From positions 449,009-513,008 of the forward strand of contig CAVPJZ010000001.1 of the NCBI GenBank assembly GCA_963705555.1: DNA of 64,000 bases, in the 5' to 3' direction. Each line of letters begins with the position of its first letter. Within the stretch, counting starts at the first letter, position 1. Of the stretch, positions 1 to 64,000 are shown piece after piece. A program made the position numbers and the translations under genes. The notes below the pieces were generated by a model. The model saw only the letters and a list, made by a program, of their open reading frames with translations. It made no database searches and had not been told where the DNA came from. The DNA comes from an uncultured delta proteobacterium (GTDB lineage Bacteria; Desulfobacterota; Syntrophia; Syntrophales; Smithellaceae).

Positions 1-41
1 GGATAGGCTGGAATATTTGCACGCTTATCAACTAGGCAATG

Positions 42-1262
42 CTATTGGTTCTTTATTTTTTCCCGAAGGTAACAACGGGGGTCTTCCGCCAGGTAGTCTC
101 CGCTATAAGCTAAGGCGCGTCCGCGGCAGCCGCCGCAAACAGTTTTGTAATTACATTTACCACAGATGCCTTTGAGTCTATCTTCACGCCGCCGCAAATT
201 TTGGAATACCGGCGTTTCCGTATATATTTGCTGGAAACTCGTATCCCTGATATTTCCCGCATTGATCTCTACAAAGGGACAGGGCCAGACATCGCCGTTA
301 GCTTTAATGTAAACAAAGCTCCTGCCCGCGGCGCAGCCGTGGAAAAAATTACCGGCAAGCTTAAGTAGCAGGCCTTCGCGGATACCGTTTTTTTCCAAAA
401 TATAAGACCAATACTGAGGTCCGGCGACTGGCTCGATAATGGTTTTGGCGATTTTTTGTTTATCGGCAATAAGTTCGCTTAAATATTTATTGGCACTTTT
501 CTTCAAAGTGGCTTTTTCTATTTTTTCCCCGCGGCCGACAGCGACAAGTTGATACATCAGCATAATGCCGGCGCCGCAGCCATCGGCAAAATCAATGAGC
601 TCAGGTAAGTGCGGCATATTGTATTCCATCGCCGTTGTATTGATCTGTAAAAGGATGCCCGCTTTCTTTGTGGCCTCAATTGCCTTAAGCGCTAGATCAA
701 AAGCGCCGGGCTTATTTCGTACCATATCATGAATATCGGGATTGGCGGCGTCAATGCTGATGGCATTGCAAACAACACCGTGATCCTTTAATTTAAAAGC
801 CATTTCTTCGTCAATTAGTGTGCCGTTGGTGGCAATTATGTTGGCAAGCCCGGCCTGCTGGGAATGTTTGAGCAGAGTGAAGATATCCGGCCGCACAAGC
901 GGTTCGCCTCCTGTAAAAATCAAGGTGCGGAATTCGCTGTTGTCCGCCAGCATATCAATGAGTCTTTTTCCTTCATCGGTGGTAAGCTCATTCGAAGCTG
1001 CCTTGCCGCTTACCGCATGACAGTGAATACATTTTAAATTACAGGCGCCGGTCACTTCCCAGACCGGATGTCCCGGGTAACCGATGCAGCCCATGCCTAA
1101 GGAACCGTTGGCTACGGGTATGGATGGGAAACCGTGCCGGAAAAGCCATCCCGGGAAATGCTGCCAGCGATTTAAGTATCCCATGAGCAAAACGCTGCCC
1201 ATTTGTCTGAACAAAAGGGAAGGGGGGTTATAAAACGGTTTCACTTTCTTTTTCGTTTGCAT
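42..1262 (-). CDS. radical SAM protein with SPASM-like C-terminal cysteine cluster
   Basis: Intact 406-aa ORF. It has the CNLKCIHC (CxxxCxxC) radical-SAM cluster motif and a C-terminal CGKCNYKTVCGGCRGRA Cys-rich motif. Confidence 0.85.
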   Translation of the reverse strand: MQTKKKVKPFYNPPSLLFRQMGSVLLMGYLNRWQHFPGWLFRHGFPSIPVANGSLGMGCIGYPGHPVWEVTGACNLKCIHCHAVSGKAASNELTTDEGKRLIDMLADNSEFRTLIFTGGEPLVRPDIFTLLKHSQQAGLANIIATNGTLIDEEMAFKLKDHGVVCNAISIDAANPDIHDMVRNKPGAFDLALKAIEATKKAGILLQINTTAMEYNMPHLPELIDFADGCGAGIMLMYQLVAVGRGEKIEKATLKKSANKYLSELIADKQKIAKTIIEPVAGPQYWSYILEKNGIREGLLLKLAGNFFHGCAAGRSFVYIKANGDVWPCPFVEINAGNIRDTSFQQIYTETPVFQNLRRREDRLKGICGKCNYKTVCGGCRGRALAYSGDYLAEDPRCYLREKIKNQ

Positions 1263-1271
1263 AATTAAAAT

Positions 1272-2193
1272 TTAAAGGTAGGCCAGGATGTAAGCAAGAG
1301 ATGTTCCTAAGTTGACGACGATGTTCAAGCCGCAGAGGATTTCCAATATTTTGTGGTTTTCATATTTTGCACGCAGCATCAGGACAATTATAAATAAGGA
1401 AATAATCAAGAAAGGCAGATAAAAATAAACGACCTTAAAAGGAATGCCCCATAATGGTGACATGAGCATAGTCAGGGAAGTCAATAAAGAAAAAATCACA
1501 TAAAGTGCCATCCCTTTTTGCTTTCCGAGCCGATACAGTAAATTCTTTTTATCCGTAGCCTTGTCCGCTTCGTAATCCGGAAATTCATTGAGCAGGATTA
1601 CATTAAAAATCGAAAGGCCGATGGGTATAGCCAGCCAATGAACTAGACGGGTGAATCGTGCCGGTCTGTATATAATAGGCTGAGGCGACAGTCAGCCAGC
1701 CATAACAAAAACCGATAAAAATTTCACCGAAGCCGCGTTGGACAAGGCGTATCGGTTTAGTGGAATAGAAGAAACCGGAAAAAGCTCCGAGGAAACCTAA
1801 GACCAATGTATAGGGACCGGTTTTTAAAACAAATTGCAGGATTATTCCGATAATTCCGGCAAGGATCAATGTGACAATGCTTGTCCAAAGGGGGACCAGC
1901 GGTGATATCTTCCCGGCTGGAAGCACGCGCGAGCCGCCGGAAAACAGGTTTTCGTGTAAACGGTTCGACAGAATGTCTCCTTCGTAATCAAAATATTCGC
2001 CGGACTGGTAAGTGGAAATCATAATCAAGATAACCCCGGAAATACCGAGAAGAAAAACTTCCATGCTTATGGTAGAATTAATTTTGTATGCCAGAAATGT
2101 TCCCAATATAAAGGGAAGGATGCCAACAGTGTGAAAAGGCGGCCGGGAGAGACCGATCCATGCTTTTATTTTTTCTATATTCGAATTTTGCAT
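1272..2193 (-). pseudogene. UbiA-family prenyltransferase, interrupted by one frameshift near 1600-1640
   Basis: The 196-aa and 79-aa ORFs are both polytopic membrane segments. An Asp-rich motif (YQSGEYFDYEGD) lies in the first ORF. The gap 1512-1602 translates in a third frame to NEFPDYEADKATDKKNLLYRLGKQKG, a second Asp-rich motif. Confidence 0.7.
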
Positions 2194-2604
2194 AAATTAC
2201 CTACGTTTGTTGTGGCGGTTTACTAACATAAAGGGTCATCTTTGTCAAAGGGCTATGGCATTTTCTAACGATATAAGTAAGAGGTAAAAGTGGCGGCACA
2301 AAGTCGTGGAGAGTAAATCACTTTTTTCTTGCTTGTTGATTTTTTTTGTGTTAGGCGTAGCGCGAGTTTGCAAGAAAGACACCTTCCCGAATGAATAACC
2401 ATGCAGGCTGGAAAAAAGTTAAGTATTTGCGGATTAGACAGATGGGCGATGGATTCAGGGCTTACTTTGAGGTTTAACGTCATTTATTATCAGGGCGATA
2501 CTGGTTTCAATAGCAATTTAATATCGGAGGTTTAGCTGTAACCGTAAAAAGCGGTTGATAATAATCTATGTATATTTAATTTTATGAAAGGAGGCATTTA
2601 AAAA

Positions 2605-2877
2605 ATGACAAAGGCAGATTTGGTCGGTGTTATGGCAAAAGAAGCGGATATTACCAAAGCGGCAGCATCATTGGCTCTGGACGCATACGTTGACGCAGTC
2701 ACGAAAGAACTGAAGAAGGGCGGTAGGATTGGTCTGGTAGGATTTGGTACGTTCTCCGTGGCCAAAAGGAAGGCGAGAGAAGGCAGGAATCCTCAAACCG
2801 GTAAAGCCATTAAAATTCCCGCGAAGAAAGTTGTAAAATTCAAGGCCGGTAAGGAACTGGCTGACAAATGTAAATAA
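2605..2877 (+). CDS. hup: HU-family nucleoid DNA-binding protein
   Basis: 90-aa ORF with GFGTFSV..R.AREGRNPQTGKAIKIPA. An AGGAGG-like SD (aaaggagg) lies upstream. Confidence 0.93.
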   Translation: MTKADLVGVMAKEADITKAAASLALDAYVDAVTKELKKGGRIGLVGFGTFSVAKRKAREGRNPQTGKAIKIPAKKVVKFKAGKELADKCK

Positions 2878-2903
2878 TAAATTATTAAGTCATTATTCAA
2901 CTG

Positions 2904-2941
2904 AGGCCTCCGCATTATTCAAAGAAACAATCGGAGGCCTC
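2904..2941 (+). terminator. 10-bp perfect hairpin downstream of hup (GAGGCCTCCG / CGGAGGCCTC, 18-nt loop), with no U-tract
   Basis: Inverted repeat read directly from the sequence, 27 nt after the hup stop. Confidence 0.4.
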
Positions 2942-2950
2942 CGTGCATTA

Positions 2951-3225
2951 GTGAGATTCAAATTTTAATGAGACTCAAATTTCACAAACGTAGTGAGTCC
3001 CAGATTTTAGAAGCGGAGCGCACTGAAATCTGTTGGACGAACTATCCCGCAAAGCGGTGGCAGTGCAGCGAAATTTGCAAGCCGAATTATCCCACATGCG
3101 AAGTCATGTGGGACTGTATAGCAAGTCGAATCAATGAAACTGAGATATTGCAAGCGCAGCACAGCAATATATCTTAGCTGAATTGATCCCACCAGAGGTG
3201 GGGCTATCCCGCGAACTAGGGATAG
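2951..3225 (+). repeat. mosaic hairpin-module array A (about 8 modules)
   Basis: Type I modules at 2992-3048 and 3133-3190: flank (A/G)TGA(A/G)..C, stem, loop AAGCGGAGCGCA or CAAGCGCAGCACAG, stem, then ..GAA.TATCCC. ATCCC-type hairpins at 3090-3113, 3186-3200 and 3205-3224. Confidence 0.85.
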
Positions 3226-3268
3226 AATGTCCGTGAATTAGGATAATATGTAATAAGGAGTTTTCGTT

Positions 3269-4258
3269 TTGGCACTCAAAAGAATTCTCAGCGGGATGCG
3301 ACCTACCGGAAAACTGCATTTAGGCAATTTACACGGGGCATTAGGAAACTGGATTGAATTGCAGGAAAGCGGCAAATATGATTGTTTTTATTTTGTTGCC
3401 GATTGGCATGCCTTTACCAGCGAATACAGTTCTACGGAAGGAATCAAGGATAACATAATCAGCATGGTGATTGACTGGCTCAGCGTCGGTCTTGATCCGG
3501 AAAAAAGCACTCTCTTTGTGCAATCGGCGATTAAAGAACATGCCGAACTTTTCCTTTTGCTTTCCATGATTACTCCGCTGGCCTGGCTGGAGCGTAATCC
3601 TACCTATAAGGAAATGAAAGCCGAACTGGCCAATAAGGATTTATCCACTTTTGGTTTTTTGGGTTATCCTGTGCTGCAGGCCGCCGACATTATCATGTAC
3701 AAAGCTTATGGTGTTCCTGTCGGCGTTGACCAGCTACCCCATGTAGAACTTACCCGCGAGATTGCCCGTCGTTTTAATTTTCTTTATAAAGAAATATTTC
3801 CGATTCCGGAACCGCTTTTAACCAGTGTGCCTAAGCTTGCTGGGTATTGACGGAAGAAAAATGAGCAAGTCCTACGATAATTCGATTTATATCAGTGATC
3901 GCGGCAAAGAGTTGCAGCAGAAAATTTCTTCCATGTTTACTGATCCGCAGCGGATGAGAAAAAGCGATCCGGGAAATCCTGAAATATGCAATGTCTTCAC
4001 TTTTCATGGATTATATTCGCACCAGGAACTGTGAAAGAAATTGATGCTGCCTGCCGGAAAGCGGCTATCGGTTGCACTGATTGCAAAAAAATGCTGGCCC
4101 GGCGTATTGCCGAAGCAATGAAGCCAGTTCACGAACGTATGGATTATTATGTAAATCATCTGGATGAAATTAACTTGATCATAGAAGAAGGTAACAAAAA
4201 AGCAACAAAAATAGCGCGTCAAACAATGGAAGAAGTTCGTGCTGCGGTTAAAATCTGA
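3269..4258 (+). pseudogene. trpS: tryptophan--tRNA ligase, split into 3 ORFs by 2 frame breaks (about 3835 and 4010)
   Basis: GKLHLGN (HIGH-type) motif in ORF 3269-3850 and KMSKS in ORF 3825-4034. The C-terminal part is in ORF 3986-4258. TTG start with an AAGGAG SD. Confidence 0.9.
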
Positions 4259-4268
4259 TTCAGACTGC

Positions 4269-5019
4269 ATGTTTATGAACGAAGAACAAACAACAGATTA
4301 CGCCATCAAGCTGGATATTTTCGAAGGTCCACTGGACCTGCTTTTGTATCTGATCAAGAAAAATGAAATTGATATTTATAATATTCCTGTAGCCCTGATT
4401 ACCGAGCAGTATCTTCAGTATCTCAAAATTATTAAATCACTCAATCTCGATTTGGCCGGTGAGTATCTGGTCATGGCTTCGACCCTTATTCATATCAAAT
4501 CCAGATGCTTTTGCCGGTGCCGGAGGAGCCGGAAGAAGAAGAGGAAGAAGATCCCCGCGCCGAACTGGTCAGACAGCTTTTGGAATATCAGGCATTTAAA
4601 GAAGCAGCGACAAATTTGGGGGAAAGGCCGCTTTTGGAAAGAGATGTGTTTACCCGGGCAGCGCTTCTTGCCGGAAGAAATTGAAAAATCAACCGCGGAT
4701 GAGGAAGAACTTATTGAAGTAAGTATTTTTGAACTTATTGAAGCTTTTCATCGCCTTGTTTCCCGCATCGATAAAAAAGAGCTTTTGGAAATTGATCTGG
4801 AAAAGATTGTCGCTTACTGATATAATTAACGATATAATGGAACGGCTGTCTCATGAAAAAAATCTGACTTTTGAGGAATTGCTGGGAGAAAGAAAAGATC
4901 GCCGGCGCATTATTTACACTTTTTTAGCTTTGCTGGAATTAATTAAACTGAGAATGATTAAAGCTTATCAAACTTCGGCTTTTGGTGTGATCCGGATATT
5001 TCCGGCTGTGGAGTCTTAA
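4269..5019 (+). pseudogene. scpA: segregation and condensation protein A, about 3 frame breaks
   Basis: The N-terminus [34 protein letters not shown] is typical of ScpA. An out-of-frame stretch at 4503-4670 reads [31 protein letters not shown] in another frame. The tail is in ORF 4729-5019. Confidence 0.85.
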
Positions 5020-5613
5020 ATGGAAAATATTAAAGCATAATTGAAGCTCTGATTTTAGCTTCCGAAACGCCGTTGGCGCTGGAAAAAATTTGCGCTAGTT
5101 CTTCCGGAAGTGGAAAAAACGGAAATTAAAGAAGCCCTCGATAAACTGATTGCGGAATATAATGAACGGCAGGGCGGGATTTACCTGCAGGAAGTTGCCG
5201 GCGGTTTTCAATTTCGCACCAGGCCGGAACTTGAGCCATTGGGTAAAAAAGCTCAAAAGCACAAAGCCTGCATTCTTTATCTCCGCAGGCGATGGAAACT
5301 CTGGCCATTGTTGCTTACAGGCAGCCGATTGTTAAATCGGAAATTGAAAGTATTCGCGGTGTGGATGTCAGCGCTCCGCTCAAGGGACTTCTGGAAAAAA
5401 AGCTTATTCGCATTGTCGGACGCAAGGATGTGCCCGGCAAGCCCATTATTTATGGAACAACCAAAAAGATTTCTGGAAGTTTTTAATCTGAAAGATCTCT
5501 CGGATTTGCCGAATTTACGGGAATTGAAAGAACTTAACGAACAGCAGGAACTCTTGGAACAAGAAATCGTAGAACAGAAGACAACGAATCAGAAGATATA
5601 TTCCAGATCACTT
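5020..5613 (+). pseudogene. scpB: segregation and condensation protein B, several frame breaks; 3-prime end uncertain
   Basis: Fragments across three frames: MENIKA, IIEALILASETPLALEKI, EIKEALDKLIAEYNERQGGIYLQEVAGGFQFRTRPE and [60 protein letters not shown]. Confidence 0.8.
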
Positions 5614-6323
5614 ATGAAAGAACGTTTGCAAAAATTATTTCCACCGCCGGTATTGATTCACGACGCCATGCGGAAAAACTGATAACTGACGGGCGGGTAA
5701 GTGTCAATAATATTGTGGTAACCGAATTGGGAGTAAAAGCTGATGCCGAAAAAGATGTTATTCGGATTGACGGCAAAACTATTTCTGTCGAAAAAACAAA
5801 TTTATATATTGCTTTAAATAAACCGGCCGGATTTGTCACCACCCTTCATGATCCCCAAAACAGGCCGACAGTTGTGGATTTGCTAAGCGATGTGCCGGAA
5901 AGGGTTTATCCGGTAGGAAGGCTTGATTATGATTCCAGCGGGACTTTTGCTTTTGACTAATGATGGGGATTTCGCGCAAAAAATTCAGCATCCGCGTTTT
6001 CAGATACCCAAAGTTTACCGGGTTAAAATTCAAGGACATTTATCCAAAGAGGAATTAAAACAATTGAGCAAAGGCATTAAATTGCCCGATGGTGTTTTTA
6101 AACCGGAAAATCTAAAAATGGAAAAGATCAATGATCAAAGTTGTTGGTTGCGGCTTACGCTGAAAGAGGGCAAAAATAGAATTATCAGAAGAGGTTTTGA
6201 AGCTATCGGTCATCAGGGTAGCCCGTCTGGTGCGGGAAGCAATCGGTGATCTTGAATCTGGGAAATTTGAAGGAAGGTATGTGGCGGTATTTGACCAAAA
6301 AAGAAATAAGCCAGATTGCTTGA
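5614..6323 (+). pseudogene. rluB: 23S rRNA pseudouridine synthase (RluB/RsuA family), about 4 frame breaks
   Basis: S4 domain: ERLQKIISTAGIDSRRHAEKLITDGRVSVNN. Catalytic region: PVGRLDYDSSGLLLLTNDGDF. The first break is an A5 run at 5630-5634 where A6 would restore the frame. Confidence 0.8.
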
Positions 6324-6464
6324 TAATGCGGCAGATAAAAACAGGTAAAATTTTCTTGACATTCGCCAAAAAATAAATAATAACTTTAACACGTATAAGC
6401 GTTAGAAACAAACATATATTATCATCTGGCGATTATAGGTTGTAAATAGTTTTAAGGAGGGTCT

Positions 6465-6747
6465 ATGAACAAATCCGATCTTATTGAAGCTTTGAGCAGC
6501 TAAGCTAAATTTAACGGAAAAAAAGGCAATTGATGTTGTTAATCTTGTTTTTAAAGGTTTTACCGATGAGTTAAAAAAAGGCGGCCGTATTGAAATCAGA
6601 GGATTTGGCAGTTTTGTCGTAAAGAAGTATGGCGCCTACACGGGAAGAAATCCTAAAACCGGCACTAAAATTCAAGTTGAACCCAAGAAATTGCCTTTCT
6701 TTAAAGTAGGAAAAGAATTAAAGGATAGAGTTGATAAGAAAAAATAG
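6465..6747 (+). pseudogene. integration host factor subunit (IHF/HU fold), one frame break near 6495-6505
   Basis: MNKSDLIEALS then, after a shift, KAIDVVNLVFKGFTDELKKGGRIEIRGFGSFVVKKYGAYTGRNPKTGTKIQVEPKKLPFFKVGKELKDRV. Total length is 283 nt, not a multiple of 3. GGAGG SD. Confidence 0.8.
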
Positions 6748-6772
6748 CAATCCTTGCCTGCTTATATAAAAT

Positions 6773-6805
6773 AAAAAAAGGGGACTTGATTCAAGCCCCC
6801 TTTTT
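6773..6805. terminator. bidirectional intrinsic terminator between convergent IHF gene and sodB
   Basis: AAAAAAA-GGGGACTTGATTCAAGCCCCC-TTTTT: a GC-rich stem flanked by an A-run and a T-run. Confidence 0.7.
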
Positions 6806-6832
6806 ATCATTTATTGCCATTGTTCAATCAAA

Positions 6833-7426
6833 TTAACCCAGATTTCCATTAACAAAATCCCAGTTAATCAAATTTTGAATAACAGCAGAAAGATAATCCG
6901 GTCTTCTGTTTTGATAATCCAGATAATAAGCATGTTCCCAGACATCAATGGTCAAGAGCGGTTTTTGACCATGGGCAAGAGGAGTATCGGCATTAGCTGT
7001 TTTTGTTATTTTTAACTGGTTTCCCTCCAAAACCAGCCAGGCCCAGCCGCTGCCAAACTGAGTGACTCCGGCGTTTTTCAATTCTTCGGCAAATTTGTCA
7101 TAGCTTCCCCAAGTAGCGTTTATCTTGGCCGCAATTGCTCCGGTAGGTGTGCCTCCTCCCGATTTTTTCAGGCATTGCCAGTAGAAAGAATGATTCCAAA
7201 CTTGGGCGGCGTTGTTGAAGATACCGGCTTTAGCTGAATCTTTAGCGGCAATTTTAATAATTTCTTCCAGTGATTTTTCCTCAAGATCGGTGCCGGCAAT
7301 TAATTTGTTTAAATTATCCACATAAGCTTTGTGATGTTTGCCGTAGTGGAAATCCAAAGTATTGGCGCTGATATAGGGCGCCAGTGCGTCTTTCGCGTAA
7401 GGTAGTTCCGGTAATTTTATAGCCAT
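6833..7426 (-). CDS. sodB: Fe-type superoxide dismutase
   Basis: 197 aa with HYGKHH, FNNAAQVWNHSFYW and DVWEHAYYLDYQNRRPDY. Confidence 0.93.
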   Translation of the reverse strand: MAIKLPELPYAKDALAPYISANTLDFHYGKHHKAYVDNLNKLIAGTDLEEKSLEEIIKIAAKDSAKAGIFNNAAQVWNHSFYWQCLKKSGGGTPTGAIAAKINATWGSYDKFAEELKNAGVTQFGSGWAWLVLEGNQLKITKTANADTPLAHGQKPLLTIDVWEHAYYLDYQNRRPDYLSAVIQNLINWDFVNGNLG

Positions 7427-7481
7427 ATTTTGTTCTCCTTTCTTTATTATTCAAATATAAGGCGCAATTTACCGAAATATC

Positions 7482-7645
7482 AATGAGGCTCAAATTAAAG
7501 GCTCATCTCGGAGAGCCTTTAAGTCAAGCCGAATTGATCAAGTCCAGGCTTCAATAAGCTCAAAGCTTATTTCGGATCATACCTAGGTTTATAGTTGAAT
7601 TTGTTAGCTGATTGTCAGATTGCATCGGGATGAGGCTCAAATATT
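7482..7645 (+). repeat. degenerate hairpin-module array G
   Basis: AATGAGGCTC + TTAAAGGCTC / GAGAGCCTTTAA hairpin + GTCAAGCCGAATTGATC. Followed by partial modules (GTTAGCTGATT, GATGAGGCTCAAATATT). Confidence 0.6.
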
Positions 7646-7655
7646 GTATTGATGG

Positions 7656-8591
7656 TTAATGCCTTATACGTGAATCAGCAGCGTTATGCCCCATTTTATA
7701 TTTGAGCCAATTTATATAAAAGAAAGTGAAAATAGCGAAAACTAATGACGGAAGAGCTGCTTCCCGACTAAAGATAATAAGCGCTATACCCCCGGAAAGC
7801 CCGTAGTTTTTCATGGTTCCCAGAAGAAGAAGAGAAGTGATCTTCTTTTCAGCGACATGAAAAAGCTCTCCAGTTTTCTCAATTGCCAGAGCGAACAAAA
7901 AAATACCTATGACAGCAATGAAAGAGATAACATAAAGGTCGTCTGGCCAATTCAAAAGCATATCCCTTCCGTTTGCTGTTAGGGAATAAAAGACAATAAA
8001 TAGACAGCAATCGGTTATTATATTTTCATATGGTTCAATGATTTTATCCCATTCTTTTTCCACAACGAGTCGGGAAAGTCCAAGCGGCAGTATAATTAAT
8101 TCGAGCTATCAGTAAAATAATATTCCAATAATTCAAGGGAATATCTTTAAGAAATCCTAAACCTATCAATGGTATAATTAACAATAGCGCCCAAATACGC
8201 TCCCGCAAATCCCGCGTATGTACGAAGTAGCATCAGCCCGCAATGAATTACCCAAGGATAATATGTCCACTGCAGGCGGTATTGCGGCAATCAGCACCAT
8301 GCCAATCCAAAGGGCTTCGTCGAGAATAAAAAACATGCCGGTCAAAATTATAAAATTTCCCCAGAGAAGATAGTTCATGACATTGCCGCTGATCGCCGAA
8401 CCGAAAAGCTTTTTGGGGTGGCGGAAAAAACCGCGCGGTATTTTCAAAGGTGCAATTGTCAGAATGATCGTCAACGCGGGCAAAGTCAGGGCGGCGGCAA
8501 CTACATTTGCCTGAGGTAAAACAAAACCGCAAAGTACAGACGCGAGAAAAACTATATTGGAGCGGGAAACAAGATATTTGAAGCGAGCCAT
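7656..8591 (-). pseudogene. polytopic permease (AEC / bile-acid:Na+ symporter-like), about 2 frame breaks
   Basis: ORFs 8178-8630 (likely start MARFKYL at 8591 with a GAGG SD) and 7656-8063 are both multi-TM. The linking region 8064-8177 is readable in other frames. Confidence 0.45.
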
Positions 8592-8595
8592 TATT

Positions 8596-9426
8596 TTACC
8601 TCTGAAAATGCAATATTTTTTTAGCTCCAAAAATAATCAGAAAGAAAGCCACATTGAAAATTACTATAGTTCCTCCTGCCGGCAAGTTCAATAGAAAAGA
8701 AAAAACTATGCCGTTAATTACCGAGAAGATGGAAATAGCGGCAGAAATAATAATAGTCATTTTAAAGCTGAAAGAAAGCTGCAGCGCTGTTAGCGGGGGA
8801 ATAATCAGCAATGCCGAAACCAGCATTATGCCGGTGACTTTCATCGCTAAAACAACGGCCACGGCAGTCAATAGTAAAAGAATGATATTGATTCTTTTTG
8901 TTTTAATGCCCATGCTTTTGGCCAGCTCTTCGTCAAAAGTAACTGCAAACAGGTCATTATAGGAAAAAATAACAGTGCCAATTACAACTATAAAAACAAT
9001 AAAAGAAAGCAAAAGCTCCGTTTGATTTACCGTGAGAATGTTGCCGAAGAGGTAGCTTAATAAATCGACATTATAGCCTCCCGAGAAACTGGCCAAAATT
9101 ATGCCTATGGCAATTCCGACGGAAGAGATGATACCGATGGCCGCATCACCGTGAATGCGCTTGTAGTGAGTTAATTGAAGTATGGCCAGAGATGAAAGCA
9201 TAACCAGAGGCAGAGCAGCCACGGTAACATAAAGAGGGCTGAATCCAATCAATAATACTACTGCTACACTGCCAAAGGTAATATGCGCGAGTCCGTCACC
9301 AATCAAGGAAAGACGGCGCAAGACGAGAAACACTCCCAAAATGGAAGAAACGGCGGCAATGAGCACTCCGGCAAGCAAAGCTCGCTGAACGAATTCATAT
9401 TTGAATATTTCCCCAAGCCCAATCAT
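8596..9426 (-). CDS. metal (Zn/Mn) ABC transporter permease, ZnuB/MntB-like
   Basis: 276-aa polytopic ORF in an operon with an ABC ATPase and a TroA/ZnuA-type binding protein. Its start overlaps the ATPase stop. Confidence 0.85.
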   Translation of the reverse strand: MIGLGEIFKYEFVQRALLAGVLIAAVSSILGVFLVLRRLSLIGDGLAHITFGSVAVVLLIGFSPLYVTVAALPLVMLSSLAILQLTHYKRIHGDAAIGIISSVGIAIGIILASFSGGYNVDLLSYLFGNILTVNQTELLLSFIVFIVVIGTVIFSYNDLFAVTFDEELAKSMGIKTKRINIILLLLTAVAVVLAMKVTGIMLVSALLIIPPLTALQLSFSFKMTIIISAAISIFSVINGIVFSFLLNLPAGGTIVIFNVAFFLIIFGAKKILHFQR

Positions 9427-10166
9427 GGATTGTCCTCCAATGCATCATGCTGGTGGCAGATGATGTGTTGACTCATTGGTCCGAAAAGTCCTGTCATATC
9501 CGGTGAAGTGCAAAAATCTTCAAATGTTCCCGCAAAAATTACTTTCTTGTCGAGATAGAGAAGATTTCGGGCATATTTACCGATGCTCCCTATGTCATGG
9601 GTAATAAGAACGATAGTTGTGCCGTGAGCACGATTCAATTCCTCGGTGAGCGAGTAAAAAATATCTCTTGTTTCTGGATCAAGAGCGGTTGTCGGCTCAT
9701 CGAAGATAAGCAGTTCCGGCCGGCTGACTAGTGCGTGCGCCAGCATTACCCGCTGTTGTTCGCCGTAAGAGAGCTCACCGATCAGGCGGGAAGAAAGATG
9801 CTTAATTCCCATAAGTTCAAGAACCTGTTCCAAGTTTTGCGCGTTTTTATTCCGCAGTCCCAGTTGGACTATTTCTTCAACATTGCCGGGGAAATGTGTG
9901 TTTAAGGCATTTAACTTCTGGGGCAGATAACCGATTTTATTCCACTCACGAAAAGAAGAAAGCGGCTGACCGAAAAGACTGATGGAGCCTTTCTGCGGCT
10001 GCAGGATGCCCAGAATGTTTTTAATCAGAGTGCTTTTTCCCGAACCATTTGGTCCCACAATGCCCATATAATCGCCTTTTTTCACGGCAAAGGAAATATT
10101 GCTCAGGACTTCCAGTCCGTTGAAACAGAAGGTCATATTTTCGGCGCTGATCAAGTTTACGGACAT
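9423..10166 (-). CDS. metal ABC transporter ATP-binding protein, ZnuC-like
   Basis: Walker A GPNGSGKST, signature LSYGEQQR, Walker B LLIFDEP. Confidence 0.9.
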   Translation of the reverse strand: MSVNLISAENMTFCFNGLEVLSNISFAVKKGDYMGIVGPNGSGKSTLIKNILGILQPQKGSISLFGQPLSSFREWNKIGYLPQKLNALNTHFPGNVEEIVQLGLRNKNAQNLEQVLELMGIKHLSSRLIGELSYGEQQRVMLAHALVSRPELLIFDEPTTALDPETRDIFYSLTEELNRAHGTTIVLITHDIGSIGKYARNLLYLDKKVIFAGTFEDFCTSPDMTGLFGPMSQHIICHQHDALEDNP

Positions 10167-11087
10167 AACAATCCCTTTTTTAAATTTTTCAAATTCTCTT
10201 CCATTAACAAGAGAAAGGATACCCCTTTTTTTATATCATCCTTGCTTATATCGTGGCCATTGCTGAGTTTCAGCAAACCCGCACCTGTTTCTTTGGCAAT
10301 AGTTTGCGCCAGGCGCGGAGCGGTCAGGTCTTCATAATAAAGGTAACGTATCTTTTGCTTTTTTATTTGTTCGATTAGAGTAAAAATATTTTGCGGCAGA
10401 GGTTCAGATTCGACCGATGCATTATAAGCTGCAATATATTTTAAGTTATATTTTTTGGCCAAATAAGCAAAAGCCCAGTGTCCGGCGTGCAAAATTGTTT
10501 TGGTCCGGCATTTGGCCAGTTCAGAGTTATATCTTCGATCCAGAGCAGCCAATTTCAATTTGTATTGAGCGGCGTTTTTTATATAATAGTCGCTGTTACG
10601 CTGATCCTTTTTGATAAAAGACATGGTAATATTATCCACCATTTTTTGAGCATTATCCAAATCCAGCCAGATGTGCGGATCGAACTTATAATTTTTATTT
10701 TCCTGGTCTTCTTCACTGAGCGGCAGCAGGAAAACGCCCGCGCCGGTTTCTACCGCCAGCATATTCGTATTGTTCCGCCGATCCCTGGATGATTTTATAA
10801 GCCCATTGTTCCATTTCAAAGTTGGTGAAAAGAAAAATATCGCTTTTACACACTTTAATTATGTCATTGGGTTTCAGCTCATAATGATGCGCATCTGTTG
10901 CCGGCGGCAAAATCATGGTTACATCGATTTTATTTCCGCCGATAATCCGGGCGAAATCATAAAGGGGAAAAATCGTGGCCATTACTTTTAATTTGTTATC
11001 CGCCGCGTGTGTTTCTTTCGTGGGCTGACAGGATAAAATAATTAAGGAAAGGCAAAGAAGGAAAACGAATATATTTTTTAAAGACAT
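10157..11087 (-). pseudogene. periplasmic metal-binding lipoprotein (ZnuA/TroA family), one frame break near 10720-10810
   Basis: Signal peptide/lipobox MSLKNIFVFLLCLSLIILSCQ. Also ATIFPLYDFARIIGG, DAHHYELKP, and a C-terminal part in ORF 10157-10819. Confidence 0.8.
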
Positions 11088-11092
11088 AATCT

Positions 11093-11563
11093 TCACACCT
11101 GTTTGTTTTGCTGTTTTTGCAACTTGGTTGCATTTCTGCATATGGCGCAAAGGCCGGATATATTGATTTCGATATGGTCAATGCTGTAATCATCTTTCCC
11201 GGAAATTAGCTGACGAGCTTGGGAAAAGGTCAGAGGTTCCATGCAGCTCAACTCTCCGCAGTTCCGGCAGTTAAAATGAGGATGCACAGGATTTTCCAGC
11301 GAAGCCATTTCAAAATAATTAGTGCCGCCGGGAGAAGCTATTTCACGGGCAATACCATGTTGTTTAAAGAGAGACAGAATACGATAAATAGTGACTCTAT
11401 CAATGCGTGCTTTGGCCGCAAGTGTTTGACTTATATCGCGTACACTTAAAGGTGTTGTTGCTTCGAACAATAAGGTCAAAACAGCAATACGCTGCGGTGT
11501 TTTAGAAAGTCCGGCATTTTGCAAAGTAAACAAGACATCTTTATATTTCTTATTCATATTCAT
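11093..11563 (-). CDS. Fur-family metalloregulator (Zur-like by context)
   Basis: 156 aa. Winged-helix part KTPQRIAVLTLL...VTIYRIL. HPHFNCRNCGELSC and CAICR metal-site cysteines. It is the first gene of the metal ABC operon. Confidence 0.85.
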   Translation of the reverse strand: MNMNKKYKDVLFTLQNAGLSKTPQRIAVLTLLFEATTPLSVRDISQTLAAKARIDRVTIYRILSLFKQHGIAREIASPGGTNYFEMASLENPVHPHFNCRNCGELSCMEPLTFSQARQLISGKDDYSIDHIEINISGLCAICRNATKLQKQQNKQV

Positions 11564-11582
11564 GGCCGGTATTTATCAATAA

Positions 11583-11597
11583 TGCAACAGAGTTGCA
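11583..11597. promoter_or_regulatory. 6-3-6 palindrome TGCAAC-aga-GTTGCA in the divergent fur/hemerythrin intergenic region; candidate operator
   Basis: Perfect inverted repeat 20 nt upstream of the fur-family start codon. Confidence 0.35.
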
Positions 11598-11607
11598 ACA
11601 ATTATTT

Positions 11608-11636
11608 TTGGCTATCGACTTGGTTTGTGCTATAAA
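11608..11636 (+). promoter_or_regulatory. candidate sigma70 promoter (TTGGCT-17 nt-TATAAA) for the hemerythrin-like gene
   Basis: Hexamers and spacing read from the sequence, about 50 nt upstream of the ATG at 11688. Confidence 0.4.
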
Positions 11637-11687
11637 TAGCAGCCAAATTGAAAGTCTAGAATTAACTGCGGCAAAGGAGGAGAGTTT

Positions 11688-12230
11688 ATGAAACCAATTG
11701 GGCCATTGATGTGGGAACATAGATTGATTGAGAAAATGCTCGGCTCGGTGATGCGCCATATTGATCAAGTCGAAAAAAGCAGGAAAGTTAATCCCCTTAT
11801 AATAGATATAGCTGTCGATTTTATCCGTACCTACGCTGACCGCACCCACCACGGGAAGGAAGAGGAAATTCTCTTTAGAGATTTGGCCAAGAAGAATCTC
11901 ACGCCGGAACTAAAGAAAATCATGCAGGAGTTGCTCGACGAGCATGTATGGGCGCGCAAGACAACAGGGATGCTGGTGGCGGCTAAAGAAAAATATTTGC
12001 AAGGCGACAAAGAAAAGCTTGCCGGGATAATAGACCTCGCGCGGCAGTTAGGCGATTTTTACCCGAAGCATATCGAAAAGGAAGACAAGCATTTCTTCTA
12101 TCCCTGCCAGGAATACTTCAACAAAGACGAGCAGGGAAAGATGCTGGCCGAATTTTGGGAATTCGATCGCAAAATGATTCACGAAAAATATAATAAAGTC
12201 GTCGAGGGATACTCCGGGCTCAGCCCTTAG
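11688..12230 (+). CDS. hemerythrin-like (HHE cation-binding) domain protein
   Basis: 180 aa. MWEHRLIE, ADRTHHGKEEEILF and HIEKEDKHFF are His/Glu-rich helix motifs. GGAGG SD. Confidence 0.75.
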   Translation: MKPIGPLMWEHRLIEKMLGSVMRHIDQVEKSRKVNPLIIDIAVDFIRTYADRTHHGKEEEILFRDLAKKNLTPELKKIMQELLDEHVWARKTTGMLVAAKEKYLQGDKEKLAGIIDLARQLGDFYPKHIEKEDKHFFYPCQEYFNKDEQGKMLAEFWEFDRKMIHEKYNKVVEGYSGLSP

Positions 12231-12291
12231 TTTATGCCGGTTCTAAATCAAAGACGATATCGAGGCGGCGAGGAGTAGGCGACGAGGCGTA

Positions 12292-13011
12292 TTATATATA
12301 CGTTGAGGACGCCTGCGACGAGTCAACAAAGATAGCGCTTTGATGTAGAACTGGAATTAGTATTTCCAGCCCAGGAATCCGATAGCGAGTAATATTCATC
12401 AAAATCGGCACGGCGTAAATGATGCTTACAGCCATGATTTTAGTTTTCAGCTTTTTCAGGCTGATCACTAAAATAGCCCAGCAGAAGAAATGGAAGTAGC
12501 CGATAAGAAAGATCAGCCAGACGCCCTTAAAGGATAAGTTCCAGAAAGGGTATTCCCAGACGAGGAGTCCGCCGATATTCAAAAAGCATTCGATGAATAC
12601 GCAAAAAGCGCTGTAGCCGATGGCCACAGCCCATTTCTCCGGCAAACCGAGAATTTTCTCTTTTTTGCTTTTCGAGAGGCTGTGGTAGTAGATAATACCC
12701 AAAAGCAGAAACATGAACATTATTTCGATATTCCATCCCACCAGTGTTCGGAGCGCCGTATCTCCCGGAGTTGTCCAGAAAGCGGAGCGTTGGGTAAGAT
12801 ACATAACCCAGCTGTTCCACGTTTCATTGAAGAAATCTGCGCCGAAAATTGCCAGACCGGCCAGGACGACATCCCAGTTTTTAGTCTGACGCGCTTCCTT
12901 TATTTCCTTAACATAAACATAAAAGACAAAAGCTAGAAGAGGGATTATGTACCATTTAAGCATGGTAAGATCTCTGATGGAGCTTAAAGCTTGCTGGGTT
13001 GCTGGTGTCAT
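12292..13011 (-). CDS. integral membrane protein of unknown function
   Basis: About 239 aa from MTPATQQ (AGGAGG SD) with 6-7 predicted TM helices. No recognisable motif. Confidence 0.6.
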   Translation of the reverse strand: MTPATQQALSSIRDLTMLKWYIIPLLAFVFYVYVKEIKEARQTKNWDVVLAGLAIFGADFFNETWNSWVMYLTQRSAFWTTPGDTALRTLVGWNIEIMFMFLLLGIIYYHSLSKSKKEKILGLPEKWAVAIGYSAFCVFIECFLNIGGLLVWEYPFWNLSFKGVWLIFLIGYFHFFCWAILVISLKKLKTKIMAVSIIYAVPILMNITRYRIPGLEILIPVLHQSAIFVDSSQASSTYI

Positions 13012-13229
13012 ATGACCTCCTTTCAAATATCTCAATCTGTTGCAGGATTATACTATAACGTTGTATAAACAAAAAGAAATAAATTTGTTAATTTCAGCGC
13101 TGGATTTTTATGTAAAATGTGTTTAAATAGGCTCCAATAGGGTAGAAGAAATTCATAAAGGTCGACAAACTATTTTTTTATGGTGCCGGCGTTAAAAGGT
13201 ATGACTAAAGATAAAGGAGAGAATAGCCT

Positions 13230-14228
13230 TTGATCCTTACCGGTAAATTGAAGATAGCCCTTCTAATTTTGCTCACTATCTTTATAGTCGGCACAATCGG
13301 TTTTCATTTTATTGAAGAATGGAATTTTGTCGACTCCTTTTATGTCACGATTACCACTTTATCGACTGTAGGCTATGGTGATTTCGTGCCGAGAACAACG
13401 GAAGGGAAGTTTTTTGCGGTTTTTATAATTATTTTTGGCGTAGGCACGATGCTTTATTCGTTCGGCCTGATTTCGGAAGAAGTAATTGAGGGCCGCTTAC
13501 GCAAATTATTGGGGAGGGGTAAATTGGAAAAAATGATTGAAAAAATGAGTAATCATTATATTATTTGCGGTTGCGGCCGTATCGGTTTCTTGATTTGCCG
13601 CGAATTAGCCGCGGAAAAAGTGCCTTGTGTGGTCATCGATAACAATCCCGACGTTATCCAGAAGGTTCAGGACGAGGGGTTTATTTACTGTAAGGGCGAT
13701 GCAACACAGGATAAAACTTTAATTGAAGCGGGAATCGAACGGGCCAAGGGTATTGTTTGCGTGTTGCCGTCGGACGCGGAAAATCTTTACGTTATTTTAA
13801 CGGCAAAGGAACTCAACCAGAATATATATATAATGTCCCGTTCCGAGGAAGAAGAATCGGAGCACAGACTCATTAGGGCGGGAGCGGATAGAGTTATGTC
13901 GCCCTATACGCTGGGCGGTGTGCGGATGGCCATGGCCATTTTACGTCCGGCCATGCTGGACTTTATTGAAATAACGACCCGCAGGCAAAGTTTGGAGTTG
14001 CGCATGGAAGAAATTTCCGTGTGCAAGGGATCCCCGATTATTGGCATGTCGCTGGAGGAATCAGGAATACGTCAACATTACGGATTGATAATTGTTGCTG
14101 TTAAAAAAGATTCGGGAAAGATGATCTTCAATCCACTGGCTGACTATCTTATTGCCGAAAGCGATAGGTTGATAGCCATGGGCGAGGATGAAAACGTAAA
14201 AAGATTTGCTCAAGTATGCCTCATATAG
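13230..14228 (+). CDS. potassium channel with RCK/TrkA-N domain (MthK/Kch-like)
   Basis: Selectivity filter TLSTVGYGD after 2 TM helices. Rossmann motif IICGCGRIG, then a C-terminal TrkA-C-like region. Confidence 0.88.
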   Translation: MILTGKLKIALLILLTIFIVGTIGFHFIEEWNFVDSFYVTITTLSTVGYGDFVPRTTEGKFFAVFIIIFGVGTMLYSFGLISEEVIEGRLRKLLGRGKLEKMIEKMSNHYIICGCGRIGFLICRELAAEKVPCVVIDNNPDVIQKVQDEGFIYCKGDATQDKTLIEAGIERAKGIVCVLPSDAENLYVILTAKELNQNIYIMSRSEEEESEHRLIRAGADRVMSPYTLGGVRMAMAILRPAMLDFIEITTRRQSLELRMEEISVCKGSPIIGMSLEESGIRQHYGLIIVAVKKDSGKMIFNPLADYLIAESDRLIAMGEDENVKRFAQVCLI

Positions 14229-14241
14229 TAAGGAGAAAAAT

Positions 14242-14940
14242 ATGAAAAATAATTGTTTGTTTGTCCTAAAGAAAATTGCAGTGCTTGTTTTGATAGCTTT
14301 TGGTTTGGGCATATCAGGTTGTGCTACTGCCGCCAGCCTTTACAGCGTCGATATGCGGTATACGGCGGCCGAGGCCATTATCCCGGCATATTTAAAAGCC
14401 GATGAAAAAACACGTGACGCTATTATTAATGTAGCGGAATTCATCGACACACGCCGGTTGGATGATAAAAAAATAATCGGTCGAGTGATAGAGAGAGACG
14501 GCACGAAACCTCTTGTATTCCCCAAGTATGTTATACCGACCAAAGCCGTCGCTAACGGCATTAAAGAATATTTGAAAAAAGCCGGTTATAAAGTTGCCGA
14601 TAAGCTTGTGCGATGGGATTTAAAAGAAGAAACCATGCCGAAGGGGTCCGGCAAAGTTCTTATAGGCGGGAACATTGAAGAGCTCGAAGTATCTTGCGAG
14701 CGCGGTGTTTTTTCTAATTCTTATAAAATCAGTTTGAAGTTGACCATTATTTTTGCGGATTTGGCCAAAGGCAAGATATTATATAAAAGCAAAGTGGAAA
14801 GCGCATCTTCCAGAGATGATATTTCCTTTTCTGAAGAGTGGCTCGGAAAACAGGTCAGTACTGCTCTGGGCGATGCCATTGAAAAAGTATTTCAAGAAAA
14901 GGCTGTAGCGGAAAAGATAAAAGAAGCCATCACCCAATAA
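14242..14940 (+). CDS. lipoprotein of unknown function
   Basis: Signal peptide with lipobox LGISGC. AAGGAG SD 7 nt upstream of the ATG at 14242. Confidence 0.7.
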   Translation: MKNNCLFVLKKIAVLVLIAFGLGISGCATAASLYSVDMRYTAAEAIIPAYLKADEKTRDAIINVAEFIDTRRLDDKKIIGRVIERDGTKPLVFPKYVIPTKAVANGIKEYLKKAGYKVADKLVRWDLKEETMPKGSGKVLIGGNIEELEVSCERGVFSNSYKISLKLTIIFADLAKGKILYKSKVESASSRDDISFSEEWLGKQVSTALGDAIEKVFQEKAVAEKIKEAITQ

Positions 14941-14949
14941 ATTTACCCC

Positions 14950-15349
14950 GTCAATGACACTCGCTAAGAACGAGCGTAGCGAAGTAGTGAGTCCCAAATT
15001 TAAGAAACTTAGAGCACTGAAATTTGCAGGACGAACTATCCCAGGAACGAAGAGACGCGGGATTTGAAGCGTAAGTGGAATTAATGAGACTCATGTTTTA
15101 GAAACGCAGTGAACTAAAACATGTAAGCCGAATTAATCCCGCCCAAGCGGAGGGTATCGCAGATACCCGTGGTCAATGAAACTCAGATATTTCAAGCGCA
15201 GCACAGAAATATCTGTTAGTTGTAATGAGACTAAAACTTCAAAAGCAAAGCGCATTGAAGTTTTTTAGTCGAATTATCCAATAGCCGATGGCTATTGGAA
15301 ATTATCCCACCACAGGTGGGGCTGATCCCGATAGCGAAGCGTATCGGGG
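14950..15349 (+). repeat. mosaic hairpin-module array B (about 10 modules)
   Basis: Leader GTCAATGACACTCGCT. Type I modules at 14987-15042, 15083-15140, 15175-15223 and 15224-15280. ATCC(C) hairpins follow: CCAATAGCC/GGCTATTGG, CCCACC/GGTGGG, CCCGATA/TATCGGG. Confidence 0.88.
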
Positions 15350-15372
15350 TTGACACCTTTAAGTAACGCAAC

Positions 15373-15903
15373 ATGAACTACGTTTACGTTTTAAAAATAG
15401 AGCGCCGTCTCTCGTTTCCCGCAATATTACTGCTTTTGCTGATGACAGCCTTATCCATGATGCCTGGTAATGTTTGGGGAGATGAAATTTACACGCACAT
15501 GGATAAGGATGGCACTATAGTTATAACAAACAGACCTCCTCCTCAAGAAAATATTAAGCCCAATCCCCAGAATAATAATTCGTATCAAGATTCAACCTCA
15601 GAGGATCGCTTGCATTGGGGAAGGGACAATGCATTAATTGATGAACAGAACAGAGATAAAAGTGGAAAACGTAAAAAAGTTAATGATGGTAGAGGTATTG
15701 ACGCCGGTAGATATAATGTGAAAATTAAGAAAATCGGCAGTAATTTATATCAGGATACTGATACACGCATTATTATCAAAACCAGCGATTGTGCTGAGCT
15801 GGCAGGCAAGGATGGATCTTTATTGGATTGGACTGGTGTTTCCGGCGAACTCTATTTCAAAAATACGAACAAGTCATGTATAGTTATAAAAGTTTATAAA
15901 TAA
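15373..15903 (+). CDS. secreted protein, DUF4124-like N-terminus
   Basis: Signal peptide ..LLLLLMTALSMMPGNVWG, then IYTHMDKDGTIVITNRPP and a low-complexity linker. The start codon is uncertain. Confidence 0.55.
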   Translation: MNYVYVLKIERRLSFPAILLLLLMTALSMMPGNVWGDEIYTHMDKDGTIVITNRPPPQENIKPNPQNNNSYQDSTSEDRLHWGRDNALIDEQNRDKSGKRKKVNDGRGIDAGRYNVKIKKIGSNLYQDTDTRIIIKTSDCAELAGKDGSLLDWTGVSGELYFKNTNKSCIVIKVYK

Positions 15904-16111
15904 ATATGGAATAACTCATTGAAAAAGAACGGGGATGGGAAAGCGGTATTTGAAAAATCGCTTAAAACGCTTCCTGTCTCTAACGGGGTGAATGAGGTAA
16001 CCGCAAAAGATGAAACCGAATGGCAAGCCAACGGGATAAATCTCTAACGGGGTAACGGGACGAGGGAATAATTGATTAATACGACTCTTTGTTATTGAAA
16101 GGAGGTTAGTG

Positions 16112-16600
16112 ATGAAGATTAACGAATATGTGAAGAACACGATAGTCGGGCTGGGCACGCTGGCCTTAGTCAGCGGCTGCGCATCTTATGGCAAGATCAT
16201 CAAAAGTGAGGAAGTGAAGAGCATCCCGAACAAAAAGTTTGAAAAAATTATAGCGCTGAGATTGCCGGAAGGTGAACCGGTTAATCCAAATGCCGGATTT
16301 GTCTATGTCTTACGGGAAGGAAAAATCAGTACAGACTACCCCCGCGAGGAGTTCTTAAAAAACCTTGATGGCTTGCTCAAACACGAGCAGTCAAGCAGGA
16401 CGTACCACATGGGCAAATTCATCATCAAGGACAGCGAGGGCAAGGTGCACGGCTACTATGAAATGCTGCCCAATTACAGAGCAGTCATTTGGGAACGCAA
16501 GGATGATATCCTGTTGCAGGTCGTAATTCCCTATAATCTAACGGACCACGATGGAATTGATCGCAGTGGGAAGATGGGCGGAGGGCATGGTGGTAAATGA
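16112..16600 (+). CDS. lipoprotein of unknown function
   Basis: Lipobox LALVSGC. GGAGG SD 6 nt upstream of the ATG at 16112. Glycine-rich C-terminus. Confidence 0.65.
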   Translation: MKINEYVKNTIVGLGTLALVSGCASYGKIIKSEEVKSIPNKKFEKIIALRLPEGEPVNPNAGFVYVLREGKISTDYPREEFLKNLDGLLKHEQSSRTYHMGKFIIKDSEGKVHGYYEMLPNYRAVIWERKDDILLQVVIPYNLTDHDGIDRSGKMGGGHGGK

Positions 16601-16623
16601 ACCTGCGGGTAACGAGGGATTCA

Positions 16624-16705
16624 TCTCTAATGGGAATTAGAATGTTGGATCATATCATCATCGGCGATGGCGAGTATTATAGCTTTGTCAATGACACTCG
16701 CTGAT
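16624..16705 (+). pseudogene. radC: internally deleted radC remnant (5-prime ISNG codons joined to the last about 22 codons)
   Basis: Translates to [26 protein letters not shown]. It is about 85% identical at nt level to 17832-17890 of the full radC. Confidence 0.75.
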
Positions 16706-16958
16706 AATGAGACCCAAGCTTCAGGAACAAAGTGCATAACCTAAAGGTCACTGCCGCTGAAACTTGCGGGACGTAATGAGACTAAAACTTCAAAAGCAAA
16801 GCGCATTGAAGTTTTTTAGCCGAATGAATGAAACTCAAATACTACAAACGAAGTGTTGTAGTATTTGTTAGCTGAATTCATCCTGCAGCCAAAGGCTGTC
16901 AGGGCTATCCAATAGCTAAAGGTTATTGGAAACTATCCCGGGCGCGATGCGCCGTGGG
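16687..16958 (+). repeat. mosaic hairpin-module array D (about 7 modules)
   Basis: Same leader GTCAATGACACTCGCT. Type I modules at 16706-16774, 16775-16826 (1 mismatch to 15222-15275) and 16827-16884 (11-bp stem). ATCC hairpins follow. Confidence 0.88.
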
Positions 16959-16990
16959 AAACAAGGGCGCAAGCGAAAATACAGAGCTTT

Positions 16991-17101
16991 ATGATAAATA
17001 ATTCATACGCATGGATGGGCGGACAGTGGTGGATTTGGGCGGTGCTCGCCGTACTGCTGGTGGTCGCTGTCGTGATTAAAAAGCTGTTCAGAAGGAAATA
17101 A
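16991..17101 (+). CDS. hypothetical 36-aa single-TM peptide (MINNSYAWMGGQWWIWAVLAVLLVVAVVIKKLFRRK)
   Basis: Short ORF with a hydrophobic core and a basic tail. No clear SD. Confidence 0.25.
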   Translation: MINNSYAWMGGQWWIWAVLAVLLVVAVVIKKLFRRK

Positions 17102-17197
17102 AAAGACGATGCCTGGAAAAAATAAATCAAAGGGGATTTATCCCGTTAGAGATAAGCGGGTTAATGCAGTATGTTTAAGTATCAATGAGCACCTAAA

Positions 17198-17938
17198 ATG
17201 ACAAATAAACCAAAAGAAAAGAAAATCTCTAACGGGATAAAATCCTGGCCCAAAGATGACCGGCCGAGGGAGAAGCTGCTCAAAAAAGGCGCGGGAGCGC
17301 TGAGCAATTCCGAGCTTTTAGCGATACAGCTGCGCACCGGCGTCCAGGGCAATAGCGCCATTGATTTGGCCAGAAAGATGCTGGCTAAGTTTGGTACTTT
17401 CCGCAACATGAGCCACTCTGATATCCGCGATTGGAAAGAATTTAAGGGTTTGGGCCCGGCCAAAATCGCGCAAATTAAAGCCGCCCTCGAAATCGGTCGG
17501 CGTTTCCGCGAAGACGAAGTCGTAAGCGCCAAGCAAAAAATTGCCACTGCCGGGGATGTTGTCGATATCATCATGCCGCAAATGCGCGACCTCAAGACTG
17601 AAGTTTTTAAAGTTGTCTATCTCAACAGCAACAACGGAATCATCGATATTGCCGATGCCGCCGTAGGCACTGTCAATCAGGCCGCGCCGATTGTGCGGGA
17701 AATTATCCATGCGGCATTACAGAAATTTGCCGCCTCTATCATCTGTGTTCACAATCACCCCAGCGCGAATATTACACCCAGCCCGGAAGATAAAAAAATT
17801 ACGGCCGAGCTGACAGCCGCATGCAATGTAATGGGAATCAGGATGCTGGATCATATCATCATCGGCGACGGGAATTACTTTAGCTTTGCGGATGCAGGGA
17901 ATAATGGAGTAGCATGGCAATTAATAATTAGAGGAAGA
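17198..17938 (+). CDS. radC: RadC-like JAB/MPN domain protein, with no in-frame stop before hsdR (read-through or indel artefact)
   Basis: HhH region [31 protein letters not shown] motif [19 protein letters not shown]. Both alternative frames have stops at 17902-17912. Confidence 0.85.
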
Positions 17939-20342
17939 ATGACAAATAAAAAAGAATTATCCGAACGAGACATTTGTACACAGTTTATTCTGCCTGCGTT
18001 GGTTAAGGCCGGATGGGATGTGGAAAAGCAAATCCGCGAGGAAGTCTTTTTTACTGATGGTCGTATTTTTGTTAAAGGTAATAGAACGGCTCGTGGTGAA
18101 CGCAAACGCGCTGATTTTATTCTCTATCTTAAACCCAATATCCCAATAGCAGTTATTGAAGCTAAAGATAACAATCATTCCGTAGGCGCAGGATTGCAGC
18201 AGGCGCTGAAATATGCTGGTACACTCGATATTCCAATCGCATTCAGTTCCAATGGCGATGGCTTTATCATGCATGATTGTTCGGGCTATTCTCATCCGAT
18301 CGAACAGGATTTATCATTGGACACTTTTCCATCGCCAGCCGCTCTTTGGGCGATCTATAAAAAATATAAGGGAATTGAAACTCCTGAACAGGAAGAAATA
18401 GCTTCTTTTGATTATTTTTTTGACGGTTCTGGTCGAGCGCCGCGTTACTATCAGCAAATTGCCATCAATAGAACCGTAGAAGCTATTGCCCAAGGCCAGA
18501 ATCGCATTTTGCTTGTTATGGCGACGGGTACTGGAAAAACATATACAGCTTTTCAGATCATTTACCGTCTTTGGAAAAATGGGCGGAAGAAAAGAATTTT
18601 ATTTTTAGCAGATCGCAATGTTCTTATTGATCAAACCAAGCGCAATGATTTTAAACATTTTAAAGACCGCATGACAGTTATCAGAAAAAAGAAGATCGAT
18701 AAAGCATTTGAAATATATCTTGCGCTATATCAGGGGCTCACAAACTACAATGAAGATAAGGACGCTTATCGGGAATTCAGCCGGGATTTCTTTGATCTGA
18801 TAATCGTGGATGAGTGTCATCGTGGAAGTGCGGATGCCGACAGTGCGTGGCGGGAGATTCTCACCTATTTCAGTTCGGCTACCCAGATCGGACTTACTGC
18901 TACACCAAGAGAAACGAAAGAAATATCCAATATCGAATATTTCGGCGAACCGATTTACACCTATACTCTCAAGCAGGGTATTGAAGACGGATTTTTAGCT
19001 CCCTACAAAGTTATTCGTGTCGGATTAAACGTTGATCTTGAAGGCTGGCGACCTGAAGAAGGGAAAAAGGACAAAGACGGTCATGAAATTGAAGATCGTA
19101 TTTATAACACCAAAGATTTTGATAAAAACTTGGTTATAGATGAAAGAACACAATTAGTTGCCAAAAAAGTTTCTGAATATCTAAGGAAAACAAACCGCTT
19201 TGATAAAACTATCATATTCTGTGTGGACATAGAGCACGCGGAGCGCATGCGTAAGGCTTTGGCGATTGAGAATCAAGACCTAGTGTTGGAAAATCACAAA
19301 TATATTATGCGTATTACCGGCGATGATGATGAGGGCAAGCGGGAGGTGGATAATTTCATCAATCCCGAAGAACGCTATCCTGTTATTGCTACCACTTCAA
19401 AACTAATGACTACCGGAGTTGACGCGCAAACCTGCAAGCTGATTGTTCTTGATTCAAATATTAAATCCATGACTGAATTCAAACAGATTATCGGTCGCGG
19501 GACGCGCATCAATGAAGAGTATGGCAAAACCTATTTTGCCATCATGGACTTTCGCAATGTTACCGATCTTTTTGCTGATCCGGCGTTTGACGGTGATCCG
19601 GTAATGATTAAGCAAGTAAAAGGCGAAGAAGAATTAACCGACAAAGATATTTATCCTGAAGAAGATCAGGAAATTATTGATCCTGAAACCGGTACGATGG
19701 TTGATTTCTCTATAGGTGAACGTAAGGTACCCGACAACGCCGGAGATAATTACAGGCGGTGAAATTATTTCTGAGCCTCGTCCCAAAGTCTATGTTGCTG
19801 GTGTTGATGTATCCATCCTTAATGAACGGGTTCAGCATCTTGACGGCAACGGGAAGCTTATTACCGAAACACTAAAAGATTATACAAAGAAAGGTATTTT
19901 ACAGGAATATCGTACACTTGATGAATTTCTTAAACGTTGGAATAGTACTAGAAAGAAGAAAGCCATTATTGAAGAACTGGAATCACACGGCATAATTCTG
20001 GAAAACCTTCTGGACGAAGTAAAAAAAGATTTGGATATATTTGATCTGATTTGCCATATCGCCTGGGACATGCCCGCGCTGACGCGTAAAGAAAGAGCGG
20101 AGAAGGTGAGAAAGCGCAACTACTTTACAAAATATGGTGAGAAAGCGCGCATTGTTATCGAGGCTCTTTTAGATAAATATGCCGACGAAGGTATTGAAAA
20201 TATCGAAGACCTTGCTGTCTTGCGTATTGAACCATTCAATAAAATCGGAACACCGGCGGAAATCATTCAGATATTCGGCGGCAGAGATAAATATCTATAC
20301 GTTATCGAAGAACTGGAACACGAACTCTACGCAGCAGCTTAA
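17939..20342 (+). pseudogene. hsdR: type I restriction enzyme R subunit (EcoEI-like C-terminal domain), one frame break near 19730
   Basis: N-terminal nuclease ADFILYL...IAVIEAKD. Helicase motif I MATGTGKT and motif [11 protein letters not shown]. The C-terminal part continues in ORF 19716-20342. Confidence 0.9.
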
Positions 20343-20351
20343 GGACAATCA

Positions 20352-21810
20352 ATGAAAAATATCGGCAATATTATTAAAACACTACAAAATATCATGCGCA
20401 AAGACCCTGGCGTTTCCGGTGATGCCCAGCGCATCGAGCAATTGGGCTGGATGATTACTTTAAAAATTTTGGATGATAAAGATAAGGAACTTGAAGCTGA
20501 TTGATGAAAAGTATAAATCACCGATACCCGAGTTTTCTGCAATGGCGCAATTGGGCTGGTGATGATGAAGGGATGACCGGAGAGGATTTGAAAAAATTTA
20601 TTGATGGCAAACTTATTCCCAAGCTTAAAAATCTTGATGTGAGTTCTGGTAATAAACGTGCGCTCATTATCCGTGAAATATTTGACGGCACCAATAACTA
20701 CATGAAAAACGGCACAATCATTCGTCAGGTGCTGAATGAACTAAACAAGATTGATTTTAATAGTTCGGAAGACCGCCACGTTTTCGGTGATATTTACGAA
20801 ACGATCTTGCGCGACCTGCAAAGCGCTGGTAATTATGGCGAATTCTACACACCCCGTGCGTTGACCGAGTTTATGACCGAAATGGTTAATCCGCGTCTGG
20901 GTGAAAAAGTGCTTGATCCGGCCTGCGGTACAGGTGGCTTTTTAACCAGCGCCATTGAAAATATCCGCAAGCAGGATGTTAAAGGTGTTGAAGATCTCAA
21001 AGTACTTGGAAAAAACCATTCACGGCATGGAATTAAAACCGCTGCCGTTTATGCTTTGTGTTACCAATCTGATTTTGCATGATATAGAAGTTCCTAATGT
21101 TGATTATACCGACAGTTTGAATCGTGAATATACATCCATCGGACAAAAAGATCGGGTGGATGTAATTCTGGCCAATCCGCCGTTTGGTGCATCGGTTACC
21201 GATGGAGTGGAAACCAATTTCCCGCTGAATTTCCGGACAACGGAAAGCGCTGATCTGTTTTTGATGCTGATGATGCGCTATCTCAAAGACGGAGGCCGCG
21301 CCGGTATTGTTCTGCCTGATGGTTCGCTTACTGGCGATGGCGTAAAACAGCGCATCCGCCAGCACTTTCTGGAAAACTGCAATCTACATACAATTGTTCG
21401 GCTTGCCGAATTCGGTTTTTCAACCTTATGCCAGCGTTGCCACCAATCTGCTTTTCTTTGAGAAAGGAAAACCGACAAAAGAAATTTGGTATTGGGAGCA
21501 TAAACTGCCGGAAGGGGTGAAAGCCTACAACAAAACAAAGCCGATTCAGAAAAAGTGAATTTGATAAGTCTGAAAAAATGGTGGAAGAAACGCAAAGAAA
21601 ATGAACAGGCGTGGAAAGTCTCAATCGATACGATTATTGCAGGAACGGTTACAACCTTGACATTAAAAATCCCCATACACCGGAAGTAACACACGAATAT
21701 ACCAGCACTGAGCTTGTGAAGCTATGCTTCATGATTCGTTTAGAAAGAGTGATGAACTCTTGGAGAAATTGAAGAAGGAGCTTAGCGAATGGCTGAATGG
21801 TACCAATTGA
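20352..21810 (+). pseudogene. hsdM: type I R-M N6-adenine DNA methyltransferase subunit, about 6 frame breaks
   Basis: SAM motif LDPACGTGGFL and catalytic ANPPFG. Fragments lie in ORFs 20501-21082 and 20955-21461 and in further frames to 21810. Confidence 0.88.
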
Positions 21811-23133
21811 CGAACTTTTTGATTTTGAAAAAGGTTCAGTGCAAAGTTCAAAGTGCACTGCCTGGCAAATATACTTTTATTACTGCTGCTGAAGAATGGA
21901 AAACGCATCAAGCATATACTCATGATTGCTGAAGCTTTGATATTTGCAATGGCAGCTTCCGGTTCGTTTGGCAGAACACATTACATAAAAGGCAAATTCA
22001 TTTCCAGTGATTTTTGTTTTATTCTAACGCCCAAGAAAGGGTTAGCAGGACTTGATTTAACTTTCTATTACAGACTCTTTAATTTTCTCCGATCAGATAT
22101 TGTAAAAAAAACAGCAACCGGAACTTCAAAGAATTGGCAATCAATCAGACAACTTTTGGAGCATATAAACTTCCATATTTTGACTTACGATCATCAGTTG
22201 ATTTTCAGAGATAAAATAGAAAATATTAAATCAACATTAGGAAAGTTGATTCATCTTTAGCGGTACTTGGAACTGAACAAGTTATCATTATCCTACAAAT
22301 AACTTCGTCCGGCAATCTATATTGCAGGAAGCCATTGAAGGAAAGCTTACTGGCGACTGGCGAAAGCAAAATCCGAAATTAATCAGCGGTGAAAATCACG
22401 CTTCAAAATTGCTTGAAAAAATCAAAGCCGAAAAAGAACGGTTGATCAAAGAAGGGAAGATAAAGAAAGAAAAACCGCTTGCACCAATTAACTGATGAAG
22501 AAAAGACTTTTGATTGCCCGAAGGATTGGGTGTGGTGCAGGTTGGGAGAAATTGTTTTGGCATTGAATATGGATCAAGTGCGAACTCTAAATAAGGATGG
22601 CAAAGGTCCGTATCTTGAATGGGAAATTTACAAAATGGTCAAATCTTGATTGGGAGGATTTATGTCTATACTAGCAATGATACGGAAGAGAAAAGCACTT
22701 ACTTGAGAATAATGAATCGGACAGATGTTCAGCCATAGAAGGTGATTTATTAGTTCGTGATAGGTGGCAAAGCGGGTCGTTCCATATGAGAATGATGATA
22801 TAATATTTATGTCTGAGTCATATCCGTGAGGTTCCATATTGCGAGATTAATATCACATCTATAATATATACATATTTTCAAATAATTCATCATTTCACAG
22901 ATGAAATACAATAAAGTAAAAGCAGGTGTCTGCGGTCATATCTAACATTATATGCAACAAAACTTAGAGATTATAGATATCCCCTCGCGCCAATTACCGA
23001 GCAACAAGCCATTGTCGAGCGGGTGGATAAACTTATGGCCATGATTGACGAACTGGAAAAACAAGTCACCGAACGCAAAGACAAATCCGAAAGACTGATG
23101 CAGTCGGTATTACGCGAGGCATTTATGCAATGA
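21789..23133 (+). pseudogene. hsdS: type I R-M specificity subunit, heavily disrupted (>=6 breaks, worst at 22540-22990)
   Basis: TRD1 fragment ALIFAMAASGSFGRTHYIKGKFISSDFCFILTPK. Central helix [21 protein letters not shown]. Conserved C-terminal helix PLAPITEQQAIVERVDKLMAMIDELEKQV. Confidence 0.8.
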
Positions 23134-24635
23134 AAGTATATTTTTCTGATATTTTCAAAGTTAGCCCCGATGTGCTTGAAAAATATGGCGCACTTAATAT
23201 TTCTTTAATTAATGATTTGCCGTTGTTTATTGATCCATTCCTGCTATTCAATAGTCCTAAACCAGAATATCAAAGACTACATAAAGAGATTTTACGATAC
23301 GTGGCTTTCCTAAGGGATCGCTCTGTTGAGCAATCTGTTAGCAAAGGACTACTCAAAAGCTGGTATACATTCCCAGAAGTTAAGCAGACTTGGTTGGGAT
23401 ATAGTGAAGTAGGTAACAGGGGACGTGGGCCGGGGATAGATTTTGCACGTGCATTTGATGAAAATTTAAAAGGGCAATTTTCTGATTTTGATAAAGATAC
23501 TATATGCCAGAGTCCGCATTTGGAAAAATTTTGTTTAGTTAAAGAAAAAATCGGTAAAGATAATATAAGTGATTTTGTAACTAATTTAATTAAAGGTTTT
23601 TTACTCCGATATACGGAAAAGTTTGCACAAAAATATATAGATTCATCAATGAGAAAAAGTTTTACAGTTAGTCATGTTGATTTTAATTATACGACATGTT
23701 CATGGAATTCCAGGCAATTCGAGCTTCCTATTGATATCTTGAATACTCAAAAAGAAGACTACGTTTTATTAACACCAAAAGATTTATTAACTAAAGACGA
23801 TACTTGGATAAATAAGACTGATTTAGTCAACAATTTTAATAATATTGTTTCAGCGGTATCTAATGAAGAGCTACGTGCACAGCTAAGTTTTTATTTTGTC
23901 AGAAATTTACCGAAGCCAAAATATACTAAGAAAGGCAAAGAAAAGAAACCAAGTAAGACTGACATAGTAAAAGCAGTTGGCGCTGTAATAAAAGAATATC
24001 CAACGCTGATCGATTATTACATTAAATATAAAGAGGATAAGAGTGAAGAAGCCAAGTCGGTTAGCGGTGAACGTGTCGCTGAAGTACAAAAGTTATTTAT
24101 CGAAAACCTTTCAAGATTTATTAGTTTATTGAATAAAGAAACTAAATTTTATTTTATTGAAAAAGATACGCTTTCGGCTGCCTATGAGCGTGTTTTGTTT
24201 TTAAAAAATGTTATTGAAAATAAAGATGGTTATAGAATCTTCTATATCAAAGGTGTGCCTATTAAACGTGAGACTGACGTGCATGTCATGTTTCGTTTAA
24301 CTTGGTTTGCATCACCAGATGACGTTACGCCTGAAGCAAATGACGGGCGTGGGCCTGTTGATTTTAAAATTTCCCAAGGTGCTTTTGATAAGTCCTTAGT
24401 GGAATTTAAATTAGCATCTAATACGCAGCTTGCAAAAAATCTACAAAATCAGGTTGAAATCTACAAGAAAGCCCATGATACGGATAAAGCCATAAAGGTA
24501 ATAATATTTTTTTCGGCGAAAGAAGAGAGACGAGTGAAAAATATTCTTACAGCTTTGGGACTTTCTAATGAAAAATATGTTGTTTTAATAGATGCGAGAA
24601 AAGACAACAAAGTAGCTGCTTCAAAAGCTAAATGA
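23130..24635 (+). CDS. uncharacterised 501-aa protein with PD-(D/E)xK-like C-terminal motif, translationally coupled to hsdS
   Basis: Intact ORF whose ATG overlaps the hsdS stop (ATGA). The C-terminus reads ETDVHVMF...GRGPVDFKIS...SLVEFKLAS (E / PVD / ExK spacing). I do not recognise the N-terminal 350 aa. Confidence 0.6.
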   Translation: MKVYFSDIFKVSPDVLEKYGALNISLINDLPLFIDPFLLFNSPKPEYQRLHKEILRYVAFLRDRSVEQSVSKGLLKSWYTFPEVKQTWLGYSEVGNRGRGPGIDFARAFDENLKGQFSDFDKDTICQSPHLEKFCLVKEKIGKDNISDFVTNLIKGFLLRYTEKFAQKYIDSSMRKSFTVSHVDFNYTTCSWNSRQFELPIDILNTQKEDYVLLTPKDLLTKDDTWINKTDLVNNFNNIVSAVSNEELRAQLSFYFVRNLPKPKYTKKGKEKKPSKTDIVKAVGAVIKEYPTLIDYYIKYKEDKSEEAKSVSGERVAEVQKLFIENLSRFISLLNKETKFYFIEKDTLSAAYERVLFLKNVIENKDGYRIFYIKGVPIKRETDVHVMFRLTWFASPDDVTPEANDGRGPVDFKISQGAFDKSLVEFKLASNTQLAKNLQNQVEIYKKAHDTDKAIKVIIFFSAKEERRVKNILTALGLSNEKYVVLIDARKDNKVAASKAK

Positions 24636-24647
24636 AAGGGATTTTTT

Positions 24648-26444
24648 ATGAGCACACAACGTTATTCGGTTACACCGCAGCCAATTGAAACTATTTTGAC
24701 ATGGGAGAAAACAAAAGAAATTGCCATACCTGAGATTCAACGTCCTTTTGTATGGGATGCGACGAAGGTTCGTAATCTTCTGGACTCATTATACTTAGGT
24801 TACCCTATTGGATATTTAATTACCTGGCGTAACCCTTCGGTTAAATTGAAGGACGGAACTTCATCACAGGGGAAAAGGATATTAATTGACGGGCAACAGC
24901 GTGTAACTGCCCTTATGGCTGCTATACTAGGCAGGGAAGTGCTGACAAAGGATTATGAGAATGTAAAAATAAAAATTGCTTTCCACCCTATAGATGAAAA
25001 GTTTGAAGTTGCTAACCCTGCAATTCAAAAAGATACCAGTTGGATTTATGACATTGCCAAAGTTTTTGCCCCTTCTTCCAGCCTTGTGGAATTAACTGAT
25101 AATTATATATTAGCGAATCCTGATGCTGACAAACATGCAATATCCATAATTTTAGAAAAATTGCGGAAAATAATATACAACTTTGTGGGTATAATTGAAC
25201 TTGATGGTGATCTGGACATTGAAACAGTTACCGAGATATTTATACGTGTCAATTCTGCCGGCGCACAGCTTAGCCAAGCTGACTTTGCCATGTCAAAGAT
25301 TTCAGTTAATGAAACTTATGGCGGGAATACGCTACGCAAGGCGATTGACTATTTCTGCCACATGTCTGTTTATCCTGATTTTTATACAATCGTTCAGAAA
25401 AACGATCCAGTTTTCTGCAAAACTGAATTTTTTCAAAAAATGTCATGGCTTAAAAACGAGAATGAAGATATTTATGATCCCTCATATACAGATATGCTGC
25501 GTGTCGCTTTCACAACAGAGTTCAAGCGCGGCAAACTGCAAGACTTGGTAGCCTTAGTATCAGGTCGAAATTTTGAAACTAAAAAGTATGAAGAATCCAT
25601 TGTTGAGGATTCCTTCACCCGTTTAAAATCTAGTATATTTGCTTTTATGAATGAAACACATTTTAAGCGGTTTGTGATGATTGTTCGTTCGGCTGGATTC
25701 GTGGATTCTTCTCTTATCGGTTCCCAAAATGCACTTAACTCTGCTTATATCGTTTACCTGACATTACGAGGGATAAAGACACCCGATGCGGATATAGAAA
25801 GTAATGTGCGTAAGTGGTTTGTATTTTCAGTGCTAACGGGCCGCTATTCTGGTTCCCCTGAGTCTATGTTTGATTATGATATACGTCAGATTCATGCACA
25901 AGGATTTGCACCCTACGCCGAGAGTCTCTATGCTGGTGAACTTTCTGATGCATTCTGGAGTGCAAGTCTTCCTCAGGAGATGGATACGTCTGTAGCTTCA
26001 AGCCCATACTTTAGAGTTTTTCAAGCAGCACAGATCACGCTTGGCGATAAAGGATTTTTATCAAAAGATTTGAGTGCACGCGAATTAATTGAGGTCAAGT
26101 CGGATGTGCATCATCTGTTTCCAAAGAATTATCTTAAAAAACAAGGACTAAATAGGGGACAATACAATCAGATTGCTAATTATGCTGTGGCACAAAGTGA
26201 AATTAATATTGCGATAGGGAACAAAGAACCAAGTAAATATATGTCTGAAGTGCTTGATCAATGTAATGGCGGGAAAAAGAAATATGGCAATATTATAAAT
26301 ATCGATGATCTGAATACAAATTTTAAAATGAACTGCATTCCGGAAGGTATGGAAAATATGAGTGTGGCAGATTATCCGCAGTTTTTGGCGGCACGCCGTG
26401 TCTTGATGGCGAATAAGATAAAAACCTACTTTAAAAAACTATAG
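24648..26444 (+). CDS. GmrSD-family DUF262/DUF1524 protein (type IV, modification-dependent restriction-like)
   Basis: N-terminal [10 protein letters not shown] and [11 protein letters not shown] (DUF262/ParB-like). C-terminal [11 protein letters not shown]...NQIANYAV (His-Me finger, DUF1524). Confidence 0.85.
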
Positions 26445-26450
26445 TAGTGA

Positions 26451-26495
26451 AATAATCGGGGACGGTTCTATTTAGATTACTTATCAGTCCTGGCT
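26451..26495 (+). repeat. 45-nt element AATAATCGGGGACGGTTCTATTTAGATTACTTATCAGTCCTGGCT (copy a of 4)
   Basis: About 38/46 identity to 32875-32918. The core GNTTCTATTTA also occurs at 34987-35014 and 38439-38463. Confidence 0.7.
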
Positions 26496-26500
26496 GTGCT

Positions 26501-26687
26501 GTGGTGGAAAGTAGGGAATTGAGTCCGCAATCCCGATTTGCTACGCTTACGGGATCAATTCGACTAAAAAACTTTAATGCGTTTTGTGGGATAGCTCGCT
26601 GTGTTCATTATCCCACGTCGCTTTGCTTCTGGGATAATTCGTCCAACAAATTTCAGTGCGCTGCGCTTCTGAAATTTGGGACTCATT
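26501..26687 (-). repeat. mosaic hairpin-module array C (inverted orientation)
   Basis: The reverse complement reads AATGAGTCC-CAAATTTCAG-AAGCGCAGCGCA-CTGAAATTTG-TTGGACGAATTATCCC. ATCCC hairpins and a half module (TTAAAGTTTTTTAGTCGAATTGATCCC) follow. Confidence 0.85.
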
Positions 26688-26701
26688 AAAAGGAGGTTAC
26701 C

Positions 26702-27367
26702 ATGGAATTAGCTGCTGCAATCAAGGGAAGAAGGAGTATTCGCAAATTCAAATCGCAGGATGTACCTAAAAGTGTAATTACGGAAATTCTGGAAGAGGCG
26801 CGCTGGTCGCCATCGTGGGGAAATACCCAGCCCTGGGATTTGTATGTATTAAAGGGTAAAACACTGGCTAAATTTAAAGAAATGAATCTCAAGCAAACGC
26901 TGGCGGGCGCAGCTATTGCCCCCGATGTGCCGATGCTCGAAAAATGGCCGGACGCCATGAAAGTCAGATATGGAGAGCTGGGCAAAATCGTTTTGTCCTC
27001 GCAGGGTATAAAAAGAGAGGATAAGGACGCACGCGATAAGTATTATCAGAATATGGTTTCCATGTTTGATACCCCTTGTCTGATTCTGGCCTGTATTTCC
27101 CGGGATAATCTTGTCGAATACCAGATGCTGGATATCGGCCTTATCGCGCAAACGATTTGTCTCGCTGCTCACGGTAAAGGCCTGGGCACGTGTCTCCTGG
27201 CCGCCGCCGCGCGTTACTCCGCCGAAATCAGAAAAATAGTGGCAATTCCCGCCGATAAAAAAATTGTTGTGGGCATTGCTCTGGGTTATCCCGATCCGTC
27301 ATTTCCTCTCAACAATTTCGAGCGGGAGAGAGCAAAGCTGGATGAATTTGTCCATTGGATGGAATAA
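26702..27367 (+). CDS. nitroreductase-family protein
   Basis: 221 aa with N-terminus AIKGRRSIRKFKSQDVP...ARWSPSWGNTQPW. AGGAGG SD. Confidence 0.88.
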   Translation: MELAAAIKGRRSIRKFKSQDVPKSVITEILEEARWSPSWGNTQPWDLYVLKGKTLAKFKEMNLKQTLAGAAIAPDVPMLEKWPDAMKVRYGELGKIVLSSQGIKREDKDARDKYYQNMVSMFDTPCLILACISRDNLVEYQMLDIGLIAQTICLAAHGKGLGTCLLAAAARYSAEIRKIVAIPADKKIVVGIALGYPDPSFPLNNFERERAKLDEFVHWME

Positions 27368-27553
27368 AGAACAAATTTTGGATTTGTCATTGAAGGGACG
27401 CGCATCTCGTGAAGCATGAAGCGGACTTGGCATATCGATATTTCATGGGGAAAATTGAGACAGGTAAAATTAAAGCGCCGAGGTGGATACTTAATCTATT
27501 TTGCTTGCAAAATATTACAAAGTATATATAATTAACGTAGGTGATAATTATAT

Positions 27554-28150
27554 ATGCTTAGTAGAAACATAACCAAATTGCAGGAATTAAGCAAAAAATC
27601 CTATTTTACCCTTGATGATATGGCGCTGAATTTTAACTTTCAGGCGGCATCCGCCCGCGTATTTTGCAGCCGTTACGTCCGGCAGGGGCTGTTGGTCAGA
27701 TTGAAAAATAATATTTACACAACCGCCTGGAAATGGGAAGCTCTGACACGACAGGATTTGTATAAAATCGCCAATGTATTGCAGGTTCCTTCCTATATTT
27801 CCCTGATGACGGCCCTGGCGTATTATGACGTGACAACACAGGCGCAGAACAATTATCAGGAAAGCGTCTGTCTGAAACGTTCGATTACTTACAATGTCCG
27901 GGAAGCCGTTTTCAGTTATGTAAAATTGCAGCGCCAATATTATGGCGATTTTATTAAAATGGACGGTATATTTATCGCTACCAAAGAAAAAGCGTTTCTG
28001 GACGCGGTCTATCTTTACTCATTCGGCAAATATAAGTTCGACGTTGACTCGTTGGACATGAAGAAACTGGAATTGAAAAAACTAAAAAGCCTGTTGAAAA
28101 ATTATCCGAAAAAAACAAAAGAAACGGCGAAAAGACTGTGCGGGATTTAA
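27554..28150 (+). CDS. AbiEi-family antitoxin/transcriptional regulator (type IV TA)
   Basis: 198-aa ORF immediately upstream of, and overlapping, an AbiEii-type nucleotidyltransferase gene. The N-terminal region is wHTH-like. Confidence 0.7.
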   Translation: MLSRNITKLQELSKKSYFTLDDMALNFNFQAASARVFCSRYVRQGLLVRLKNNIYTTAWKWEALTRQDLYKIANVLQVPSYISLMTALAYYDVTTQAQNNYQESVCLKRSITYNVREAVFSYVKLQRQYYGDFIKMDGIFIATKEKAFLDAVYLYSFGKYKFDVDSLDMKKLELKKLKSLLKNYPKKTKETAKRLCGI

Positions 28151-28806
28151 TTCAACACGAGCAATTTGAGCTGGAAGTCCTCGACAGGCTTAACAGCGGA
28201 CGATTTCTGGCCGGCTTGATTTTCGGCGGCGGCACTATGTTGCGCTTATGTCACGGACTGGATCGTTATTCAGTGGATCTGGATTTCTGGGTCGTAAAGG
28301 ATATCGACTGGGCAAAGTTTTACCGGAAGCTAGAAAAATATTTATTGCAGTTTTATAAGCTTGCCGATTCCGCCAACAAACATTTTACAATTCTATTCGA
28401 ATTGAAATCGCCGCAATTTCCAAGGGCGCTGAAAATAGAAATTCGAAAAGAGGCAAAGATCATCAAAACGGAAACCAGCATAGCTTACAGTGCCAACTCC
28501 AATATTCAGGTTCTGATAAAAACCATGGCGCTGGAAGAAATGATGAGGTCAAAAATTGAGGCCTTTCTCAGCCGCAAGGAAATACGTGATGCATACGATA
28601 TTGAGTTCTTATTAAAAAGAGGCATACCCCTTGCCGCTGAAAAAGAAACCCTGGTCGAACTGCTTACCGGATTGGAAAAGCTCGGTAAAAAAGACTTTTC
28701 CGTGAAGTTGGGGACGTTGCTAGACGTATCTGCACGAAAATATTACCTGGAAAATGGATTCCGCATTCTGGAAACAAGCCTGCAAGATAAAATTAGAGCC
28801 AATTAA
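28138..28806 (+). CDS. AbiEii/AbiGii-family nucleotidyltransferase toxin (DUF1814)
   Basis: GGGTMLRLCHGLDRYSVDLDFW (GG...DxD NTase motif). The GTG start overlaps the AbiEi stop. Confidence 0.8.
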   Translation: MRDLIQHEQFELEVLDRLNSGRFLAGLIFGGGTMLRLCHGLDRYSVDLDFWVVKDIDWAKFYRKLEKYLLQFYKLADSANKHFTILFELKSPQFPRALKIEIRKEAKIIKTETSIAYSANSNIQVLIKTMALEEMMRSKIEAFLSRKEIRDAYDIEFLLKRGIPLAAEKETLVELLTGLEKLGKKDFSVKLGTLLDVSARKYYLENGFRILETSLQDKIRAN

Positions 28807-28844
28807 AAAAATGAATTGGAGAATTAAACGAAAAGGAGATTGCT

Positions 28845-29345
28845 ATGAAAGATTTGAAATATATGAGTATCGCTGAAGATGCCATAAACAAAATCAAAAA
28901 AGGAGCTTTCTTAACCGTTAAGGCCGCGGACGCACTCAATACCATGACAATCGGCTGGGCCACTTTCGGATTCATCTGGCAAAAGCCGATCATGATGGTG
29001 GCAGTACGCTCTTCCCGTCACACCTTTGGTATTATAGAAAAGGCTTTAGACTTTACAGTTACAATACCTTCAGGCGATATGAGCAAGGCAATCGCTTTTT
29101 GCGGATCGAAATCGGGCCGGGATGTGGACAAGTTCAAGATGTGCAAGCTGGAAACAGCAAAAAGCCAGCATGTCGCGTCGCCGATCATCAAGGTGCCGGG
29201 GATTCATTATGAATGCAAAATAGTTTACAAATCCGCCATGAATCCGGTTCATCTGGATAAAAATTATGATAAGGCCCTCTATCCGCAAAAAGATTACCAC
29301 ACTCATTACTTTGGCGAGATATTGGCCTGCTACGAAACGGAATAA
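28845..29345 (+). CDS. flavin reductase-like FMN-binding domain protein
   Basis: 166 aa with GAFLTVKAADALNTMTIGWATFGFIWQKPIMMVAVRSSRHT, typical of the flavin reductase-like fold. Confidence 0.75.
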   Translation: MKDLKYMSIAEDAINKIKKGAFLTVKAADALNTMTIGWATFGFIWQKPIMMVAVRSSRHTFGIIEKALDFTVTIPSGDMSKAIAFCGSKSGRDVDKFKMCKLETAKSQHVASPIIKVPGIHYECKIVYKSAMNPVHLDKNYDKALYPQKDYHTHYFGEILACYETE

Positions 29346-29611
29346 TGCTGAGTGGTTTTTCAACGATACTTCAGCCGGGTCAAGAGGGTCAAATCTTTAC
29401 TCTTGATAATTGTCGATCCAAAAATCGTGAAGAGTGAAACGTGGCCATTATGTAATTGACATGCAGGGCCGTTTTTCCTATAGTTCGCTGCCGGAATAAT
29501 ATCTGGTCAAAATAAAATGTGGATATTTTGAACGAAGAGAAGAATATTAATAAAATCCTATCTATTGATATTTCTCATCGCCAATACTCCCTGAAATAAA
29601 AAAAGGAACAC

Positions 29612-31000
29612 TTGCAAGATTTCACTGAAGGCAATATTGGCAGACAGGTTGTTAATTTCAGCACGCCGCTAATGTTAGGTAATCTGCTGCTGTCCGTTTA
29701 CGGTATCATCAACATGATCTGGGTCGGCCGGCTTCTGGGCCACACAGCCGTGGCGGCAATCTCCGCCAGCCTGCCGATCATCATGCTGATGCCCGCATTT
29801 CTCATCGGCCTGGCCATGGCCACTAATGTCCTTATCGCCCAGGCATTCGGCCGCAAGGATACGGCACTGCTCAGAAAAATCCTGGCGAATTCCTTTTTCG
29901 CCTCTATCTTGTTCTGCCTGCTTATCTCCATCATCGCCCTTGTGCTGCGTCGCCAGTTGCTCGAATGGGTACATGCACCGCAGGAAATTCAGGAGATGGC
30001 CCTCGCTTATCTGACCATCATGATGGCCGCGCTGGTATTTCAGTTCTTTGTCTACTGGATGACGGCCATGCTGCGCGGCCTGGGTGACGCCAGAACAGTG
30101 GTGAAAATTCTCATCCTGCTTACGGTGTTTAATATTGTTTTTGTCCCGCTGTTTATTCGCGGCATCGGCCCTCTGCCACCTCTGGGCGTGGCCGGCGCGG
30201 CCTGGGGAACGGCGCTGGCAGCCATGGTGACCTGTATCATCGGCTATATTTACCTTGTGCGGCATAATCCATACATTAATATGCACAGCTGGGACTATAG
30301 TTTGGATTGGCACATCATCCGGGAGGTTTTCGTAATCGGTGTGCCCGCCTCGCTGCAGATGCTTGTGGTTTCGCTGGCCGGGGTATTCATTATCTCTCTG
30401 GTCAACAGTTACGGCACGGATGTTACCGCGGCCTTCGGCATTGGTATGCAAATCGATTTGCTAGCGGCCATTCCGGCCATGTCCATCGGGATGGCAGCGA
30501 CCTCGATTGCCGGTCAGAACCTGGGAGCGCAGAAGATGGACCGCGTTTTTCAGACTCTGCACATGTCGGTGTTTTTCGCTCTGGCTATCGCCCTTGCTTG
30601 CACCGCAGTGCTGGCGATTTTCCCTAATTACATCGGCGCAATTTTCCTCGAGCAATCAGCCGAACATGCAAAGGTGCTGAATCTTGTGGGCGAATATTAT
30701 CATTGGATGGCGTTTATTTTTCCCTGCTTTGCCGTTATCTTCGTCATTCAGGGTGTCCTGCGCAGCGCAGGCGACACGATGGCCTTGCTGGTTCTCTCGT
30801 TTGTCGCTCTGATCATCATTCGCATTCCTCTTGCCTACGTGCTGGCCGGCCCCTTCGGCTTCAAACAGGAGGGCATCTGGATGGCGATGCTTTTCAGCAG
30901 CGCGCTGGCCGTCGGGTTGAACTGGCTTTACTACAAAGGCGGCCGGTGGAAGAAGAAGCGGATATTAGGAAAGCAAAAACCGTCTGAATCAATGAACTGA
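29612..31000 (+). CDS. MATE-family multidrug efflux transporter (GC-rich block)
   Basis: 462 aa with 12 predicted TM helices and a MATE-like N-terminus (GNIGRQVVNFSTPLMLGNLL). A sample line is about 62% GC. TTG start. Confidence 0.85.
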   Translation: MQDFTEGNIGRQVVNFSTPLMLGNLLLSVYGIINMIWVGRLLGHTAVAAISASLPIIMLMPAFLIGLAMATNVLIAQAFGRKDTALLRKILANSFFASILFCLLISIIALVLRRQLLEWVHAPQEIQEMALAYLTIMMAALVFQFFVYWMTAMLRGLGDARTVVKILILLTVFNIVFVPLFIRGIGPLPPLGVAGAAWGTALAAMVTCIIGYIYLVRHNPYINMHSWDYSLDWHIIREVFVIGVPASLQMLVVSLAGVFIISLVNSYGTDVTAAFGIGMQIDLLAAIPAMSIGMAATSIAGQNLGAQKMDRVFQTLHMSVFFALAIALACTAVLAIFPNYIGAIFLEQSAEHAKVLNLVGEYYHWMAFIFPCFAVIFVIQGVLRSAGDTMALLVLSFVALIIIRIPLAYVLAGPFGFKQEGIWMAMLFSSALAVGLNWLYYKGGRWKKKRILGKQKPSESMN

Positions 31001-31020
31001 AAGAATGGATTCCAATCCTT

Positions 31021-31495
31021 TTAATACGCGCTGCAGCAGATGATCACATCGTCTACTTTCTTGAAATATATAGCCTTGGATTTTTCCTTTTTACTTCCAG
31101 GCTTCATATAGGTGTATTCCACCCATCCTTCACCTTTCGTTTTGGCTTTATCAATAATTTCTTTCCGGAATAATTTTCCCTTACTGTCTTTTTCGCGCAT
31201 CACATTCTTCCCTCGGAGCGACGGGCGGAAAGGATCAGCTATCAGCTTGCCTTTCAAATCGTAGGCAAACACATAGAGATAGTCTTTGACAAACTGTCCG
31301 TCCTGCTTATTAATTTCGGCTATGACCGCTTCTTTGCCGTTGGCCTTAATAAACTCCTCGGCTTTGAGCACCATTTCCTTGGCTTCGGCTTTTGCGCCGG
31401 CTTTCGCGCAAGCGATATCTTTTCCCAAAAAGTGCCCGAAAGTTCCCGCCAAAAGCATAAGCAACACAGCAAGCAAAAATTCTTTTAACTTTCAT
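31021..31495 (-). pseudogene. periplasmic single Cache-domain protein, with a frame break inside the signal peptide (T-run near 31470-31480)
   Basis: Mature part ..YLYVFAYDLKGKLIADPFRPSLRGKNVMREKDSKGKLF...GEGWVEYTYMKPGS (sCache-like). MKVKRIF at 31495 is in another frame. Confidence 0.65.
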
Positions 31496-31620
31496 GGTTC
31501 CCCCCTGAGAGATGAAATTGTCTCCTGATTTGTATAGTAGCATAACATCATTTTTTGAGAAACGGAAATTTAAAGATGACGGCGTGATTTTTGCCGCGGC
31601 GCTGCGATTCTTTTTTCATT

Positions 31621-31817
31621 GTGAAACTCCAATTTCCATAACGAAGTGTATAACCTAAAGGTCACACGTGGAAATTGGTAAGTTGAACAATCCCGCACAG
31701 CGGAGGGTAGTGAAACTCAAATTTTAAGAACGCAGTGAATTAAAAATTGTTAGCTGAACTATCCCGTATAAGCAGGGATATGATACCACGCAGCTTGCTT
31801 TGGGGTTCATACCCGGG
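31621..31817 (+). repeat. mosaic hairpin-module array E
   Basis: Type I modules at 31621-31693 (9-bp stem, loop carrying ATAACCTAAAGGTCAC) and 31709-31764. ATCCC hairpins. The terminal segment TATGATACCACGCAG...TTTGGGGTTCATACCCG is shared with array F. Confidence 0.85.
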
Positions 31818-31826
31818 ATCCAGTTC

Positions 31827-31855
31827 TTGACAATGACCGGCTATAAGTATTTAAT
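31827..31855 (+). promoter_or_regulatory. candidate sigma70 promoter TTGACA-17 nt-TTTAAT upstream of panE
   Basis: Consensus -35 hexamer with 17-nt spacing, 100 nt upstream of panE. Confidence 0.45.
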
Positions 31856-31957
31856 ATCAAAAGGGAGGAAATATGACGGACCGACCCAGCCCAGGTAATA
31901 CTGTATTGATTAAGGTTGCCGGCTTGCTTATAATCATCAGCGAAATCTATCGACACT

Positions 31958-32878
31958 ATGAAACCATCCATTAAGAAAATTGCCATCATCGGCGCAGGCG
32001 CTATGGGCGCGGTCTATGCCGCCCTGCTGCATGACACGGACCCCGGCTGTGTTTCTTTTGCGGCCAGGGGGAATCGCGCGCAACGACTTCGCCGCGATGG
32101 CCTGATCGTGAACGGCAAACTCTATAAGATTCCCGTCATCCCTCCGGAAGAAAACGCCGAACCTGCCGATCTCATCATCGTTGCCGTTAAAAACCAGCAT
32201 TTGGCCGAAGCTATCAGGGATATGCGTAACTTTGTCGGTCCGGAAACGATTATCATTTCCGTGATGAACGGTATTGACAGCGAAGAACAGATAGGCGCTG
32301 TCTATGGCCTGGATAAGGTCTTATACTGCGTGAATCTTGGGATTGACGCGTTACGGGAAGACAACCGTGTGATTTATACCACACAGGGCACACTATATTT
32401 CGGAGAGGAAACAAATCCTTTCCCGACCGAGCGGGTGAAGCGTGTTGGGGAACTTTTCAGCAAGGTGGGGATTGTTCATGAAACACCGCTGGATATGAAA
32501 CGCGTCCTGTGGCGAAAATTTATGATAAATGTCGGAATCAACCAGACATCCGCTGTGCTTGGCGCCCCTTATGCCGTGTTTCAAAATTCCGGCCAGGCAC
32601 GAGAACTGATGGAATCAGCCATGCGGGAAGTAATTCAGCTCGCCCAAAAAGCCGGCGTGAATCTTTCGGAAGACGATATCCGCGGCTTTGAGCCCGTTCT
32701 TGCCCGGTTGAATCCGCAGGGGAAGACCTCGATGCTGCAGGATGTGGATGCAGGCAGAAAGACCGAGGTGGAGATGTTTGCCGGCAGAGTAATAACATTG
32801 GGCAGACAATATAATGTGCCGGTGCCGGTAAATCAGATGCTGTTTGATAAGATCAGAGAGATTGAGTCTAAAAGATAA
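31958..32878 (+). CDS. panE: 2-dehydropantoate 2-reductase (ApbA/PanE family)
   Basis: 306 aa. N-terminal Rossmann KIAIIGAGAMGAVYA. ApbA_C-like C-terminus (KTSMLQDVDAGRKTEVE). Confidence 0.8.
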   Translation: MKPSIKKIAIIGAGAMGAVYAALLHDTDPGCVSFAARGNRAQRLRRDGLIVNGKLYKIPVIPPEENAEPADLIIVAVKNQHLAEAIRDMRNFVGPETIIISVMNGIDSEEQIGAVYGLDKVLYCVNLGIDALREDNRVIYTTQGTLYFGEETNPFPTERVKRVGELFSKVGIVHETPLDMKRVLWRKFMINVGINQTSAVLGAPYAVFQNSGQARELMESAMREVIQLAQKAGVNLSEDDIRGFEPVLARLNPQGKTSMLQDVDAGRKTEVEMFAGRVITLGRQYNVPVPVNQMLFDKIREIESKR

Positions 32879-32918
32879 TCAGAAACGATTCTATTTAAAT
32901 TCCTGATCAGTCCTAGCT
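32875..32918 (+). repeat. 45-nt element copy c (ATAATCAGAAACGATTCTATTTAAATTCCTGATCAGTCCTAGCT)
   Basis: Starts within the panE stop codon. Aligns to 26451-26495. Confidence 0.7.
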
Positions 32919-33044
32919 TTCCGGTGAGCAATTATTTTTCTTAAACCATTTTTGAGGAGGTATCAACATTCTGGAAGAAGTGGGCGACCGGTTGAATCCC
33001 TTCCTGCACCTGTTGCGCTTTAAGTCTCGCCAAGCAGCATACTT

Positions 33045-33897
33045 TTATGTATGTCCATTGTAGTCATATACGCCTTTGCCGGTCTTTCTCCCCAGTCGCC
33101 CGGCCTTTACCAGCTCGGCAAGCAATGGGGCTGGGCGGTACTTGTCGCCGAGTTGCTCCTGCAGGCTCTTGATGCAAAGGTAGACAACGTCGAGGCCGGA
33201 AGCATCGGATGCTTTGAAAGGCCCTACAGGGAAGCCGAGGCCGCGCTCACAGGCTTTGTCGATCTCCTCGGCTGTACCGACCCCCTCCTGTAACAGGAAG
33301 AACGCTTCGTTAAGGAGCGGAATATAGAGGCGATTGATGACGAATGCCGGCGAATCGGTGAACGTCACGGTGTCTTTCCCACAAGCCTTGAGTACTTCAA
33401 CAACGGCATTGCGGGTCTCATCCGCTGTTTTGAGGCCACGACTCACCTCCACGAGGGGGCTTAAGGCAGCGGGAATCAGAAAGTGAGTCCCGATGCATCG
33501 TGTCCGGGCGATTTGTGGCTGCGGCAATCTCGCTCACGCTGAGGGTGGACGTGTTGGTGGCGAGGATGGTGTGGGGCCCGCAGATGCGGTCCAACTCCCG
33601 GAATACCTCCCGCTTGGTTTTCATGTCTTCAAACACGGCTTCTATGATGAGGTCCGCATCGGCCAAGTCTAAAAGGTTTGAAGTGGTGCGAATTCTTGCC
33701 AGTACGGCCTGCCGATTCTCGATGCTCCGTTTGCCCCTGGCAACTTGCTTGTCCAGGAGATTTTCGATGGATTTGACGCCCCAGTCGAGGCGCTTGTCCG
33801 TCAGGTCATATAAAAAGGTTTCTAACCCACCATCCGCAAAAACGAGCCCGATCTGGGACCCCATCGTGCCTGCGCCTACGACGCCGATTTTCTTCAT
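33045..33897 (-). pseudogene. hbd: 3-hydroxyacyl-CoA (3-hydroxybutyryl-CoA) dehydrogenase, one frame break near 33420-33530
   Basis: MKKIGVVGAGTMGSQIG Rossmann start with a GGAGG SD. The C-terminal domain is in ORF 33045-33527 ([21 protein letters not shown]). Confidence 0.82.
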
Positions 33898-33928
33898 CGT
33901 TGTGCCTCCATGTGTGCATTTTTTCGTC

Positions 33929-34726
33929 TTACTTGCCCCGGAATTTGGCATAGTCCGGCTTTCTCTTTTCCATGAAGGCTCTCTTGCCTTCCAGCGATTC
34001 GTCCGTTTCGTAGAACATGCTGAGGCCGCCGACACCCAGGTTGGAGATACCCATCACACCGTCTGTCTCACCATGAAAAGAATACTTGAGCATCTTCAGG
34101 GCGGTGGGGCTTTTTTCCAACAGCTCCCGGCACCATTTCGCGACTTCTTCGTCAAGTTTGTCCGGGGGAACGACGGCGTTGACGAGGCCCATGTCCAGTG
34201 CTTCTCTGGCCGTATAACGCCGGCACAGATACCAGATCTCCTTGGCCTTCTTCATCCCCACGGCCCGGGCGAGGTCCCCCGTGCCGTAGCCGGGGTCGAA
34301 GCTTCCCACCCGAGGACCGGCCTGGCCGAACTGAGCTGTCTCGGAAGCGATGGAGAGGTCGCAAACCACCTGGAACACGTTCCCTCCGCCGATGGCATAG
34401 CCGTTGACACGGGCGATAACCGGTTTGGGAATCGTACGGATTAATAGCGATACCTGCTGCCAGCCTACCTCGAGGGGCAGGGCGGCGACTGTTCCGACGT
34501 AGCCGCCTTTGTCACGGATCGATTGGTCACCACCGGTACAAAAGGCCTTATCGCCTGCACCGGTGAGCACGACCACGCCCACGTCCGTATCAACCCATGC
34601 GTCGGTGAGGGCCTGGGTAAGTTCGTAGATAGTCACCGGCGTACAGGCGTTGTGCTTCTCCGGCCGGTTGATCGTGATCGTGGCGATTCCCTCTCTTTTC
34701 TCGTAGATAATTTCAGTGAATTTCAT
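33929..34726 (-). CDS. crotonase-superfamily enzyme, MenB (1,4-dihydroxy-2-naphthoyl-CoA synthase)-like
   Basis: Intact 265 aa. Motifs: AFCTGGDQSIRDKGGY, GYAIGGGNVFQVVCDLSIA, GSFDPGYGTGDLAR, and the C-terminus EGKRAFMEKRKPDYAKF. Confidence 0.75.
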   Translation of the reverse strand: MKFTEIIYEKREGIATITINRPEKHNACTPVTIYELTQALTDAWVDTDVGVVVLTGAGDKAFCTGGDQSIRDKGGYVGTVAALPLEVGWQQVSLLIRTIPKPVIARVNGYAIGGGNVFQVVCDLSIASETAQFGQAGPRVGSFDPGYGTGDLARAVGMKKAKEIWYLCRRYTAREALDMGLVNAVVPPDKLDEEVAKWCRELLEKSPTALKMLKYSFHGETDGVMGISNLGVGGLSMFYETDESLEGKRAFMEKRKPDYAKFRGK

Positions 34727-34986
34727 TTCGCACCTCTGATTCTATCTTATGTTTTTATTCAGGCCGTATTCATGGTAGGGAATTGGGGGAGTAATCAATA
34801 TTTCATTCCCGAATTCCCTGGGTTCGTTTTGTTCTCCCGAATGCTGAAGATGTTATTTCAAGAGAGACGGGAAGCATTATAAACCAGCGTTATGTTATTT
34901 TGCCAGATAAATAAGTTGATGGAATACCGGAATCCCAACAGGAAGCCGCAAACTGCGTAGAATATACCCGCTGAGATTCAATTCTG

Positions 34987-35014
34987 AATAATCGGGGGTG
35001 GGTTCTATTTAATT
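34987..35014 (+). repeat. partial copy b of the TTCTATTTA element (AATAATCGGGGGTGGGTTCTATTTAATT)
   Basis: Shares AATAATCGGGG..GGTTCTATTTA with 26451-26476. Confidence 0.55.
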
Positions 35015-35057
35015 ATTTTAATTTTCTGGATTTACCCTATCCTTTCGTAATCCTCAT

Positions 35058-35086
35058 TTGACATGCCCATGAGGAAGTTGTAGAAT
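35058..35086 (+). promoter_or_regulatory. candidate sigma70 promoter TTGACA-17 nt-TAGAAT for the second nitroreductase
   Basis: Hexamers and spacing read directly, about 30 nt upstream of the start at 35119. Confidence 0.5.
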
Positions 35087-35118
35087 TCTACTCGTAATAC
35101 TTCGATGGAGGTGCAACA

Positions 35119-35721
35119 GTGGAATTATCAGACGTTATCGCTTCACGTAGGAGCATTCGTAAATTCAGGCAGAAGGATATTTCGGTTGATACTGTCCACC
35201 TGCTTCTGGATGCCGCGCGGCTCGCCCCTTCGGGATCAAACCTTCAACCCGCGCGTTTCATCGTCGCTCAATCATCTACCGCCAAAGAAGCCCTTAGCCG
35301 GTTTACGCCCTATAAGTTTATTATCAAGGCAGCGGTTATTTTTGTATGCTGCGCCGACCTGACAACAATCATAACAAGAGAGACGCGTGTCGGAGAACTG
35401 CTGAAAGAAGGCGCCTTCGATGGTGTGGATATGGATATGAATGATCCATCAGCCGTAAGCCCGATCATGGACGCAGAAGCGGTTAGGGCCTATCTTTCCA
35501 TGAATGTGGCGATTGCTATAGAGCACATTGTTCTTAAGGCTGTTGATCTGGGTCTGGGCAGTTGCTGGTTAGGAAGGTTTGATCGCGATAAGGTAAAAAA
35601 GTTTCTGGCACTGGACGAAAGTATCTTCCCGGTAGTGCTTCTGCCTGTGGGGCATCCTGATCAGTCACCCAAGGCAAGACCGCGCTTTCCTTTAGACAAA
35701 TATGTGCTGAAGACAATCTAA
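35119..35721 (+). CDS. nitroreductase-family protein (second paralogue)
   Basis: 200 aa with VIASRRSIRKFRQKDIS...ARLAPSGSNLQP. Confidence 0.85.
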   Translation: MELSDVIASRRSIRKFRQKDISVDTVHLLLDAARLAPSGSNLQPARFIVAQSSTAKEALSRFTPYKFIIKAAVIFVCCADLTTIITRETRVGELLKEGAFDGVDMDMNDPSAVSPIMDAEAVRAYLSMNVAIAIEHIVLKAVDLGLGSCWLGRFDRDKVKKFLALDESIFPVVLLPVGHPDQSPKARPRFPLDKYVLKTI

Positions 35722-35910
35722 GCCAATACCTAATTTCAGGGACACGATACCAGTTAAAGAAACCAATAGGGTCAACCCTTTTTTCTTGACAACTAGCCAT
35801 TTACAAGAGAAAATTATTAGCGTAGATAAAAATGTTTTCTGTTTGCGGAAAAGAATCCCTTAACCGATTTAACACTGCAATCGATATTGTATGTATTCAG
35901 TTACTTCCTT

Positions 35911-37561
35911 TTACCACGGATCGACAAAAGAGTGGTCTGCCCCATGGGGTCGCTGAGCGGGAACAGAATTCAAACCCTGCATAATCCATTTGCGGGTATC
36001 GGCCGGATCAATGACCGCGTCGATTTCCAGGTAGGCGGCCATATTGATGGCTTTGCCTCTTTCATACATTTGGGCAACAAGTTTATCATAGAGCGCTTCA
36101 CGCTCCTTCGGGTCTTTTATAGCCGCAAGCTCTTTTTTAAAACCGGCCTTGACCGCGCCTTCCAGCCCCATGGCGCCGAATTCCCCGGTCGGCCAGGCGG
36201 CTGTGAAAAATGATTCATGAAAGCCGCCCTTGGCCATCGCCATAGCTCCGAGGCCGTAGCCCCGGCGTAAAACAATCGTAAAGTAAGGCACGGTTAAATG
36301 CGAGCCGATGACAAACATGCGGCAGACATGGCGCACCTGCGCGCGCTTTTCGATTTCCGGCCCGACCATGAAGCCGGGAGTATCGCACAAAGATAGAATC
36401 GGCAGACCATGCGCACTGCAAATCTGCATCAGCCGCGCTACTTTGTCCGCGCCTTCCGCTTCAATGGCTCCGGCCATGTGCATGCAGTTATTGGCGATGA
36501 CACCAAAAGGCCTGCCTTCGATTCTGATAAAGCCGGTAAACATACTCGGGACCGAATTTGGGCCTCAGCTCCAGAAAGGAATCCGTATCGGCAAGCGTCT
36601 TAATGACTATGCGCACGTCATAAGCGCGCCGCCTGTTTTCCGGAATCAAACGGCGCAGGCGTAGTTGATCGGCGGCTTCCCATTTGGAAATTGTTCCCTG
36701 AAAATAGGAAAGATATTTTTTGGTGACGGCCACCATTTCTACATCATCGGCCACTTCAATATCGACAACACCGTTTTGTGTCTGCACATCAATCGGGCCG
36801 ACCTCTTCCGGTTTGAAAACACCAAGGCCGCCGCCTTCAATCATTACCGGGCCGCCCATACCGATATTGGAATTACCGGTGGCGATAATCACGTCGCAAC
36901 AGCCCAGTAGGGCCGCATTGCCCGCGAAGCAGGGCCCCGATACTACGCCGACCACCGGCACCTTGCCGCTGAGTCGGGCGAAAGAGCCGAAGGTGGACAA
37001 ATCCAGACCCGCTACCATGACGCCTGCGGCATCAACATCGCCCGGCCTGCCGCCGCCGCCTTCCGCGAACAAAACCAGAGGCAGGCGCTGTTCATGCGCC
37101 AGATTAAGCATGCGATCCATTTTTTTGTGATTGAAAAAACCCTGAGTGCCGGCCAGAACGGTATAATCGTAAGCCATGACCATACAACGGGCCTTGTCGT
37201 CAGGAAATAGCGAGCCGTTGACCGATCCGATGCCCGCGATCAGGCCGTCGCCGGGAGTTTTGCTGATGAGATCATCTATTGAACGGCGGCCGCGTTGCGC
37301 GGCGATTGTCAGAGCTCCGTATTCGATGAAACGGCCGTTATCGCAAAGATCCTCCACATTGGCGCGTGCTGTGCGCTGGTTTTTCTGCTGTCTTTTGGCC
37401 ACCGCGTCGGGGCGGTTGATATCAAGGCCGAAAGAATGCCTTTTGATTACCTCGGCAAGGTCAGAGCGTATGGGATTGTTATCGGTTTCTTTACTCGCGG
37501 GCGGGGTGTTTTTTTCTTTTGCTGAATCTTCTTTGTCTTTAGTTGTTTTCATGTGCTGCAA
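35911..37561 (-). pseudogene. acyl-CoA carboxylase carboxyltransferase (beta) subunit, one frame break near 36490-36545
   Basis: Carboxyl-transferase domains are split over ORFs 36488-37561 and 35911-36543 (GGGRPGD.., PLVLFAEGGG, LPILSLCDTPGFMVG). Confidence 0.8.
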
Positions 37562-37800
37562 GCTCCCTTATCTGATGCTGATTGCGCTGATGACAAATTC
37601 ATACAATAATCATCCGCGTATATCAAGTAATCCGTCGGTATCCGCGAGAAAACGTGAATATAACTCAAAAAAAGCAGTTTTAAATTTCCGGCTCTTTAGT
37701 TTTTGAAATATCGCAACTTGTTTGAGGAAATGGTGTATAATATGATTATCAATTAAATAACGGGTCCCGCACCGATGCGGATTTTGTGTGAGAAAGTTTT

Positions 37801-38430
37801 ATGCCAACCACGGACAGCAAACGTAAGATGACGGATGATCTGAAAAGATGCGTACAATTTCACGGGCATATCTGTCCCGGCCTGATATACGGTTACCGGG
37901 TAGCCAAAGAGGCAATGAAATTGATGAAGCTCAGGCGAGCTGTTGATGAGGAAGTGGTTGCCATTTGCGAAAACGATTCCTGCGCCGTCGACGCCCTTCA
38001 GATTTTGCTTGGCACGGTGGCGGGTAAAGGCAATCTGATAATCAAAGATTTCGGGAAGAATGCCTATACGGTGCTGAGCCGCTCCAAACGTCAGGCTTAT
38101 AGATTTTCACGAAAGACACGGTACGAATACAAGGGTAAGGCTAAAAAAGTGTTTGACCGGTTGGAGGCAGCTATTGCCGCCGGGACGGCGTCGGAAGATG
38201 ATCGACGGGATCTAAAGCGCCTCAAGGTGAATGATCTGCTTGCGCGACCCTTCGGGGAAATCTTTACAACCACAAAAGTGCCCTTCGATGAGCCCCTCTA
38301 TGCGCCGCTTGCGCCATCTGAACCTTGTGCTATATGCGGCGAGATGACTATGGCGGCAAAGATGATGAAATTAAGCGATGGACGGCAAGCCTGCATTCCC
38401 TGTTCACAAAAAAAGCTAACGCGGCCATGA
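37801..38430 (+). CDS. FmdE-domain protein with C-terminal zinc ribbon
   Basis: FHGHICPGLIYGYRVAKEAM (FmdE signature). C-terminal CAICGE...CIPC. Confidence 0.8.
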   Translation: MPTTDSKRKMTDDLKRCVQFHGHICPGLIYGYRVAKEAMKLMKLRRAVDEEVVAICENDSCAVDALQILLGTVAGKGNLIIKDFGKNAYTVLSRSKRQAYRFSRKTRYEYKGKAKKVFDRLEAAIAAGTASEDDRRDLKRLKVNDLLARPFGEIFTTTKVPFDEPLYAPLAPSEPCAICGEMTMAAKMMKLSDGRQACIPCSQKKLTRP

Positions 38431-38438
38431 TTAATCCC

Positions 38439-38480
38439 TAATCTTTGACGATTCTATTTAAATGCAGATAAAAATAGAAC
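38439..38480 (+). repeat. partial copy d of the TTCTATTTA element with an internal inverted repeat (TTCTATTT / AAATAGAA)
   Basis: TAATCTTTGACGATTCTATTTAAATGCAGATAAAAATAGAAC, located between the FmdE-domain gene and the sulfatase gene. Confidence 0.5.
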
Positions 38481-38537
38481 CATAAAAACTATAAAGTCCT
38501 ATAAGGTCTTAGTGTCACAGTCCCTTCAAAAAGGAGG

Positions 38538-40530
38538 ATGCTTTTTATGAAACGAACGGGGATAATGGCAGGTGTTTTCATTTTTCTGGCCATGTGTTTT
38601 CTTTCGAGTAGCGCTGTACCGGCAGCTGCTGCCGAACCGAAGCAGGCTGACCCGAAGACGCGGGAAATGAACAGCCATCTTCCGCAATACCTCACTGACG
38701 ACGACCGGGAAGAGAACGCATTCGCCCGGCGGGGCCTGATCGCGACCGATCCCGCGCTCGATATCCGCACCGCAAGTGGTAAACCAGTCTGGGACATGAA
38801 ACGTTATGACTTCCTGGTCGGGGAAGCACCCGCTCCGGACACGGTCAATCCCGCACTATGGCGACACGCCCGGCGCAACATGCTGCACGGCCTCTTCAAA
38901 GTCGTGGAAGGCATCTACCAGGTGCGGGGATACGATATCTCCAACATTACTTTCATTGAGGGGAAAACGGGATACATCGTGGTCGATCCGCTGATCTCGA
39001 TCGAATCGGCACGGGCAGCCCTGGAGCTCTTTTATCGTTATCTCCCGAAACGTCCCGTGACAGCCGTGATTTACACTCACAGCCATGTCGACCACTGGGG
39101 CGGGATCAAGGGAATTGTTTCTGCCGAGGAAGTCAAGGCGGGAAAGGTTCGGATCATCGCGCCCGAGGGGATGACAGCGGAGGCAATCAGTGAGAATGTG
39201 ATGGCGGGGAACGCCATGGCTCGCCGTGCTACGTACATGTTCGGAACAATCCTGCCGAAAGATCCAAATGGCCAGGTGGACGCAGGGGTGGGGAAGACGA
39301 CTTCCAGCGGAACGGTCAGCTTCATACCACCAACCGAGGAAATCAAAAAGCCTCTCCAGGAGATGACGATCGATGGTGTTCAATTCATTTTCCAACAGGT
39401 CCCCGGAACGGAAGCACCAGTCGAGATGAATTTTTATCTACCGGACTTGAAGGCGCTGTGCATCGCCGAGAACGCCACGGCGAGCCTGCATAACCTCCTT
39501 ACCCCTCGCGGCGCCCTTGTTCGGGATGCCAGGGCATGGTCCCGGTCCATCGACGAGGCGATCGATCTCTTCGGCAGCGATGCGGAGGTGGTCTTTCCAA
39601 CACATCACTGGCCGCGCTGGGGAAAAGAAAAGATCGTCAACTATCTCAAGAAGCAGCGCGACCTGTACAAGTATATTCACGACCAGACGGTGCGCCTGAT
39701 GAATCAGGGGTACACGATGACCGAATGCGCCGAGATGGTCAAGCTTCCGCCCAGCCTGGCCGGGGAATGGTACAATCGCGATTTTTACGGGACTGTCAAT
39801 TTCAACGTGAAGGCCGTGTACCAGAGGTATCTCGGGTGGTTTGACGCTAACCCCGCCAACCTCCATCCGCTTCCTCCTGAAGAGGCGGGCCGGAAATATG
39901 TGGAATTCATGGGTGGATCAGACGCCGTTCTCACGCGAGCGAGGGAGTCCATGAAAAAGGGCGAATACCGCTGGGTGGCGCAGGTTGTTAACCATGTGGT
40001 TTTCGCAGAGCCCGGAAACCGGGAAGCTCGCGAGCTTCAGGCCGACGCCCTGGAACAGCTTAGGCTACCAGTCCGAATCCCCCATCTGGCGAAACTTCTA
40101 TCTCTCCGGGGCCAAAGAGCTTCGCGACGGGATCACAAAGAACGTCCCTGTGCAGACGGGTGGCATCGATGTTATTCGCAGTATGCCCCTGGACATGTTT
40201 TTCGATTTTATGGCGGTTCGCCTGAACGGGCCAAAGGCTGCGGATAAGCACATTACGGTCAACTGGGTTTTTACCGATACCAATCAGACATACGCGGTTA
40301 CTCTGGAAAACGGCGTGCTGAATTATAAACGGGGGCGTCTTGCCGCCGATCCCGAAGCTACGGTAATCCTCACCAGGGCTGTCTTAGATACGATCGCGGC
40401 AAAGCAGGCCACCTTCCCTGGGCGCATTCTCGCGGGGGATATCCGGGTAGAGGGAGGGATGCTGAAATTCCTGGAGATGATGTCCTGCCTGGACGAGTTT
40501 GAGTTCTGGTTCAATATCGTGACGCCATGA
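38538..40530 (+). pseudogene. secreted MBL-fold alkyl/aryl-sulfatase (SdsA1/BDS1-like) with SCP2-like C-terminus, one frame break near 40000-40070
   Basis: Signal peptide. Metallo-beta-lactamase motif YTHSHVDHWGG. Dimerisation and SCP2-like tail in ORF 39985-40530. Confidence 0.8.
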
Positions 40531-40815
40531 AGCCATGAAGAGGGATCGCTCACTTGCAATCTCTCTGGGCTTTTCTTTTAGTTGAAGAATTGGGTCAAAT
40601 CTTTTTTCTTGATAATTTAAGATATAAAGGGATTGCTTAATCTTTGTTTCGTGAAGCGTCATTCGTATCTTGTGAAGCGTATATGGCAAAGTCCTGATGT
40701 ATAATAGGGTTTAAAATTTATTTTTCACCCGCACCTTGATCCTCTCCCCTTATCAAGTCTGGATTCCGGCTAAAAGCATGCCGCAATGACGATGGTGTTC
40801 TGGATACCCCTTTAT

Positions 40816-41712
40816 TCATGGTTTATAATTTCCAATTTTCCAAACTCCTTTTTCACGGAAAGCAGGAATGGTTTGTCTGCGGGCAGTGTTAAGCAACGCG
40901 TGAACTGATTTTTCATACTTTCTGGCGAAATCCGCGAGGGGGATTATTCTGTCGCCTTGCAGATAGGCAATTCTTTTATGCAGTGATTCTGTCAACGCCA
41001 GGGTGATAATTTTCTCCATGATCTTTGTTTTTTTTGAATCTTTGTACTCACCAAATGCTTTATAATAAATCATTTTCTCTTTATCGCGAATGATTATGTT
41101 GGAAAAACCCAATCGCGTAAGCTGATAATTGGCAATCACGCGCCCCATTCTGCCGTTACCGTCGCAAAAGGGATGGATTGTCTCGAAATCCAGGTGGAAT
41201 TTGGCGATCTTGTCGGCAAAGTAATTAATATGATCCACAGAAAATTCCAGCAGAATCGATTCCGTCATTCTAGACACATGTTCCGGGGCTGGCGCGATAT
41301 GCGTGCCGACACGAACATTTTCGCCCGCTGCACGGAACCGTCCCGCGATAGCATCTTTGATATTTCCCATAAGCATTTTGTGCAAAAGCAGAATCATATC
41401 TATGGAAAGTTCTGTTTCCATAGCTTTGCTTCTGGTGTATTCCATAACCAGCGCTAGATTTTTTGCTTCAAATACTTCGCGTACCGAAACATTACGGGAA
41501 ATTTCCATCTCCAACAGAATGCGCTCAGTCTCTTTGAGCGTAAGGGTAGAATTCTCGATGGCATTGGAATTGAAAACACTTTCCGAAAGCTCTGATTCAT
41601 CGATAAGCTTCAGCATAGACTCTTTGCCCTTACGCAGCTGATCATATTGTGTTTCAAGAGCTTGGATATAGTTTTTTATAGAATTTGTTGTGGCCATGAA
41701 GCGAATATACAC
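40816..41712 (-). CDS. Fic-family protein with N-terminal inhibitory motif
   Basis: Fic motif HPFCDGNGRMGR. The N-terminal SNAIEN matches the (S/T)xxxE(G/N) auto-inhibition motif. The start may be GTG at 41712 or ATG at 41697. Confidence 0.88.
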   Translation of the reverse strand: MYIRFMATTNSIKNYIQALETQYDQLRKGKESMLKLIDESELSESVFNSNAIENSTLTLKETERILLEMEISRNVSVREVFEAKNLALVMEYTRSKAMETELSIDMILLLHKMLMGNIKDAIAGRFRAAGENVRVGTHIAPAPEHVSRMTESILLEFSVDHINYFADKIAKFHLDFETIHPFCDGNGRMGRVIANYQLTRLGFSNIIIRDKEKMIYYKAFGEYKDSKKTKIMEKIITLALTESLHKRIAYLQGDRIIPLADFARKYEKSVHALLNTARRQTIPAFREKGVWKIGNYKP

Positions 41713-41713
41713 G

Positions 41714-41744
41714 ATTAACGATTATTTGTCAAATAATCGTTAAT
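41714..41744. promoter_or_regulatory. perfect 15-bp-arm palindrome ATTAACGATTATTTG-t-CAAATAATCGTTAAT abutting the fic start
   Basis: Read directly from the sequence. A third half-site-like copy (GATTAACGATTTTA) lies at about 41766. Confidence 0.5.
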
Positions 41745-41949
41745 ATAACTATAAAACGGCTAAGATTAACGATTTTATAATTAGCTTAGCTCTTTTGAGA
41801 ATCTGAAAAATCAGACCAGTTTTACTCATTTGCCAACATTTTATTTAAAAAACTTTCTAAAATTAAATTGTTGGAAATATTATAAAAAATATAATATTAA
41901 TAAACAGGCCTGTAAAATAAATCTTAATAAATTACGGAGGAGATGAATT

Positions 41950-42417
41950 ATGAAAAAGATGAATTTATTTATTGTTTTATTTTTAATTATTTTTGTGGGC
42001 GTTTATATAGGATGTGATAAAAAACAAGTAGTCAAGACCGATGGAACTCCTACCACTCAAGAAGGCTCGACAAAAGAGGATACTGCCCTTAAAGGTATCT
42101 ATTTTGACTTTGATAAAGCCGTTATCCTTTCGGGAGATAGGGAAGTTCTTAAGCAGGTAGCCGATTATCTTTTGAAAAATAAGAATGTAAAAATAACCAT
42201 AGAGGGAAACTGCGACGAGAGAGGATCCGATAAATATAACTTAGTGCTTGGCGATAAAAGAGCAAAAGCGGCCATGAATTATCTGGTTAATTCAGGCGTC
42301 GACAAAAAAAGGATAAAGACTCTCAGCAATGGCAAACGAAAGCCACTAGATCCTGGCCATAATGAAGAAGCATGGGCTAAAAATAGAAGAGATGATTTTG
42401 TAGTAAATATGAAATAG
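41950..42417 (+). CDS. Pal-like OmpA-family peptidoglycan-associated lipoprotein
   Basis: Lipobox VYIGC. OmpA_C motif IEGNCDERGSDKYNLVLGDKRAKAAMNYL. It is not within a tol cluster. Confidence 0.85.
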   Translation: MKKMNLFIVLFLIIFVGVYIGCDKKQVVKTDGTPTTQEGSTKEDTALKGIYFDFDKAVILSGDREVLKQVADYLLKNKNVKITIEGNCDERGSDKYNLVLGDKRAKAAMNYLVNSGVDKKRIKTLSNGKRKPLDPGHNEEAWAKNRRDDFVVNMK

Positions 42418-42503
42418 AGTTGGCCGAAGATTTCATAAAACGTACAAACGCTGCAATAAATCTTTCCTGAAGCTTTAATTTTTCAAGGAATAAACGTTAG
42501 CCG

Positions 42504-42537
42504 ATCTTATAGCCCCGTCCGAGCGGGGCTATAAGAT
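42504..42537 (+). terminator. 14-bp perfect hairpin (ATCTTATAGCCCCG / CGGGGCTATAAGAT, 6-nt loop) followed by a T-rich tract
   Basis: Located 87 nt downstream of the pal-like stop. Confidence 0.55.
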
Positions 42538-42710
42538 ATTTGATTCTTTTAACTCTTTCATCTTTCAGCTTTACCACTATTAATGCCCCCTCCTTACTGC
42601 TGGATGAATTCGTATGCAGTTTGACAAGCAGAGCAGTCGATATTAAATTAATATTATAAAGTAACGTTTATCGCTTTACATTTGAATGACAAAGAAAGGA
42701 GCTTGATATT

Positions 42711-43022
42711 ATGAGAAAAATATTTTTCTTTATGATGATAATAATGACACCGCTTTTAACCATGTGTTCCGGTCCCTATGGACCGATGAGCGGATATGAA
42801 GGCGGACGTATGATGAATTATGGCTTTGGATACGGAGGTATGTTTATGTGGATATTGGTTTTAATCGTTCTAGTGGTAGCGATTTATTTTATCGTTCAAT
42901 CTGTAAAATCAAAGAATCTGTCCGGGCAAGCACAGGAAACGCCATTGGATATTCTAAAAAAACGGTATGCCAAAGGCGATATTACCAAAGAAGAATTTGA
43001 TAGGATGAAAAAAGAATTATAA
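42711..43022 (+). CDS. SHOCT-domain membrane protein
   Basis: 103 aa with a signal/TM segment, a Gly/Met-rich region, a TM helix, and a C-terminal LKKRYAKGDITKEEFDRMKKEL (SHOCT). Confidence 0.8.
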   Translation: MRKIFFFMMIIMTPLLTMCSGPYGPMSGYEGGRMMNYGFGYGGMFMWILVLIVLVVAIYFIVQSVKSKNLSGQAQETPLDILKKRYAKGDITKEEFDRMKKEL

Positions 43023-43079
43023 TAAGGCGAAAAATGGTCGGTGTTTTCATCAAGTCGAGCACTACTTTGAAGTTTATTC

Positions 43080-43324
43080 GTGAAACTCCAATTCTAATGA
43101 AACTCAGATATTACAAACGCAGTGCAGCAATATCTGTAAGTTGAATTATCCCACGTGCGAAGCTAAGTGGGATATTGTAATGAGACGCAAGCTAGAAACA
43201 GCGTATAACCTAAAGGTCACACGTCGGAATTGGCAAGTTGAACAATCCCGTATAAGCAGGGGTATGATACATCGCAGTAAGCTTTGGAATCGGTTTCCAA
43301 AGCTTAATTTGGGGTTCATACCCG
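43080..43324 (+). repeat. mosaic hairpin-module array F
   Basis: Type I module at 43097-43152. ATCCCAC...GTGGGAT hairpin. A chimeric module carries ATAACCTAAAGGTCAC. An 11-bp hairpin AAGCTTTGGAA/TTCCAAAGCTT. Terminal TTTGGGGTTCATACCCG overlaps the glpC stop. Confidence 0.85.
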
Positions 43325-44509
43325 TGGCTTCTGGTCTGTGATTCCCAGTGATTCGCTGACGATTTCAGCCGGATCGAGGGCAGTCAGGCCGGAGAGCCCG
43401 CCCAATTGCATCCGGCACGAACCGCAATCCGCGACAATCGCTTCCGCTCCGGTTTTCCTGATGAGTGAGACAGCCCGGTTTCCTAGCTGAACTGCGGTGG
43501 ACTCATTAGTCTTTTTAAAACCGTAACTGCCGTTGAGCCCGCAGCAGGTATCATCAAGAATCTCATATTCCAGTCCGGGGATCATCGCCATAATTTTTGT
43601 TGCCGGATAGCCGATGCCCAGCGCCCTGAGGTGACACGGGATGTGATAAGCAAGTTTGCGCCGCACTTCCCTGAATTGCGGATCGATGTGTCCTTCATCA
43701 ATTAGTTTGACGATATATTCGTAGAGGTCGTAGCTGTTTTCGGCGATCTTTTTTCCCTGCGGAATTTCCAGAATACCCGGATAATCATGCAAGAGACAAA
43801 GGCCGCAGGATGTGCATGTATAGACAACATCATACCCCGCATCAATGTAGTCGGACAACGAAGCGGCATTCTTTTCGGCAAAGGAGCGGGCCAGCGCCAA
43901 ATTTCCGTTACCCAGCGCCGGAAGACCACAGCACCACTGAGGCGGCAATACAACATCTATATTGAATGATGTGAGCAGTTGAATGATTTTTCTGCCGATA
44001 TCGGGTCGATAAAAATTGATAAAGCACCCGTAAAAAAAGGCTACTTTTCTTGTCGATTTGCTCAGATTTTTCTTTTCGCTATGCAGTGTCCGGAAACGAA
44101 ATTTCGGGAAAGGTATATAAGTTGCCAAGCCCATAGCCCGGAATATCTTTTTTCCGATTGCGGTTGAGGCAATCGTGTTGGCGATAGGCGCGGTTAAAGA
44201 ACCAAGAGCGCTTAAGTAGTAGTTATTGGCGAAAAGCAGGTAGGCCAGCGTTCGGGGGTGCTGAAGACCATATCTTTGCTGTGCCTTGAGAATTATCTGG
44301 GCCGGTTCCACGCCGCATGGGCAGGCCATCTCGCAGCGCTTGCACTGACTGCATAGCATCACCCATTTATCCACGGCTTTTTCTCTTTCCATCCGGAAAC
44401 GCTGGGCATCGGGCCCTGATTGTTTCGGCCCGGGAAAATCAGGGTTGACCCGAAGGACGGGGCAATTCTCGACACAGATAGTGCAACGTATGCAGTGTTC
44501 GTAATTCAT
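43316..44509 (-). CDS. glpC: anaerobic glycerol-3-phosphate dehydrogenase subunit C
   Basis: N-terminal ferredoxin motifs CIRCTICVENCP and CSQCKRCEMACP, plus two CCG-type Cys-rich repeats. The likely start MNYEHC at 44509 overlaps the glpB stop. Confidence 0.88.
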   Translation of the reverse strand: MNYEHCIRCTICVENCPVLRVNPDFPGPKQSGPDAQRFRMEREKAVDKWVMLCSQCKRCEMACPCGVEPAQIILKAQQRYGLQHPRTLAYLLFANNYYLSALGSLTAPIANTIASTAIGKKIFRAMGLATYIPFPKFRFRTLHSEKKNLSKSTRKVAFFYGCFINFYRPDIGRKIIQLLTSFNIDVVLPPQWCCGLPALGNGNLALARSFAEKNAASLSDYIDAGYDVVYTCTSCGLCLLHDYPGILEIPQGKKIAENSYDLYEYIVKLIDEGHIDPQFREVRRKLAYHIPCHLRALGIGYPATKIMAMIPGLEYEILDDTCCGLNGSYGFKKTNESTAVQLGNRAVSLIRKTGAEAIVADCGSCRMQLGGLSGLTALDPAEIVSESLGITDQKPRV

Positions 44510-45702
44510 CGGATATACTCCGCGCAAGACTTTGCCGCGGCATAACCTGTCGCCAGCGCCAGGCCGTGCCCGCATCCGTTTTTCAAAATCTCCGTATTGG
44601 CGAGTATTCCTCCGCACACAAAAATATTTTCCCATGCGGAGCCCGCCGGACGGAAGGATGAATCCACAATAATTCCCGCCTTGCCGATACCGTGATTAAA
44701 GGAAAAATAATCATCATCGAACCATGTCTCTCGCAGGCCGGGGACATGGACAGGAAGATTAAAAACCGTTTCGACAATTGTATCCCGCTGCGCATGAAGC
44801 CCGCCGCCGACAAATGATCCCGTGGCCAGGACGAAGGCCTTGGCATTGAGGCTGTTGGGCCTTCCTTCGGACTTAGTGACAACGGCTTCGATAATCTTAC
44901 CCGTTTTTTCCACGCCGACAACCGGCCACGCCCAGTAGATGGTCCCGCCTTTTTTCCGGAAATAGTCTTTCAGCGCATTGAACAATCTTCTGCCGGGCAT
45001 GGATGGCGGAATGGTGGGGATTTCAAAAACTGGACGCTTCAGTCTGTCTTCTATTTTTTTTACAATTTTGACGGCTGATTCCAAACCTAAAACGGCGGGA
45101 AAGGCAATTTTGTCTTCGCGAATGTTTTGTTGTGTGAGCCAGAGGATGAATGCTTCCAGAAAATCTTCCCGCTCGAAATTTGCCGCAATGCCCATGGTCG
45201 TGGAAACTCCGGCATCGTATGTCGAAAAAGAAGCATTCTTCCGCCGGGAAATTATGTAGCTGGGATAAAAATCTTTGAGGCCGCTGAATGTAATGATGTG
45301 TATGTCGTCATCTGCGTTCTGCGGTGCCGCCTGCATAGTTACAGGAACCATGCAAGTGGTCTTGTAAGTGCCCAGAGCCGAAAGAATGCGGCGGTTATCT
45401 TCCGGTGTGCCTATATAGGGAATACCCATGTCACTCATGGCCATCTTGAAATTATCCAGCGCCTCCCGGATAGTTGCCCGGGAAATAAGGTGAAAAGGGT
45501 GTTCCTCCGGAAGATGAGTCACACCGTGCACGGGATTATGGTCTCTGGCACATACATCTATACAGCCGGTAGAAAGACACGCCGTAGGTTCTCCGGTAGT
45601 GACAACAGCAACTTTAAGGCCGCGCTCGGCAAGCCTTGTGCCCGCAGTAAATCCAGCTACTCCCGCGCCGATAATAATGACGTCGTATTCAATCACGCTC
45701 AC
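44506..45702 (-). CDS. glpB: anaerobic glycerol-3-phosphate dehydrogenase subunit B
   Basis: FAD motif YDVIIIGAGVAGFTAG. A GTG start overlapping the glpA stop (GTGA) is inferred. Confidence 0.82.
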   Translation of the reverse strand: MSVIEYDVIIIGAGVAGFTAGTRLAERGLKVAVVTTGEPTACLSTGCIDVCARDHNPVHGVTHLPEEHPFHLISRATIREALDNFKMAMSDMGIPYIGTPEDNRRILSALGTYKTTCMVPVTMQAAPQNADDDIHIITFSGLKDFYPSYIISRRKNASFSTYDAGVSTTMGIAANFEREDFLEAFILWLTQQNIREDKIAFPAVLGLESAVKIVKKIEDRLKRPVFEIPTIPPSMPGRRLFNALKDYFRKKGGTIYWAWPVVGVEKTGKIIEAVVTKSEGRPNSLNAKAFVLATGSFVGGGLHAQRDTIVETVFNLPVHVPGLRETWFDDDYFSFNHGIGKAGIIVDSSFRPAGSAWENIFVCGGILANTEILKNGCGHGLALATGYAAAKSCAEYIR

Positions 45703-47201
45703 TGCGGTCTCTCCATGGCCAGTATGCCCAGATAGATGTATTCCACAAGCTGTTCTTCGCGCAACTGATCGCCCCAAAGGCAATATCGAATACCGCGAAA
45801 GCGGCGCTGGAGAAAATCTCGCAAAGCGGACATGGATTGCTCGGGTGAGATGATGCTTTTTTCATGCATAATTCCCAGCGCACGAAAAGTGCAGAAACCA
45901 CCCTGGCATGGTCCCATGCCCAAACGTGTTCTGTGCTGAATATCGCCGACATATCTGGTGCCGGTTTCCCTGATAATCCGCTCCACTTCCTGCCTGGTGA
46001 CAAGTTCGCATTCGCATACTATATTTTTCATATCTGCGAGCCGCTTGGATAGAGGATAACCACTAAGTTCTTCCTGTCCGTCCAGAGGTATTTGAGCCGT
46101 TTCACATGCTCTCTTTAAGTTGAAGGAATCCATTATGGCATCGACCATCTTTTCCGCCATTAATCGGAAAGTGGTGAGCTTTCCTCCCACGATACTGTAC
46201 ATTCCGTTTTCGTGGTCAATGATTTGAAAACCACGGGAAATTTCGCGGCTGTCCGATTTCTGGGATTTAAGCAGAGGACGGACACCGGAAAAAGCGCGGA
46301 TGATGCGCGTATTGTTGAAGTGAGGAATCATTCGCCCCGCCTCGCTTATAATGGTATCAACCTCAGTGGATTCGATTCTGATTTTATCCGGATCTTCCAC
46401 CATTAACGATGTTGTTCCGGCCAGGCAAACTGCTTCATTGGGTACGACGATATCGCCGTCGGAAGGCGGACGCAGCCTGTTGATTACCATATTGGTCAGG
46501 CGGTGATTGGTAATGACGATACTTCCCTTGGACAAGGTAATAGGCACTTCACTGCCGGCAAGAGAGGCGACCAGATGAGACCAGGCTCCGGTCGCATTGA
46601 CAATGATGTTGCCGCGGATTTCTCGAATGTCACCGGTGACCTGATCTGTGGCTTTAACGCCAATACAGTGTCCATGCGATTTGACGATTTCCGTTACCTT
46701 GTGACGAATAAAGATGATGCCGTCTCTTCGTTGCGATGTTCTGATATTGAGCATGCAAAGGCGGAAGGGATCGATAGAACAATCGGGAACTTTGATGGCT
46801 TCTTCGATTTCCGGATTCAGATTGGGAACGAGATCAAGAGCTTTGGTCGAGGAAATGACTTCCGCGGGTATTCCTATTTCTTCACAACTTCGAAGGAAAC
46901 GTTCACGGTAAAGTTTGGAATCACCGGGAAGACGCACAAAAAGACCTCCCGTATGCTCGACGCATTTCTCGCCGATTTTTCTCAAAATGATGTTTTCATC
47001 GTAACACTCCTTGGCTGCTATCGGATCGGAGACCACGTATCTGCTGCCGCTGTGCAGGAGGCCGTGGCAGGCGCCGGTGGCTCCGGCTGCGAAGTCTCCC
47101 TTTTCGATGAGACAGTGCGGTATGCCGCGCAGAGCCAAGTCTCTGGCTATACCGCAACCGGTAGCTCCTCCGCCGATGATGATGACATCCGTTTTAATCA
47201 T
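45699..47201 (-). CDS. glpA: anaerobic glycerol-3-phosphate dehydrogenase subunit A
   Basis: Intact 500 aa. FAD motif DVIIIGGGATGCGIARDLALRG. C-terminal BFD-like CECELVT...GPCQGGFC. Confidence 0.9.
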   Translation of the reverse strand: MIKTDVIIIGGGATGCGIARDLALRGIPHCLIEKGDFAAGATGACHGLLHSGSRYVVSDPIAAKECYDENIILRKIGEKCVEHTGGLFVRLPGDSKLYRERFLRSCEEIGIPAEVISSTKALDLVPNLNPEIEEAIKVPDCSIDPFRLCMLNIRTSQRRDGIIFIRHKVTEIVKSHGHCIGVKATDQVTGDIREIRGNIIVNATGAWSHLVASLAGSEVPITLSKGSIVITNHRLTNMVINRLRPPSDGDIVVPNEAVCLAGTTSLMVEDPDKIRIESTEVDTIISEAGRMIPHFNNTRIIRAFSGVRPLLKSQKSDSREISRGFQIIDHENGMYSIVGGKLTTFRLMAEKMVDAIMDSFNLKRACETAQIPLDGQEELSGYPLSKRLADMKNIVCECELVTRQEVERIIRETGTRYVGDIQHRTRLGMGPCQGGFCTFRALGIMHEKSIISPEQSMSALRDFLQRRFRGIRYCLWGDQLREEQLVEYIYLGILAMERPQ

Positions 47202-47207
47202 GTTGTT

Positions 47208-48708
<1,501 letters not shown>

Positions 48709-48998
48709 ATTCGCACCCCTATTAGAGTAAATAGAAATGCTTCTATAAGATTAGTATTGCATAATGCTATGTATTTGCCAAAGGAAAAATGTTTCTGGAA
48801 TTACTTTTTTAGAGTGTGCAGTAATTTCAAAACATCAACTTTATAAATTAGCCCCCTTACTCCCTTAATTGCCCTATAGCACGTTTGGAATTTATCCTCA
48901 AGTAAAGCAAGATAATAGATGACATTTAAAATTTTTCACCTTTGGAGAAAAACTAAAAATTACCCTTGACAAATAATAAATATTCTATAATCTGAATT

Positions 48999-49019
48999 AT
49001 CATTCAAATATTGAATGAT
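48999..49019. promoter_or_regulatory. 9-3-9 palindrome ATCATTCAA-ata-TTGAATGAT; candidate TetR operator
   Basis: Perfect arms, 27 nt upstream of the tetR-family ATG at 49046. TTGACA (48966) and TATAAT (48986) hexamers lie nearby, but with only a 14-nt spacer. Confidence 0.5.
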
Positions 49020-49045
49020 TGTTCGAAAATAGAAAGGCCTGGTTA

Positions 49046-49660
49046 ATGGAAAGGTTGGAACGAAAAGAGCGCGAGTTCAATGTGCGGCGGGCGGATATTC
49101 TGGAGCAGGCAGAAAGAATATTTTCTACCAAAGGTTATCATAACGTCACAGTCGCTGAAATTGCCAACGCTTCCGGTTTTGCTATCGGTTCCCTCTATCA
49201 GTTCTTTGACGGCAAAGAACATCTTTATACGACAATGATCAGCGAAAAACTCGATTTAATGTACGCTGAAATCAGGCAAAAGGTAAACGCGGCAAAGGAT
49301 GTCGCCGATAAAATTGTAACCCTGATTAATGCACATTTAAAGTTTGTCGAAAATAACACAGATTTCTGCCGTATATTCCTCCGCGGGGAAAACGATGCTA
49401 TATCGGAAATTATGACTGCACTGCACCAAAAGCTTATCGATGATTATTTTAAGCACATAACTTTTATCGAGAATTTCTTAAAAACGGGTATCAAGAGTGG
49501 CTTATTGCGCTCGCTGCCGCCGCACGAAATAGCTTTGGCACTAATTCATTTGATCAGGTCGGCAGCAATCGAGTGGTTGTTAATACCAACGAAAGAGTCC
49601 CTACTTTCCAAAAGGGATTTTATTCTGGACATTTTTTTAAATGGAGTGAAAAAAATATGA
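49046..49660 (+). CDS. TetR/AcrR-family transcriptional regulator
   Basis: HTH FSTKGYHNVTVAEIANASGFAIGSLYQFF. The alternative TTG start at 49019 would overlap the palindrome. Confidence 0.88.
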   Translation: MERLERKEREFNVRRADILEQAERIFSTKGYHNVTVAEIANASGFAIGSLYQFFDGKEHLYTTMISEKLDLMYAEIRQKVNAAKDVADKIVTLINAHLKFVENNTDFCRIFLRGENDAISEIMTALHQKLIDDYFKHITFIENFLKTGIKSGLLRSLPPHEIALALIHLIRSAAIEWLLIPTKESLLSKRDFILDIFLNGVKKI

Positions 49661-50994
49661 CTAATAAAATTTATCGTTCACCCTTTTTGATTGTTTTGGC
49701 AATTATTCTTTTTCCGCATCTTGTTTCCGGCGAAGAGCCATTAACCTTAGAAGCGAGCATTGATATAGCCTTGAAAAACAGCATTGTTCTAAATATTGCT
49801 AAAGAAGGGTCCAAGGGCGCTACTGCCCAGAAAAGAGAAGCTGTTACCGGATTTTTGCCCAAGTTCAGCACTTCCTATAGCTATAAGCGATTGAACGAGG
49901 AGCCAAGTATTATACTTCCGGCAATTCCACCCTTAATATTATCTCCCATGGAAATTGTTTCAGGCACAAAAAATAATTATTACTGGGTAGTTGAAGCAAA
50001 GCAGCCGCTATTTGCCGGAGGCGGAATTTTGGCCAATTATCAGGCAAGTCGAATTGGTGAAGACACGGCTTTTTTGGAGGAAAAAGCCAAATATCAAGAT
50101 GTAGTGCAGGAAGTAAAAATCGCTTATTTTGATATTTTGCGCGCACAAAGGATTCTGACTGCGGCTAGTCAATCTGTCGAGATGCTCAGCGCGCATCGGG
50201 ATGTTGCCGAAAATTATTTTCAGGTGGGTATGATCCCCAAAAATGATTTACTGCATGCCGAAGTCGAGCTGGCTAATGGCAAACAAACTCTGGTCAAAGC
50301 TCAAAATGCTGTGGATTTGACCAAAGCCCGTCTCAATACTGTTTTGAAACGCAAGATATTTGCACCGGTAGAAATAGTCGATATTTTAAACTATCAACCA
50401 CTGGACCAATCGTTCGAAGAATGTCTGAATATCGCCCAGCAGTCAAGACTCGAACTAAAGATTTCCTCGCTCAAAGCAGCGCAAGCGGCAAAATTGGTAC
50501 GGGTAGCGCAAAGTGATTATTTGCCCTCTTTGAGTTTGGTAGGTAATTACACGAGGTATGGTGATAATCCTTCGGTTTCCGGCAGCGACTATCAAGATAT
50601 GGAAAGCTGGTATGTGATGGCGGTGGCCAGTTGGAATTTCTGGGAATGGGGCAAAACTAAATTTCGGGTTGATGCGAGCAAGGCCAGAGAGAATCAAGCT
50701 ATAGATGCTGCCAAAGAATTAAATGACCAAATCACTTTAGAAATCAAAAATGCCTATCTGGTTTTACAAGAAACGGAAAAACAGATTGCCGTTTCTCAGA
50801 AAGTTATTGAACAGGCCGAGGAAAATTTCCGTATTTCCGAAGAAAGATATAAAGAAAGGGTGGCAACATCCACGGAAGTTCTCGATGCTCAAACACTTTT
50901 GACAAGGGCAAAAGCCGACTACGCGAATGCCTTGGGTGATTACAATATTAATTATGCCAGGCTGCAGAGGGCTATGGGAACTATTTGGCCGTAG
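49657..50994 (+). CDS. TolC-family outer membrane efflux protein (low GC, host-like composition)
   Basis: Signal peptide, then a two-repeat OEP architecture (YLPKFSTSYSY.., DYLPSLSLVGNY..). Its start overlaps the tetR stop (ATGA). Confidence 0.85.
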   Translation: MTNKIYRSPFLIVLAIILFPHLVSGEEPLTLEASIDIALKNSIVLNIAKEGSKGATAQKREAVTGFLPKFSTSYSYKRLNEEPSIILPAIPPLILSPMEIVSGTKNNYYWVVEAKQPLFAGGGILANYQASRIGEDTAFLEEKAKYQDVVQEVKIAYFDILRAQRILTAASQSVEMLSAHRDVAENYFQVGMIPKNDLLHAEVELANGKQTLVKAQNAVDLTKARLNTVLKRKIFAPVEIVDILNYQPLDQSFEECLNIAQQSRLELKISSLKAAQAAKLVRVAQSDYLPSLSLVGNYTRYGDNPSVSGSDYQDMESWYVMAVASWNFWEWGKTKFRVDASKARENQAIDAAKELNDQITLEIKNAYLVLQETEKQIAVSQKVIEQAEENFRISEERYKERVATSTEVLDAQTLLTRAKADYANALGDYNINYARLQRAMGTIWP

Positions 50995-51113
50995 TTTCGT
51001 TGTATGTTGTTTTTGTTTGGAAGGATTTTAAGGATAAAGAAAGTATTATTGTATGGGATGCTCATTACGACGAACAATTGATATTTGTATTAATAAAATA
51101 ACAGAGGTGTCGA

Positions 51114-52271
51114 ATGAAAAACAATAACAGAGCCGGGTTGATGGCCACCGCGAGCATTCTCGCTGTAGGCTTGATTCTGGGCGGTTGCGGACAGAAGACC
51201 CCAGGCACTCAAAACATTCCCGAAGTTTCCGTTGTGACGATACAGCCGAAGCAGGTGGCTATCACGACCGACTTGACCGGCCGAACGTCTGCCAATTTAG
51301 TCGCTGAAGTACGTCCTCAGGTGAGTGGCGTCATCCAGAAGCGTCTGTTTACGGAAGGATCCGATGTCAAGGCTGGCCAGGTGCTCTTTCAGATCGATCC
51401 TGCCCTTTATCAGGCGGCGCTTGCCAGGTCCGAGGCCAATCTCACGGCCATCCAGTTAAGGGCCGACCGCTTGCGGGAATTGCTGGCCGAGAAAGCGGTC
51501 AGCCAGCAGGACTATGATGATGCAGCGGCGGCATTGAAACAGACTCAGGCAGATATACAGACAGCACGCATCAATCTGAAGTATACGACGATTACCGCGC
51601 CCATCTCGGGCCGTATTGGAAGATCCAGCGTCACTGAGGGCGCCCTGGTAACGGCTCAGCAGCCCGCAGCCCTGGCAACCATTCAAAAACTTAATCCCAT
51701 GTATGTGGATATTACCCAATCAACGGCCGACCTGCTGCGATTGAGACGTGGCCTGAAAGAAGGCCGTCTGAATCAAAATGAAGCAAATCAGAAAAAGGTT
51801 CAACTCATTCTGGAAGACGGTACAGCGTATCCATTAGCGGGAACCCTTCAATTCCGGGACGTCACAGTCGATCCCACGACGGGAACCGTCATTCTGCGGG
51901 CCATCTTTCCCAATCCAAATGGAGTTCTCCTGCCGGGCATGTTCATCCGGGCAGTGGTGCAGGAAGGTGTCAATAAGAAGGCCATCCTCATTCCTCAACA
52001 GGCCGTGTCACGCGATCCGAAGGGTAACCCGCTCACATTGGTTGTGGACGCTGAAGGCAAGGTCCAATTGCGGATGCTCACGCTCGATCGGGCCATCGGC
52101 GATCAGTGGCTTGTTTTATCGGGTCTTGTGCCTGGCGAGCGGGTAATTATCGAGGGGATGCAAAAGGTGACACCCGGCGCTTTCGTAAAGGCTGTTCCTT
52201 TTGAAATTGGCGGCACAACAAGCAGCGGAGAACGTAAGAATACGGTCCCGCCGCCGTCAAAAGCGAAATAA
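51114..52271 (+). CDS. RND efflux periplasmic adaptor (AcrA/MexA-like lipoprotein)
   Basis: Lipobox LILGGC. Motifs: RPQVSGVI, hairpin coiled-coil, YTTITAPISGRIG. Confidence 0.9.
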   Translation: MKNNNRAGLMATASILAVGLILGGCGQKTPGTQNIPEVSVVTIQPKQVAITTDLTGRTSANLVAEVRPQVSGVIQKRLFTEGSDVKAGQVLFQIDPALYQAALARSEANLTAIQLRADRLRELLAEKAVSQQDYDDAAAALKQTQADIQTARINLKYTTITAPISGRIGRSSVTEGALVTAQQPAALATIQKLNPMYVDITQSTADLLRLRRGLKEGRLNQNEANQKKVQLILEDGTAYPLAGTLQFRDVTVDPTTGTVILRAIFPNPNGVLLPGMFIRAVVQEGVNKKAILIPQQAVSRDPKGNPLTLVVDAEGKVQLRMLTLDRAIGDQWLVLSGLVPGERVIIEGMQKVTPGAFVKAVPFEIGGTTSSGERKNTVPPPSKAK

Positions 52272-52283
52272 CGGAGGCGCAAG

Positions 52284-55200
52284 ATGCTATCAAGATTCTT
52301 TCTGGACCGTCCTGTCTTCGCCTGGGTCATCGCTATGATTATTATGGTGGTGGGTGGCTTGGCGATTTACAACTTGCCCATCACGCAGTATCCCCCCATC
52401 GCGCCGCCTTCCATCAGGGTTGGCTGCCTTTATCCAGGGGCCTCGGCGGAGACGGTGGAAAACAGCGTGACACAGATTATCGAGCAGCAGATGACCGGGC
52501 TGGACAGAATGCTGTACATGTCCAGCAGCAGTGATTCGTCCGGCATCTCTTCCATCACGTTGACCTTCGCCCCGGGAACCGATCCGGATCTTGCCTGGGC
52601 CAAGGTGCAAAACAAGCTCCAACTGGCGATGGCGCGACTGCCCCAAGTGGTGCAGCTCCGGGGTATCGGGGTCCGCAAATCCACCGCAAACTATCTGATG
52701 ATTGTTGGTTTGGTTTCCGAAGACGGCAGCATGACCGATATTGATTTGAGAGATTATTCTCTGACCACCGTACAGCAGGTGCTGGCGCGGGTGCCGGGCG
52801 TTGGGGAGGTGGAAGGATTCGGTGGCGAGTACGCCATGCGGATCTGGCTCAATCCCAACAAGCTGACGGTTTACAGTCTGACGATGGACGATGTGATCGC
52901 GGCGCTTAAAGATTACAACGTGGAAATCTCCGGCGGTCAGTTCGGTGGGGCGCCGGCTGTGGCGGGACAGCGCCTCAACGCTGCCATTATCGTCCATAGC
53001 CTGCTTAAGACCCCCGAGGAGTTTGCCAACATTCCCCTCCGCATCAATCCGGACGGCTCCATCGTGCGGATCAAGAACGTAGGACGGACGGAACTGGGGA
53101 CCGATCTTGCCGATACCTTTAGTTATTACAACGGCATGCCGGCGGCCGGGTTGGCCATCCGGCAGGAACCCGGCGCCAATGCGCTGGATACGGCCAACGC
53201 GATACGGGATAAGATGAAGGAGTTGAGCCGGTATTTTCCCCACGGGATGAAGACTATTTATCCTTACGATACCACCCCTTTTACCAAGGTGGCGATTGAG
53301 GAGGTGGTCAAGACCCTTTTCGAGGCCATCTTGTTGGTCTTCCTGGTCATGTACCTGTTCATGGGCAACATACGGGCCACCCTCATTCCTACTATTGCCG
53401 TGCCGGTGGTGCTTCTCGGTACCTTTGCGGTGCTGGGACTTTTCGGTTTCTCCATCAACATGCTAACCATGTTTGCTATGGTGCTCGCTATCGGCCTGCT
53501 GGTGGACGACGCCATCGTGGTGGTGGAAAACGTTGAACGCATCATGAGTGAGGAAGGAATCTCACCTAAAGAGGCCACCGCCAAGTCCATGGACCAAATC
53601 ACCCCCGCGCTGATTGGCATAGGGTTGGTGCTCTCGGCGGTCTTCGGACCGATGGCGTTCTTCTCCGGTTCCACAGGTGTCATCTACCGCCAGTTTTCCG
53701 TGACCGTCATCGCCGCCATGCTCCTTTCGCTGTTGGTGGCTTTGATCCTGACACCGGTCCTCTGCGCCTCGCTGCTCAAGTCGGTGCCCAAGGGGCATCA
53801 ACCGGCGGAAGGCGGGATATCTTTCCTGCGCCCGTTTTTCAGATGGTTTGATCGCGTCTTTTTTCGATCCCGAGACCAGTACTTGAGAATAGTTGGTCAT
53901 TCGTTAAACAAAAACGTGCGCTATTTGTTTTTCTATCTGCTGATCGTGGCGGCGATGGTATTGCTGCTTCTGAATTTGCCTAAGAGTTATCTCCCGGATG
54001 AGGACCAGGGGACGCTGCTGGTCATGGCCATGCTTCCGTCGGGTTCTACGCTGGAACAGACCCAGAAAGTAATGGAGGTCGTCCAGAATCATTTTCTGGA
54101 GAGAGATAAAGACGCGGTGGAAGCCCTTATGACGATTAGCGGTCAGAACCAAGCCGGCCGGGGGCAGAACATCGGTATGGCCTTTGTCAAGCTCAGGGAC
54201 TGGAAGCTGCGCTCCCGGCAAGAGCTGAAGGCTACCGCTGTTGCCGACAGGGCCATGCGGGCGTTTGCACAGATCCGCAACGCCAGGGTGTTTGCCTTCA
54301 CACCGCCGCCAGTCATCGAACTGGGCAATGCCAAAGGTTTTGATTTCCAATTGCAGGACCGTGGCGGCCTGGGACACGATGGTCTGATGGCAGCCCGCAA
54401 CCAACTCCTCGCCATGGCGGCCAAGGATCCAAGATTAACCCGGGTGCGGCCCAACGGACTGGAAGATAGCCCCCAATACCGGATCGAGGTGGATTGGGCA
54501 AAGGCCGGTGCCCTGGGGATTCCAATCACTGCCATCCACAACACAATTTCGGTAGCCTTTGGCAGCGCCTATGTCAACGACTTTATTAAAGGCGGACGGG
54601 TCAAGCATGTGGACATTCAGGCCGACGCCCCCTACCGCATGTTGCCCGGTGATCTGGAAAGACTCTATGTGCGCAACAACACGGGCAAGATGGTCCCCTA
54701 TTCCGCCTTTGCATCCGGGCACTGGGCCTTCGGTTCTCCCAAGCTGGAGCGCTACAACGCGTTTCCTTCCATAAATATTTGGGGAGAGGCGGCGCCGGGC
54801 AGGAGTTCCGGTGAGGCGATGCAGGCCATGGAGGAAATCGCCTCGAAGTTACCCAAAGAAATCGGCTTTGATTGGACCGGGCTTTCCTACCAGGAGCGGC
54901 AAGCTGGCACCCAGGCTGTCCCGCTCTATGCATTTTCTATTTTGATCATCTTCCTGTGCGTAGCGGCCCTGTATGAGAGTTGGACCGTTCCCATCTCGAT
55001 TCTCCTGGCTCTCCCCTTGGGGGCGATAGGCGGCGCCATCGCCTCGAATATGCGGGGGATGCCCAACGACATCTATTTCCAGATCGGCCTTTTGACCATC
55101 CTGGGACTGACCACCAAGAACGCCATTCTGATTGTCCAGTTCGCCAAGGCCCGGGTGGAAGAAGGGATGGGGCTGATGGAAGCGACTCTGGAAGGGGCCA

Positions 55201-55457
55201 AACTGAGGCTGCGTCCCATCATCATGACCTCGCTAGCCTTCGGATTCGGGATCATGCCGCTGGTGCTGGCAAGCGGCGCAGGTGCGGGCGCGCAAAAAGC
55301 CATCGGCACCGGGGCGCTGGGTGGGGTAGTGACCGCTACCTTCCTGGTAACCTTGTTTGCGCCGCTCTTCTATGTGTTGATCGAGAAAACCTTTGGCAAA
55401 GGCAGAAAAGGTAAAGCGACCAAGGCAGACAGCGTAAATCCATCAAAGGATAAATGA
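52284..55457 (+). CDS. RND multidrug efflux permease (AcrB/MexB-like)
   Basis: Intact 1057 aa with MLSRFFLDRPVFAWVIAMII and AIGLLVDDAIVVVENVERIM. A sample line is about 53-60% GC. Confidence 0.93.
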   Translation: MLSRFFLDRPVFAWVIAMIIMVVGGLAIYNLPITQYPPIAPPSIRVGCLYPGASAETVENSVTQIIEQQMTGLDRMLYMSSSSDSSGISSITLTFAPGTDPDLAWAKVQNKLQLAMARLPQVVQLRGIGVRKSTANYLMIVGLVSEDGSMTDIDLRDYSLTTVQQVLARVPGVGEVEGFGGEYAMRIWLNPNKLTVYSLTMDDVIAALKDYNVEISGGQFGGAPAVAGQRLNAAIIVHSLLKTPEEFANIPLRINPDGSIVRIKNVGRTELGTDLADTFSYYNGMPAAGLAIRQEPGANALDTANAIRDKMKELSRYFPHGMKTIYPYDTTPFTKVAIEEVVKTLFEAILLVFLVMYLFMGNIRATLIPTIAVPVVLLGTFAVLGLFGFSINMLTMFAMVLAIGLLVDDAIVVVENVERIMSEEGISPKEATAKSMDQITPALIGIGLVLSAVFGPMAFFSGSTGVIYRQFSVTVIAAMLLSLLVALILTPVLCASLLKSVPKGHQPAEGGISFLRPFFRWFDRVFFRSRDQYLRIVGHSLNKNVRYLFFYLLIVAAMVLLLLNLPKSYLPDEDQGTLLVMAMLPSGSTLEQTQKVMEVVQNHFLERDKDAVEALMTISGQNQAGRGQNIGMAFVKLRDWKLRSRQELKATAVADRAMRAFAQIRNARVFAFTPPPVIELGNAKGFDFQLQDRGGLGHDGLMAARNQLLAMAAKDPRLTRVRPNGLEDSPQYRIEVDWAKAGALGIPITAIHNTISVAFGSAYVNDFIKGGRVKHVDIQADAPYRMLPGDLERLYVRNNTGKMVPYSAFASGHWAFGSPKLERYNAFPSINIWGEAAPGRSSGEAMQAMEEIASKLPKEIGFDWTGLSYQERQAGTQAVPLYAFSILIIFLCVAALYESWTVPISILLALPLGAIGGAIASNMRGMPNDIYFQIGLLTILGLTTKNAILIVQFAKARVEEGMGLMEATLEGAKLRLRPIIMTSLAFGFGIMPLVLASGAGAGAQKAIGTGALGGVVTATFLVTLFAPLFYVLIEKTFGKGRKGKATKADSVNPSKDK

Positions 55458-55458
55458 T

Positions 55459-56865
55459 ATGAATAGAAAATGGTTTCTTCTCCCGGGTATAATAGTCTTC
55501 CTTCTGGGTGGTTGCACGATGGCCCCTAAATATACGCGACCGGATGCGCCGGTGCCTGCCCAATGGCCGACAGGTACGGCCTACAAGGAAACGAAGTCCG
55601 CATCATCTGCTCCGGCAGCATCGGAGTTGCCGTGGCGGGAGTTCTTCACTGATGAACGCCTGCAAAAGATTATCGGGATCGCCCTGGACAACAACCGCGA
55701 TCTACGGGTGGCGGCCTTGAATGTCGAACAGGCGCGCGCTTTGTACGGCATTTCGCGAGCCTCGCTGTTGCCTTCGGTCAATGCGGTCGGGACGATGAGT
55801 AAACAACTTATTCCGGCTGATCTTTCAACCACTGGGTCCGCGATGGTTGCCGAACAATACAGTGTCAATCTGGGTATCACCTCCTGGGAGATTGACTTCT
55901 TCGGCCGCATCCGCAGCCTGAAAGACCAAGCGTTGGAGGAGTACTTAGCTACGGAGGATGCCCGCCGCAGCGCACAAATCTCGCTGGTGTCAACGGTAGC
56001 ACAGGCGTGTCTGACCATGGCTGCAGACAGGGAAACCCTCAAACTGGTGACCTCCACCCTGGAGGCTCAGGAGACCTCCTACAAATTGATCCGGAAACGC
56101 TATGACGTGGGGCTTTCCTCCGAATTGGATCTACTGCGAGCGCAAAGTCAGGTGGATACGGCCAGGGGAGACGTCGCCCGCTATACGCAACTGACGGCGC
56201 TAGATGAAAACGCCTTAAATCTTCTGGTTGGTTCTCTGCTGCCGCAAGAACTCTTGACTTTGGATCTGGGCAGCATCAACCCACCCAAAGAGATTTCTCC
56301 CGGCCTGTCTTCCGAGCTGCTCTTGCGCCGGCCGGATGTACTGGCGGCGGAACATCAACTGAAGGCGGACAACGCCAATATCGGCGCTGCTCGTGCGGCT
56401 TTCTTCCCCCGAATCTCCCTGACGGCCGCCATCGGAACTGCCAGCGCAGATCTATCCGGACTTTTCAAAGCCGGCCAGGGTACGTGGCTTTTCGCACCGC
56501 AGGTCATGATGCCAATTTTTGATGCCCGCACGTGGTCGGCATACGATGTAACAAAAGTAGAGAAGGAAATATCCATCGCCCAATACGAAAAAGTGATCCA
56601 GGCGGCTTTTCGGGAAGTGGCTGATGCTCTTGCCGTGCGGAGTACGGTGAACCAACAGATAGCGGCGCAACAATCGCTGGTCGATGCTGTTGCGGAAACT
56701 TATCGCCTCTCCAATGCGCGCTATACCAAGGGAATTGACAGCTACCTGAGCGTCCTCGATGCACAACGTTCCCTCTATGGCGCACAACAGGGATTGATCA
56801 TTCTTCGCCTCGCCCGGATCAACAATACGGTCACTCTTTACAAGGTGTTGGGTGGGGGTGAGTAA
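55459..56865 (+). CDS. NodT/OprM-family outer membrane lipoprotein of the RND system
   Basis: Lipobox LLGGCTMAP. Two OEP repeats. It starts 1 nt after the acrB-like stop. Confidence 0.9.
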   Translation: MNRKWFLLPGIIVFLLGGCTMAPKYTRPDAPVPAQWPTGTAYKETKSASSAPAASELPWREFFTDERLQKIIGIALDNNRDLRVAALNVEQARALYGISRASLLPSVNAVGTMSKQLIPADLSTTGSAMVAEQYSVNLGITSWEIDFFGRIRSLKDQALEEYLATEDARRSAQISLVSTVAQACLTMAADRETLKLVTSTLEAQETSYKLIRKRYDVGLSSELDLLRAQSQVDTARGDVARYTQLTALDENALNLLVGSLLPQELLTLDLGSINPPKEISPGLSSELLLRRPDVLAAEHQLKADNANIGAARAAFFPRISLTAAIGTASADLSGLFKAGQGTWLFAPQVMMPIFDARTWSAYDVTKVEKEISIAQYEKVIQAAFREVADALAVRSTVNQQIAAQQSLVDAVAETYRLSNARYTKGIDSYLSVLDAQRSLYGAQQGLIILRLARINNTVTLYKVLGGGE

Positions 56866-57312
56866 AGGAGGTCTTGAAAATGTATCAGCTAACCTCGCGC
56901 CGATTTAAGGGCATTTACTTTTCCTTTAGAAGAAGAATGCGTCTAGATTAAACAGGGGGGATATGTTATGGCTGGCCAAAGAGTTACCCGCAGACAAAAA
57001 GATATTTCGCGGCTTTTGCGCGAAAAAAAATATAATCCGCGTCAGCATTCGAAAAAAGATAATAAATTTCCTTTAAAAAAACGCGGAAGTTGACCGATAT
57101 AAAAGCTGATGGCCGGTATCAGAAACCCAAGAATACCTCCGGCAATAAAGCCGATAATGCCTAATTTAACGGCCAATCCGTTTGATTTTCCAGAACCTAT
57201 CTTTATATCCTTTCATTTTTTATGTAAAAAATATCCGAATCTATCAAGGGGAAAAAAGCTTTCTTTTTCACAGCATCAATTTCTATATTTTTTCATAAAT
57301 GTCAATGGATTC

Positions 57313-58365
57313 TCAATTTTTATGAAAAGATCCGCTCAATTGGCCGCAGGCGGCAAGGATGTCGCTGCCACGGCTTGTGCGGATCATGGTTGTATAGTGT
57401 TTTTTGATCAGTAGCTGTTGAAAAGCTTCCACTTCTTTGGGCGGCGGCGATTTAAAAGGTGATCCGGGGATTTCGTTAAAAACAATCAAGTTTAATTTAC
57501 AGCGCTGGCCTTTCAGTAAATCGGCTAATTTCTCGGCGTCGCGCACGGAAGAATTAACGCCGTCAATTAAAATATATTCAAAAGTAAGCAGCCTCCGGCC
57601 AGGCATGGGATATTGCCTGCAAGCATCCAGCAAAACTTTCAGAGGATATTTTTTATTGACCGGCATGAGCTTATTTCTGGTTTCATCATCCGGCGCGTTG
57701 AGCGATACAGCGAGATTAATGCAAATATCTTTGCCCAGCTGAATTATTTGCGGGGCAAGCCCGCAGGTGGAAACCGTGATTTTCCGGTTGGAAATACCCA
57801 GACCGAAATCGCAGGTAAGAATATTTATCGCCTTGAGCGTATTTTCATAATTGGCCAGAGGTTCACCCATGCCCATCATCACAATATTTTTGATGTTGGG
57901 TCCTTCCGGCGTTTCCTGCCTCAGGGCAATGAGTTGGCCGGCAATTTCCGAAGGCTTTAAATTTCTTTTGAATCCCTGGCGAGCGGTCAGGCAAAATTCA
58001 CAATCCATGGCGCAGCCGGCCTGAGTGGATATGCAAATCGTCCAATGGTTTTTACCGGGAATTAAAACACTTTCGATAAAAAGCCCGTCTTCCAGACGCA
58101 AAAGCGCTTTTTTCGTTCCATCCTTGGATTTCTGAATTTTAACGATTTGCGGTCGGTGGATACGGGCTATTTCGGCAAGCTTGCCGCGGAAATCGCGGGA
58201 GAGGGTGGTCATGTCCTCAAAAGAAGTGCTGCCTGATTGATGCAGCCATTTCATTATTTGCCGCGCGCGGAATTTTTCCTTGCCCAGAGAGGAAATGAAT
58301 TCTTCCATTTCCTCCAGAGTGAAATCCAGTAAATTGGGAAGTGGATTTTCAGCGCGATTAATCAT
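57313..58365 (-). CDS. rlmN: 23S rRNA/tRNA adenine-C2 methyltransferase RlmN (radical SAM)
   Basis: 350 aa with CAMDCEFCLT (CxxxCxxC), MGMGEPLAN, and the C-terminus ..DILAACGQL. Confidence 0.9.
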   Translation of the reverse strand: MINRAENPLPNLLDFTLEEMEEFISSLGKEKFRARQIMKWLHQSGSTSFEDMTTLSRDFRGKLAEIARIHRPQIVKIQKSKDGTKKALLRLEDGLFIESVLIPGKNHWTICISTQAGCAMDCEFCLTARQGFKRNLKPSEIAGQLIALRQETPEGPNIKNIVMMGMGEPLANYENTLKAINILTCDFGLGISNRKITVSTCGLAPQIIQLGKDICINLAVSLNAPDDETRNKLMPVNKKYPLKVLLDACRQYPMPGRRLLTFEYILIDGVNSSVRDAEKLADLLKGQRCKLNLIVFNEIPGSPFKSPPPKEVEAFQQLLIKKHYTTMIRTSRGSDILAACGQLSGSFHKN

Positions 58366-59584
58366 TAAGCTTTTTCTGCAAGTGTTGCGGCGATGGCGTC
58401 AATAAAACCTTCCGTATTGACTTTTTTGTTGGAAGATTTTTTTTCGGCAAGCGCGAGCAAATCACCGGTCATGGTGCCGCTCTCGACCGTAGCAATGGCC
58501 GCTTCTTCGAGCTTATCGGCAAACTTTATCACTTCCGGAGTGCCGTCCAGCTCGCCGCGTTTGCGCAGGCCGCCGCGTCCAGGCAAAAATCAGCGCCATG
58601 GAATTGCTGGAAGTTTCTTCGCCTTTTAAATGTTTGTAGTAATGCTTTTGCACGGTGCCGTGCGCGGCTTCATATTCAAACCAGCCGTTGGGTGAAACCA
58701 GTACGGATGTCATCATGGCCAGCGATCCGCAGGCGGAAGCGATCATATCCGACATGACATCGCCGTCGTAATTTTTCAGCGCCCAGAGCATACCGCCTTC
58801 GCTTTTCATAATGCGCGCCACGGCATCGTCAATCAGGGTAAAGAAATATTCAATTCCCGCTTTTTCAAATTTTTCTTTCCAGTTTTTCTCAAATTCACGA
58901 TTGAATATTTCGCGGAAGCCGGCATCGTATATTTTGGAAATAGTATCTTTGGTGGAAAACCACAAATCAATTTTTTCACTCAAAGCGTAAGTAAAACAAG
59001 CTCGGGCAAAGCTCAAAATGGATTGGTCCAGGTTATGGTTGACCTGAATAATGCCCGCTGACGGGGAAATCTTTAACCATGGTGCTTTGAGGTTTGCCGC
59101 CATCCTTGCGGAGTAAAAACAATTTCGAGTTTTCCCGCCTCCGGAATAGGCATTTCAAAATTATTGTAAACATCGCCGTAGGCGTGACGGCCTATGGTTA
59201 TCGGTTTTTTCCATGAAGAAACCGCAGGTTTGATATTATTGACTAAAATCGGTTTTCGGAAAACCGTGCCGTCGAGCATGGCGCGAATAGTGCCGTTGGG
59301 GCTTTTCCACGCTTTTTTCAAATTGTATTCTTTTACGCGGTCTTCATTGGGAGTGATGGTGGCGCATTTAATGCCGACGCCGTATTTCATAATCGCGCGG
59401 GCGGCATCAACAGTAACCTGGTCATCGGTATCATCGCGATGTTTGACATGCAGATCGTAATAATCAATATTCATATCCAGATAGGGAAAGAGAAGCTTAT
59501 CCTTAACCATCTGCCACATGACGCGGGTCATTTCATCGCCGTCCATTTCGACGATGGTAGTTTTTACTTTGATCTTTTTTGCCA
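58365..59584 (-). pseudogene. icd: NADP-dependent isocitrate dehydrogenase (IDH1-like homodimeric type), >=3 frame breaks
   Basis: [24 protein letters not shown].., [40 protein letters not shown].., [11 protein letters not shown]. Spread over ORFs 59073-59753, 58513-59103 and 58365-58586 plus a third frame near 59080. Confidence 0.88.
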
Positions 59585-59617
59585 TAAAAAATGTTGCTCC
59601 GATATTTATTTGCCTTT

Positions 59618-61564
59618 TTATTTTGCGTTGCGGATGTTGAGCGCTCCACCGGCCAGGATTATTTGTCTTTTGTCTTGCGGATAATTCGCAAGTAACATAA
59701 AAAGAAGTGCCCTTGGTTTTGTTTTGCACCAGAAGATTGCCGTCCTGCGGCAATTATTTTTCTGGCGTCGGCAATTTCCAGTTCATCTCCCTGATCGATT
59801 TTGTCATAGTCGCTCTCGACTGCAGAAAGTTAGCGGCAGTATGCCGAAATTAATCAAATTGGCGGCATGAATTCTTTCGAACGATTTGGCAATTACAGCG
59901 CGTACGCCCAGATACATGGGGCATAAAGCGGCATGTTCACGCGAAGAGCCCTGGCCATAAGATAAACCGGCTACAATGATATTTTGCTTTCCCGCTTCTT
60001 TTATTTCATAAGCGCGTTTGGCAAAAGTCGGCATCAACATTTTCAAAAACAAACTCGGAATATTTGGGAATGTTCGAGCGGTATTTCATCCGCGCACCGG
60101 CGGGAATAATATGGTCGGTTGTAATTTTATCGCCGACTTTTATCGTGACTTGAGCTTGAATAGTTTCCGGAAGCACTGAATTTTCGGGCGGAGCGCCGAT
60201 GTTAGGACCGCGGTAAATTTCTCCGCCGGTATTTTTCTTGTCCGGCCAGATTATCATGGAGTCGTCAATGAAAAACTTTTCCGGCATTTTAACTTTGGGA
60301 TAAGCGCATTTTCAAATCGCGCGGATCGGTAAATTGTCCCGGTGATTACTGCTGCCGCGGCAGTTTCCGGACTTACCAGATAAACATCGGCATCCATGGT
60401 TCCCGAGCGCCCCAGGAAATTACGGTTGGATGTGCGCAGTGATACGGCGCCGGATTGGGGACTCTGGCTGTTGCCGATGCAAAAGCCGCAGGCATTTTCC
60501 ATAATTCGCGCTCCTGAGGCGATCAAGTCGGCAAGATAACCGTTACGGGCGAGATTTTCCAGTACCTGTCTCGAGCCCGGCGCTAAAATAAAACTGACGT
60601 CGGGATGCACCATTTTACCCTTTAATATTTTAGCTACTGTTACCAAATCTTTGTAGGAAGAATTGGTGCAGCTGCCCAGACAAACCTGATCCACGGCAAT
60701 TTTTTTCATGTTCCTGACCGTGCCGATATTATCCGGGCTGTGGGGCTTGGCCGTCAGTGGTTCGATTATGGATAAGTCAATATCAACTACTTTGGCGTAA
60801 GTTGCGTCTTTATCGGCTTTAAGTTCCGTAAAATCTGTTTCTCTTTGTTGTGAGCGCAAGGAATAGTCGCGTCATTTCATCGCTGGGGAAAATAGAAGTC
60901 GTCACACCGCATTCCGCTCCCATATTGGTTATCGTGGCGCGTTCGGGAACGCTAAGAGAAGCGGCGCCTTTTCCGCCATACTCGAATACCGTGCCGACAT
61001 TTCCTTTGGTGGTAAAAATTTCCAGCACTTTAAGAATAACATCCTTGGCGGAAACCCAGGGCTTAAGCTTGCCGGTGAGATTGATTTTAATAACCTTGGG
61101 ACAAATCAGATAAAACGGTTCACCGGCCATAGCCAACGCGACATCAAGGCCTCCCGCGCCGATGGCAATCATGCCTAGAGCGCCGCAGGTAGGAGTGTGG
61201 CTGTCCGAGCCGATAAGCGTTTTTGCCGGGTTTGCCGAATCTTTCTAAATGGACCTGATGGCAAATGCCGTTTCCCGCGCGGGAAAGAACAATGCCGAAT
61301 TTTTGTGCCACACTCTGCAAATAACGATGGTCGTCCGCGTTTTCAAAACCGACTCTGAATCGTGTTATGATCAATGTAGCTTACGGACAACTCGGTTTTC
61401 ACTTTGGGCACGTTCATGGCTTCGAATTGCAGATAGGCCATGGTTCCTGTGGCATCCTGCGTCAGAGTTTGATCGATGCGAATGCCGATTTCTTCTCCGG
61501 GTACAAGATTACCGGAAATCAAATGTTGCGCAAGAATTTTTTCAACTAAATTTTTTCCCATCAA
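59618..61564 (-). pseudogene. aconitate hydratase (about 645-aa Aquifex/Thermotoga-type), >=6 frame breaks
   Basis: N-terminus NLVEKILAQHL..GEEIGIRIDQTLTQDATGTM. Also GSDSHT-like, CLGSCTNSSYKDL, and CGFCIGN in ORF 60254-60859. The swivel domain lies at 59804-60287. The tail [13 protein letters not shown] ends at 59618. Confidence 0.8.
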
Positions 61565-62245
61565 CTATTCCTTGGGCAAGAGAATAATCGCGATACGGCG
61601 GTTTTTAGCCCGGCCTTCGGGAGTAGAATTGTCCGCTATAGGCTGATATTCTCCGAACGCTGTCGCGGAAAGAACTTTGGGATCAATGCCTTCCTGCTGC
61701 AGATATTTGGTGACGTTAATCGCGCGCGCATAGGAGAGATCCCAGTTGGTCGCATATGTCTTGGCCAATCTGCCTATTATCTTTACATTATCCGTGTGTC
61801 CTTCAACACGAATATTTTTGTCTTTTACGTTTTTTAAGATATCCACTACTCTTTTCAGAACCGCGAGTCCTTCTTCTTTCACCACCGCTTCACCGGAATC
61901 AAAAAGAATTTTATCCACAACATCCATGGTAAGTTTGCCCTTGAGTTCGGTGATGGTAATTTGCCCTTTGGCAATTTCACCTTTCATCTCCTGGAGCAAA
62001 TCTTTATAGGTATTGCTTGTTGCTTCGACTTCCTTTGATTTTTTTTCTAATTTGGCGGTGCTTTCCTTAAGGACAGCATTTTCATCTGAGAGAGCTTTAT
62101 TTTTTTCTTGTTGAGCGGCCAGTTCCTTATTCAAATTGTCTGCCTCCGCCGATTTTTTCATATATTTATCTTCCGAAACACCGCAGCCACTGCAAAATAG
62201 GGCTATGATAAAAATGCCGATGAAAACATAGATTTTTCTTTTCAT
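61565..62245 (-). CDS. OmpA/MotB-domain lipoprotein with coiled-coil linker
   Basis: Lipobox LFCSGC. C-terminal IRVEGHTDNVKI...NWDLSYARAINV..GRAKNRRIAIIL. Confidence 0.85.
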   Translation of the reverse strand: MKRKIYVFIGIFIIALFCSGCGVSEDKYMKKSAEADNLNKELAAQQEKNKALSDENAVLKESTAKLEKKSKEVEATSNTYKDLLQEMKGEIAKGQITITELKGKLTMDVVDKILFDSGEAVVKEEGLAVLKRVVDILKNVKDKNIRVEGHTDNVKIIGRLAKTYATNWDLSYARAINVTKYLQQEGIDPKVLSATAFGEYQPIADNSTPEGRAKNRRIAIILLPKE

Positions 62246-62352
62246 AATAATTCCTTCTTATTTTGTCAGGTATTGCCACGCTATATAAACGAAGCCGTAA
62301 ACAAATCAAATAGCTAATAGATATAAATTCATATAATAAACCTGACGGATAA

Positions 62353-63227
62353 TCAACTGGCAAAACCGTCCGGAAGAAAAATAAAAAAAAGGCGGATTGC
62401 TCCAGCCCTTTTATCCTGATAGCGCGCTGAAATCTTTTTTTGAAAATAAGGGGTATCCATACTGTCAATGCGAACAGCTTTTCTTGCAGAGGACGCGCGG
62501 ACAAATTCATTATTGCCGATGTAAATTCCGACATGTCCCAGAGGTCTGCGTGTTCGAAAGAAAACGAGATCGCCTTCCACCAATTCCTCGTGGTCGATGC
62601 TCATGCCGACTTTGGATTGCGTGCGGGCGTTACGAGGTAAATCTATGTCGAAAATTTGATAAATCTTGCGAACGAAAGCGGAACAGTCAATCCCTTTGAG
62701 GCCGGAACCGCCTAATCTATATGGTGCGCCCAGGAAGCCTGTCGCCACTTTAACGAATAATTGTCTCTCCTCGGGACTGCGCCATTTTCTCAATAACTCT
62801 TCATGCTTTTGCTGTTCGTTTTCTGGTTGGGTCAGATCACCTTTTCCCCCGCTGTTTTCGTCATCTTCAACATCTTCGCCATCTTCATCTACAGGTTCAT
62901 TTTCCGAAAGCTTAGTTGATTTTGCCAGAACTAATTTCCGGCCTATGCGTAAACTTTTCGGGTGAATAGTGTTAAGAGCCATTATTTGCTTTACAGGAAC
63001 TCCTATTTTTCGGGCGATTGTAGACAGGCTATCTCCATTTTTGACAGTGTAATAAACAGCGTGTTTAACCTTCGGTTTCGGCCCGACAGTAGAAACTACA
63101 GCGCGCTTTTCGGGAATGATTAGAACCTGGTTTGGTTGAAGTATAGTTTTCGTAAGGTTATTGGCTTCTTTGATTTCATTTACAATGACAAAAACAGGGA
63201 AAACACAAAAAACTGCTACTTTCTCAT
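62353..63227 (-). CDS. LysM + NlpC/P60 (C40) cell-wall peptidase; the 5-prime end needs a 1-nt frame correction
   Basis: LysM: YYTVKNGDSLSTIARKIGVPVKQIMALN. C40 catalytic: GIDCSAFVRKIY..GHVGIYIG. The signal-peptide-like MRK(V)AVFCVFPVFVIV reaches the ATG at 63227 only after a frameshift. Confidence 0.75.
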
Positions 63228-63495
63228 TAAATGCATCCTTTTAGCGTGCGGCTCACCCTTTGTTAAAGGTACACAGATGTCTCCAGTTGACTTATAAGTG
63301 CCGGAATGTAAGGGGTAATTTGCCACAAAGAGAACGAAGATTATTTGCCGACAATGGGCCTCTGACTTTAGGGGCTGTTACATATTAAAAATAAAATTAT
63401 CTGTCAAATTTATTTTGCAATCTGTGATAAAACAGTATAGGAAACGACACCAAAAATTGAGGATCTATTACTATCTCATTAAAATTACGGAAAGA

Positions 63496-64000
63496 ATGAT
63501 TATGAAGCTTTGGAAACAAGTTCTTTTTGTAGCATTATTTTTCTTCGCGACTATTTTCGCCGTTGATGTAGGACGCTATTTTTTTTATCCCAATGTGACT
63601 TACTTGAAAAAACACAATCCCGAGAAAACTGCTTTTATGGAATACAGGGAAAAAACCTGGCAGCAAAAAAAGTTAAAGAAAAAAATTAAGAAAATCTGGG
63701 TGCCAATTTCTGAAGTATCTCCTTATGTGATGAAGGCTGTAATTATCTCAGAAGACAGTAAATTCTGGTCGCATGAAGGATTTGATTTTGAAGCAATGCA
63801 AAAAGCTCTGGAAAAAGATATCAAGGAAAGTAAAATTCAAGCGGGTGGCAGCACTATTTCCCAGCAACTGGCGAAAAATTTATATCTTTCTCCGGATAAG
63901 GACCCTATTAGAAAACTCAAGGAAGCTATACTTACCTGGCGGATAGAAAATCAATTAAGCAAAAGAAGAATTCTCGAACTTTATTTGAACGTCGTCGAAT
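63496..64000 (+). CDS. mtgA: monofunctional biosynthetic peptidoglycan transglycosylase (3-prime end beyond window)
   Basis: TM anchor, EDSKFWSHEGFD, GGSTISQQLAKNLYL, RRILELYLN. The ORF runs off the window end. Confidence 0.88.
   Translation, partial: MIMKLWKQVLFVALFFFATIFAVDVGRYFFYPNVTYLKKHNPEKTAFMEYREKTWQQKKLKKKIKKIWVPISEVSPYVMKAVIISEDSKFWSHEGFDFEAMQKALEKDIKESKIQAGGSTISQQLAKNLYLSPDKDPIRKLKEAILTWRIENQLSKRRILELYLNVVE

Follow-up and report, generated by a model that had tools for sequence, protein, structure and literature searches.

Elements of the REP/BIME/REPIN type, associated with RAYT (TnpA-REP Y1) enzymes, are small, gene-less, intergenic, multicopy hairpins. A REP is a palindrome of 20-40 nt (up to ~65 nt) with an unpaired GT[AG]G (or CGTC) tag at its foot; inverted doublets dominate REPINs, the repeats have been described as species-specific, and a Y1 gene flanked by such repeats forms a REPtron. 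IS200/IS605 elements insert without target duplication at a fixed left target of 4-5 nt, their hairpins lie ~20 nt inside the ends, and tandem or nested insertion would follow where the end of an element regenerates its target. Like PATE-type MITEs, they carry differing subterminal hairpins whose structure is strand-specific. Classical MITEs are defined by terminal inverted repeats together with target-site duplication. The BOX elements of pneumococci and the BIMEs of enterobacteria are modular, being built in narrow taxa from a few types of hairpin box in variable number, and attC sites, which are accompanied by cassettes and an integrase, act as folded single strands with paired boxes (RYYYAAC...GTTRRRY), an internal mismatch, bulged bases and a variable tip. 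The smallest of these systems are the SDRs, dispersed repeats of ~20-27 nt found in hairpin contexts and nested in one another; such very small mobile repeated elements reportedly occur in Nostoc punctiforme, and their spread through an RNA copy is said to have been proposed. To our knowledge an SDR-like phenomenon has so far been reported only in cyanobacteria.

The subject of this study is a family of hairpin arrays in a 64,000-nt stretch of Smithellaceae DNA, referred to as the window. The arrays are very probably mobile hairpin DNA. The element works like a REP or an IS200/IS605-type repeat, yet it falls outside the definitions of several known kinds.

Seven hairpin arrays in the window

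An initial annotation of the window had described seven intergenic loci composed of about 35 hairpin modules of two types. All seven were confirmed at their coordinates on reading the sequence, and the intergenic placement of the family was borne out. The module total is about right, because 13 matches to a covariance model and four interrupted copies of the type I hairpin (H1) are joined by ~20 type II hairpins (H2), ATCC(C)-stem-loop-(G)GGAT, counted by eye in the seven loci. The H1 model was derived from 39 aligned copies from the window and other genomes, with the hairpin drawn by hand. Run with filters off, it gave 13 matches at E<0.01 in 64 kb, every one inside the seven loci and 12 of them on the + strand, and nothing significant in the 64 kb outside the arrays. 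The four additional type I copies (2968-3092, 16707-16775, 43080-43250 and 43180-43225) are interrupted or nested and were missed by the model. The flank pattern was matched five times in the window and not once in 100 dinucleotide shuffles. DNA folding of 2951-3225 gave z = -5.4 (+ strand) and z = -4.9 (- strand) relative to shuffles and RNA folding of 14950-15349 gave z = -7.1, no shuffle equalling either region in folding energy. The seven arrays contain the following features.

Array 1, 2951..3225, + strand: between the HU and TrpRS genes
2951-2967, + strand: 5' stub of an H1, by sequence reading
2968-3092, + strand: outer H1, its apical GNA minihairpin split by a complete H1+H2 unit (2990-3060)
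2990-3048, + strand: inner H1 (covariance model, 64 bits)
3131-3189, + strand: H1 (69.6 bits), preceded by H2 hairpins and followed by two H2 at 3186-3222
Array 2, 7480..7645, + strand: between the Fe/Mn-SOD gene (6833-7426) and ORF 7656-8063, both on the minus strand and thus antisense to the array
7480-7540, + strand: degenerate H1 (26.6 bits, E 0.002), with decayed fragments alongside
Array 3, 14950..15349, + strand: four H1 modules, a 3' terminal hairpin and H2 hairpins
14984-15042, 15081-15139, 15180-15221 and 15222-15280, + strand: H1 (49.6, 75.6, 39.3 and 78.6 bits), the third truncated and abutting the fourth
Ending at ~15173, + strand: 3' terminal hairpin GGGTATCGCAGATACCCGTGGT, with the 3' terminus of the element at 15163
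15038, 15136, 15276, 15304 and 15325, + strand: starts of H2 hairpins, by sequence reading
Array 4, 16687..16958, + strand: overlaps the last codons of a RadC-like ORF
16707-16775, + strand: H1 with a short inserted sequence, the rider, in its loop (rider at 16737)
16777-16824 and 16825-16883, + strand: H1 (53 and 72.1 bits), followed by three H2 hairpins
Array 5, 26501..26689, - strand: the sole inverted array, H2 hairpins and half an H1
26631-26689, - strand: H1 (74.9 bits), 5' end directly next to the nitroreductase ribosome-binding site (gene at 26702)
Array 6, 31618..31820, + strand: in a divergent intergenic region
31622-31694, + strand: H1 with rider in its loop (28 bits), H2 next
31707-31765, + strand: H1 (67.2 bits), followed by the long 3' tail ATCCCGTATAAGCAGGG...GCAGCTTGC...GGGGTTCATACCCGGGAT, with the terminus at 31809
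Array 7, 43077..43328, + strand: between convergent genes
43080-43093, + strand: stub GTGAAACTCCAATT, the start of a 172-nt interrupted module
43094-43152, + strand: H1 (73.5 bits), followed by H2 and a half-module with rider
Up to the terminus at 43318, + strand: matching 3' half GGAATTGGCAAGTTGAACAATCCC, then the long tail ending ATACCCGTGGC, by sequence reading

Many genes of the window (TrpRS, N6_Mtase, carboxyl transferase, FGGY kinase, isopropylmalate dehydrogenase) are broken into two ORFs, a pattern suggestive of indel errors in a long-read assembly, so that some of the stem mismatches within A/T runs may be artefactual.

Structure of the H1 hairpin

H1 is a rod-like hairpin of ~59 nt that forms the 5' domain of a larger element. 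Its outer helix, NNA(A/G)T / A(T/C)TNN, encloses a tandem G.A mismatch (5'-TGA / GAA-3') in Y-GA-R context on both strands; this is a sheared pair, and 131 of 135 distinct H1 copies have the TGA..GAA core. Inward of it lie four covarying base pairs (GACT/AGTC, AACT/AGTT, GTCC/GGAC, GACC/GGTC, CACT/AGTG), then a 2-nt bulge on the 3' strand and a subfamily-specific stem of ~10 bp, the upper part of the hairpin consisting of a purine internal loop (RA / GMA), a 2-bp ministem (GC/GC or AC/GT) and a triloop. The apical loop is GNA, closed by C-G, in 85 of the 135 copies and ANA in 22. The type I modules described earlier are real, but their conserved 5' and 3' flanks pair together and are therefore part of the H1 hairpin, the pairing running through the tandem G.A, which had gone unnoticed.

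In a MAFFT alignment of H1, 95.1% of stem cells were paired, as opposed to 77% after shuffling and 26-38% with the partner slid, and double changes were found in 14 of 20 pairs. A model-fitted alignment of the 135 distinct copies, which leans towards the model, gave 94.4% paired cells and double changes in 19 of 20 pairs. The excess of stem complementarity that had been put forward for testing against shuffled controls was seen in both alignments (94-95% paired cells vs 72-77% in column shuffles), with pairing dropping to 23-42% when the partner was slid. Mismatches in the stems were G.T in 50 and A.C in 42 of 2672 cells, a symmetry that looks like recent unselected mutation and not like wobble pairs tolerated in a functional RNA. 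In palindromes, intra-strand templated repair can produce compensatory changes without selection.

Several known motifs were compared with the core. A self-cleaving ribozyme was rejected, since UGA...GAA resembles the hammerhead core but the equivalents of C3 and G5 are wrong, and a k-turn was excluded, the bulge being 4 bp away from the G.A pairs; both comparisons were made by eye. Similarity to a tRNA-like T-arm (TCGAAT) was judged a coincidence.

The composite element and its subfamilies

Types I and II had been regarded as independent modules, a view that does not hold: they are consecutive domains of one composite element of ~80-250 nt with sharp ends, in which H1 is followed by the small hairpin ATCC(C)...(G)GGAT (H2). 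Full copies continue beyond H2 with AGGGTAT.ATACCC, sometimes with GCAG-CTTG-CTGC and CCAAAG-CTTG-CTTTGG, and then with GGGTTCATACCC-GTGAT(T). The 3' terminus is defined, ...ATACCCGTGAT(T), and past it copies at different loci share nothing; in the window it is found in arrays 3, 6 and 7. By eye, the two ends of the element, (A)ATGAGACT... and ...ATACCCGTGATT, are no inverted copies of each other. The same long tail is present with compensatory changes in a copy from Bacteroidia (L101), where the Smithella hairpin CCAAAG-CTTG-CTTTGG is replaced by CCAGGG-CTTG-CCCTGG. Copies from Negativicutes and Bacteroidales have different and larger hairpins after H1, with a sharply defined left border. The CTTG-capped hairpins of the 3' tail would also be good as RNA tetraloops, which speaks against a single-stranded DNA reading.

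H1 stems fall into discrete subfamilies (for example CAGATATTAC..., CAAACTTTAA..., CCAATTCCG... and CAAATTTCAG..., while CGCTGAAAAC... has a second tandem G.A) that recur across genomes, sometimes base for base: the window module 16776-16826 agrees at every position with copies from two further MAGs (L109 and L111). Since stems recur in subfamilies, the pattern of conserved flanks and variable stems first noticed in the window is a between-subfamily pattern; within subfamilies the stems are kept across genomes. The conclusion that this is the opposite of REP elements was accordingly not upheld, as REP super-families likewise have a common tag and stems differing between families and sub-families (PMC3733652).

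Distribution across genomes

A scan of a species-representative genome collection gave at least 119 loci. Most of those listed come from Smithella, Syntrophaceae or 'delta proteobacterium' MAGs. The H1 model also matched in at least 23 loci labelled Bacteroidota, among them the isolates Bizionia arctica and Dokdonia as well as an Aquimarina assembly from a single isolate, and in at least eight Omnitrophota, at least three Negativicutes/Bacillota and at least one Thermodesulfovibrionia loci; in Sporomusa rhizae DSM 16652 and Dendrosporobacter, pattern matches fold as hairpins. The family extends beyond the window's own lineage, with a common architecture in at least four phyla. Smithella-type copies are also carried under the labels Mariniphaga and Buchananbacteria, which may be binning errors.

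In a viral collection only ~7 of 50 pattern matches were real hairpins, and there is therefore no sign of a phage origin; two copies on one viral contig (L154) flank phage-like genes. Among relatives, a Smithellaceae contig (SPRUCE 595, L023) is 91-94% identical to window positions 71-3868. An exact protein look-up with HU, SOD, nitroreductase and a TrkA-like protein returned no contigs usable for strain-level comparison.

Insertion sites and mobility

Array content differs between relatives whose flanks are 87-94% identical. Between array 1 (2951-3225) and L023, with flanks 91-94% identical, one module has been swapped and ~150 nt added, the orthologous array of L023 having two modules only, one of them of a different subfamily. 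The spacer orthologous to that of array 2 contains a different H1 in L041 (L041 7163-7232), L019 and L033 carry different subfamilies at the same orthologous position, and in L008, L052 and L107 a shared terminator T-run is immediately followed by an H1 that differs from one genome to the next. A 178-nt insert in L008, composed of two H1+H2 units and the 3' terminus, corresponds to an empty orthologous site with intact flanks in L052, and comparison of the filled and empty sites (...TCAAATT/AGGCAAA...) revealed no target duplication. This is the one clean empty site, a second case (L008 7158) involving an 8-nt replacement. A 3-bp 'ATT' duplication or target, which fits the consensus ends, is at most a candidate on the evidence of that one clean site. 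The 5' flank of an insertion is AAATT in one case and CCAATT in at least 12 nested ones, and varies otherwise.

Many arrays start just after a terminator-like hairpin and T-run, or abut a ribosome-binding site. Insertion into older copies is seen in array 1, where a complete H1+H2 unit lies inside the GNA minihairpin of another H1, and the stub of array 7, with a further module behind it, is met again at many loci in many genomes. Identical copies are present at unlinked loci (L094, L091, L074, L083/L102/L110), and also on different contigs of one genome.

Arrays of this kind might also form without any transposition, by slippage, unequal crossing-over and gene conversion between short conserved motifs. 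Module junctions often lie within shared motifs (AGTCG/TAATGA, CGAA/TNAATGA), modules are swapped between identical flanks, and the rider is triplicated in tandem in L080, all of which would be expected of such processes. They do not account for copies at many unlinked intergenic sites, for a clean de novo insertion at a site without an earlier copy (L008/L052), for identical copies on different contigs of one genome or for a family present in several phyla, and we consider an origin by these processes alone extremely unlikely.

The arrays have practical consequences. They can break assemblies and seed spurious ORFs in MAGs of Smithellaceae and related groups, and they change fast enough for use as strain markers.

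Orientation relative to genes and strand

The orientation of the element with respect to flanking genes is random: among 133 copies for which both neighbours could be called, 46 run in the direction of both genes and 41 are antisense to both, whereas 26 lie in divergent and 20 in convergent spacers. In 12 of the 13 window copies, from seven independent loci only, the structured strand lies on the G-rich strand, which is taken here as the lagging-strand template. Relative to local GC skew in the 8-kb loci, the structured strand had the same sign in 99 cases vs 80 opposite, which gives no clear trend.

These data bear on the possibility that the modules are structured RNAs serving the host, for instance in 3'-UTR stabilisation, as sites of processing or as small RNAs, with the core as a protein-binding motif and the arrays kept by selection. 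A core conserved across phyla, covarying stems, an intergenic position often at gene ends and strong predicted RNA folding are consistent with such a role. However, orientation relative to genes is random, array content at orthologous sites with 87-94% identical flanks is wholly different, some sites being empty, copies are truncated and nested, there is no G.U excess, and no Rfam family was matched even at permissive E-values. Random orientation, unconserved array content and the G.T/A.C symmetry thus speak against an mRNA element acting in cis and against a conserved small RNA, and a host function of this type appears very improbable. Of the three options offered by the initial annotation, REP-like DNA elements fits best, whereas mRNA-end structures and processed small RNAs fit poorly.

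Search for a mobilizing enzyme and for known families

Pfam analysis of the 48 window ORFs identified ordinary metabolism and a defence island and no HUH/Y1, transposase, integrase or reverse transcriptase, in agreement with the earlier statement that no transposase is present. In an all-against-all clustering of 1045 ORFs, no family recurred beside the element among the 119 loci listed. Inverted H1 pairs flank ordinary genes, namely ArsR in L094 and panCD in L054. Since neither the window nor the loci contain a linked enzyme, the element is non-autonomous and its partner, if any, is unlinked. A tblastn search with an approximate IS200 TnpA query retrieved one truncated remnant (L090); as a partner this remnant, which lies near an Anaerovibrio copy, was rejected as probably coincidental.

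A match to an Rfam family, which would have spoken against a new family, was not found. There were no Rfam matches in the window at the gathering threshold, nothing relevant in 14900-17000 at E<=10, and, in 17 loci belonging to other phyla, none that overlapped the element. Neither of two REP catalogues (Di Nocera 2013; Quentin 2018 Table S1) contained a matching family. The conserved flank strings were not found in the searchable literature, and the literature on Smithella and Syntrophus repeats yielded nothing relevant.

Comparison with described elements

The element resembles REPs in having several subfamilies per genome, compensatory stem differences, a conserved foot motif and mosaic clusters, and also in that terminal inverted repeats were not seen and the single clean site has no duplication. 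The same succession of stem, internal loop and GC-GAA-GC tip is found in class 2.6 Y1-linked REPs (PMC6006769 Table S1). It differs in the foot itself, where an unpaired tag of the REP kind is absent. GT[AG]G starts only 4 of 135 copies, the commonest starts being TTAA, GTAA and TCAA, whose bases pair with the 3' side, and the conserved feature is the paired TGA/GAA tandem G.A. With 59 nt and obligatory further hairpins, H1 also departs from the simple REP palindrome, being just the opening domain of an 80-250-nt element with several hairpins. The arrays are head-to-tail and nested and not inverted doublets, the core is common across phyla, and no REPtron was found in the window or in the 119 listed 8-kb loci.

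With IS200/IS605 ends and PATE-type MITEs the element shares differing subterminal hairpins and strand-specific structure, and with IS200/IS605 also insertion without duplication in one clean case. Unlike in IS200/IS605, no tnpA or tnpB was seen, and H1 starts 0-3 nt from the junction. As regards a fixed left target, one clean site follows AAATT and many nested sites follow CCAATT, with different flanks elsewhere. Classical MITEs differ in both defining features, since the ends, judged by eye, form no terminal inverted repeats and the clean site has no duplication. BOX elements and BIMEs, although alike in modular build, have unrelated sequences, do not nest into loops and occur in narrow taxa. 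As with SDRs, short tandem repeats surround the element in some cases (L091, L093); it is much larger than an SDR, and its hosts are Desulfobacterota, Bacteroidota and others instead of cyanobacteria.

A parallel in architecture is provided by attC. H1 could be an attC-type folded single-stranded site for a tyrosine recombinase, and the arrays cassette-less clusters of such sites, in which case the outer helix might correspond to the R box, the G.A to the unpaired spacer, the 4 bp to the L box and the bulge to the extrahelical bases. An architecture set by structure and not by sequence, a variable terminal domain, a conserved 2-nt bulge and internal mismatch, head-to-tail arrays and the swapping of modules at fixed positions would all be in keeping with this correspondence. 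Yet by eye the attC consensus is absent (the flanks are AATGARACT...AGYYGAAT), modules abut with no cassette ORFs between sites, no integrase is encoded in the window or near copies, and the element has its own multi-hairpin 3' tail and also inserts at ordinary intergenic sites. Both the attC assignment and the box-by-box correspondence are considered very unlikely.

Proposed mode of transposition

The arrays may be best described as pile-ups of a non-autonomous, hairpin-only mobile DNA element. Copies would insert without target duplication, often just 3' of hairpins (terminators or older copies) or inside loops, and such insertion would give rise to head-to-tail and nested arrays with quick turnover. 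The element is predicted to move as single-stranded DNA, its hairpins and G.A core being read by a trans-acting HUH/Y1 nuclease-transposase (RAYT or IS200/IS605-like) encoded elsewhere. C-GNA-G minihairpins of the d(GCGAAGC) type and Y-GA-R G.A pairs are classic stable motifs of single-stranded DNA, and GNA triloops are typical of DNA, not RNA. Sheared G.A pairs, C-GNA-G minihairpins, insertion into loops and the lack of duplication point to a single-stranded form, and it is from such features that we infer a single-stranded intermediate. The strand bias of the window copies and the tip shared with class 2.6 Y1-linked REPs are compatible with it. Counting against the model are the absence of a transposase among the window ORFs, the lack of a protein family recurring beside copies in the listed loci, the ordinary genes between inverted H1 pairs, the rarity of the GT[AG]G tag and an orientation that does not follow local GC skew. 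Structure, covariation, insertion polymorphism, nesting, the absence of linkage to genes and the distribution over phyla are shown by the data. A mobile hairpin element moving as single-stranded DNA by means of a trans-acting HUH/Y1 enzyme has, as a whole explanation, about an even chance of being correct. An enzyme of the RAYT or IS200/IS605 kind as the mobiliser is a tentative assignment by analogy, with the balance leaning slightly against it.

The other form of mobility considered is propagation via an RNA copy, either with reverse transcription or with reverse-splicing-like insertion into loops. Strand-specific structure with strong covariation, G-CTTG-C tail hairpins that covary between Smithella and Bacteroidia, nested riders resembling SDRs, the absence of duplication at one clean site and the location of many copies just downstream of terminators, as in group IIC introns, are all compatible with an RNA intermediate. 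Half of the copies, however, are antisense to the surrounding transcription units with no evident promoter, G.U is not favoured over A.C, the GNA triloops are DNA-typical, no reverse transcriptase is encoded in the window or linked to copies, and no Rfam family was matched. An RNA route is therefore regarded as rather improbable.

If mobilisation does depend on a dedicated enzyme, the invariant TGA/GAA core and variable stems would make these hairpins natural substrates for the study of folded-DNA recognition. The presence of the element in Desulfobacterota, Bacteroidota, Omnitrophota and Negativicutes means that a phylogenetic profile could identify the enzyme.

A short rider nested in hairpin loops

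A second repeat, the rider, is carried within the loops of some H1 hairpins; like the nested insertions and the spread over several phyla, it had escaped the initial annotation. It consists of TAACCT(A/G)AAGGTCA(C) plus 3-7 nt, 18-21 nt in total, and occurs three times in the window.

16737..16757, + strand: rider TAACCTAAAGGTCAC plus 3-7 nt, 3' of GTGCA in an H1 apical loop
31651..31668, + strand: rider, after GTGTA in an H1 loop
43206..43223, + strand: rider, after GCGTA in an H1 loop

Allowing one mismatch, 33 candidate matches were found in the Smithella-type loci and the window. By presumed orientation, 29 of the 33 lie on the strand of the host hairpin, the remaining four being on the other strand or outside recognisable modules. 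Most copies are located directly 3' of G(C/T)GNA in the apical minihairpin, as can be seen from loops in which CCGAAAGCGAA is joined directly to GCGCAGCGG without the rider and loops in which the same two sequences are separated by TAACCTAAAGGTCACTATAG.

The rider (TAACCTRAAGGTCAC...) appears to spread like the main element, into GNA loops and into itself. It has the size, hairpin contexts and self-nesting of an SDR-type dispersed repeat, SDRs being compared by description, and also shares the tandem runs reported for the Nostoc elements. It is unlikely, in our estimation, that phylum-spanning hairpin-only parasites defined by structure, a recognition signal in the form of a tandem sheared G.A pair, an enzyme hitherto associated with no repeat (a new HUH clade or other) and a ~20-nt triloop hyper-parasite together constitute a new transposition system and not one more REP family. 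As a mobile sequence the rider would rank among the smallest known, and it would extend an SDR-like phenomenon beyond cyanobacteria. Besides the tandem array of three in L080, copies nested in the rider's own loop are present in L026, L037 and L062, with triple nesting in L037.

Rider repeat and settings of the element

A short mini-repeat, the rider, consists of TAACCTRAAGGTCAC followed by 3-7 nt, giving a total length of 18-21 nt, and is inserted 3′ of GYGNA within the apical triloop hairpins of the element. Its copies, some of them in tandem or nested one inside another, include those in the window and in four 8-kb loci from other genomes that match the element pattern.

Rider, window: 16737-16757; 31651-31668; 43206-43223
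Rider, elsewhere: L080 4056-4110; L037 3986 and 5677; L026 4476; L062 7406

The rider resembles a cyanobacterial kind of "very small mobile elements", the SDRs.

Copies of the element in other genomes occupy varied settings. In a Bacteroidetes MAG (L091 1-1900) the element is flanked by runs whose units are the 9-mer CATAAAGTT and CATCCAG, and in an Omnitrophota MAG (L093 3100-3500) it directly follows a tRNA gene and adjoins runs of the heptamer GCTGAKA. A truncated 5′ part of a tRNA precedes the element in L061. An Anaerovibrio copy lies ∼150 nt from a truncated IS200 (L090 4290-4543), comprising a 56-aa N-terminal TnpA fragment and the STnc490 left-end RNA.

A separate insertion of ∼125 nt in one Syntrophaceae genome (L019 2800-2925) is missing at the orthologous site of another (L033 5993-6022). 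This insertion is unrelated to the hairpin element: with its terminal inverted repeats (CGACTTCGAAAAAAGT...ACTTTTTACGAAGTCG) it represents a MITE of the conventional kind, polymorphic between the two genomes.

Other features of the window

Two short motifs each occur three times.

25-nt motif TAATC....ACGRTTCTATTTARAT: 26453-26477; 32876-32900; 38439-38463
37-nt motif GGGTCAAAYCTTT..TTCTTGAYAAYT: 29386-29422; 35769-35805; 40592-40628

Every copy of the 25-nt motif lies at a stop codon or no more than ∼10 nt from one (gene ends 26444, 32878 and 38430). The 37-nt motif is intergenic and, given the TTGA(C/T)A-like hexamer within it, may represent a shared promoter or operator.

Positions 16109-29000 form a defence-type island of low GC content (0.39-0.43).

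Within the island: RadC-like ORF; N6 methylase; 501-aa ORF without annotation
17198-19762: fusion of a RadC-JAB domain with a type I/III restriction helicase; EcoEI_R_C comes next
24648-26444: GmrSD
28138-28806: AbiEii

The final 60 nt of its two RadC domains (16628-16687 vs 17829-17888) share 85% identity.

Several window genes, encoding TrpRS, an N6 methylase, a carboxyl transferase, an FGGY kinase and isopropylmalate dehydrogenase, are each divided into two adjacent or overlapping ORFs.

Split genes: 3269-4258; 20501-21461; 35911-37561; 47208-48708; 58513-59753

These look like products of frameshift errors in a long-read assembly; alternatively, they are possibly pseudogenes.

What the first reader, a model, noticed from the sequence alone, without database searches (positions are those of the whole stretch)
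2992..3048. Compensatory substitutions and G-T (G-U) pairs within hairpin sub-families
One sub-family has three copies with the flanks GTGAGTCC / TTGGACGAAYTATCCC.
- 2992-3048 has the stem CAGATTTTAG / CTGAAATCTG.
- 14987-15042 and 26628-26687 (minus strand) have CAAATTT.AG / CTGAAATTTG.
- The A-to-G change in the 5-prime arm is matched by a T-to-C change in the 3-prime arm.

A second sub-family (flank AATGAAACTC) shows AGATATTG/CAATAT..CT at 3143-3174 versus AGATATTT/AAATATCT at 15185-15214. This is G-C replaced by T-A.

T-G juxtapositions (3008/3025, and in CCAATAGC/GTTATTGG at 16909-16929) would be tolerated as G-U pairs in RNA. This argues for selection on structure, possibly at the RNA level.
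Basis: seen in the sequence. Interest (0 to 1): 0.6.

Follow-up and report, generated by a model that had tools for sequence, protein, structure and literature searches.

The report
Mobile hairpin repeat module, not RNA
The hairpin is one copy of a 59-base, three-stem hairpin module that litters the DNA between genes in Smithella-like bacteria and some Bacteroidota. Its stems are kept by matched changes, but nothing shows that this happens at the RNA level.

Summary
The hairpin at 2992-3048 is one copy of a 59-nt module. From the outside in it has stem P1, a tandem G·A/A·G step, stem P2, a 2-nt bulge, a 10-bp stem P3, and a loop capped by a C-GNA-G mini-hairpin.

- **Copy number:** this 2.4-Mb genome holds at least 140 copies. 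Related Smithellaceae hold hundreds, several Bacteroidota hold tens, and some viral contigs carry it.
- **Covariation:** 20 of 21 pairs show changes on both sides. 92.6% of cells are paired against 75.6% in shuffles.
- **No RNA signal:** G·T juxtapositions are about as common as A·C. Orientation relative to flanking genes is 38:38. Changes private to one copy mostly break pairs. The conserved loop is the kind that is exceptionally stable as DNA.
- **Turnover:** arrays are present, absent or differently filled at matching sites in close relatives.

I read it as a building block of gene-less, mobile or recombining hairpin repeats of the REP/BIME/PATE kind. The enzyme that moves them is unknown: Y1, Y2, IS110 and TnpB genes do not track the copies. 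Earlier follow-ups of this scan reached the same reading on other genomes.

The parts
2949..3237 (+). Whole mosaic array after the terminator hairpin of the upstream gene. It is absent at the matching site in three relatives.
   Evidence: G010, G003 and G007 have 12-40 nt here. G012 and G006 hold different modules.
2990..3048 (+). It lies nested inside the loop of another A-unit.
   Evidence: CM R1 77.7 bits, E 3e-17. Sequence.
2966..2989 (+). 5' half of the outer A-unit (TAATGAGACTCAAATTTCACAAAC), interrupted in its loop.
   Evidence: The same nested composite occurs in G010 at another locus.
3060..3093 (+). 3' half of the outer A-unit (GCAGTGCAGCGAAATTTGCAAGCCGAATTATCCC).
   Evidence: (partial HMM hit 26-59).
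3091..3112 (+). B-type mini-hairpin CCCACATG-CGAAGT-CATGTGGG.
3131..3189 (+). A-unit 'k' (AATGAAACT sub-family, G-C at 20:35).
   Evidence: CM 70.2 bits.
3188..3225 (+). Two B-type mini-hairpins (CCCACCAGAGGTGGGG; TATCCCGCGAACTAGGGATAG).
7480..7540 (+). Variant A-unit: same P1, tandem-GA step and P2, but a different inner hairpin.
   Evidence: CM 24.2 bits, E 0.0015. Sequence.
14984..15042 (+). A-unit 'b' (GTCC/GGAC sub-family).
   Evidence: CM 67.4 bits.
15081..15139 (+). A-unit.
   Evidence: CM 79.4 bits.
15173..15225 (+). A-unit 'e' (T-A at 20:35), abutting the next unit.
   Evidence: CM 43.5 bits for 15180-15221..
15222..15280 (+). A-unit.
   Evidence: CM 78.9 bits.
16704..16775 (+). Long A-unit with the ~20-nt insert TAACCTAAAGGTCAC... 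in its loop.
   Evidence: (D18).
16773..16883 (+). Two abutting A-units.
   Evidence: CM 56.4 and 74.2 bits.
16909..16929 (+). B-type mini-hairpin CCAATAGC/GTTATTGG with one G·T.
   Evidence: Relative at 15283-15303.
26631..26689 (-). A-unit 'c'. Its 5' end lies 4 nt from the Shine-Dalgarno sequence of the gene that starts at 26702.
   Evidence: CM 84 bits..
31619..31690 (+). Long A-unit with a loop insert.
   Evidence: CM 38.2 bits..
31707..31765 (+). A-unit.
   Evidence: CM 72.8 bits.
43075..43290 (+). Composite: an interrupted long A-unit with an inserted A-unit (43094-43152) and B hairpin, followed by a 3' C-module. G010 has only the C-module here.

Best explanation
The hairpin is one copy of a 59-nt 'A-unit'. 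Its parts are P1 (positions 2-5 with 52-55), a tandem sheared-type G6A7/G50A51 step, P2 (8-11 with 46-49), a 2-nt bulge (44-45), P3 (12-21 with 34-43), and a 12-nt loop holding an R-C-(G/A)NA-G-Y mini-hairpin.

A-units are modules of gene-less mosaic repeats. The other modules are short ATCCC...GGGAT hairpins and a 3' hairpin module. These repeats insert, nest inside one another and are lost or replaced between genes.

**Shown:** the structure and its covariation; the high copy number; presence/absence and replacement at matching sites in relatives; a recent burst of a 175-nt composite in a Bacteroidales genome; and presence in two phyla and in viral contigs.

**Inferred:**
- Stems covary between sub-families because only copies that fold as a single strand are propagated. 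I think that strand is most likely DNA, exposed during replication or transfer.
- The invariant unpaired features (T-GA...GA-A and C-GNA-G) are the contact points of an unidentified protein.
- Resident copies then decay without local selection.
For: - **Copies in this genome:** at least 140 covariance-model hits and 111 full-length copies.
- **Covariation:**
- **Strand-specific features:** tandem GA in 303/311 and a GNA/ANA cap in 280/311. The top strand is more stable in 76% of copies under both RNA and DNA parameters.
- **Private changes:** in tight sub-families, 44 break a pair and 3 are compensated.
- **Turnover at matching sites:** site 2949-3237 is empty in G010, G003 and G007 and differently filled in G012 and G006. 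The nested composite that contains copy 'a' lies at another locus in G010, and that locus is empty in this genome. A-units are absent at 43075-43250 in G010, and a different core sits in the same frame at 26631-26689.
- **Copy number within one genus:** from 0 to more than 130.
- **Recent burst:** at least 40 copies of a 175-nt composite at 94-99% identity in one Bacteroidales MAG.
- **Wide host range:** at least 20 copies in the isolate Gelidibacter japonicus Bio7-1, and copies on 8 IMG/VR contigs.
- **No gene-related orientation:** 38:38.
- **DNA-type stability of GCGNAGC caps:** PMC13037366.
Against: - No enzyme was found. Y1_Tnp is absent from the assemblies of the high-copy genomes G010 (95% complete) and G012 (98% complete), as are Y2_Tnp, IS110 DEDD and TnpB.
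- The Y1 genes of the Bacteroidota carriers are flanked by their own, different REPs and have no A-unit within 1.5 kb.
- No clean target duplication or terminal inverted repeat could be defined.
- Bias relative to GC skew is weak (56:35, p about 0.04-0.09), so a replication-strand preference typical of single-strand transposons is not shown.
- Stems change about half as fast as unpaired positions within sub-families, which leaves room for some local constraint.
- RNA expression was never tested.
- Most genomes are MAGs, in which repeats and insertion sequences are often unassembled.
Confidence: 0.7

Rival explanations
1. The A-unit is a structured RNA: a small RNA, or a UTR element acting on stability, termination or translation. 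Under this reading the stems are kept by selection on the transcript.
For: - Strong covariation and a strand-specific fold.
- Tandem G·A steps and GNA/GNRA-like caps also occur in RNA.
- 12-15 of 111 units end 0-5 nt from the Shine-Dalgarno sequence of a divergent gene, and 7-9 overlap a stop codon. Many units must therefore be transcribed within UTRs.
Against: - Orientation to flanking genes is 38:38. Where the unit abuts a Shine-Dalgarno sequence, the mRNA carries the bottom strand, which lacks the conserved G·A and GNA features.
- G·T is not enriched over A·C.
- Copies are gained, lost and swapped between close relatives.
- No Rfam match.
- No run of T follows the unit.
Confidence: 0.1
2. 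The paired changes arise without selection. Mismatches in an extruded DNA hairpin are repaired arm against arm, or copies are overwritten by gene conversion or template switching from other copies.
For: - At 26631-26689, G010 carries a core (P2-P3-loop) about one third different from this genome's, in exactly the same P1 and Shine-Dalgarno frame, while the flanks are 91% identical.
- P1 arms assort independently of cores but still covary.
- Copy a's G14-C41 is the state of the large CAGATATT sub-family, so it could be a recombinant.
Against: - Standing mismatches are common (7.4% of cells).
- Private changes are almost never compensated in place (3 of 47), so arm-to-arm repair is inefficient at best.
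- Repair alone does not explain the invariant unpaired G·A step and the C-GNA-G cap across two phyla.
Confidence: 0.08
3. The units are host-used DNA sites whose hairpin form is what the host needs. Candidates are single-strand initiation or priming signals, topoisomerase or nucleoid-protein sites, or recombination sites of the integron attC kind.
For: - GCGNAGC-type mini-hairpins occur in single-strand priming signals (PMC13037366).
- Size (57-80 nt), structure-over-sequence conservation, a bulge and a 3' GTTGAAY box recall attC.
- BIMEs bind IHF and gyrase (PMC2817692 abstract).
Against: - Some complete or near-complete genomes of the same genus have no copies (G003 at 95% complete, G014 at 84% complete), so no essential host role.
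- Units are scattered in both orientations between housekeeping genes and are not in cassette arrays.
- The 5' box RTGARAC does not fit attC's RYYYAAC.
- Only weak bias with GC skew.
Confidence: 0.07

Closest known systems
REP / BIME / REPIN elements with RAYT (Y1 HUH) transposases (PMC2817692, PMC3733652, PMC8266576)
   Same: High-copy extragenic imperfect palindromes. They are clustered into mosaic arrays. Sub-families differ by matched stem changes. They are thought to act as folded single-stranded DNA and are often found next to terminators.
   Different: The unit is 59 nt with three stems, a tandem G·A step and a GNA-capped loop, not a 20-40-nt palindrome. The 5' GTAG tag is present in only 5 of 88 copies. 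No RAYT is flanked by these units, and high-copy genomes lack Y1 genes. Units nest inside each other's loops.
PATEs, the gene-less derivatives of IS200/IS605 insertion sequences
   Same: No terminal inverted repeats and no evident target duplication. The two ends carry different hairpins. Polarity is fixed relative to a T-rich 5' flank.
   Different: No parent insertion sequence with these ends was found. TnpA and TnpB were not found in G010 or G012.
BOX elements of Streptococcus pneumoniae (boxA-boxB(n)-boxC)
   Same: Modular composites of short hairpin-forming units with variable module number. They lie between genes and no transposase is known for them.
   Different: No sequence likeness. 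BOX is confined to one genus, whereas this family spans Desulfobacterota and Bacteroidota.
Integron attC sites
   Same: Recognised by fold rather than sequence. Size is 57-141 nt, with a bulge and a 3' GTTRRRY-like box (GTTGAAY in part of the copies).
   Different: The units are not arranged as ORF-attC cassettes in one orientation. The 5' box does not fit RYYYAAC. A tandem G·A step replaces the paired R box.

Membership tests
REP/RAYT | Short (20-40 bp) palindrome ending in GTAG (or CGTC) at one end (PMC3733652) | tested here: not met
   The unit is 59 nt. Its 5' consensus is TTAATGA, and GTAGTGA occurs in 5 of 88 distinct copies.
REP/RAYT | A cognate RAYT (Y1_Tnp) gene in the genome, typically flanked by the REPs | tested here: not met
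   - G010 and G012 have more than 125 copies each and no Y1_Tnp hit.
- The only Y1 gene of this genome is an IS605 TnpA+TnpB in a high-GC stretch.
- The Bacteroidota Y1 genes carry other REPs.
REP/BIME | High-copy, extragenic, clustered in mosaic arrays | tested here: met
   At least 140 copies. 8 of 127 lie inside called genes. There are 93 arrays of 1-4 units.
IS200/IS605-derived PATE | No terminal inverted repeats, different subterminal hairpins at the two ends | tested here: met
   The 175-nt composite of G190 starts AATCAATGAG... and ends ...CCGCGGGGTAGTT.
IS200/IS605-derived PATE | Insertion 3' of a fixed tetra- or pentanucleotide without target duplication | tested here: inconclusive
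   The 5' flank is T-rich (TTTA, TATT, TTAAT are commonest). No clean pair of empty and filled sites allowed the junction to be read to the base.
IS200/IS605-derived PATE | A parent insertion sequence with the same ends that encodes TnpA | tested here: not met
Classical MITE (DDE transposon derivative) | Terminal inverted repeats and a fixed-length target-site duplication | tested here: not met
   The ends of the 175-nt composite are unrelated, and no consistent direct repeat flanks 7 near-identical copies.
Integron attC | R''/R' boxes RYYYAAC...GTTRRRY and arrays of cassettes in one orientation | tested here: not met
   The 5' box is RTGARAC. Units are scattered, 85 on the plus strand and 42 on the minus strand of the contigs, between housekeeping genes.
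Curated structured RNA family (Rfam 15) | Match at the gathering score | tested here: not met
   No match in the window or in four Bacteroidota loci. Only chance-level miRNA hits appear at E up to 10.
Functional cis-acting RNA of host transcripts | Consistent orientation relative to the transcribed gene | tested here: not met
   38 co-oriented against 38 opposed in tandem gene contexts.
Functional RNA | Evidence of transcription of the folded strand | not testable with these tools

The most novel reading that the evidence does not exclude
The A-unit may be the substrate of a so-far unknown way of moving DNA. Under this reading a protein reads a folded single strand through the invariant tandem G·A step and the DNA-type C-GNA-G mini-hairpin. 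It then inserts or exchanges the inner hairpin (P2-P3-loop) as a cassette between the two GA junctions, including into the loops of other units. This system would have spread between Desulfobacterota and Bacteroidota, perhaps on phages, without any Y1, Y2, IS110 or TnpB enzyme.
Probability: 0.15. Interest if true: 0.75.

Novelty: new variant of a known kind. Interest (0 to 1): 0.45.

Why it matters
The family is apparently undescribed: no Rfam family matches, and one full-text search (Smithella, intergenic, repeat, hairpin) returned no paper. It has very clear structural covariation, a DNA-type mini-hairpin cap, nesting of units in each other's loops, and copies in two distant phyla.

For annotators it explains hundreds of 'structured' intergenic tracts in Smithellaceae MAGs that could be mistaken for riboswitches or small RNAs.

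For mobile-element biology it offers a tractable case for finding the enzyme behind hairpin repeats that have no RAYT, because Gelidibacter japonicus Bio7-1 is a cultured carrier.

It also shows that compensatory changes plus a few G·T pairs are not enough to infer an RNA.

Tried and rejected
- **RAYT/REP link.** Rejected after Y1_Tnp searches in this genome, in 40 relatives and in five Bacteroidota carriers.
- **Other transposases.** IS91 Y2, IS110 DEDD and TnpB do not track copy number.
- **Genes enclosed by inverted arrays.** They are ordinary housekeeping genes by my own reading of their sequences (thioredoxin, D-Ala-D-Ala ligase, ClpB and others), not by a Pfam scan.
- **An autonomous long version.** A search for a 5' A-unit and a 3' C-module 0.3-4 kb apart in this genome found nothing convincing.
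- **Replication-strand bias.** Only 56:35 with GC skew. Skew here also follows gene direction, so this is inconclusive.
- **Exact junctions and target duplication.** Relatives of the Bacteroidales MAG were too distant to give empty sites. The Smithella empty sites have diverged flanks.
- **Rfam.** Nothing at the gathering score; at E up to 10 only chance-level miRNA and traJ hits.
- **K-turn reading of the G·A step.** Rejected because the bulge lies 4 bp away from the G·A pairs.

Full report
**What is at the coordinates**

They lie at 2990-3048, 14984-15042 and 26631-26689 (minus strand). The second pair, 3131-3189 and 15173-15225, is also as described. In copy a, A14-T41 has become G14-C41, and C19-G36 has become T·G. 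Copy b has A·G at 19:36. The hairpin at 16909-16929 is a different, smaller module, with one G·T where its relative at 15283-15303 has G-C.

**The real unit**

The unit is 59 nt long and is built as follows:

- P1, positions 2-5 with 52-55 (for example TTAAT/ATTAA, TCAAT/ATTGA, GTAGT/ACTAT, TTTGT/ACAAT)
- an almost invariant tandem G6A7/G50A51 step
- P2, positions 8-11 with 46-49 (GACT/AGTC, GTCC/GGAC, GACC/GGTC, AACT/AGTT)
- a 2-nt bulge at 44-45
- P3, positions 12-21 with 34-43
- a 12-nt loop, AAR-C-(G/A)NA-G-Y-GMA, in which R24 and Y30 covary

The window holds 13 covariance-model matches, plus long and split copies, in seven intergenic tracts. The 2.42-Mb, 73%-complete genome holds at least 140.

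**Is it more than chance?**

On 88 distinct copies, 92.6% of cells pair. Shuffles give 75.6%, and slid partners give 24-40%. 20 of 21 pairs have changes on both sides. A set of 227 copies from other genomes, not used to define the structure, gives 93.6% against 77.0%. The structure is therefore real and conserved.

**RNA or DNA?**

Several results speak against this.

- **G·T against A·C in this genome.** There are 70 G·T cells and 62 A·C cells. 20 of the G·T lie at the sub-family-fixed pair 1:56, and 19 of the A·C at the fixed pair 9:48. That leaves 50 against 43.
- **G·T against A·C in 311 copies from many genomes.** The same correction gives 131 against 108.
- **Changes private to one copy.** Within tight sub-families these are 9 G·T, 17 A·C, 18 other mismatches and only 3 compensated pairs. 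Resident copies therefore mostly decay. Compensation is a property of sub-family founders.
- **Copy a's states are inherited.** Its G14-C41 and T19·G36 are also present in a G010 copy, so they were not acquired in place.
- **The fold is strand-specific.** The G·A step is kept in 303 of 311 copies, the C-GNA-G or C-ANA-G cap in 280 of 311, and the top strand is more stable in 76%.
- **Orientation is random relative to genes.** The folded strand is co-oriented with both neighbours in 38 tandem contexts and opposed in 38.
- **The loop favours DNA.** GCGNAGC-type caps melt at 76.5 °C as DNA, and the RNA counterpart is far less stable (PMC13037366).

None of this proves DNA. It does remove the positive case for RNA. 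Expression data could not be consulted.

**Behaviour at matching sites in relatives**

Relatives of the same genus were compared at 75-91% flank identity.

- **Array 2949-3237.** It is missing in G010, G003 and G007, where the terminator hairpin is followed by 12-40 nt and then the ribosome-binding site. G012 and G006 have other modules at the same point.
- **The nested composite.** The composite that contains copy a (an outer unit, the inner unit a, and part of a B hairpin) lies about 2.9 kb away on the other strand in G010. That site is empty in this genome.
- **43075-43250.** G010 has only the 3' C-module.
- **26631-26689.** G012 shares the copy with one loop difference. G010 has a core about one third different in exactly the same frame next to the Shine-Dalgarno sequence.

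Units also nest in each other's loops (2966-3093 around 2990-3059). Some carry a ~20-nt loop insert (16704, 31619, 43175). One keeps the P1, G·A and P2 scaffold but has a foreign inner hairpin (7480-7540). Within clusters defined by the core, the two P1 arms vary together but independently of the core. I cannot explain this. It suggests exchange bounded by the G·A junctions.

**Distribution**

- 21 of 24 genomes of the family have copies, and counts within the genus run from 0 to more than 130.
- One other family of the order has a few copies. None were found in 146 other sampled genomes of the phylum.
- An exact-pattern scan of 185,579 species genomes hit many MAGs labelled Smithella, Smithellaceae or Syntrophaceae. 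It also hit genuine, folded copies in Bacteroidota.
- Gelidibacter japonicus Bio7-1, a cultured isolate, has at least 20 copies. Three Bacteroidales MAGs have 25-74.
- One of those MAGs has at least 40 copies of a 175-nt composite at 94-99% identity, which is a recent burst.
- Eight IMG/VR contigs carry A+B units.

**Placement**

- The 5' flank is T-rich; TTTA, TATT and TTAAT are the commonest.
- In 7-9 units, positions 2-4 are the stop codon of the upstream gene.
- In 12-15 units the 5' end lies 0-5 nt from the Shine-Dalgarno sequence of a divergent gene. Copy c is one of these, and 6 of the 8 distinct viral copies are placed the same way.

The 5' end is therefore the anchored end.

**What moves it?**

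This is unknown.

- Y1_Tnp does not follow copy number.
- The Y1 genes of the Bacteroidota carriers have their own REPs.
- Y2, IS110 and TnpB are absent from G010 and G012.
- Genes enclosed by arrays are housekeeping genes.

**Verdict**

Selection for a hairpin is supported. The RNA reading is not supported. The thing is a module of a modular, mobile or recombining hairpin-repeat family closest to REP/BIME and PATE elements, but it fails their defining tests.

Earlier follow-ups of this scan on other genomes reached the same general reading. I re-derived it independently here. The new contributions of this report are the strand-symmetry test, the orientation test, the private-change test and the observation about the DNA-type loop.

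Noticed in passing
window 26631-26701; G000 units listed; viral loci L232-L237: The 5' end of the unit often lies 0-5 nt from the Shine-Dalgarno sequence of a gene on the opposite strand. This holds for 12-15 of 111 units and for 6 of 8 distinct viral-contig copies. That gene's 5' leader therefore carries the bottom strand of the hairpin right before its ribosome-binding site.
   Followed up: partly
G000 units listed (e.g. C4:228279, C1:246063, C2:733385): Positions 2-4 of the unit (TAA, TAG or TGA) serve as the stop codon of the upstream co-oriented gene in 7-9 units.
   Followed up: partly
window 31690-31800 and 43236-43315; many G000 loci: The composite ...AAGTTGAACAATCCC-GCGAAGCGGAGGG-TATAATACCCC... 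contains TTGAAC, a 19-nt spacer and TATAAT, which is a near-consensus sigma-70-like promoter pointing out of the element. It may equally be just the GGGTAT/ATACCC palindrome.
   Followed up: no
window 14957-14985 and 16690-16705: A further module, TCAATGACACTCGCT(A/G)A..., with its own hairpin (CTCGCTaagaACGAGCG in the first copy), precedes A-units. It also occurs in G012 at the 2949 site.
   Followed up: no
L001 = G000:C1:5756-9109: The genome's only Y1 transposase sits with a TnpB-like ORF in a stretch whose composition, by eye from the ORF translations (no GC measurement), is far richer in G+C than the 44% genome. It is possibly foreign DNA or a binning or assembly chimera.
   Followed up: no
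window 7480-7540: This unit has the usual P1, tandem G·A step and P2, but an unrelated inner hairpin (TTAAAGGCTC/GAGCCTTTAA) and no GNA loop.
   Followed up: partly
G012 and G010 at the site matching window 14940-15372: In place of the A-unit array, these relatives carry repeats of the TCTCTAACGGG / TTTCTAACGGGG core. Another first-stage note tied that core to radC 5' fragments.
   Followed up: no
L126 (contig labelled Rikenellaceae) against G000:C2:804460: The two A-units are nearly identical, differing at 3 positions. This is either recent transfer between phyla or a mis-binned Smithella contig (GC 0.45).
   Followed up: no

Follow-up and report, generated by a model that had tools for sequence, protein, structure and literature searches.

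The open reading frame (ORF) at positions 23130–24635 of the window, i.e. the whole stretch of 64,000 nucleotides analysed here, probably codes for a protein of the DS-20 family, a group of single-protein anti-phage systems, in which an N-terminal DUF8370 domain would act as sensor and a C-terminal DUF8371 domain as putative nuclease effector. This degree of confidence applies to the explanation as a whole, namely DS-20 membership, the sensor-plus-nuclease scheme and the acquisition of the gene as an appendage to an R-M operon. The frame is open along its entire length, as reported in the first-pass annotation of this DNA, and the features of the locus are the following:

17198–23133, forward strand: type I R-M operon, with a RadC-hsdR fusion ORF, an hsdR C-terminal piece, hsdM pieces and hsdS pieces
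23023–23133, forward strand: last in-frame hsdS fragment (36 aa), whose TGA overlaps the ATG of the 501-aa gene
23130–24635, forward strand: probable DS-20-family gene, DUF8370 + DUF8371, intact ORF of 501 aa
23130–24164, forward strand: DUF8370 (residues 1–345), proposed sensor/regulator
23412–23447, forward strand: glycine-rich loop G95-N-x-G98-x-G100-x-G102..F105-A106, leading into helix 103–114, invariant or nearly so
24165–24632, forward strand: DUF8371 (about residues 346–501), RecB-like PD-(D/E)xK nuclease, putative effector
24360–24362, forward strand: GAT codon of D411, putative catalytic aspartate within GRGPVDF, invariant in 63 sequences
24402–24410, forward strand: codons of E425-F-K427, the ExK motif, with E425 and K427 invariant
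24450–24464, forward strand: codons of Q441-V-E-I-Y445, the QxxxY RecB-family motif, with Q441 and Y445 invariant, on helix 434–448 of the model
24648–26444, forward strand: neighbouring GmrSD/BrxU-like type IV restriction enzyme, intact, 598 aa

BLASTP aligned the protein over its full length with E. coli WP_032291790.1 (query 1–501, subject 4–487; E = 0), at 52% identity and 70% positives. In the supplementary tables of DeWeirdt, Mahoney & Laub ('DefensePredictor', Science 2026; PMC13092281) this homologue corresponds to PDX1, that is DS-20, which was cloned as a single-gene unit and, in replicated assays, gave a -log10 EOP of 1.2–1.7 on Bas1, Bas3, Bas11 and Bas19, a modest protection of about 10–50-fold reported with neither catalytic mutants nor a mechanism. 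Pfam families PF28123 and PF28130 are recorded on the exact 501-aa protein and on all 120 homologues listed, an assignment taken from the precomputed records of the newest Pfam and not rescored here; the local Pfam gave no match over threshold on the whole protein. Only noise was obtained against NCBIfam and, by sequence, against the PDB (single protein and profile), and tblastn did not retrieve any match in 50,697 phage genomes. The PADLOC search proposed in the first-pass annotation returned a candidate, PDC-M36A, matching residues 27–245 in the N-terminal half (E 8.8e-20), but the match spans just positions 29–236 of the 457 of the profile, so that full-length membership fails. A literature search found no papers on PDC-M36, PF28123, PF28130, DUF8370 or DUF8371. 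At the level of sequence, the protein is thus homologous to a validated defence protein and has kept its putative nuclease catalytic residues, and we infer that this copy itself may give phage defence. The earlier view, in which a defence gene codes for a PD-(D/E)xK domain at the C-terminus and for an N-terminal module that fits no assigned family, was sound; the label 'novel' was dropped because the family, a kin of PDC-M36A, is already in Pfam and the full-length homologue is the validated DS-20.

The C-terminal domain is a putative RecB-like PD-(D/E)xK nuclease, as indicated by its motifs and by the predicted structure. In an alignment of 63 sequences, reaching members as low as 46% identical to the query, E381, D411, E425, K427, Q441 and Y445 are invariant, and the order of the RecB-like motifs is the expected one: a helix-1 acid (E381), the strand-2 D411, the strand-3 E425-x-K427 and then a helix carrying Q441xxxY445. 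These residues lie on a confident alpha-beta-beta-beta-alpha-beta core (helix 381–390, strands 398–403, 410–416 and 420–428, helix 434–448, strand 454–460; full-length model, pLDDT 88), and the E..D(GPVDF)..ExK(VEFK) pattern noticed in the first reading is hence more than a chance occurrence. Foldseek comparison of the nuclease domain with the PDB gave weak matches (E 0.04–0.3), all of them nucleases, including Can2 (8q3y; E 0.044, probability 0.77), SfsA (probability 0.84) and EndoMS/NucS (probability 0.69). Viral Mrr and PD-(D/E)XK proteins were matched in BFVD at E 0.005–0.02 with probability up to 1.00, and Pfam PF18742 fell below its cut-off (E 0.0097; 15.9 bits vs 27); all these hits agree in direction, yet each falls short of a strict threshold. 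For DS-20, an HHpred probability of 0.97 has been reported (PMC13092281). The nuclease domain would be the killing part of the protein.

The N-terminus, which the first reading had left unrecognised, has no match in local Pfam, NCBIfam or the PDB over residues 1–345, and Foldseek, run on a model of this domain by itself, found no matching PDB fold (E 0.42 and probability 0.03 for the best hit). This model (AF2; pLDDT 93.3, pTM 0.90) is mostly helical, with one long beta-hairpin at residues 175–201. DUF8370 ranks with the best conserved regions of the protein, with D29, D35, H51, E83, H130, E132, K133, D144, D148, D223, R249 and E302 invariant, and may sense a conserved cue (nucleic acid or nucleotide, as opposed to a variable phage protein). 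An enzyme, too, could have some dozen charged residues that are invariant, and 'sensor' would then be too simple a description. The glycine-rich loop adjoins residues 91–96, the sole segment of the full-length model with pLDDT <50, and could have a functional role. The nuclease loop N404-x-G406-R-G408-P-x-D411 bears a resemblance to it. A second PD-(D/E)xK active site at the N-terminal GxGxG..DF loop was considered and rejected, the D104 position not being conserved.

Seventeen longer relatives carry other modules, i.e. TIR (9), CHAT (3), caspase (2), SIR2 (1), PNP_UDP_1 (1) and EAD7 (2). D411 is missing in 17/17 of them, and in all 17 the N-terminal invariants are kept save D223, which varies, and a few substitutions in the other eleven (K133->R in two, R249->K in one). 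The conservation of DUF8370, together with the loss of the nuclease aspartate and the presence of different modules, points to a constant sensor that may be paired with swappable effectors.

On these grounds, we propose a scheme in which the conserved DUF8370 would work as sensor or switch and, once triggered, would allow the RecB-like PD-(D/E)xK domain to cut DNA, the target being either phage DNA or, in an abortive-infection mode, host DNA. The gene would have been acquired horizontally as a 3'-terminal, translationally coupled member of the type I R-M operon; the GmrSD type IV enzyme encoded downstream of it is independent.

The organization of the locus agrees with what had been described for both flanks. 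Upstream, the ATG of the gene (23130–23132) shares letters with the hsdS TGA (23131–23133) in an ATGA overlap, GAGG is found 10 nt upstream of the ATG, and the ORF ending at 23133 encodes ..ELEKQVTERKDKSERLMQSVLREAFMQ*, the conserved C-terminal end of HsdS. Downstream, the GmrSD-type gene starts 12 nt past the stop, at 24648; its product matches GmrSD_N (PF03235; 1.1e-29) and PADLOC HEC-05 (3.3e-29), as well as the PDC-M55C and SspE-type GmrSD models of PADLOC, and its motifs DGQQR and DVHHLFPK are both intact. Taken together, the locus forms a stacked defence island. In a promoter and terminator scan of 16.5–27 kb, counts did not exceed those obtained with shuffled sequence. All of hsdR, hsdM and hsdS are frame-broken in the assembly, the Pfam matches to ResIII, HSDR_N, EcoEI_R_C, N6_Mtase and Methylase_S being spread over many ORFs. 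These breaks probably reflect assembly errors, since znuA-, leuB- and leuC-like genes of the window are likewise split, and on a short-read contig coding for the identical protein the upstream ORF continues for at least 263 aa with no break. A pseudogenisation specific to the R-M genes was rejected, the housekeeping genes of the window being split too. The assembly around the 501-aa ORF is error-prone; the ORF itself is intact.

The survey of homologous loci suggested in the first-pass annotation upheld a strong association with R-M genes, though not an obligatory one, and not the association with GmrSD. Type I R-M genes occur within 5 ORFs in 19/76 informative loci (the window and 18 others) and some R-M system in 30/76; about 60% of the family members lie away from any R-M system, and the type I link is therefore frequent, not obligatory. 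GmrSD was found in no other locus, and was rejected as an obligatory partner. No conserved partner gene emerged from 83 non-redundant loci. Other neighbours include a Schlafen-type helicase, a KAP NTPase, AAA_21+RloB and PLD-SNF2 proteins. The translational coupling seen in the window does recur: a 4-nt overlap joins the gene to hsdS, hsdR or a methyltransferase gene in no fewer than 6 independent loci, and the number of independent loci rises to at least 13 when gaps of up to 13 nt, and type III res as a partner, are also counted; the coupled gene is almost always 3'-terminal and on the same strand as the R-M genes. On the tree, R-M linkage arose at least 13 times.

This coupling is what would favour a function of the gene as a PrrC-like guard of the R-M system, silent as long as restriction is intact and with the nuclease firing when a phage anti-restriction protein (Ocr, ArdA, Stp-like) disables it, as would the R-M linkage of 7/8 rows in the clade to which the window copy belongs (win, L009, L010, L011, L006, L002, L013) and the discussion of PrrC as a precedent for embedded back-ups (Payne et al., bioRxiv 10.1101/2024.01.29.577857). 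Nevertheless, we consider a guard unlikely: DS-20 protects alone from a plasmid (PMC13092281), and about 60% of the loci lack an R-M system in their vicinity. The partner, moreover, varies among type I, type III, ISP and C5 methyltransferase, a diversity that speaks against a specific protein-protein contact, and a linkage arising at least 13 times would fit equally well a 'genomic sink'. The argument from DS-20 alone is not airtight, as the MG1655 host carries EcoKI. Equally doubtful is the broader proposal in which DUF8370 would be a new-fold, effector-agnostic sensor whose R-M-appended forms, this one included, monitor how intact or active their co-translated restriction complex is and free the nuclease once a phage has disabled it, the locus then having three layers, i.e. 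type I R-M, guard nuclease and GmrSD.

Type IV restriction enzymes typically carry their PD-(D/E)xK nuclease behind a reader domain. The 501-aa protein would have this same arrangement, its gene lies close to R-M systems and to GmrSD, and a DUF8370 so strongly conserved points to a chemical ligand of universal occurrence and not a phage protein; DUF8370 might accordingly be thought to read a modified or unusual base or a DNA structure, with the nuclease cutting directly, outside abortive infection, and complementing the type I and GmrSD enzymes. We hold this to be quite improbable, since in the relatives the nuclease is exchanged for TIR, SIR2, caspase, CHAT or PNP modules, which act on NAD+, proteins or nucleotides and not on a recognised DNA, and DUF8370 has no fold likeness to known modified-base readers. 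Effector swaps to non-DNA modules are better explained by a signal-to-suicide switch than by a restriction enzyme.

The family comprises 2,175 clusters at 50% identity (E <= 0.001), with relatives 45–73% identical, and one at 97%, across many bacterial phyla; it occurs on 18 plasmids, 10 of which conjugative, and in E. coli within a P4-like satellite. The window gene looks horizontally acquired because of its GC content (34% vs 41–46% of the flanks) and of the absence of any match among 40 relatives. That it has no defence role in this genome, being a passenger, either decaying or selfish (e.g. a nuclease for addiction or for the maintenance of a mobile element), beside a broken R-M system, is very improbable: the frame-broken hsdR, hsdM and hsdS upstream, the foreign composition and the occurrence on plasmids and satellites would agree with it, but neither the reading frame nor the catalytic residues have been lost, the 97% identical protein of a Desulfobacterales MAG shows no indel across the gene, the upstream breaks are shared with housekeeping genes and missing from the short-read ORF, and the homologue DS-20 has a measured anti-phage activity (PMC13092281).

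For the window, the annotation gained is that of a probable DS-20-family defence nuclease in a stacked defence island. More generally, explaining sensing or catalysis by DUF8370 would account for a whole class of immune switches, and R-M-appended copies such as the present one offer natural material for the question of restriction back-up.

Among known systems, PrrC and RloC are comparable in being extra effector genes inserted in, or appended to, hsdRMS, possibly as a back-up; the 501-aa protein differs in having a DNA-type PD-(D/E)xK domain instead of an ABC-ATPase or anticodon-nuclease domain, neither of which was matched by Pfam or PADLOC. Can2, Card1 and Cdn1, CARF-nuclease effectors of type III CRISPR and of CBASS-like signalling and the best PDB fold matches, combine a ligand-sensing domain with a PD-(D/E)xK nuclease and are analogous in this respect, although the match is weak and does not extend beyond the nuclease domain, DUF8370 lacks a CARF fold, and no cyclase or signal-generating gene is linked to the 501-aa gene. 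Shedu (SduA) and Lamassu LmuA likewise join a regulatory N-terminal region and a C-terminal PD-(D/E)xK nuclease in one polypeptide, and the LmuA PDDEXK effector is the known defence protein nearest to DS-20 (HHblits probability 95.6, coverage 0.17; PMC13092281); here the likeness is limited to the nuclease fold, the N-terminal domain being unrelated, and the protein was matched by no Shedu/DUF4263 model of Pfam or PADLOC and by no Lamassu model of PADLOC. With PDC-M36, the protein shares the DUF8370 half and the type I R-M setting, since PDC candidates were defined, by 'guilt-by-embedding', from their position inside BREX, DISARM or type I R-M loci (Payne et al., bioRxiv 10.1101/2024.01.29.577857). 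PDC-M36 is, however, a multi-gene candidate, unlike the DS-20 family, and PADLOC found none of its other components at the locus, where HEC-05/GmrSD lies downstream and hsdRMS upstream; the 501-aa protein is thus a DUF8370-sharing relative of PDC-M36 and no clear member of it. The closest comparison is with DS-20 itself. DS-20 is carried on its own by a P4-like satellite, in the interval from psu to int at tRNA-Leu, whereas the window copy comes from an unrelated bacterium and closes a type I R-M operon, to which it is translationally coupled; the two proteins have the same two domains, 487 and 501 aa in length respectively, the same N-terminal invariants and the same D..ExK..QxxxY motifs.

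The gene directly 3' of hsdS and the one that follows it lie in the window as below:

23130-24635, plus strand: intact open reading frame of 501 residues, DS-20 family
24648-26444, beginning 12 nt after the stop of the 501-aa gene: GmrSD/BrxU-like gene of 598 aa (GmrSD_N PF03235, 1.1e-29; PADLOC HEC-05, 3.3e-29)

The first-pass annotation had proposed both translational coupling to hsdS and a GmrSD-type gene 12 nt downstream, and both were found. The coupling was seen as an ATGA overlap at 23130-23133, though hsdS is fragmented here: the start ATG (23130-23132) shares bases with the TGA (23131-23133) ending an upstream ORF whose product terminates in ELEKQVTERKDKSERLMQSVLREAFMQ, the conserved C-terminal helix of HsdS, and a GAGG is present 10 nt 5' of the ATG. 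Local Pfam sees just the N-terminal DUF262 half of the 598-aa protein, which carries an intact DGQQR (residues 80-85) and a DVHHLFPK His-Me finger motif; the domain and PADLOC matches, together with both intact motifs, identify it as a predicted BrxU/GmrSD-like type IV restriction enzyme. The defence island is extended by an AbiEii-type nucleotidyltransferase toxin gene (PF08843, 2.7e-18) at 28138-28806, with a nitroreductase gene lying between; a 198-aa ORF without Pfam match overlaps the toxin gene from the 5' side (region 27554-28806) and could be the AbiEi antitoxin.

In the assembly hsdR, hsdM and hsdS (17198-23133) are each broken into many short ORFs, and the hsdS portion reaching the ATGA is only a 36-aa in-frame remnant. 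These frame breaks are real features of the assembly. Assembly-wide indel error is their likely explanation and the more economical reading, because other genes are split too, completeness is low and an unbroken upstream ORF was recovered from short reads. Indeed, znuA-, leuB- and leuC-like genes are interrupted elsewhere in the window (8181-11563, 58516-61172), with ZnuA in two ORFs (Pfam model positions 1-69 and 72-262) and the Iso_dh (leuB-like) and aconitase (leuC-like) genes each split, and the genome's second hsdM (G000:C1:235003-235915) contains in-frame stops. Completeness is 73.6% for the 6-contig genome, versus 91-98% in genomes of the same genus that are comparably large (2.3-2.8 Mb). 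A short-read contig of run ERR15459715 encodes the identical 501-aa protein and a 598-aa neighbour; immediately 5' of the 501-aa gene, and overlapping it by the same 4 nt, is an unbroken ORF of at least 263 aa. An 854-aa ORF (17198-19762) joins a RadC-like JAB protein (UPF0758_N and RadC, residues 14-234) to the first two thirds of HsdR (HSDR_N, ResIII, Helicase_C), and HsdR's EcoEI_R_C end is in a distinct, overlapping ORF (19716-20342); this fusion could be genuine or the product of a lost stop or indel error.

Searches of local Pfam, NCBIfam and PDB sequences with the 501-aa protein gave no match; the first-pass annotation could name nothing that matches the N-terminal 350 residues. The N-terminal region is nevertheless covered by the PADLOC phage-defence candidate PDC-M36A (residues 27-245, 8.8e-20) and by a precomputed domain, DUF8370. 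PHROG 30194 matches residues 4-463 (1.7e-28). A large protein database holds over 6,400 homologues, the great majority of about 500 aa; among the matches listed, 120/120 homologues carry PF28123 (DUF8370) and PF28130 (DUF8371). An exhaustive HMMER scan gave 2,175 clusters at 50% identity. One relative has been validated by experiment: PDX1, or DS-20 (WP_032291790.1, 487 aa), which DeWeirdt, Mahoney & Laub (Science 2026, PMC13092281) list in their supplementary tables. It was cloned as a unit of one gene, is marked as replicated, and gave a -log10 EOP of about 1.2-1.7 against Bas1, Bas3, Bas11 and Bas19. The same source gives an HHpred PDDEXK domain (PF18742) at residues 333-474 (probability 0.97) and reports no mechanism or mutagenesis of DS-20; a literature search found no follow-up paper. 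In E. coli PEC1003 the DS-20 gene lies between psu and int, in a P4-like satellite at tRNA-Leu. By BLASTP the window's protein is 52% identical to DS-20 (70% positives) over the whole length, placing its gene in a family of which one member has proven anti-phage activity; judged by this homology, it adds a new member to the DS-20 / DUF8370-DUF8371 family. The earlier proposal of a novel defence effector or sensor thus stands as to kind, not as to novelty.

The PD-(D/E)xK-like C-terminus was borne out. In an alignment of 63 sequences (46-73% identical to the window's protein), E381, E402, G406, G408, D411, E425, K427, Q441 and Y445 are invariant in the C-terminal part. In the AlphaFold2 model of the full-length protein (pLDDT 88.4, pTM 0.85), residues 381-460 form an alpha-beta-beta-beta-alpha-beta core, with D411 on strand 2, E425-x-K427 on strand 3 and QxxxY on the following helix, the arrangement established as the RecB/Cas4-type PD-(D/E)xK signature. 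Foldseek with this model retrieved nothing at E <= 0.001, yet the top sub-threshold matches were all PD-(D/E)xK-fold nucleases in PDB (Can2, Card1, Cdn1, EndoMS/NucS, SfsA, ACE1) and Mrr or PD-(D/E)XK proteins in BFVD; Pfam PF18742 was likewise under threshold (E 0.0097).

The N-terminal invariants in the same alignment are D29, P31-L-F33, D35-P-F-L38, H51, E83, H130, E132, K133, D144, S147, D148, D223, R249 and E302. Modelled alone, the N-terminal 345 residues (DUF8370) reach pLDDT 93.3 and pTM 0.90, and are largely helical with one long beta-hairpin; no structural relative was found in PDB (best E 0.42, probability 0.03). A glycine-rich loop, G95-N-x-G98-x-G100-x-G102, is nearly invariant and runs into a helix. 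This N-terminal loop, GNRGRGPGIDF (residues 95-105, window 23412-23447), resembles the predicted nuclease active-site loop NDGRGPVDF (404-412, 24339-24362); its glycines are kept, its aspartate is not, and it might bind phosphate or mimic the active-site loop within the same molecule.

Of the 150 top-ranked cluster representatives (of 2,175 clusters), roughly one ninth exceed 600 aa. Among these, together with a small number of other members of unusual length, 17 have further modules detected by Pfam: TIR_2 in 9, CHAT in 3, caspase in 2 (one with EAD7), and SIR2_2, PNP_UDP_1 and EAD7 alone in 1 each. Aligned to the window's protein, 17/17 keep the N-terminal invariants wherever the region is present and 17/17 lack D411, with E425, Q441 and Y445 often substituted. 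DUF8370 is thus the family's constant part and the nuclease one interchangeable killing module among several, which supports an effector role for the nuclease in the 500-aa form; the pattern is that of a putative sensor or switch, DUF8370, driving an effector. Since many charged residues are strongly conserved across phyla, DUF8370 may bind or process something universal (nucleic acid, nucleotide) and not a fast-evolving phage protein.

Genomic context was surveyed in 80 loci fetched from one-genome-per-species contigs, with further places added by exact-protein look-ups; neighbouring ORFs were called and clustered, recurrent clusters were named by Pfam, and HMMs were built from them. In the 76 non-redundant loci that had three or more neighbouring ORFs, type I R-M genes occur within five ORFs in at least 19, and some R-M component (type I, type III mod/res, type ISP/IIG, C5 methyltransferase) in at least 30, all R-M counts being lower bounds. 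The suggested link to type I loci holds as a frequent but not an obligatory one. The DS-20-like gene usually ends the R-M operon on the same strand, with a 4-nt overlap or a gap of at most 13 nt to hsdS (L006, L009, L010, L011, L059, L073, L017), hsdR (L038), a methyltransferase (L069, L065) or type III res (L058, L071, L086). A maximum-likelihood tree was built from 77 proteins: R-M is linked in 7/8 rows of the window's clade, and the 19 rows with type I adjacency require 13 or more changes, so that the linkage has been gained or lost many times. Also seen near the gene are a Schlafen-type helicase, KAP NTPase, AAA_21+RloB, PLD-SNF2 helicases and HTH+M78 proteins. No neighbour is conserved family-wide among the surveyed loci, and a GmrSD gene was seen only in the window's lineage. 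We consider the protein quite probably a sensor-nuclease defence protein that acts autonomously and is appended to, and probably expressed together with, the type I R-M operon. That it is instead a PrrC-like guard of the R-M system is unlikely. A type IV-like modification-dependent nuclease appears slightly less probable still. A passenger without defence role is very improbable.

In L006 (5400-7299) an AAA_21 ATPase and RloB pair sits between hsdR and hsdM of an operon ending in a DS-20-like gene, so that this one type I locus carries accessory defence modules of two different kinds. In L019 (6704-16246) the DS-20-like gene is flanked by a 1,059-aa SNF2-type helicase and a 1,595-aa MmeI-like methyltransferase/TRD protein also bearing a DUF559 endonuclease domain, a context that looks BREX-/DISARM-like or type IIG, not type I.

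The family was found on 18 plasmids (10/18 conjugative) and in none of 50,697 phage genomes. In the window, GC content is 34-36% in the gene versus 41-46% in the flanks, and the gene was not found in the 40 relatives searched (14 from its genus, 10 from its family, 16 from its order). The nearest relative, in a Desulfobacterales MAG (L009), shares 97% protein identity, zero indels over the 1.5-kb gene and the order hsdR-hsdM-hsdS-gene.

Interest centres on the fold and function of DUF8370 and on whether the recurrent R-M coupling is functional. Payne et al. (bioRxiv 10.1101/2024.01.29.577857) drew their PDC candidates from genes lying inside BREX, DISARM and type I R-M loci, and showed that GmrSD-like HEC-05 proteins are defensive and frequently lie within loci of these kinds. 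This fits both the 501-aa and the 598-aa gene.
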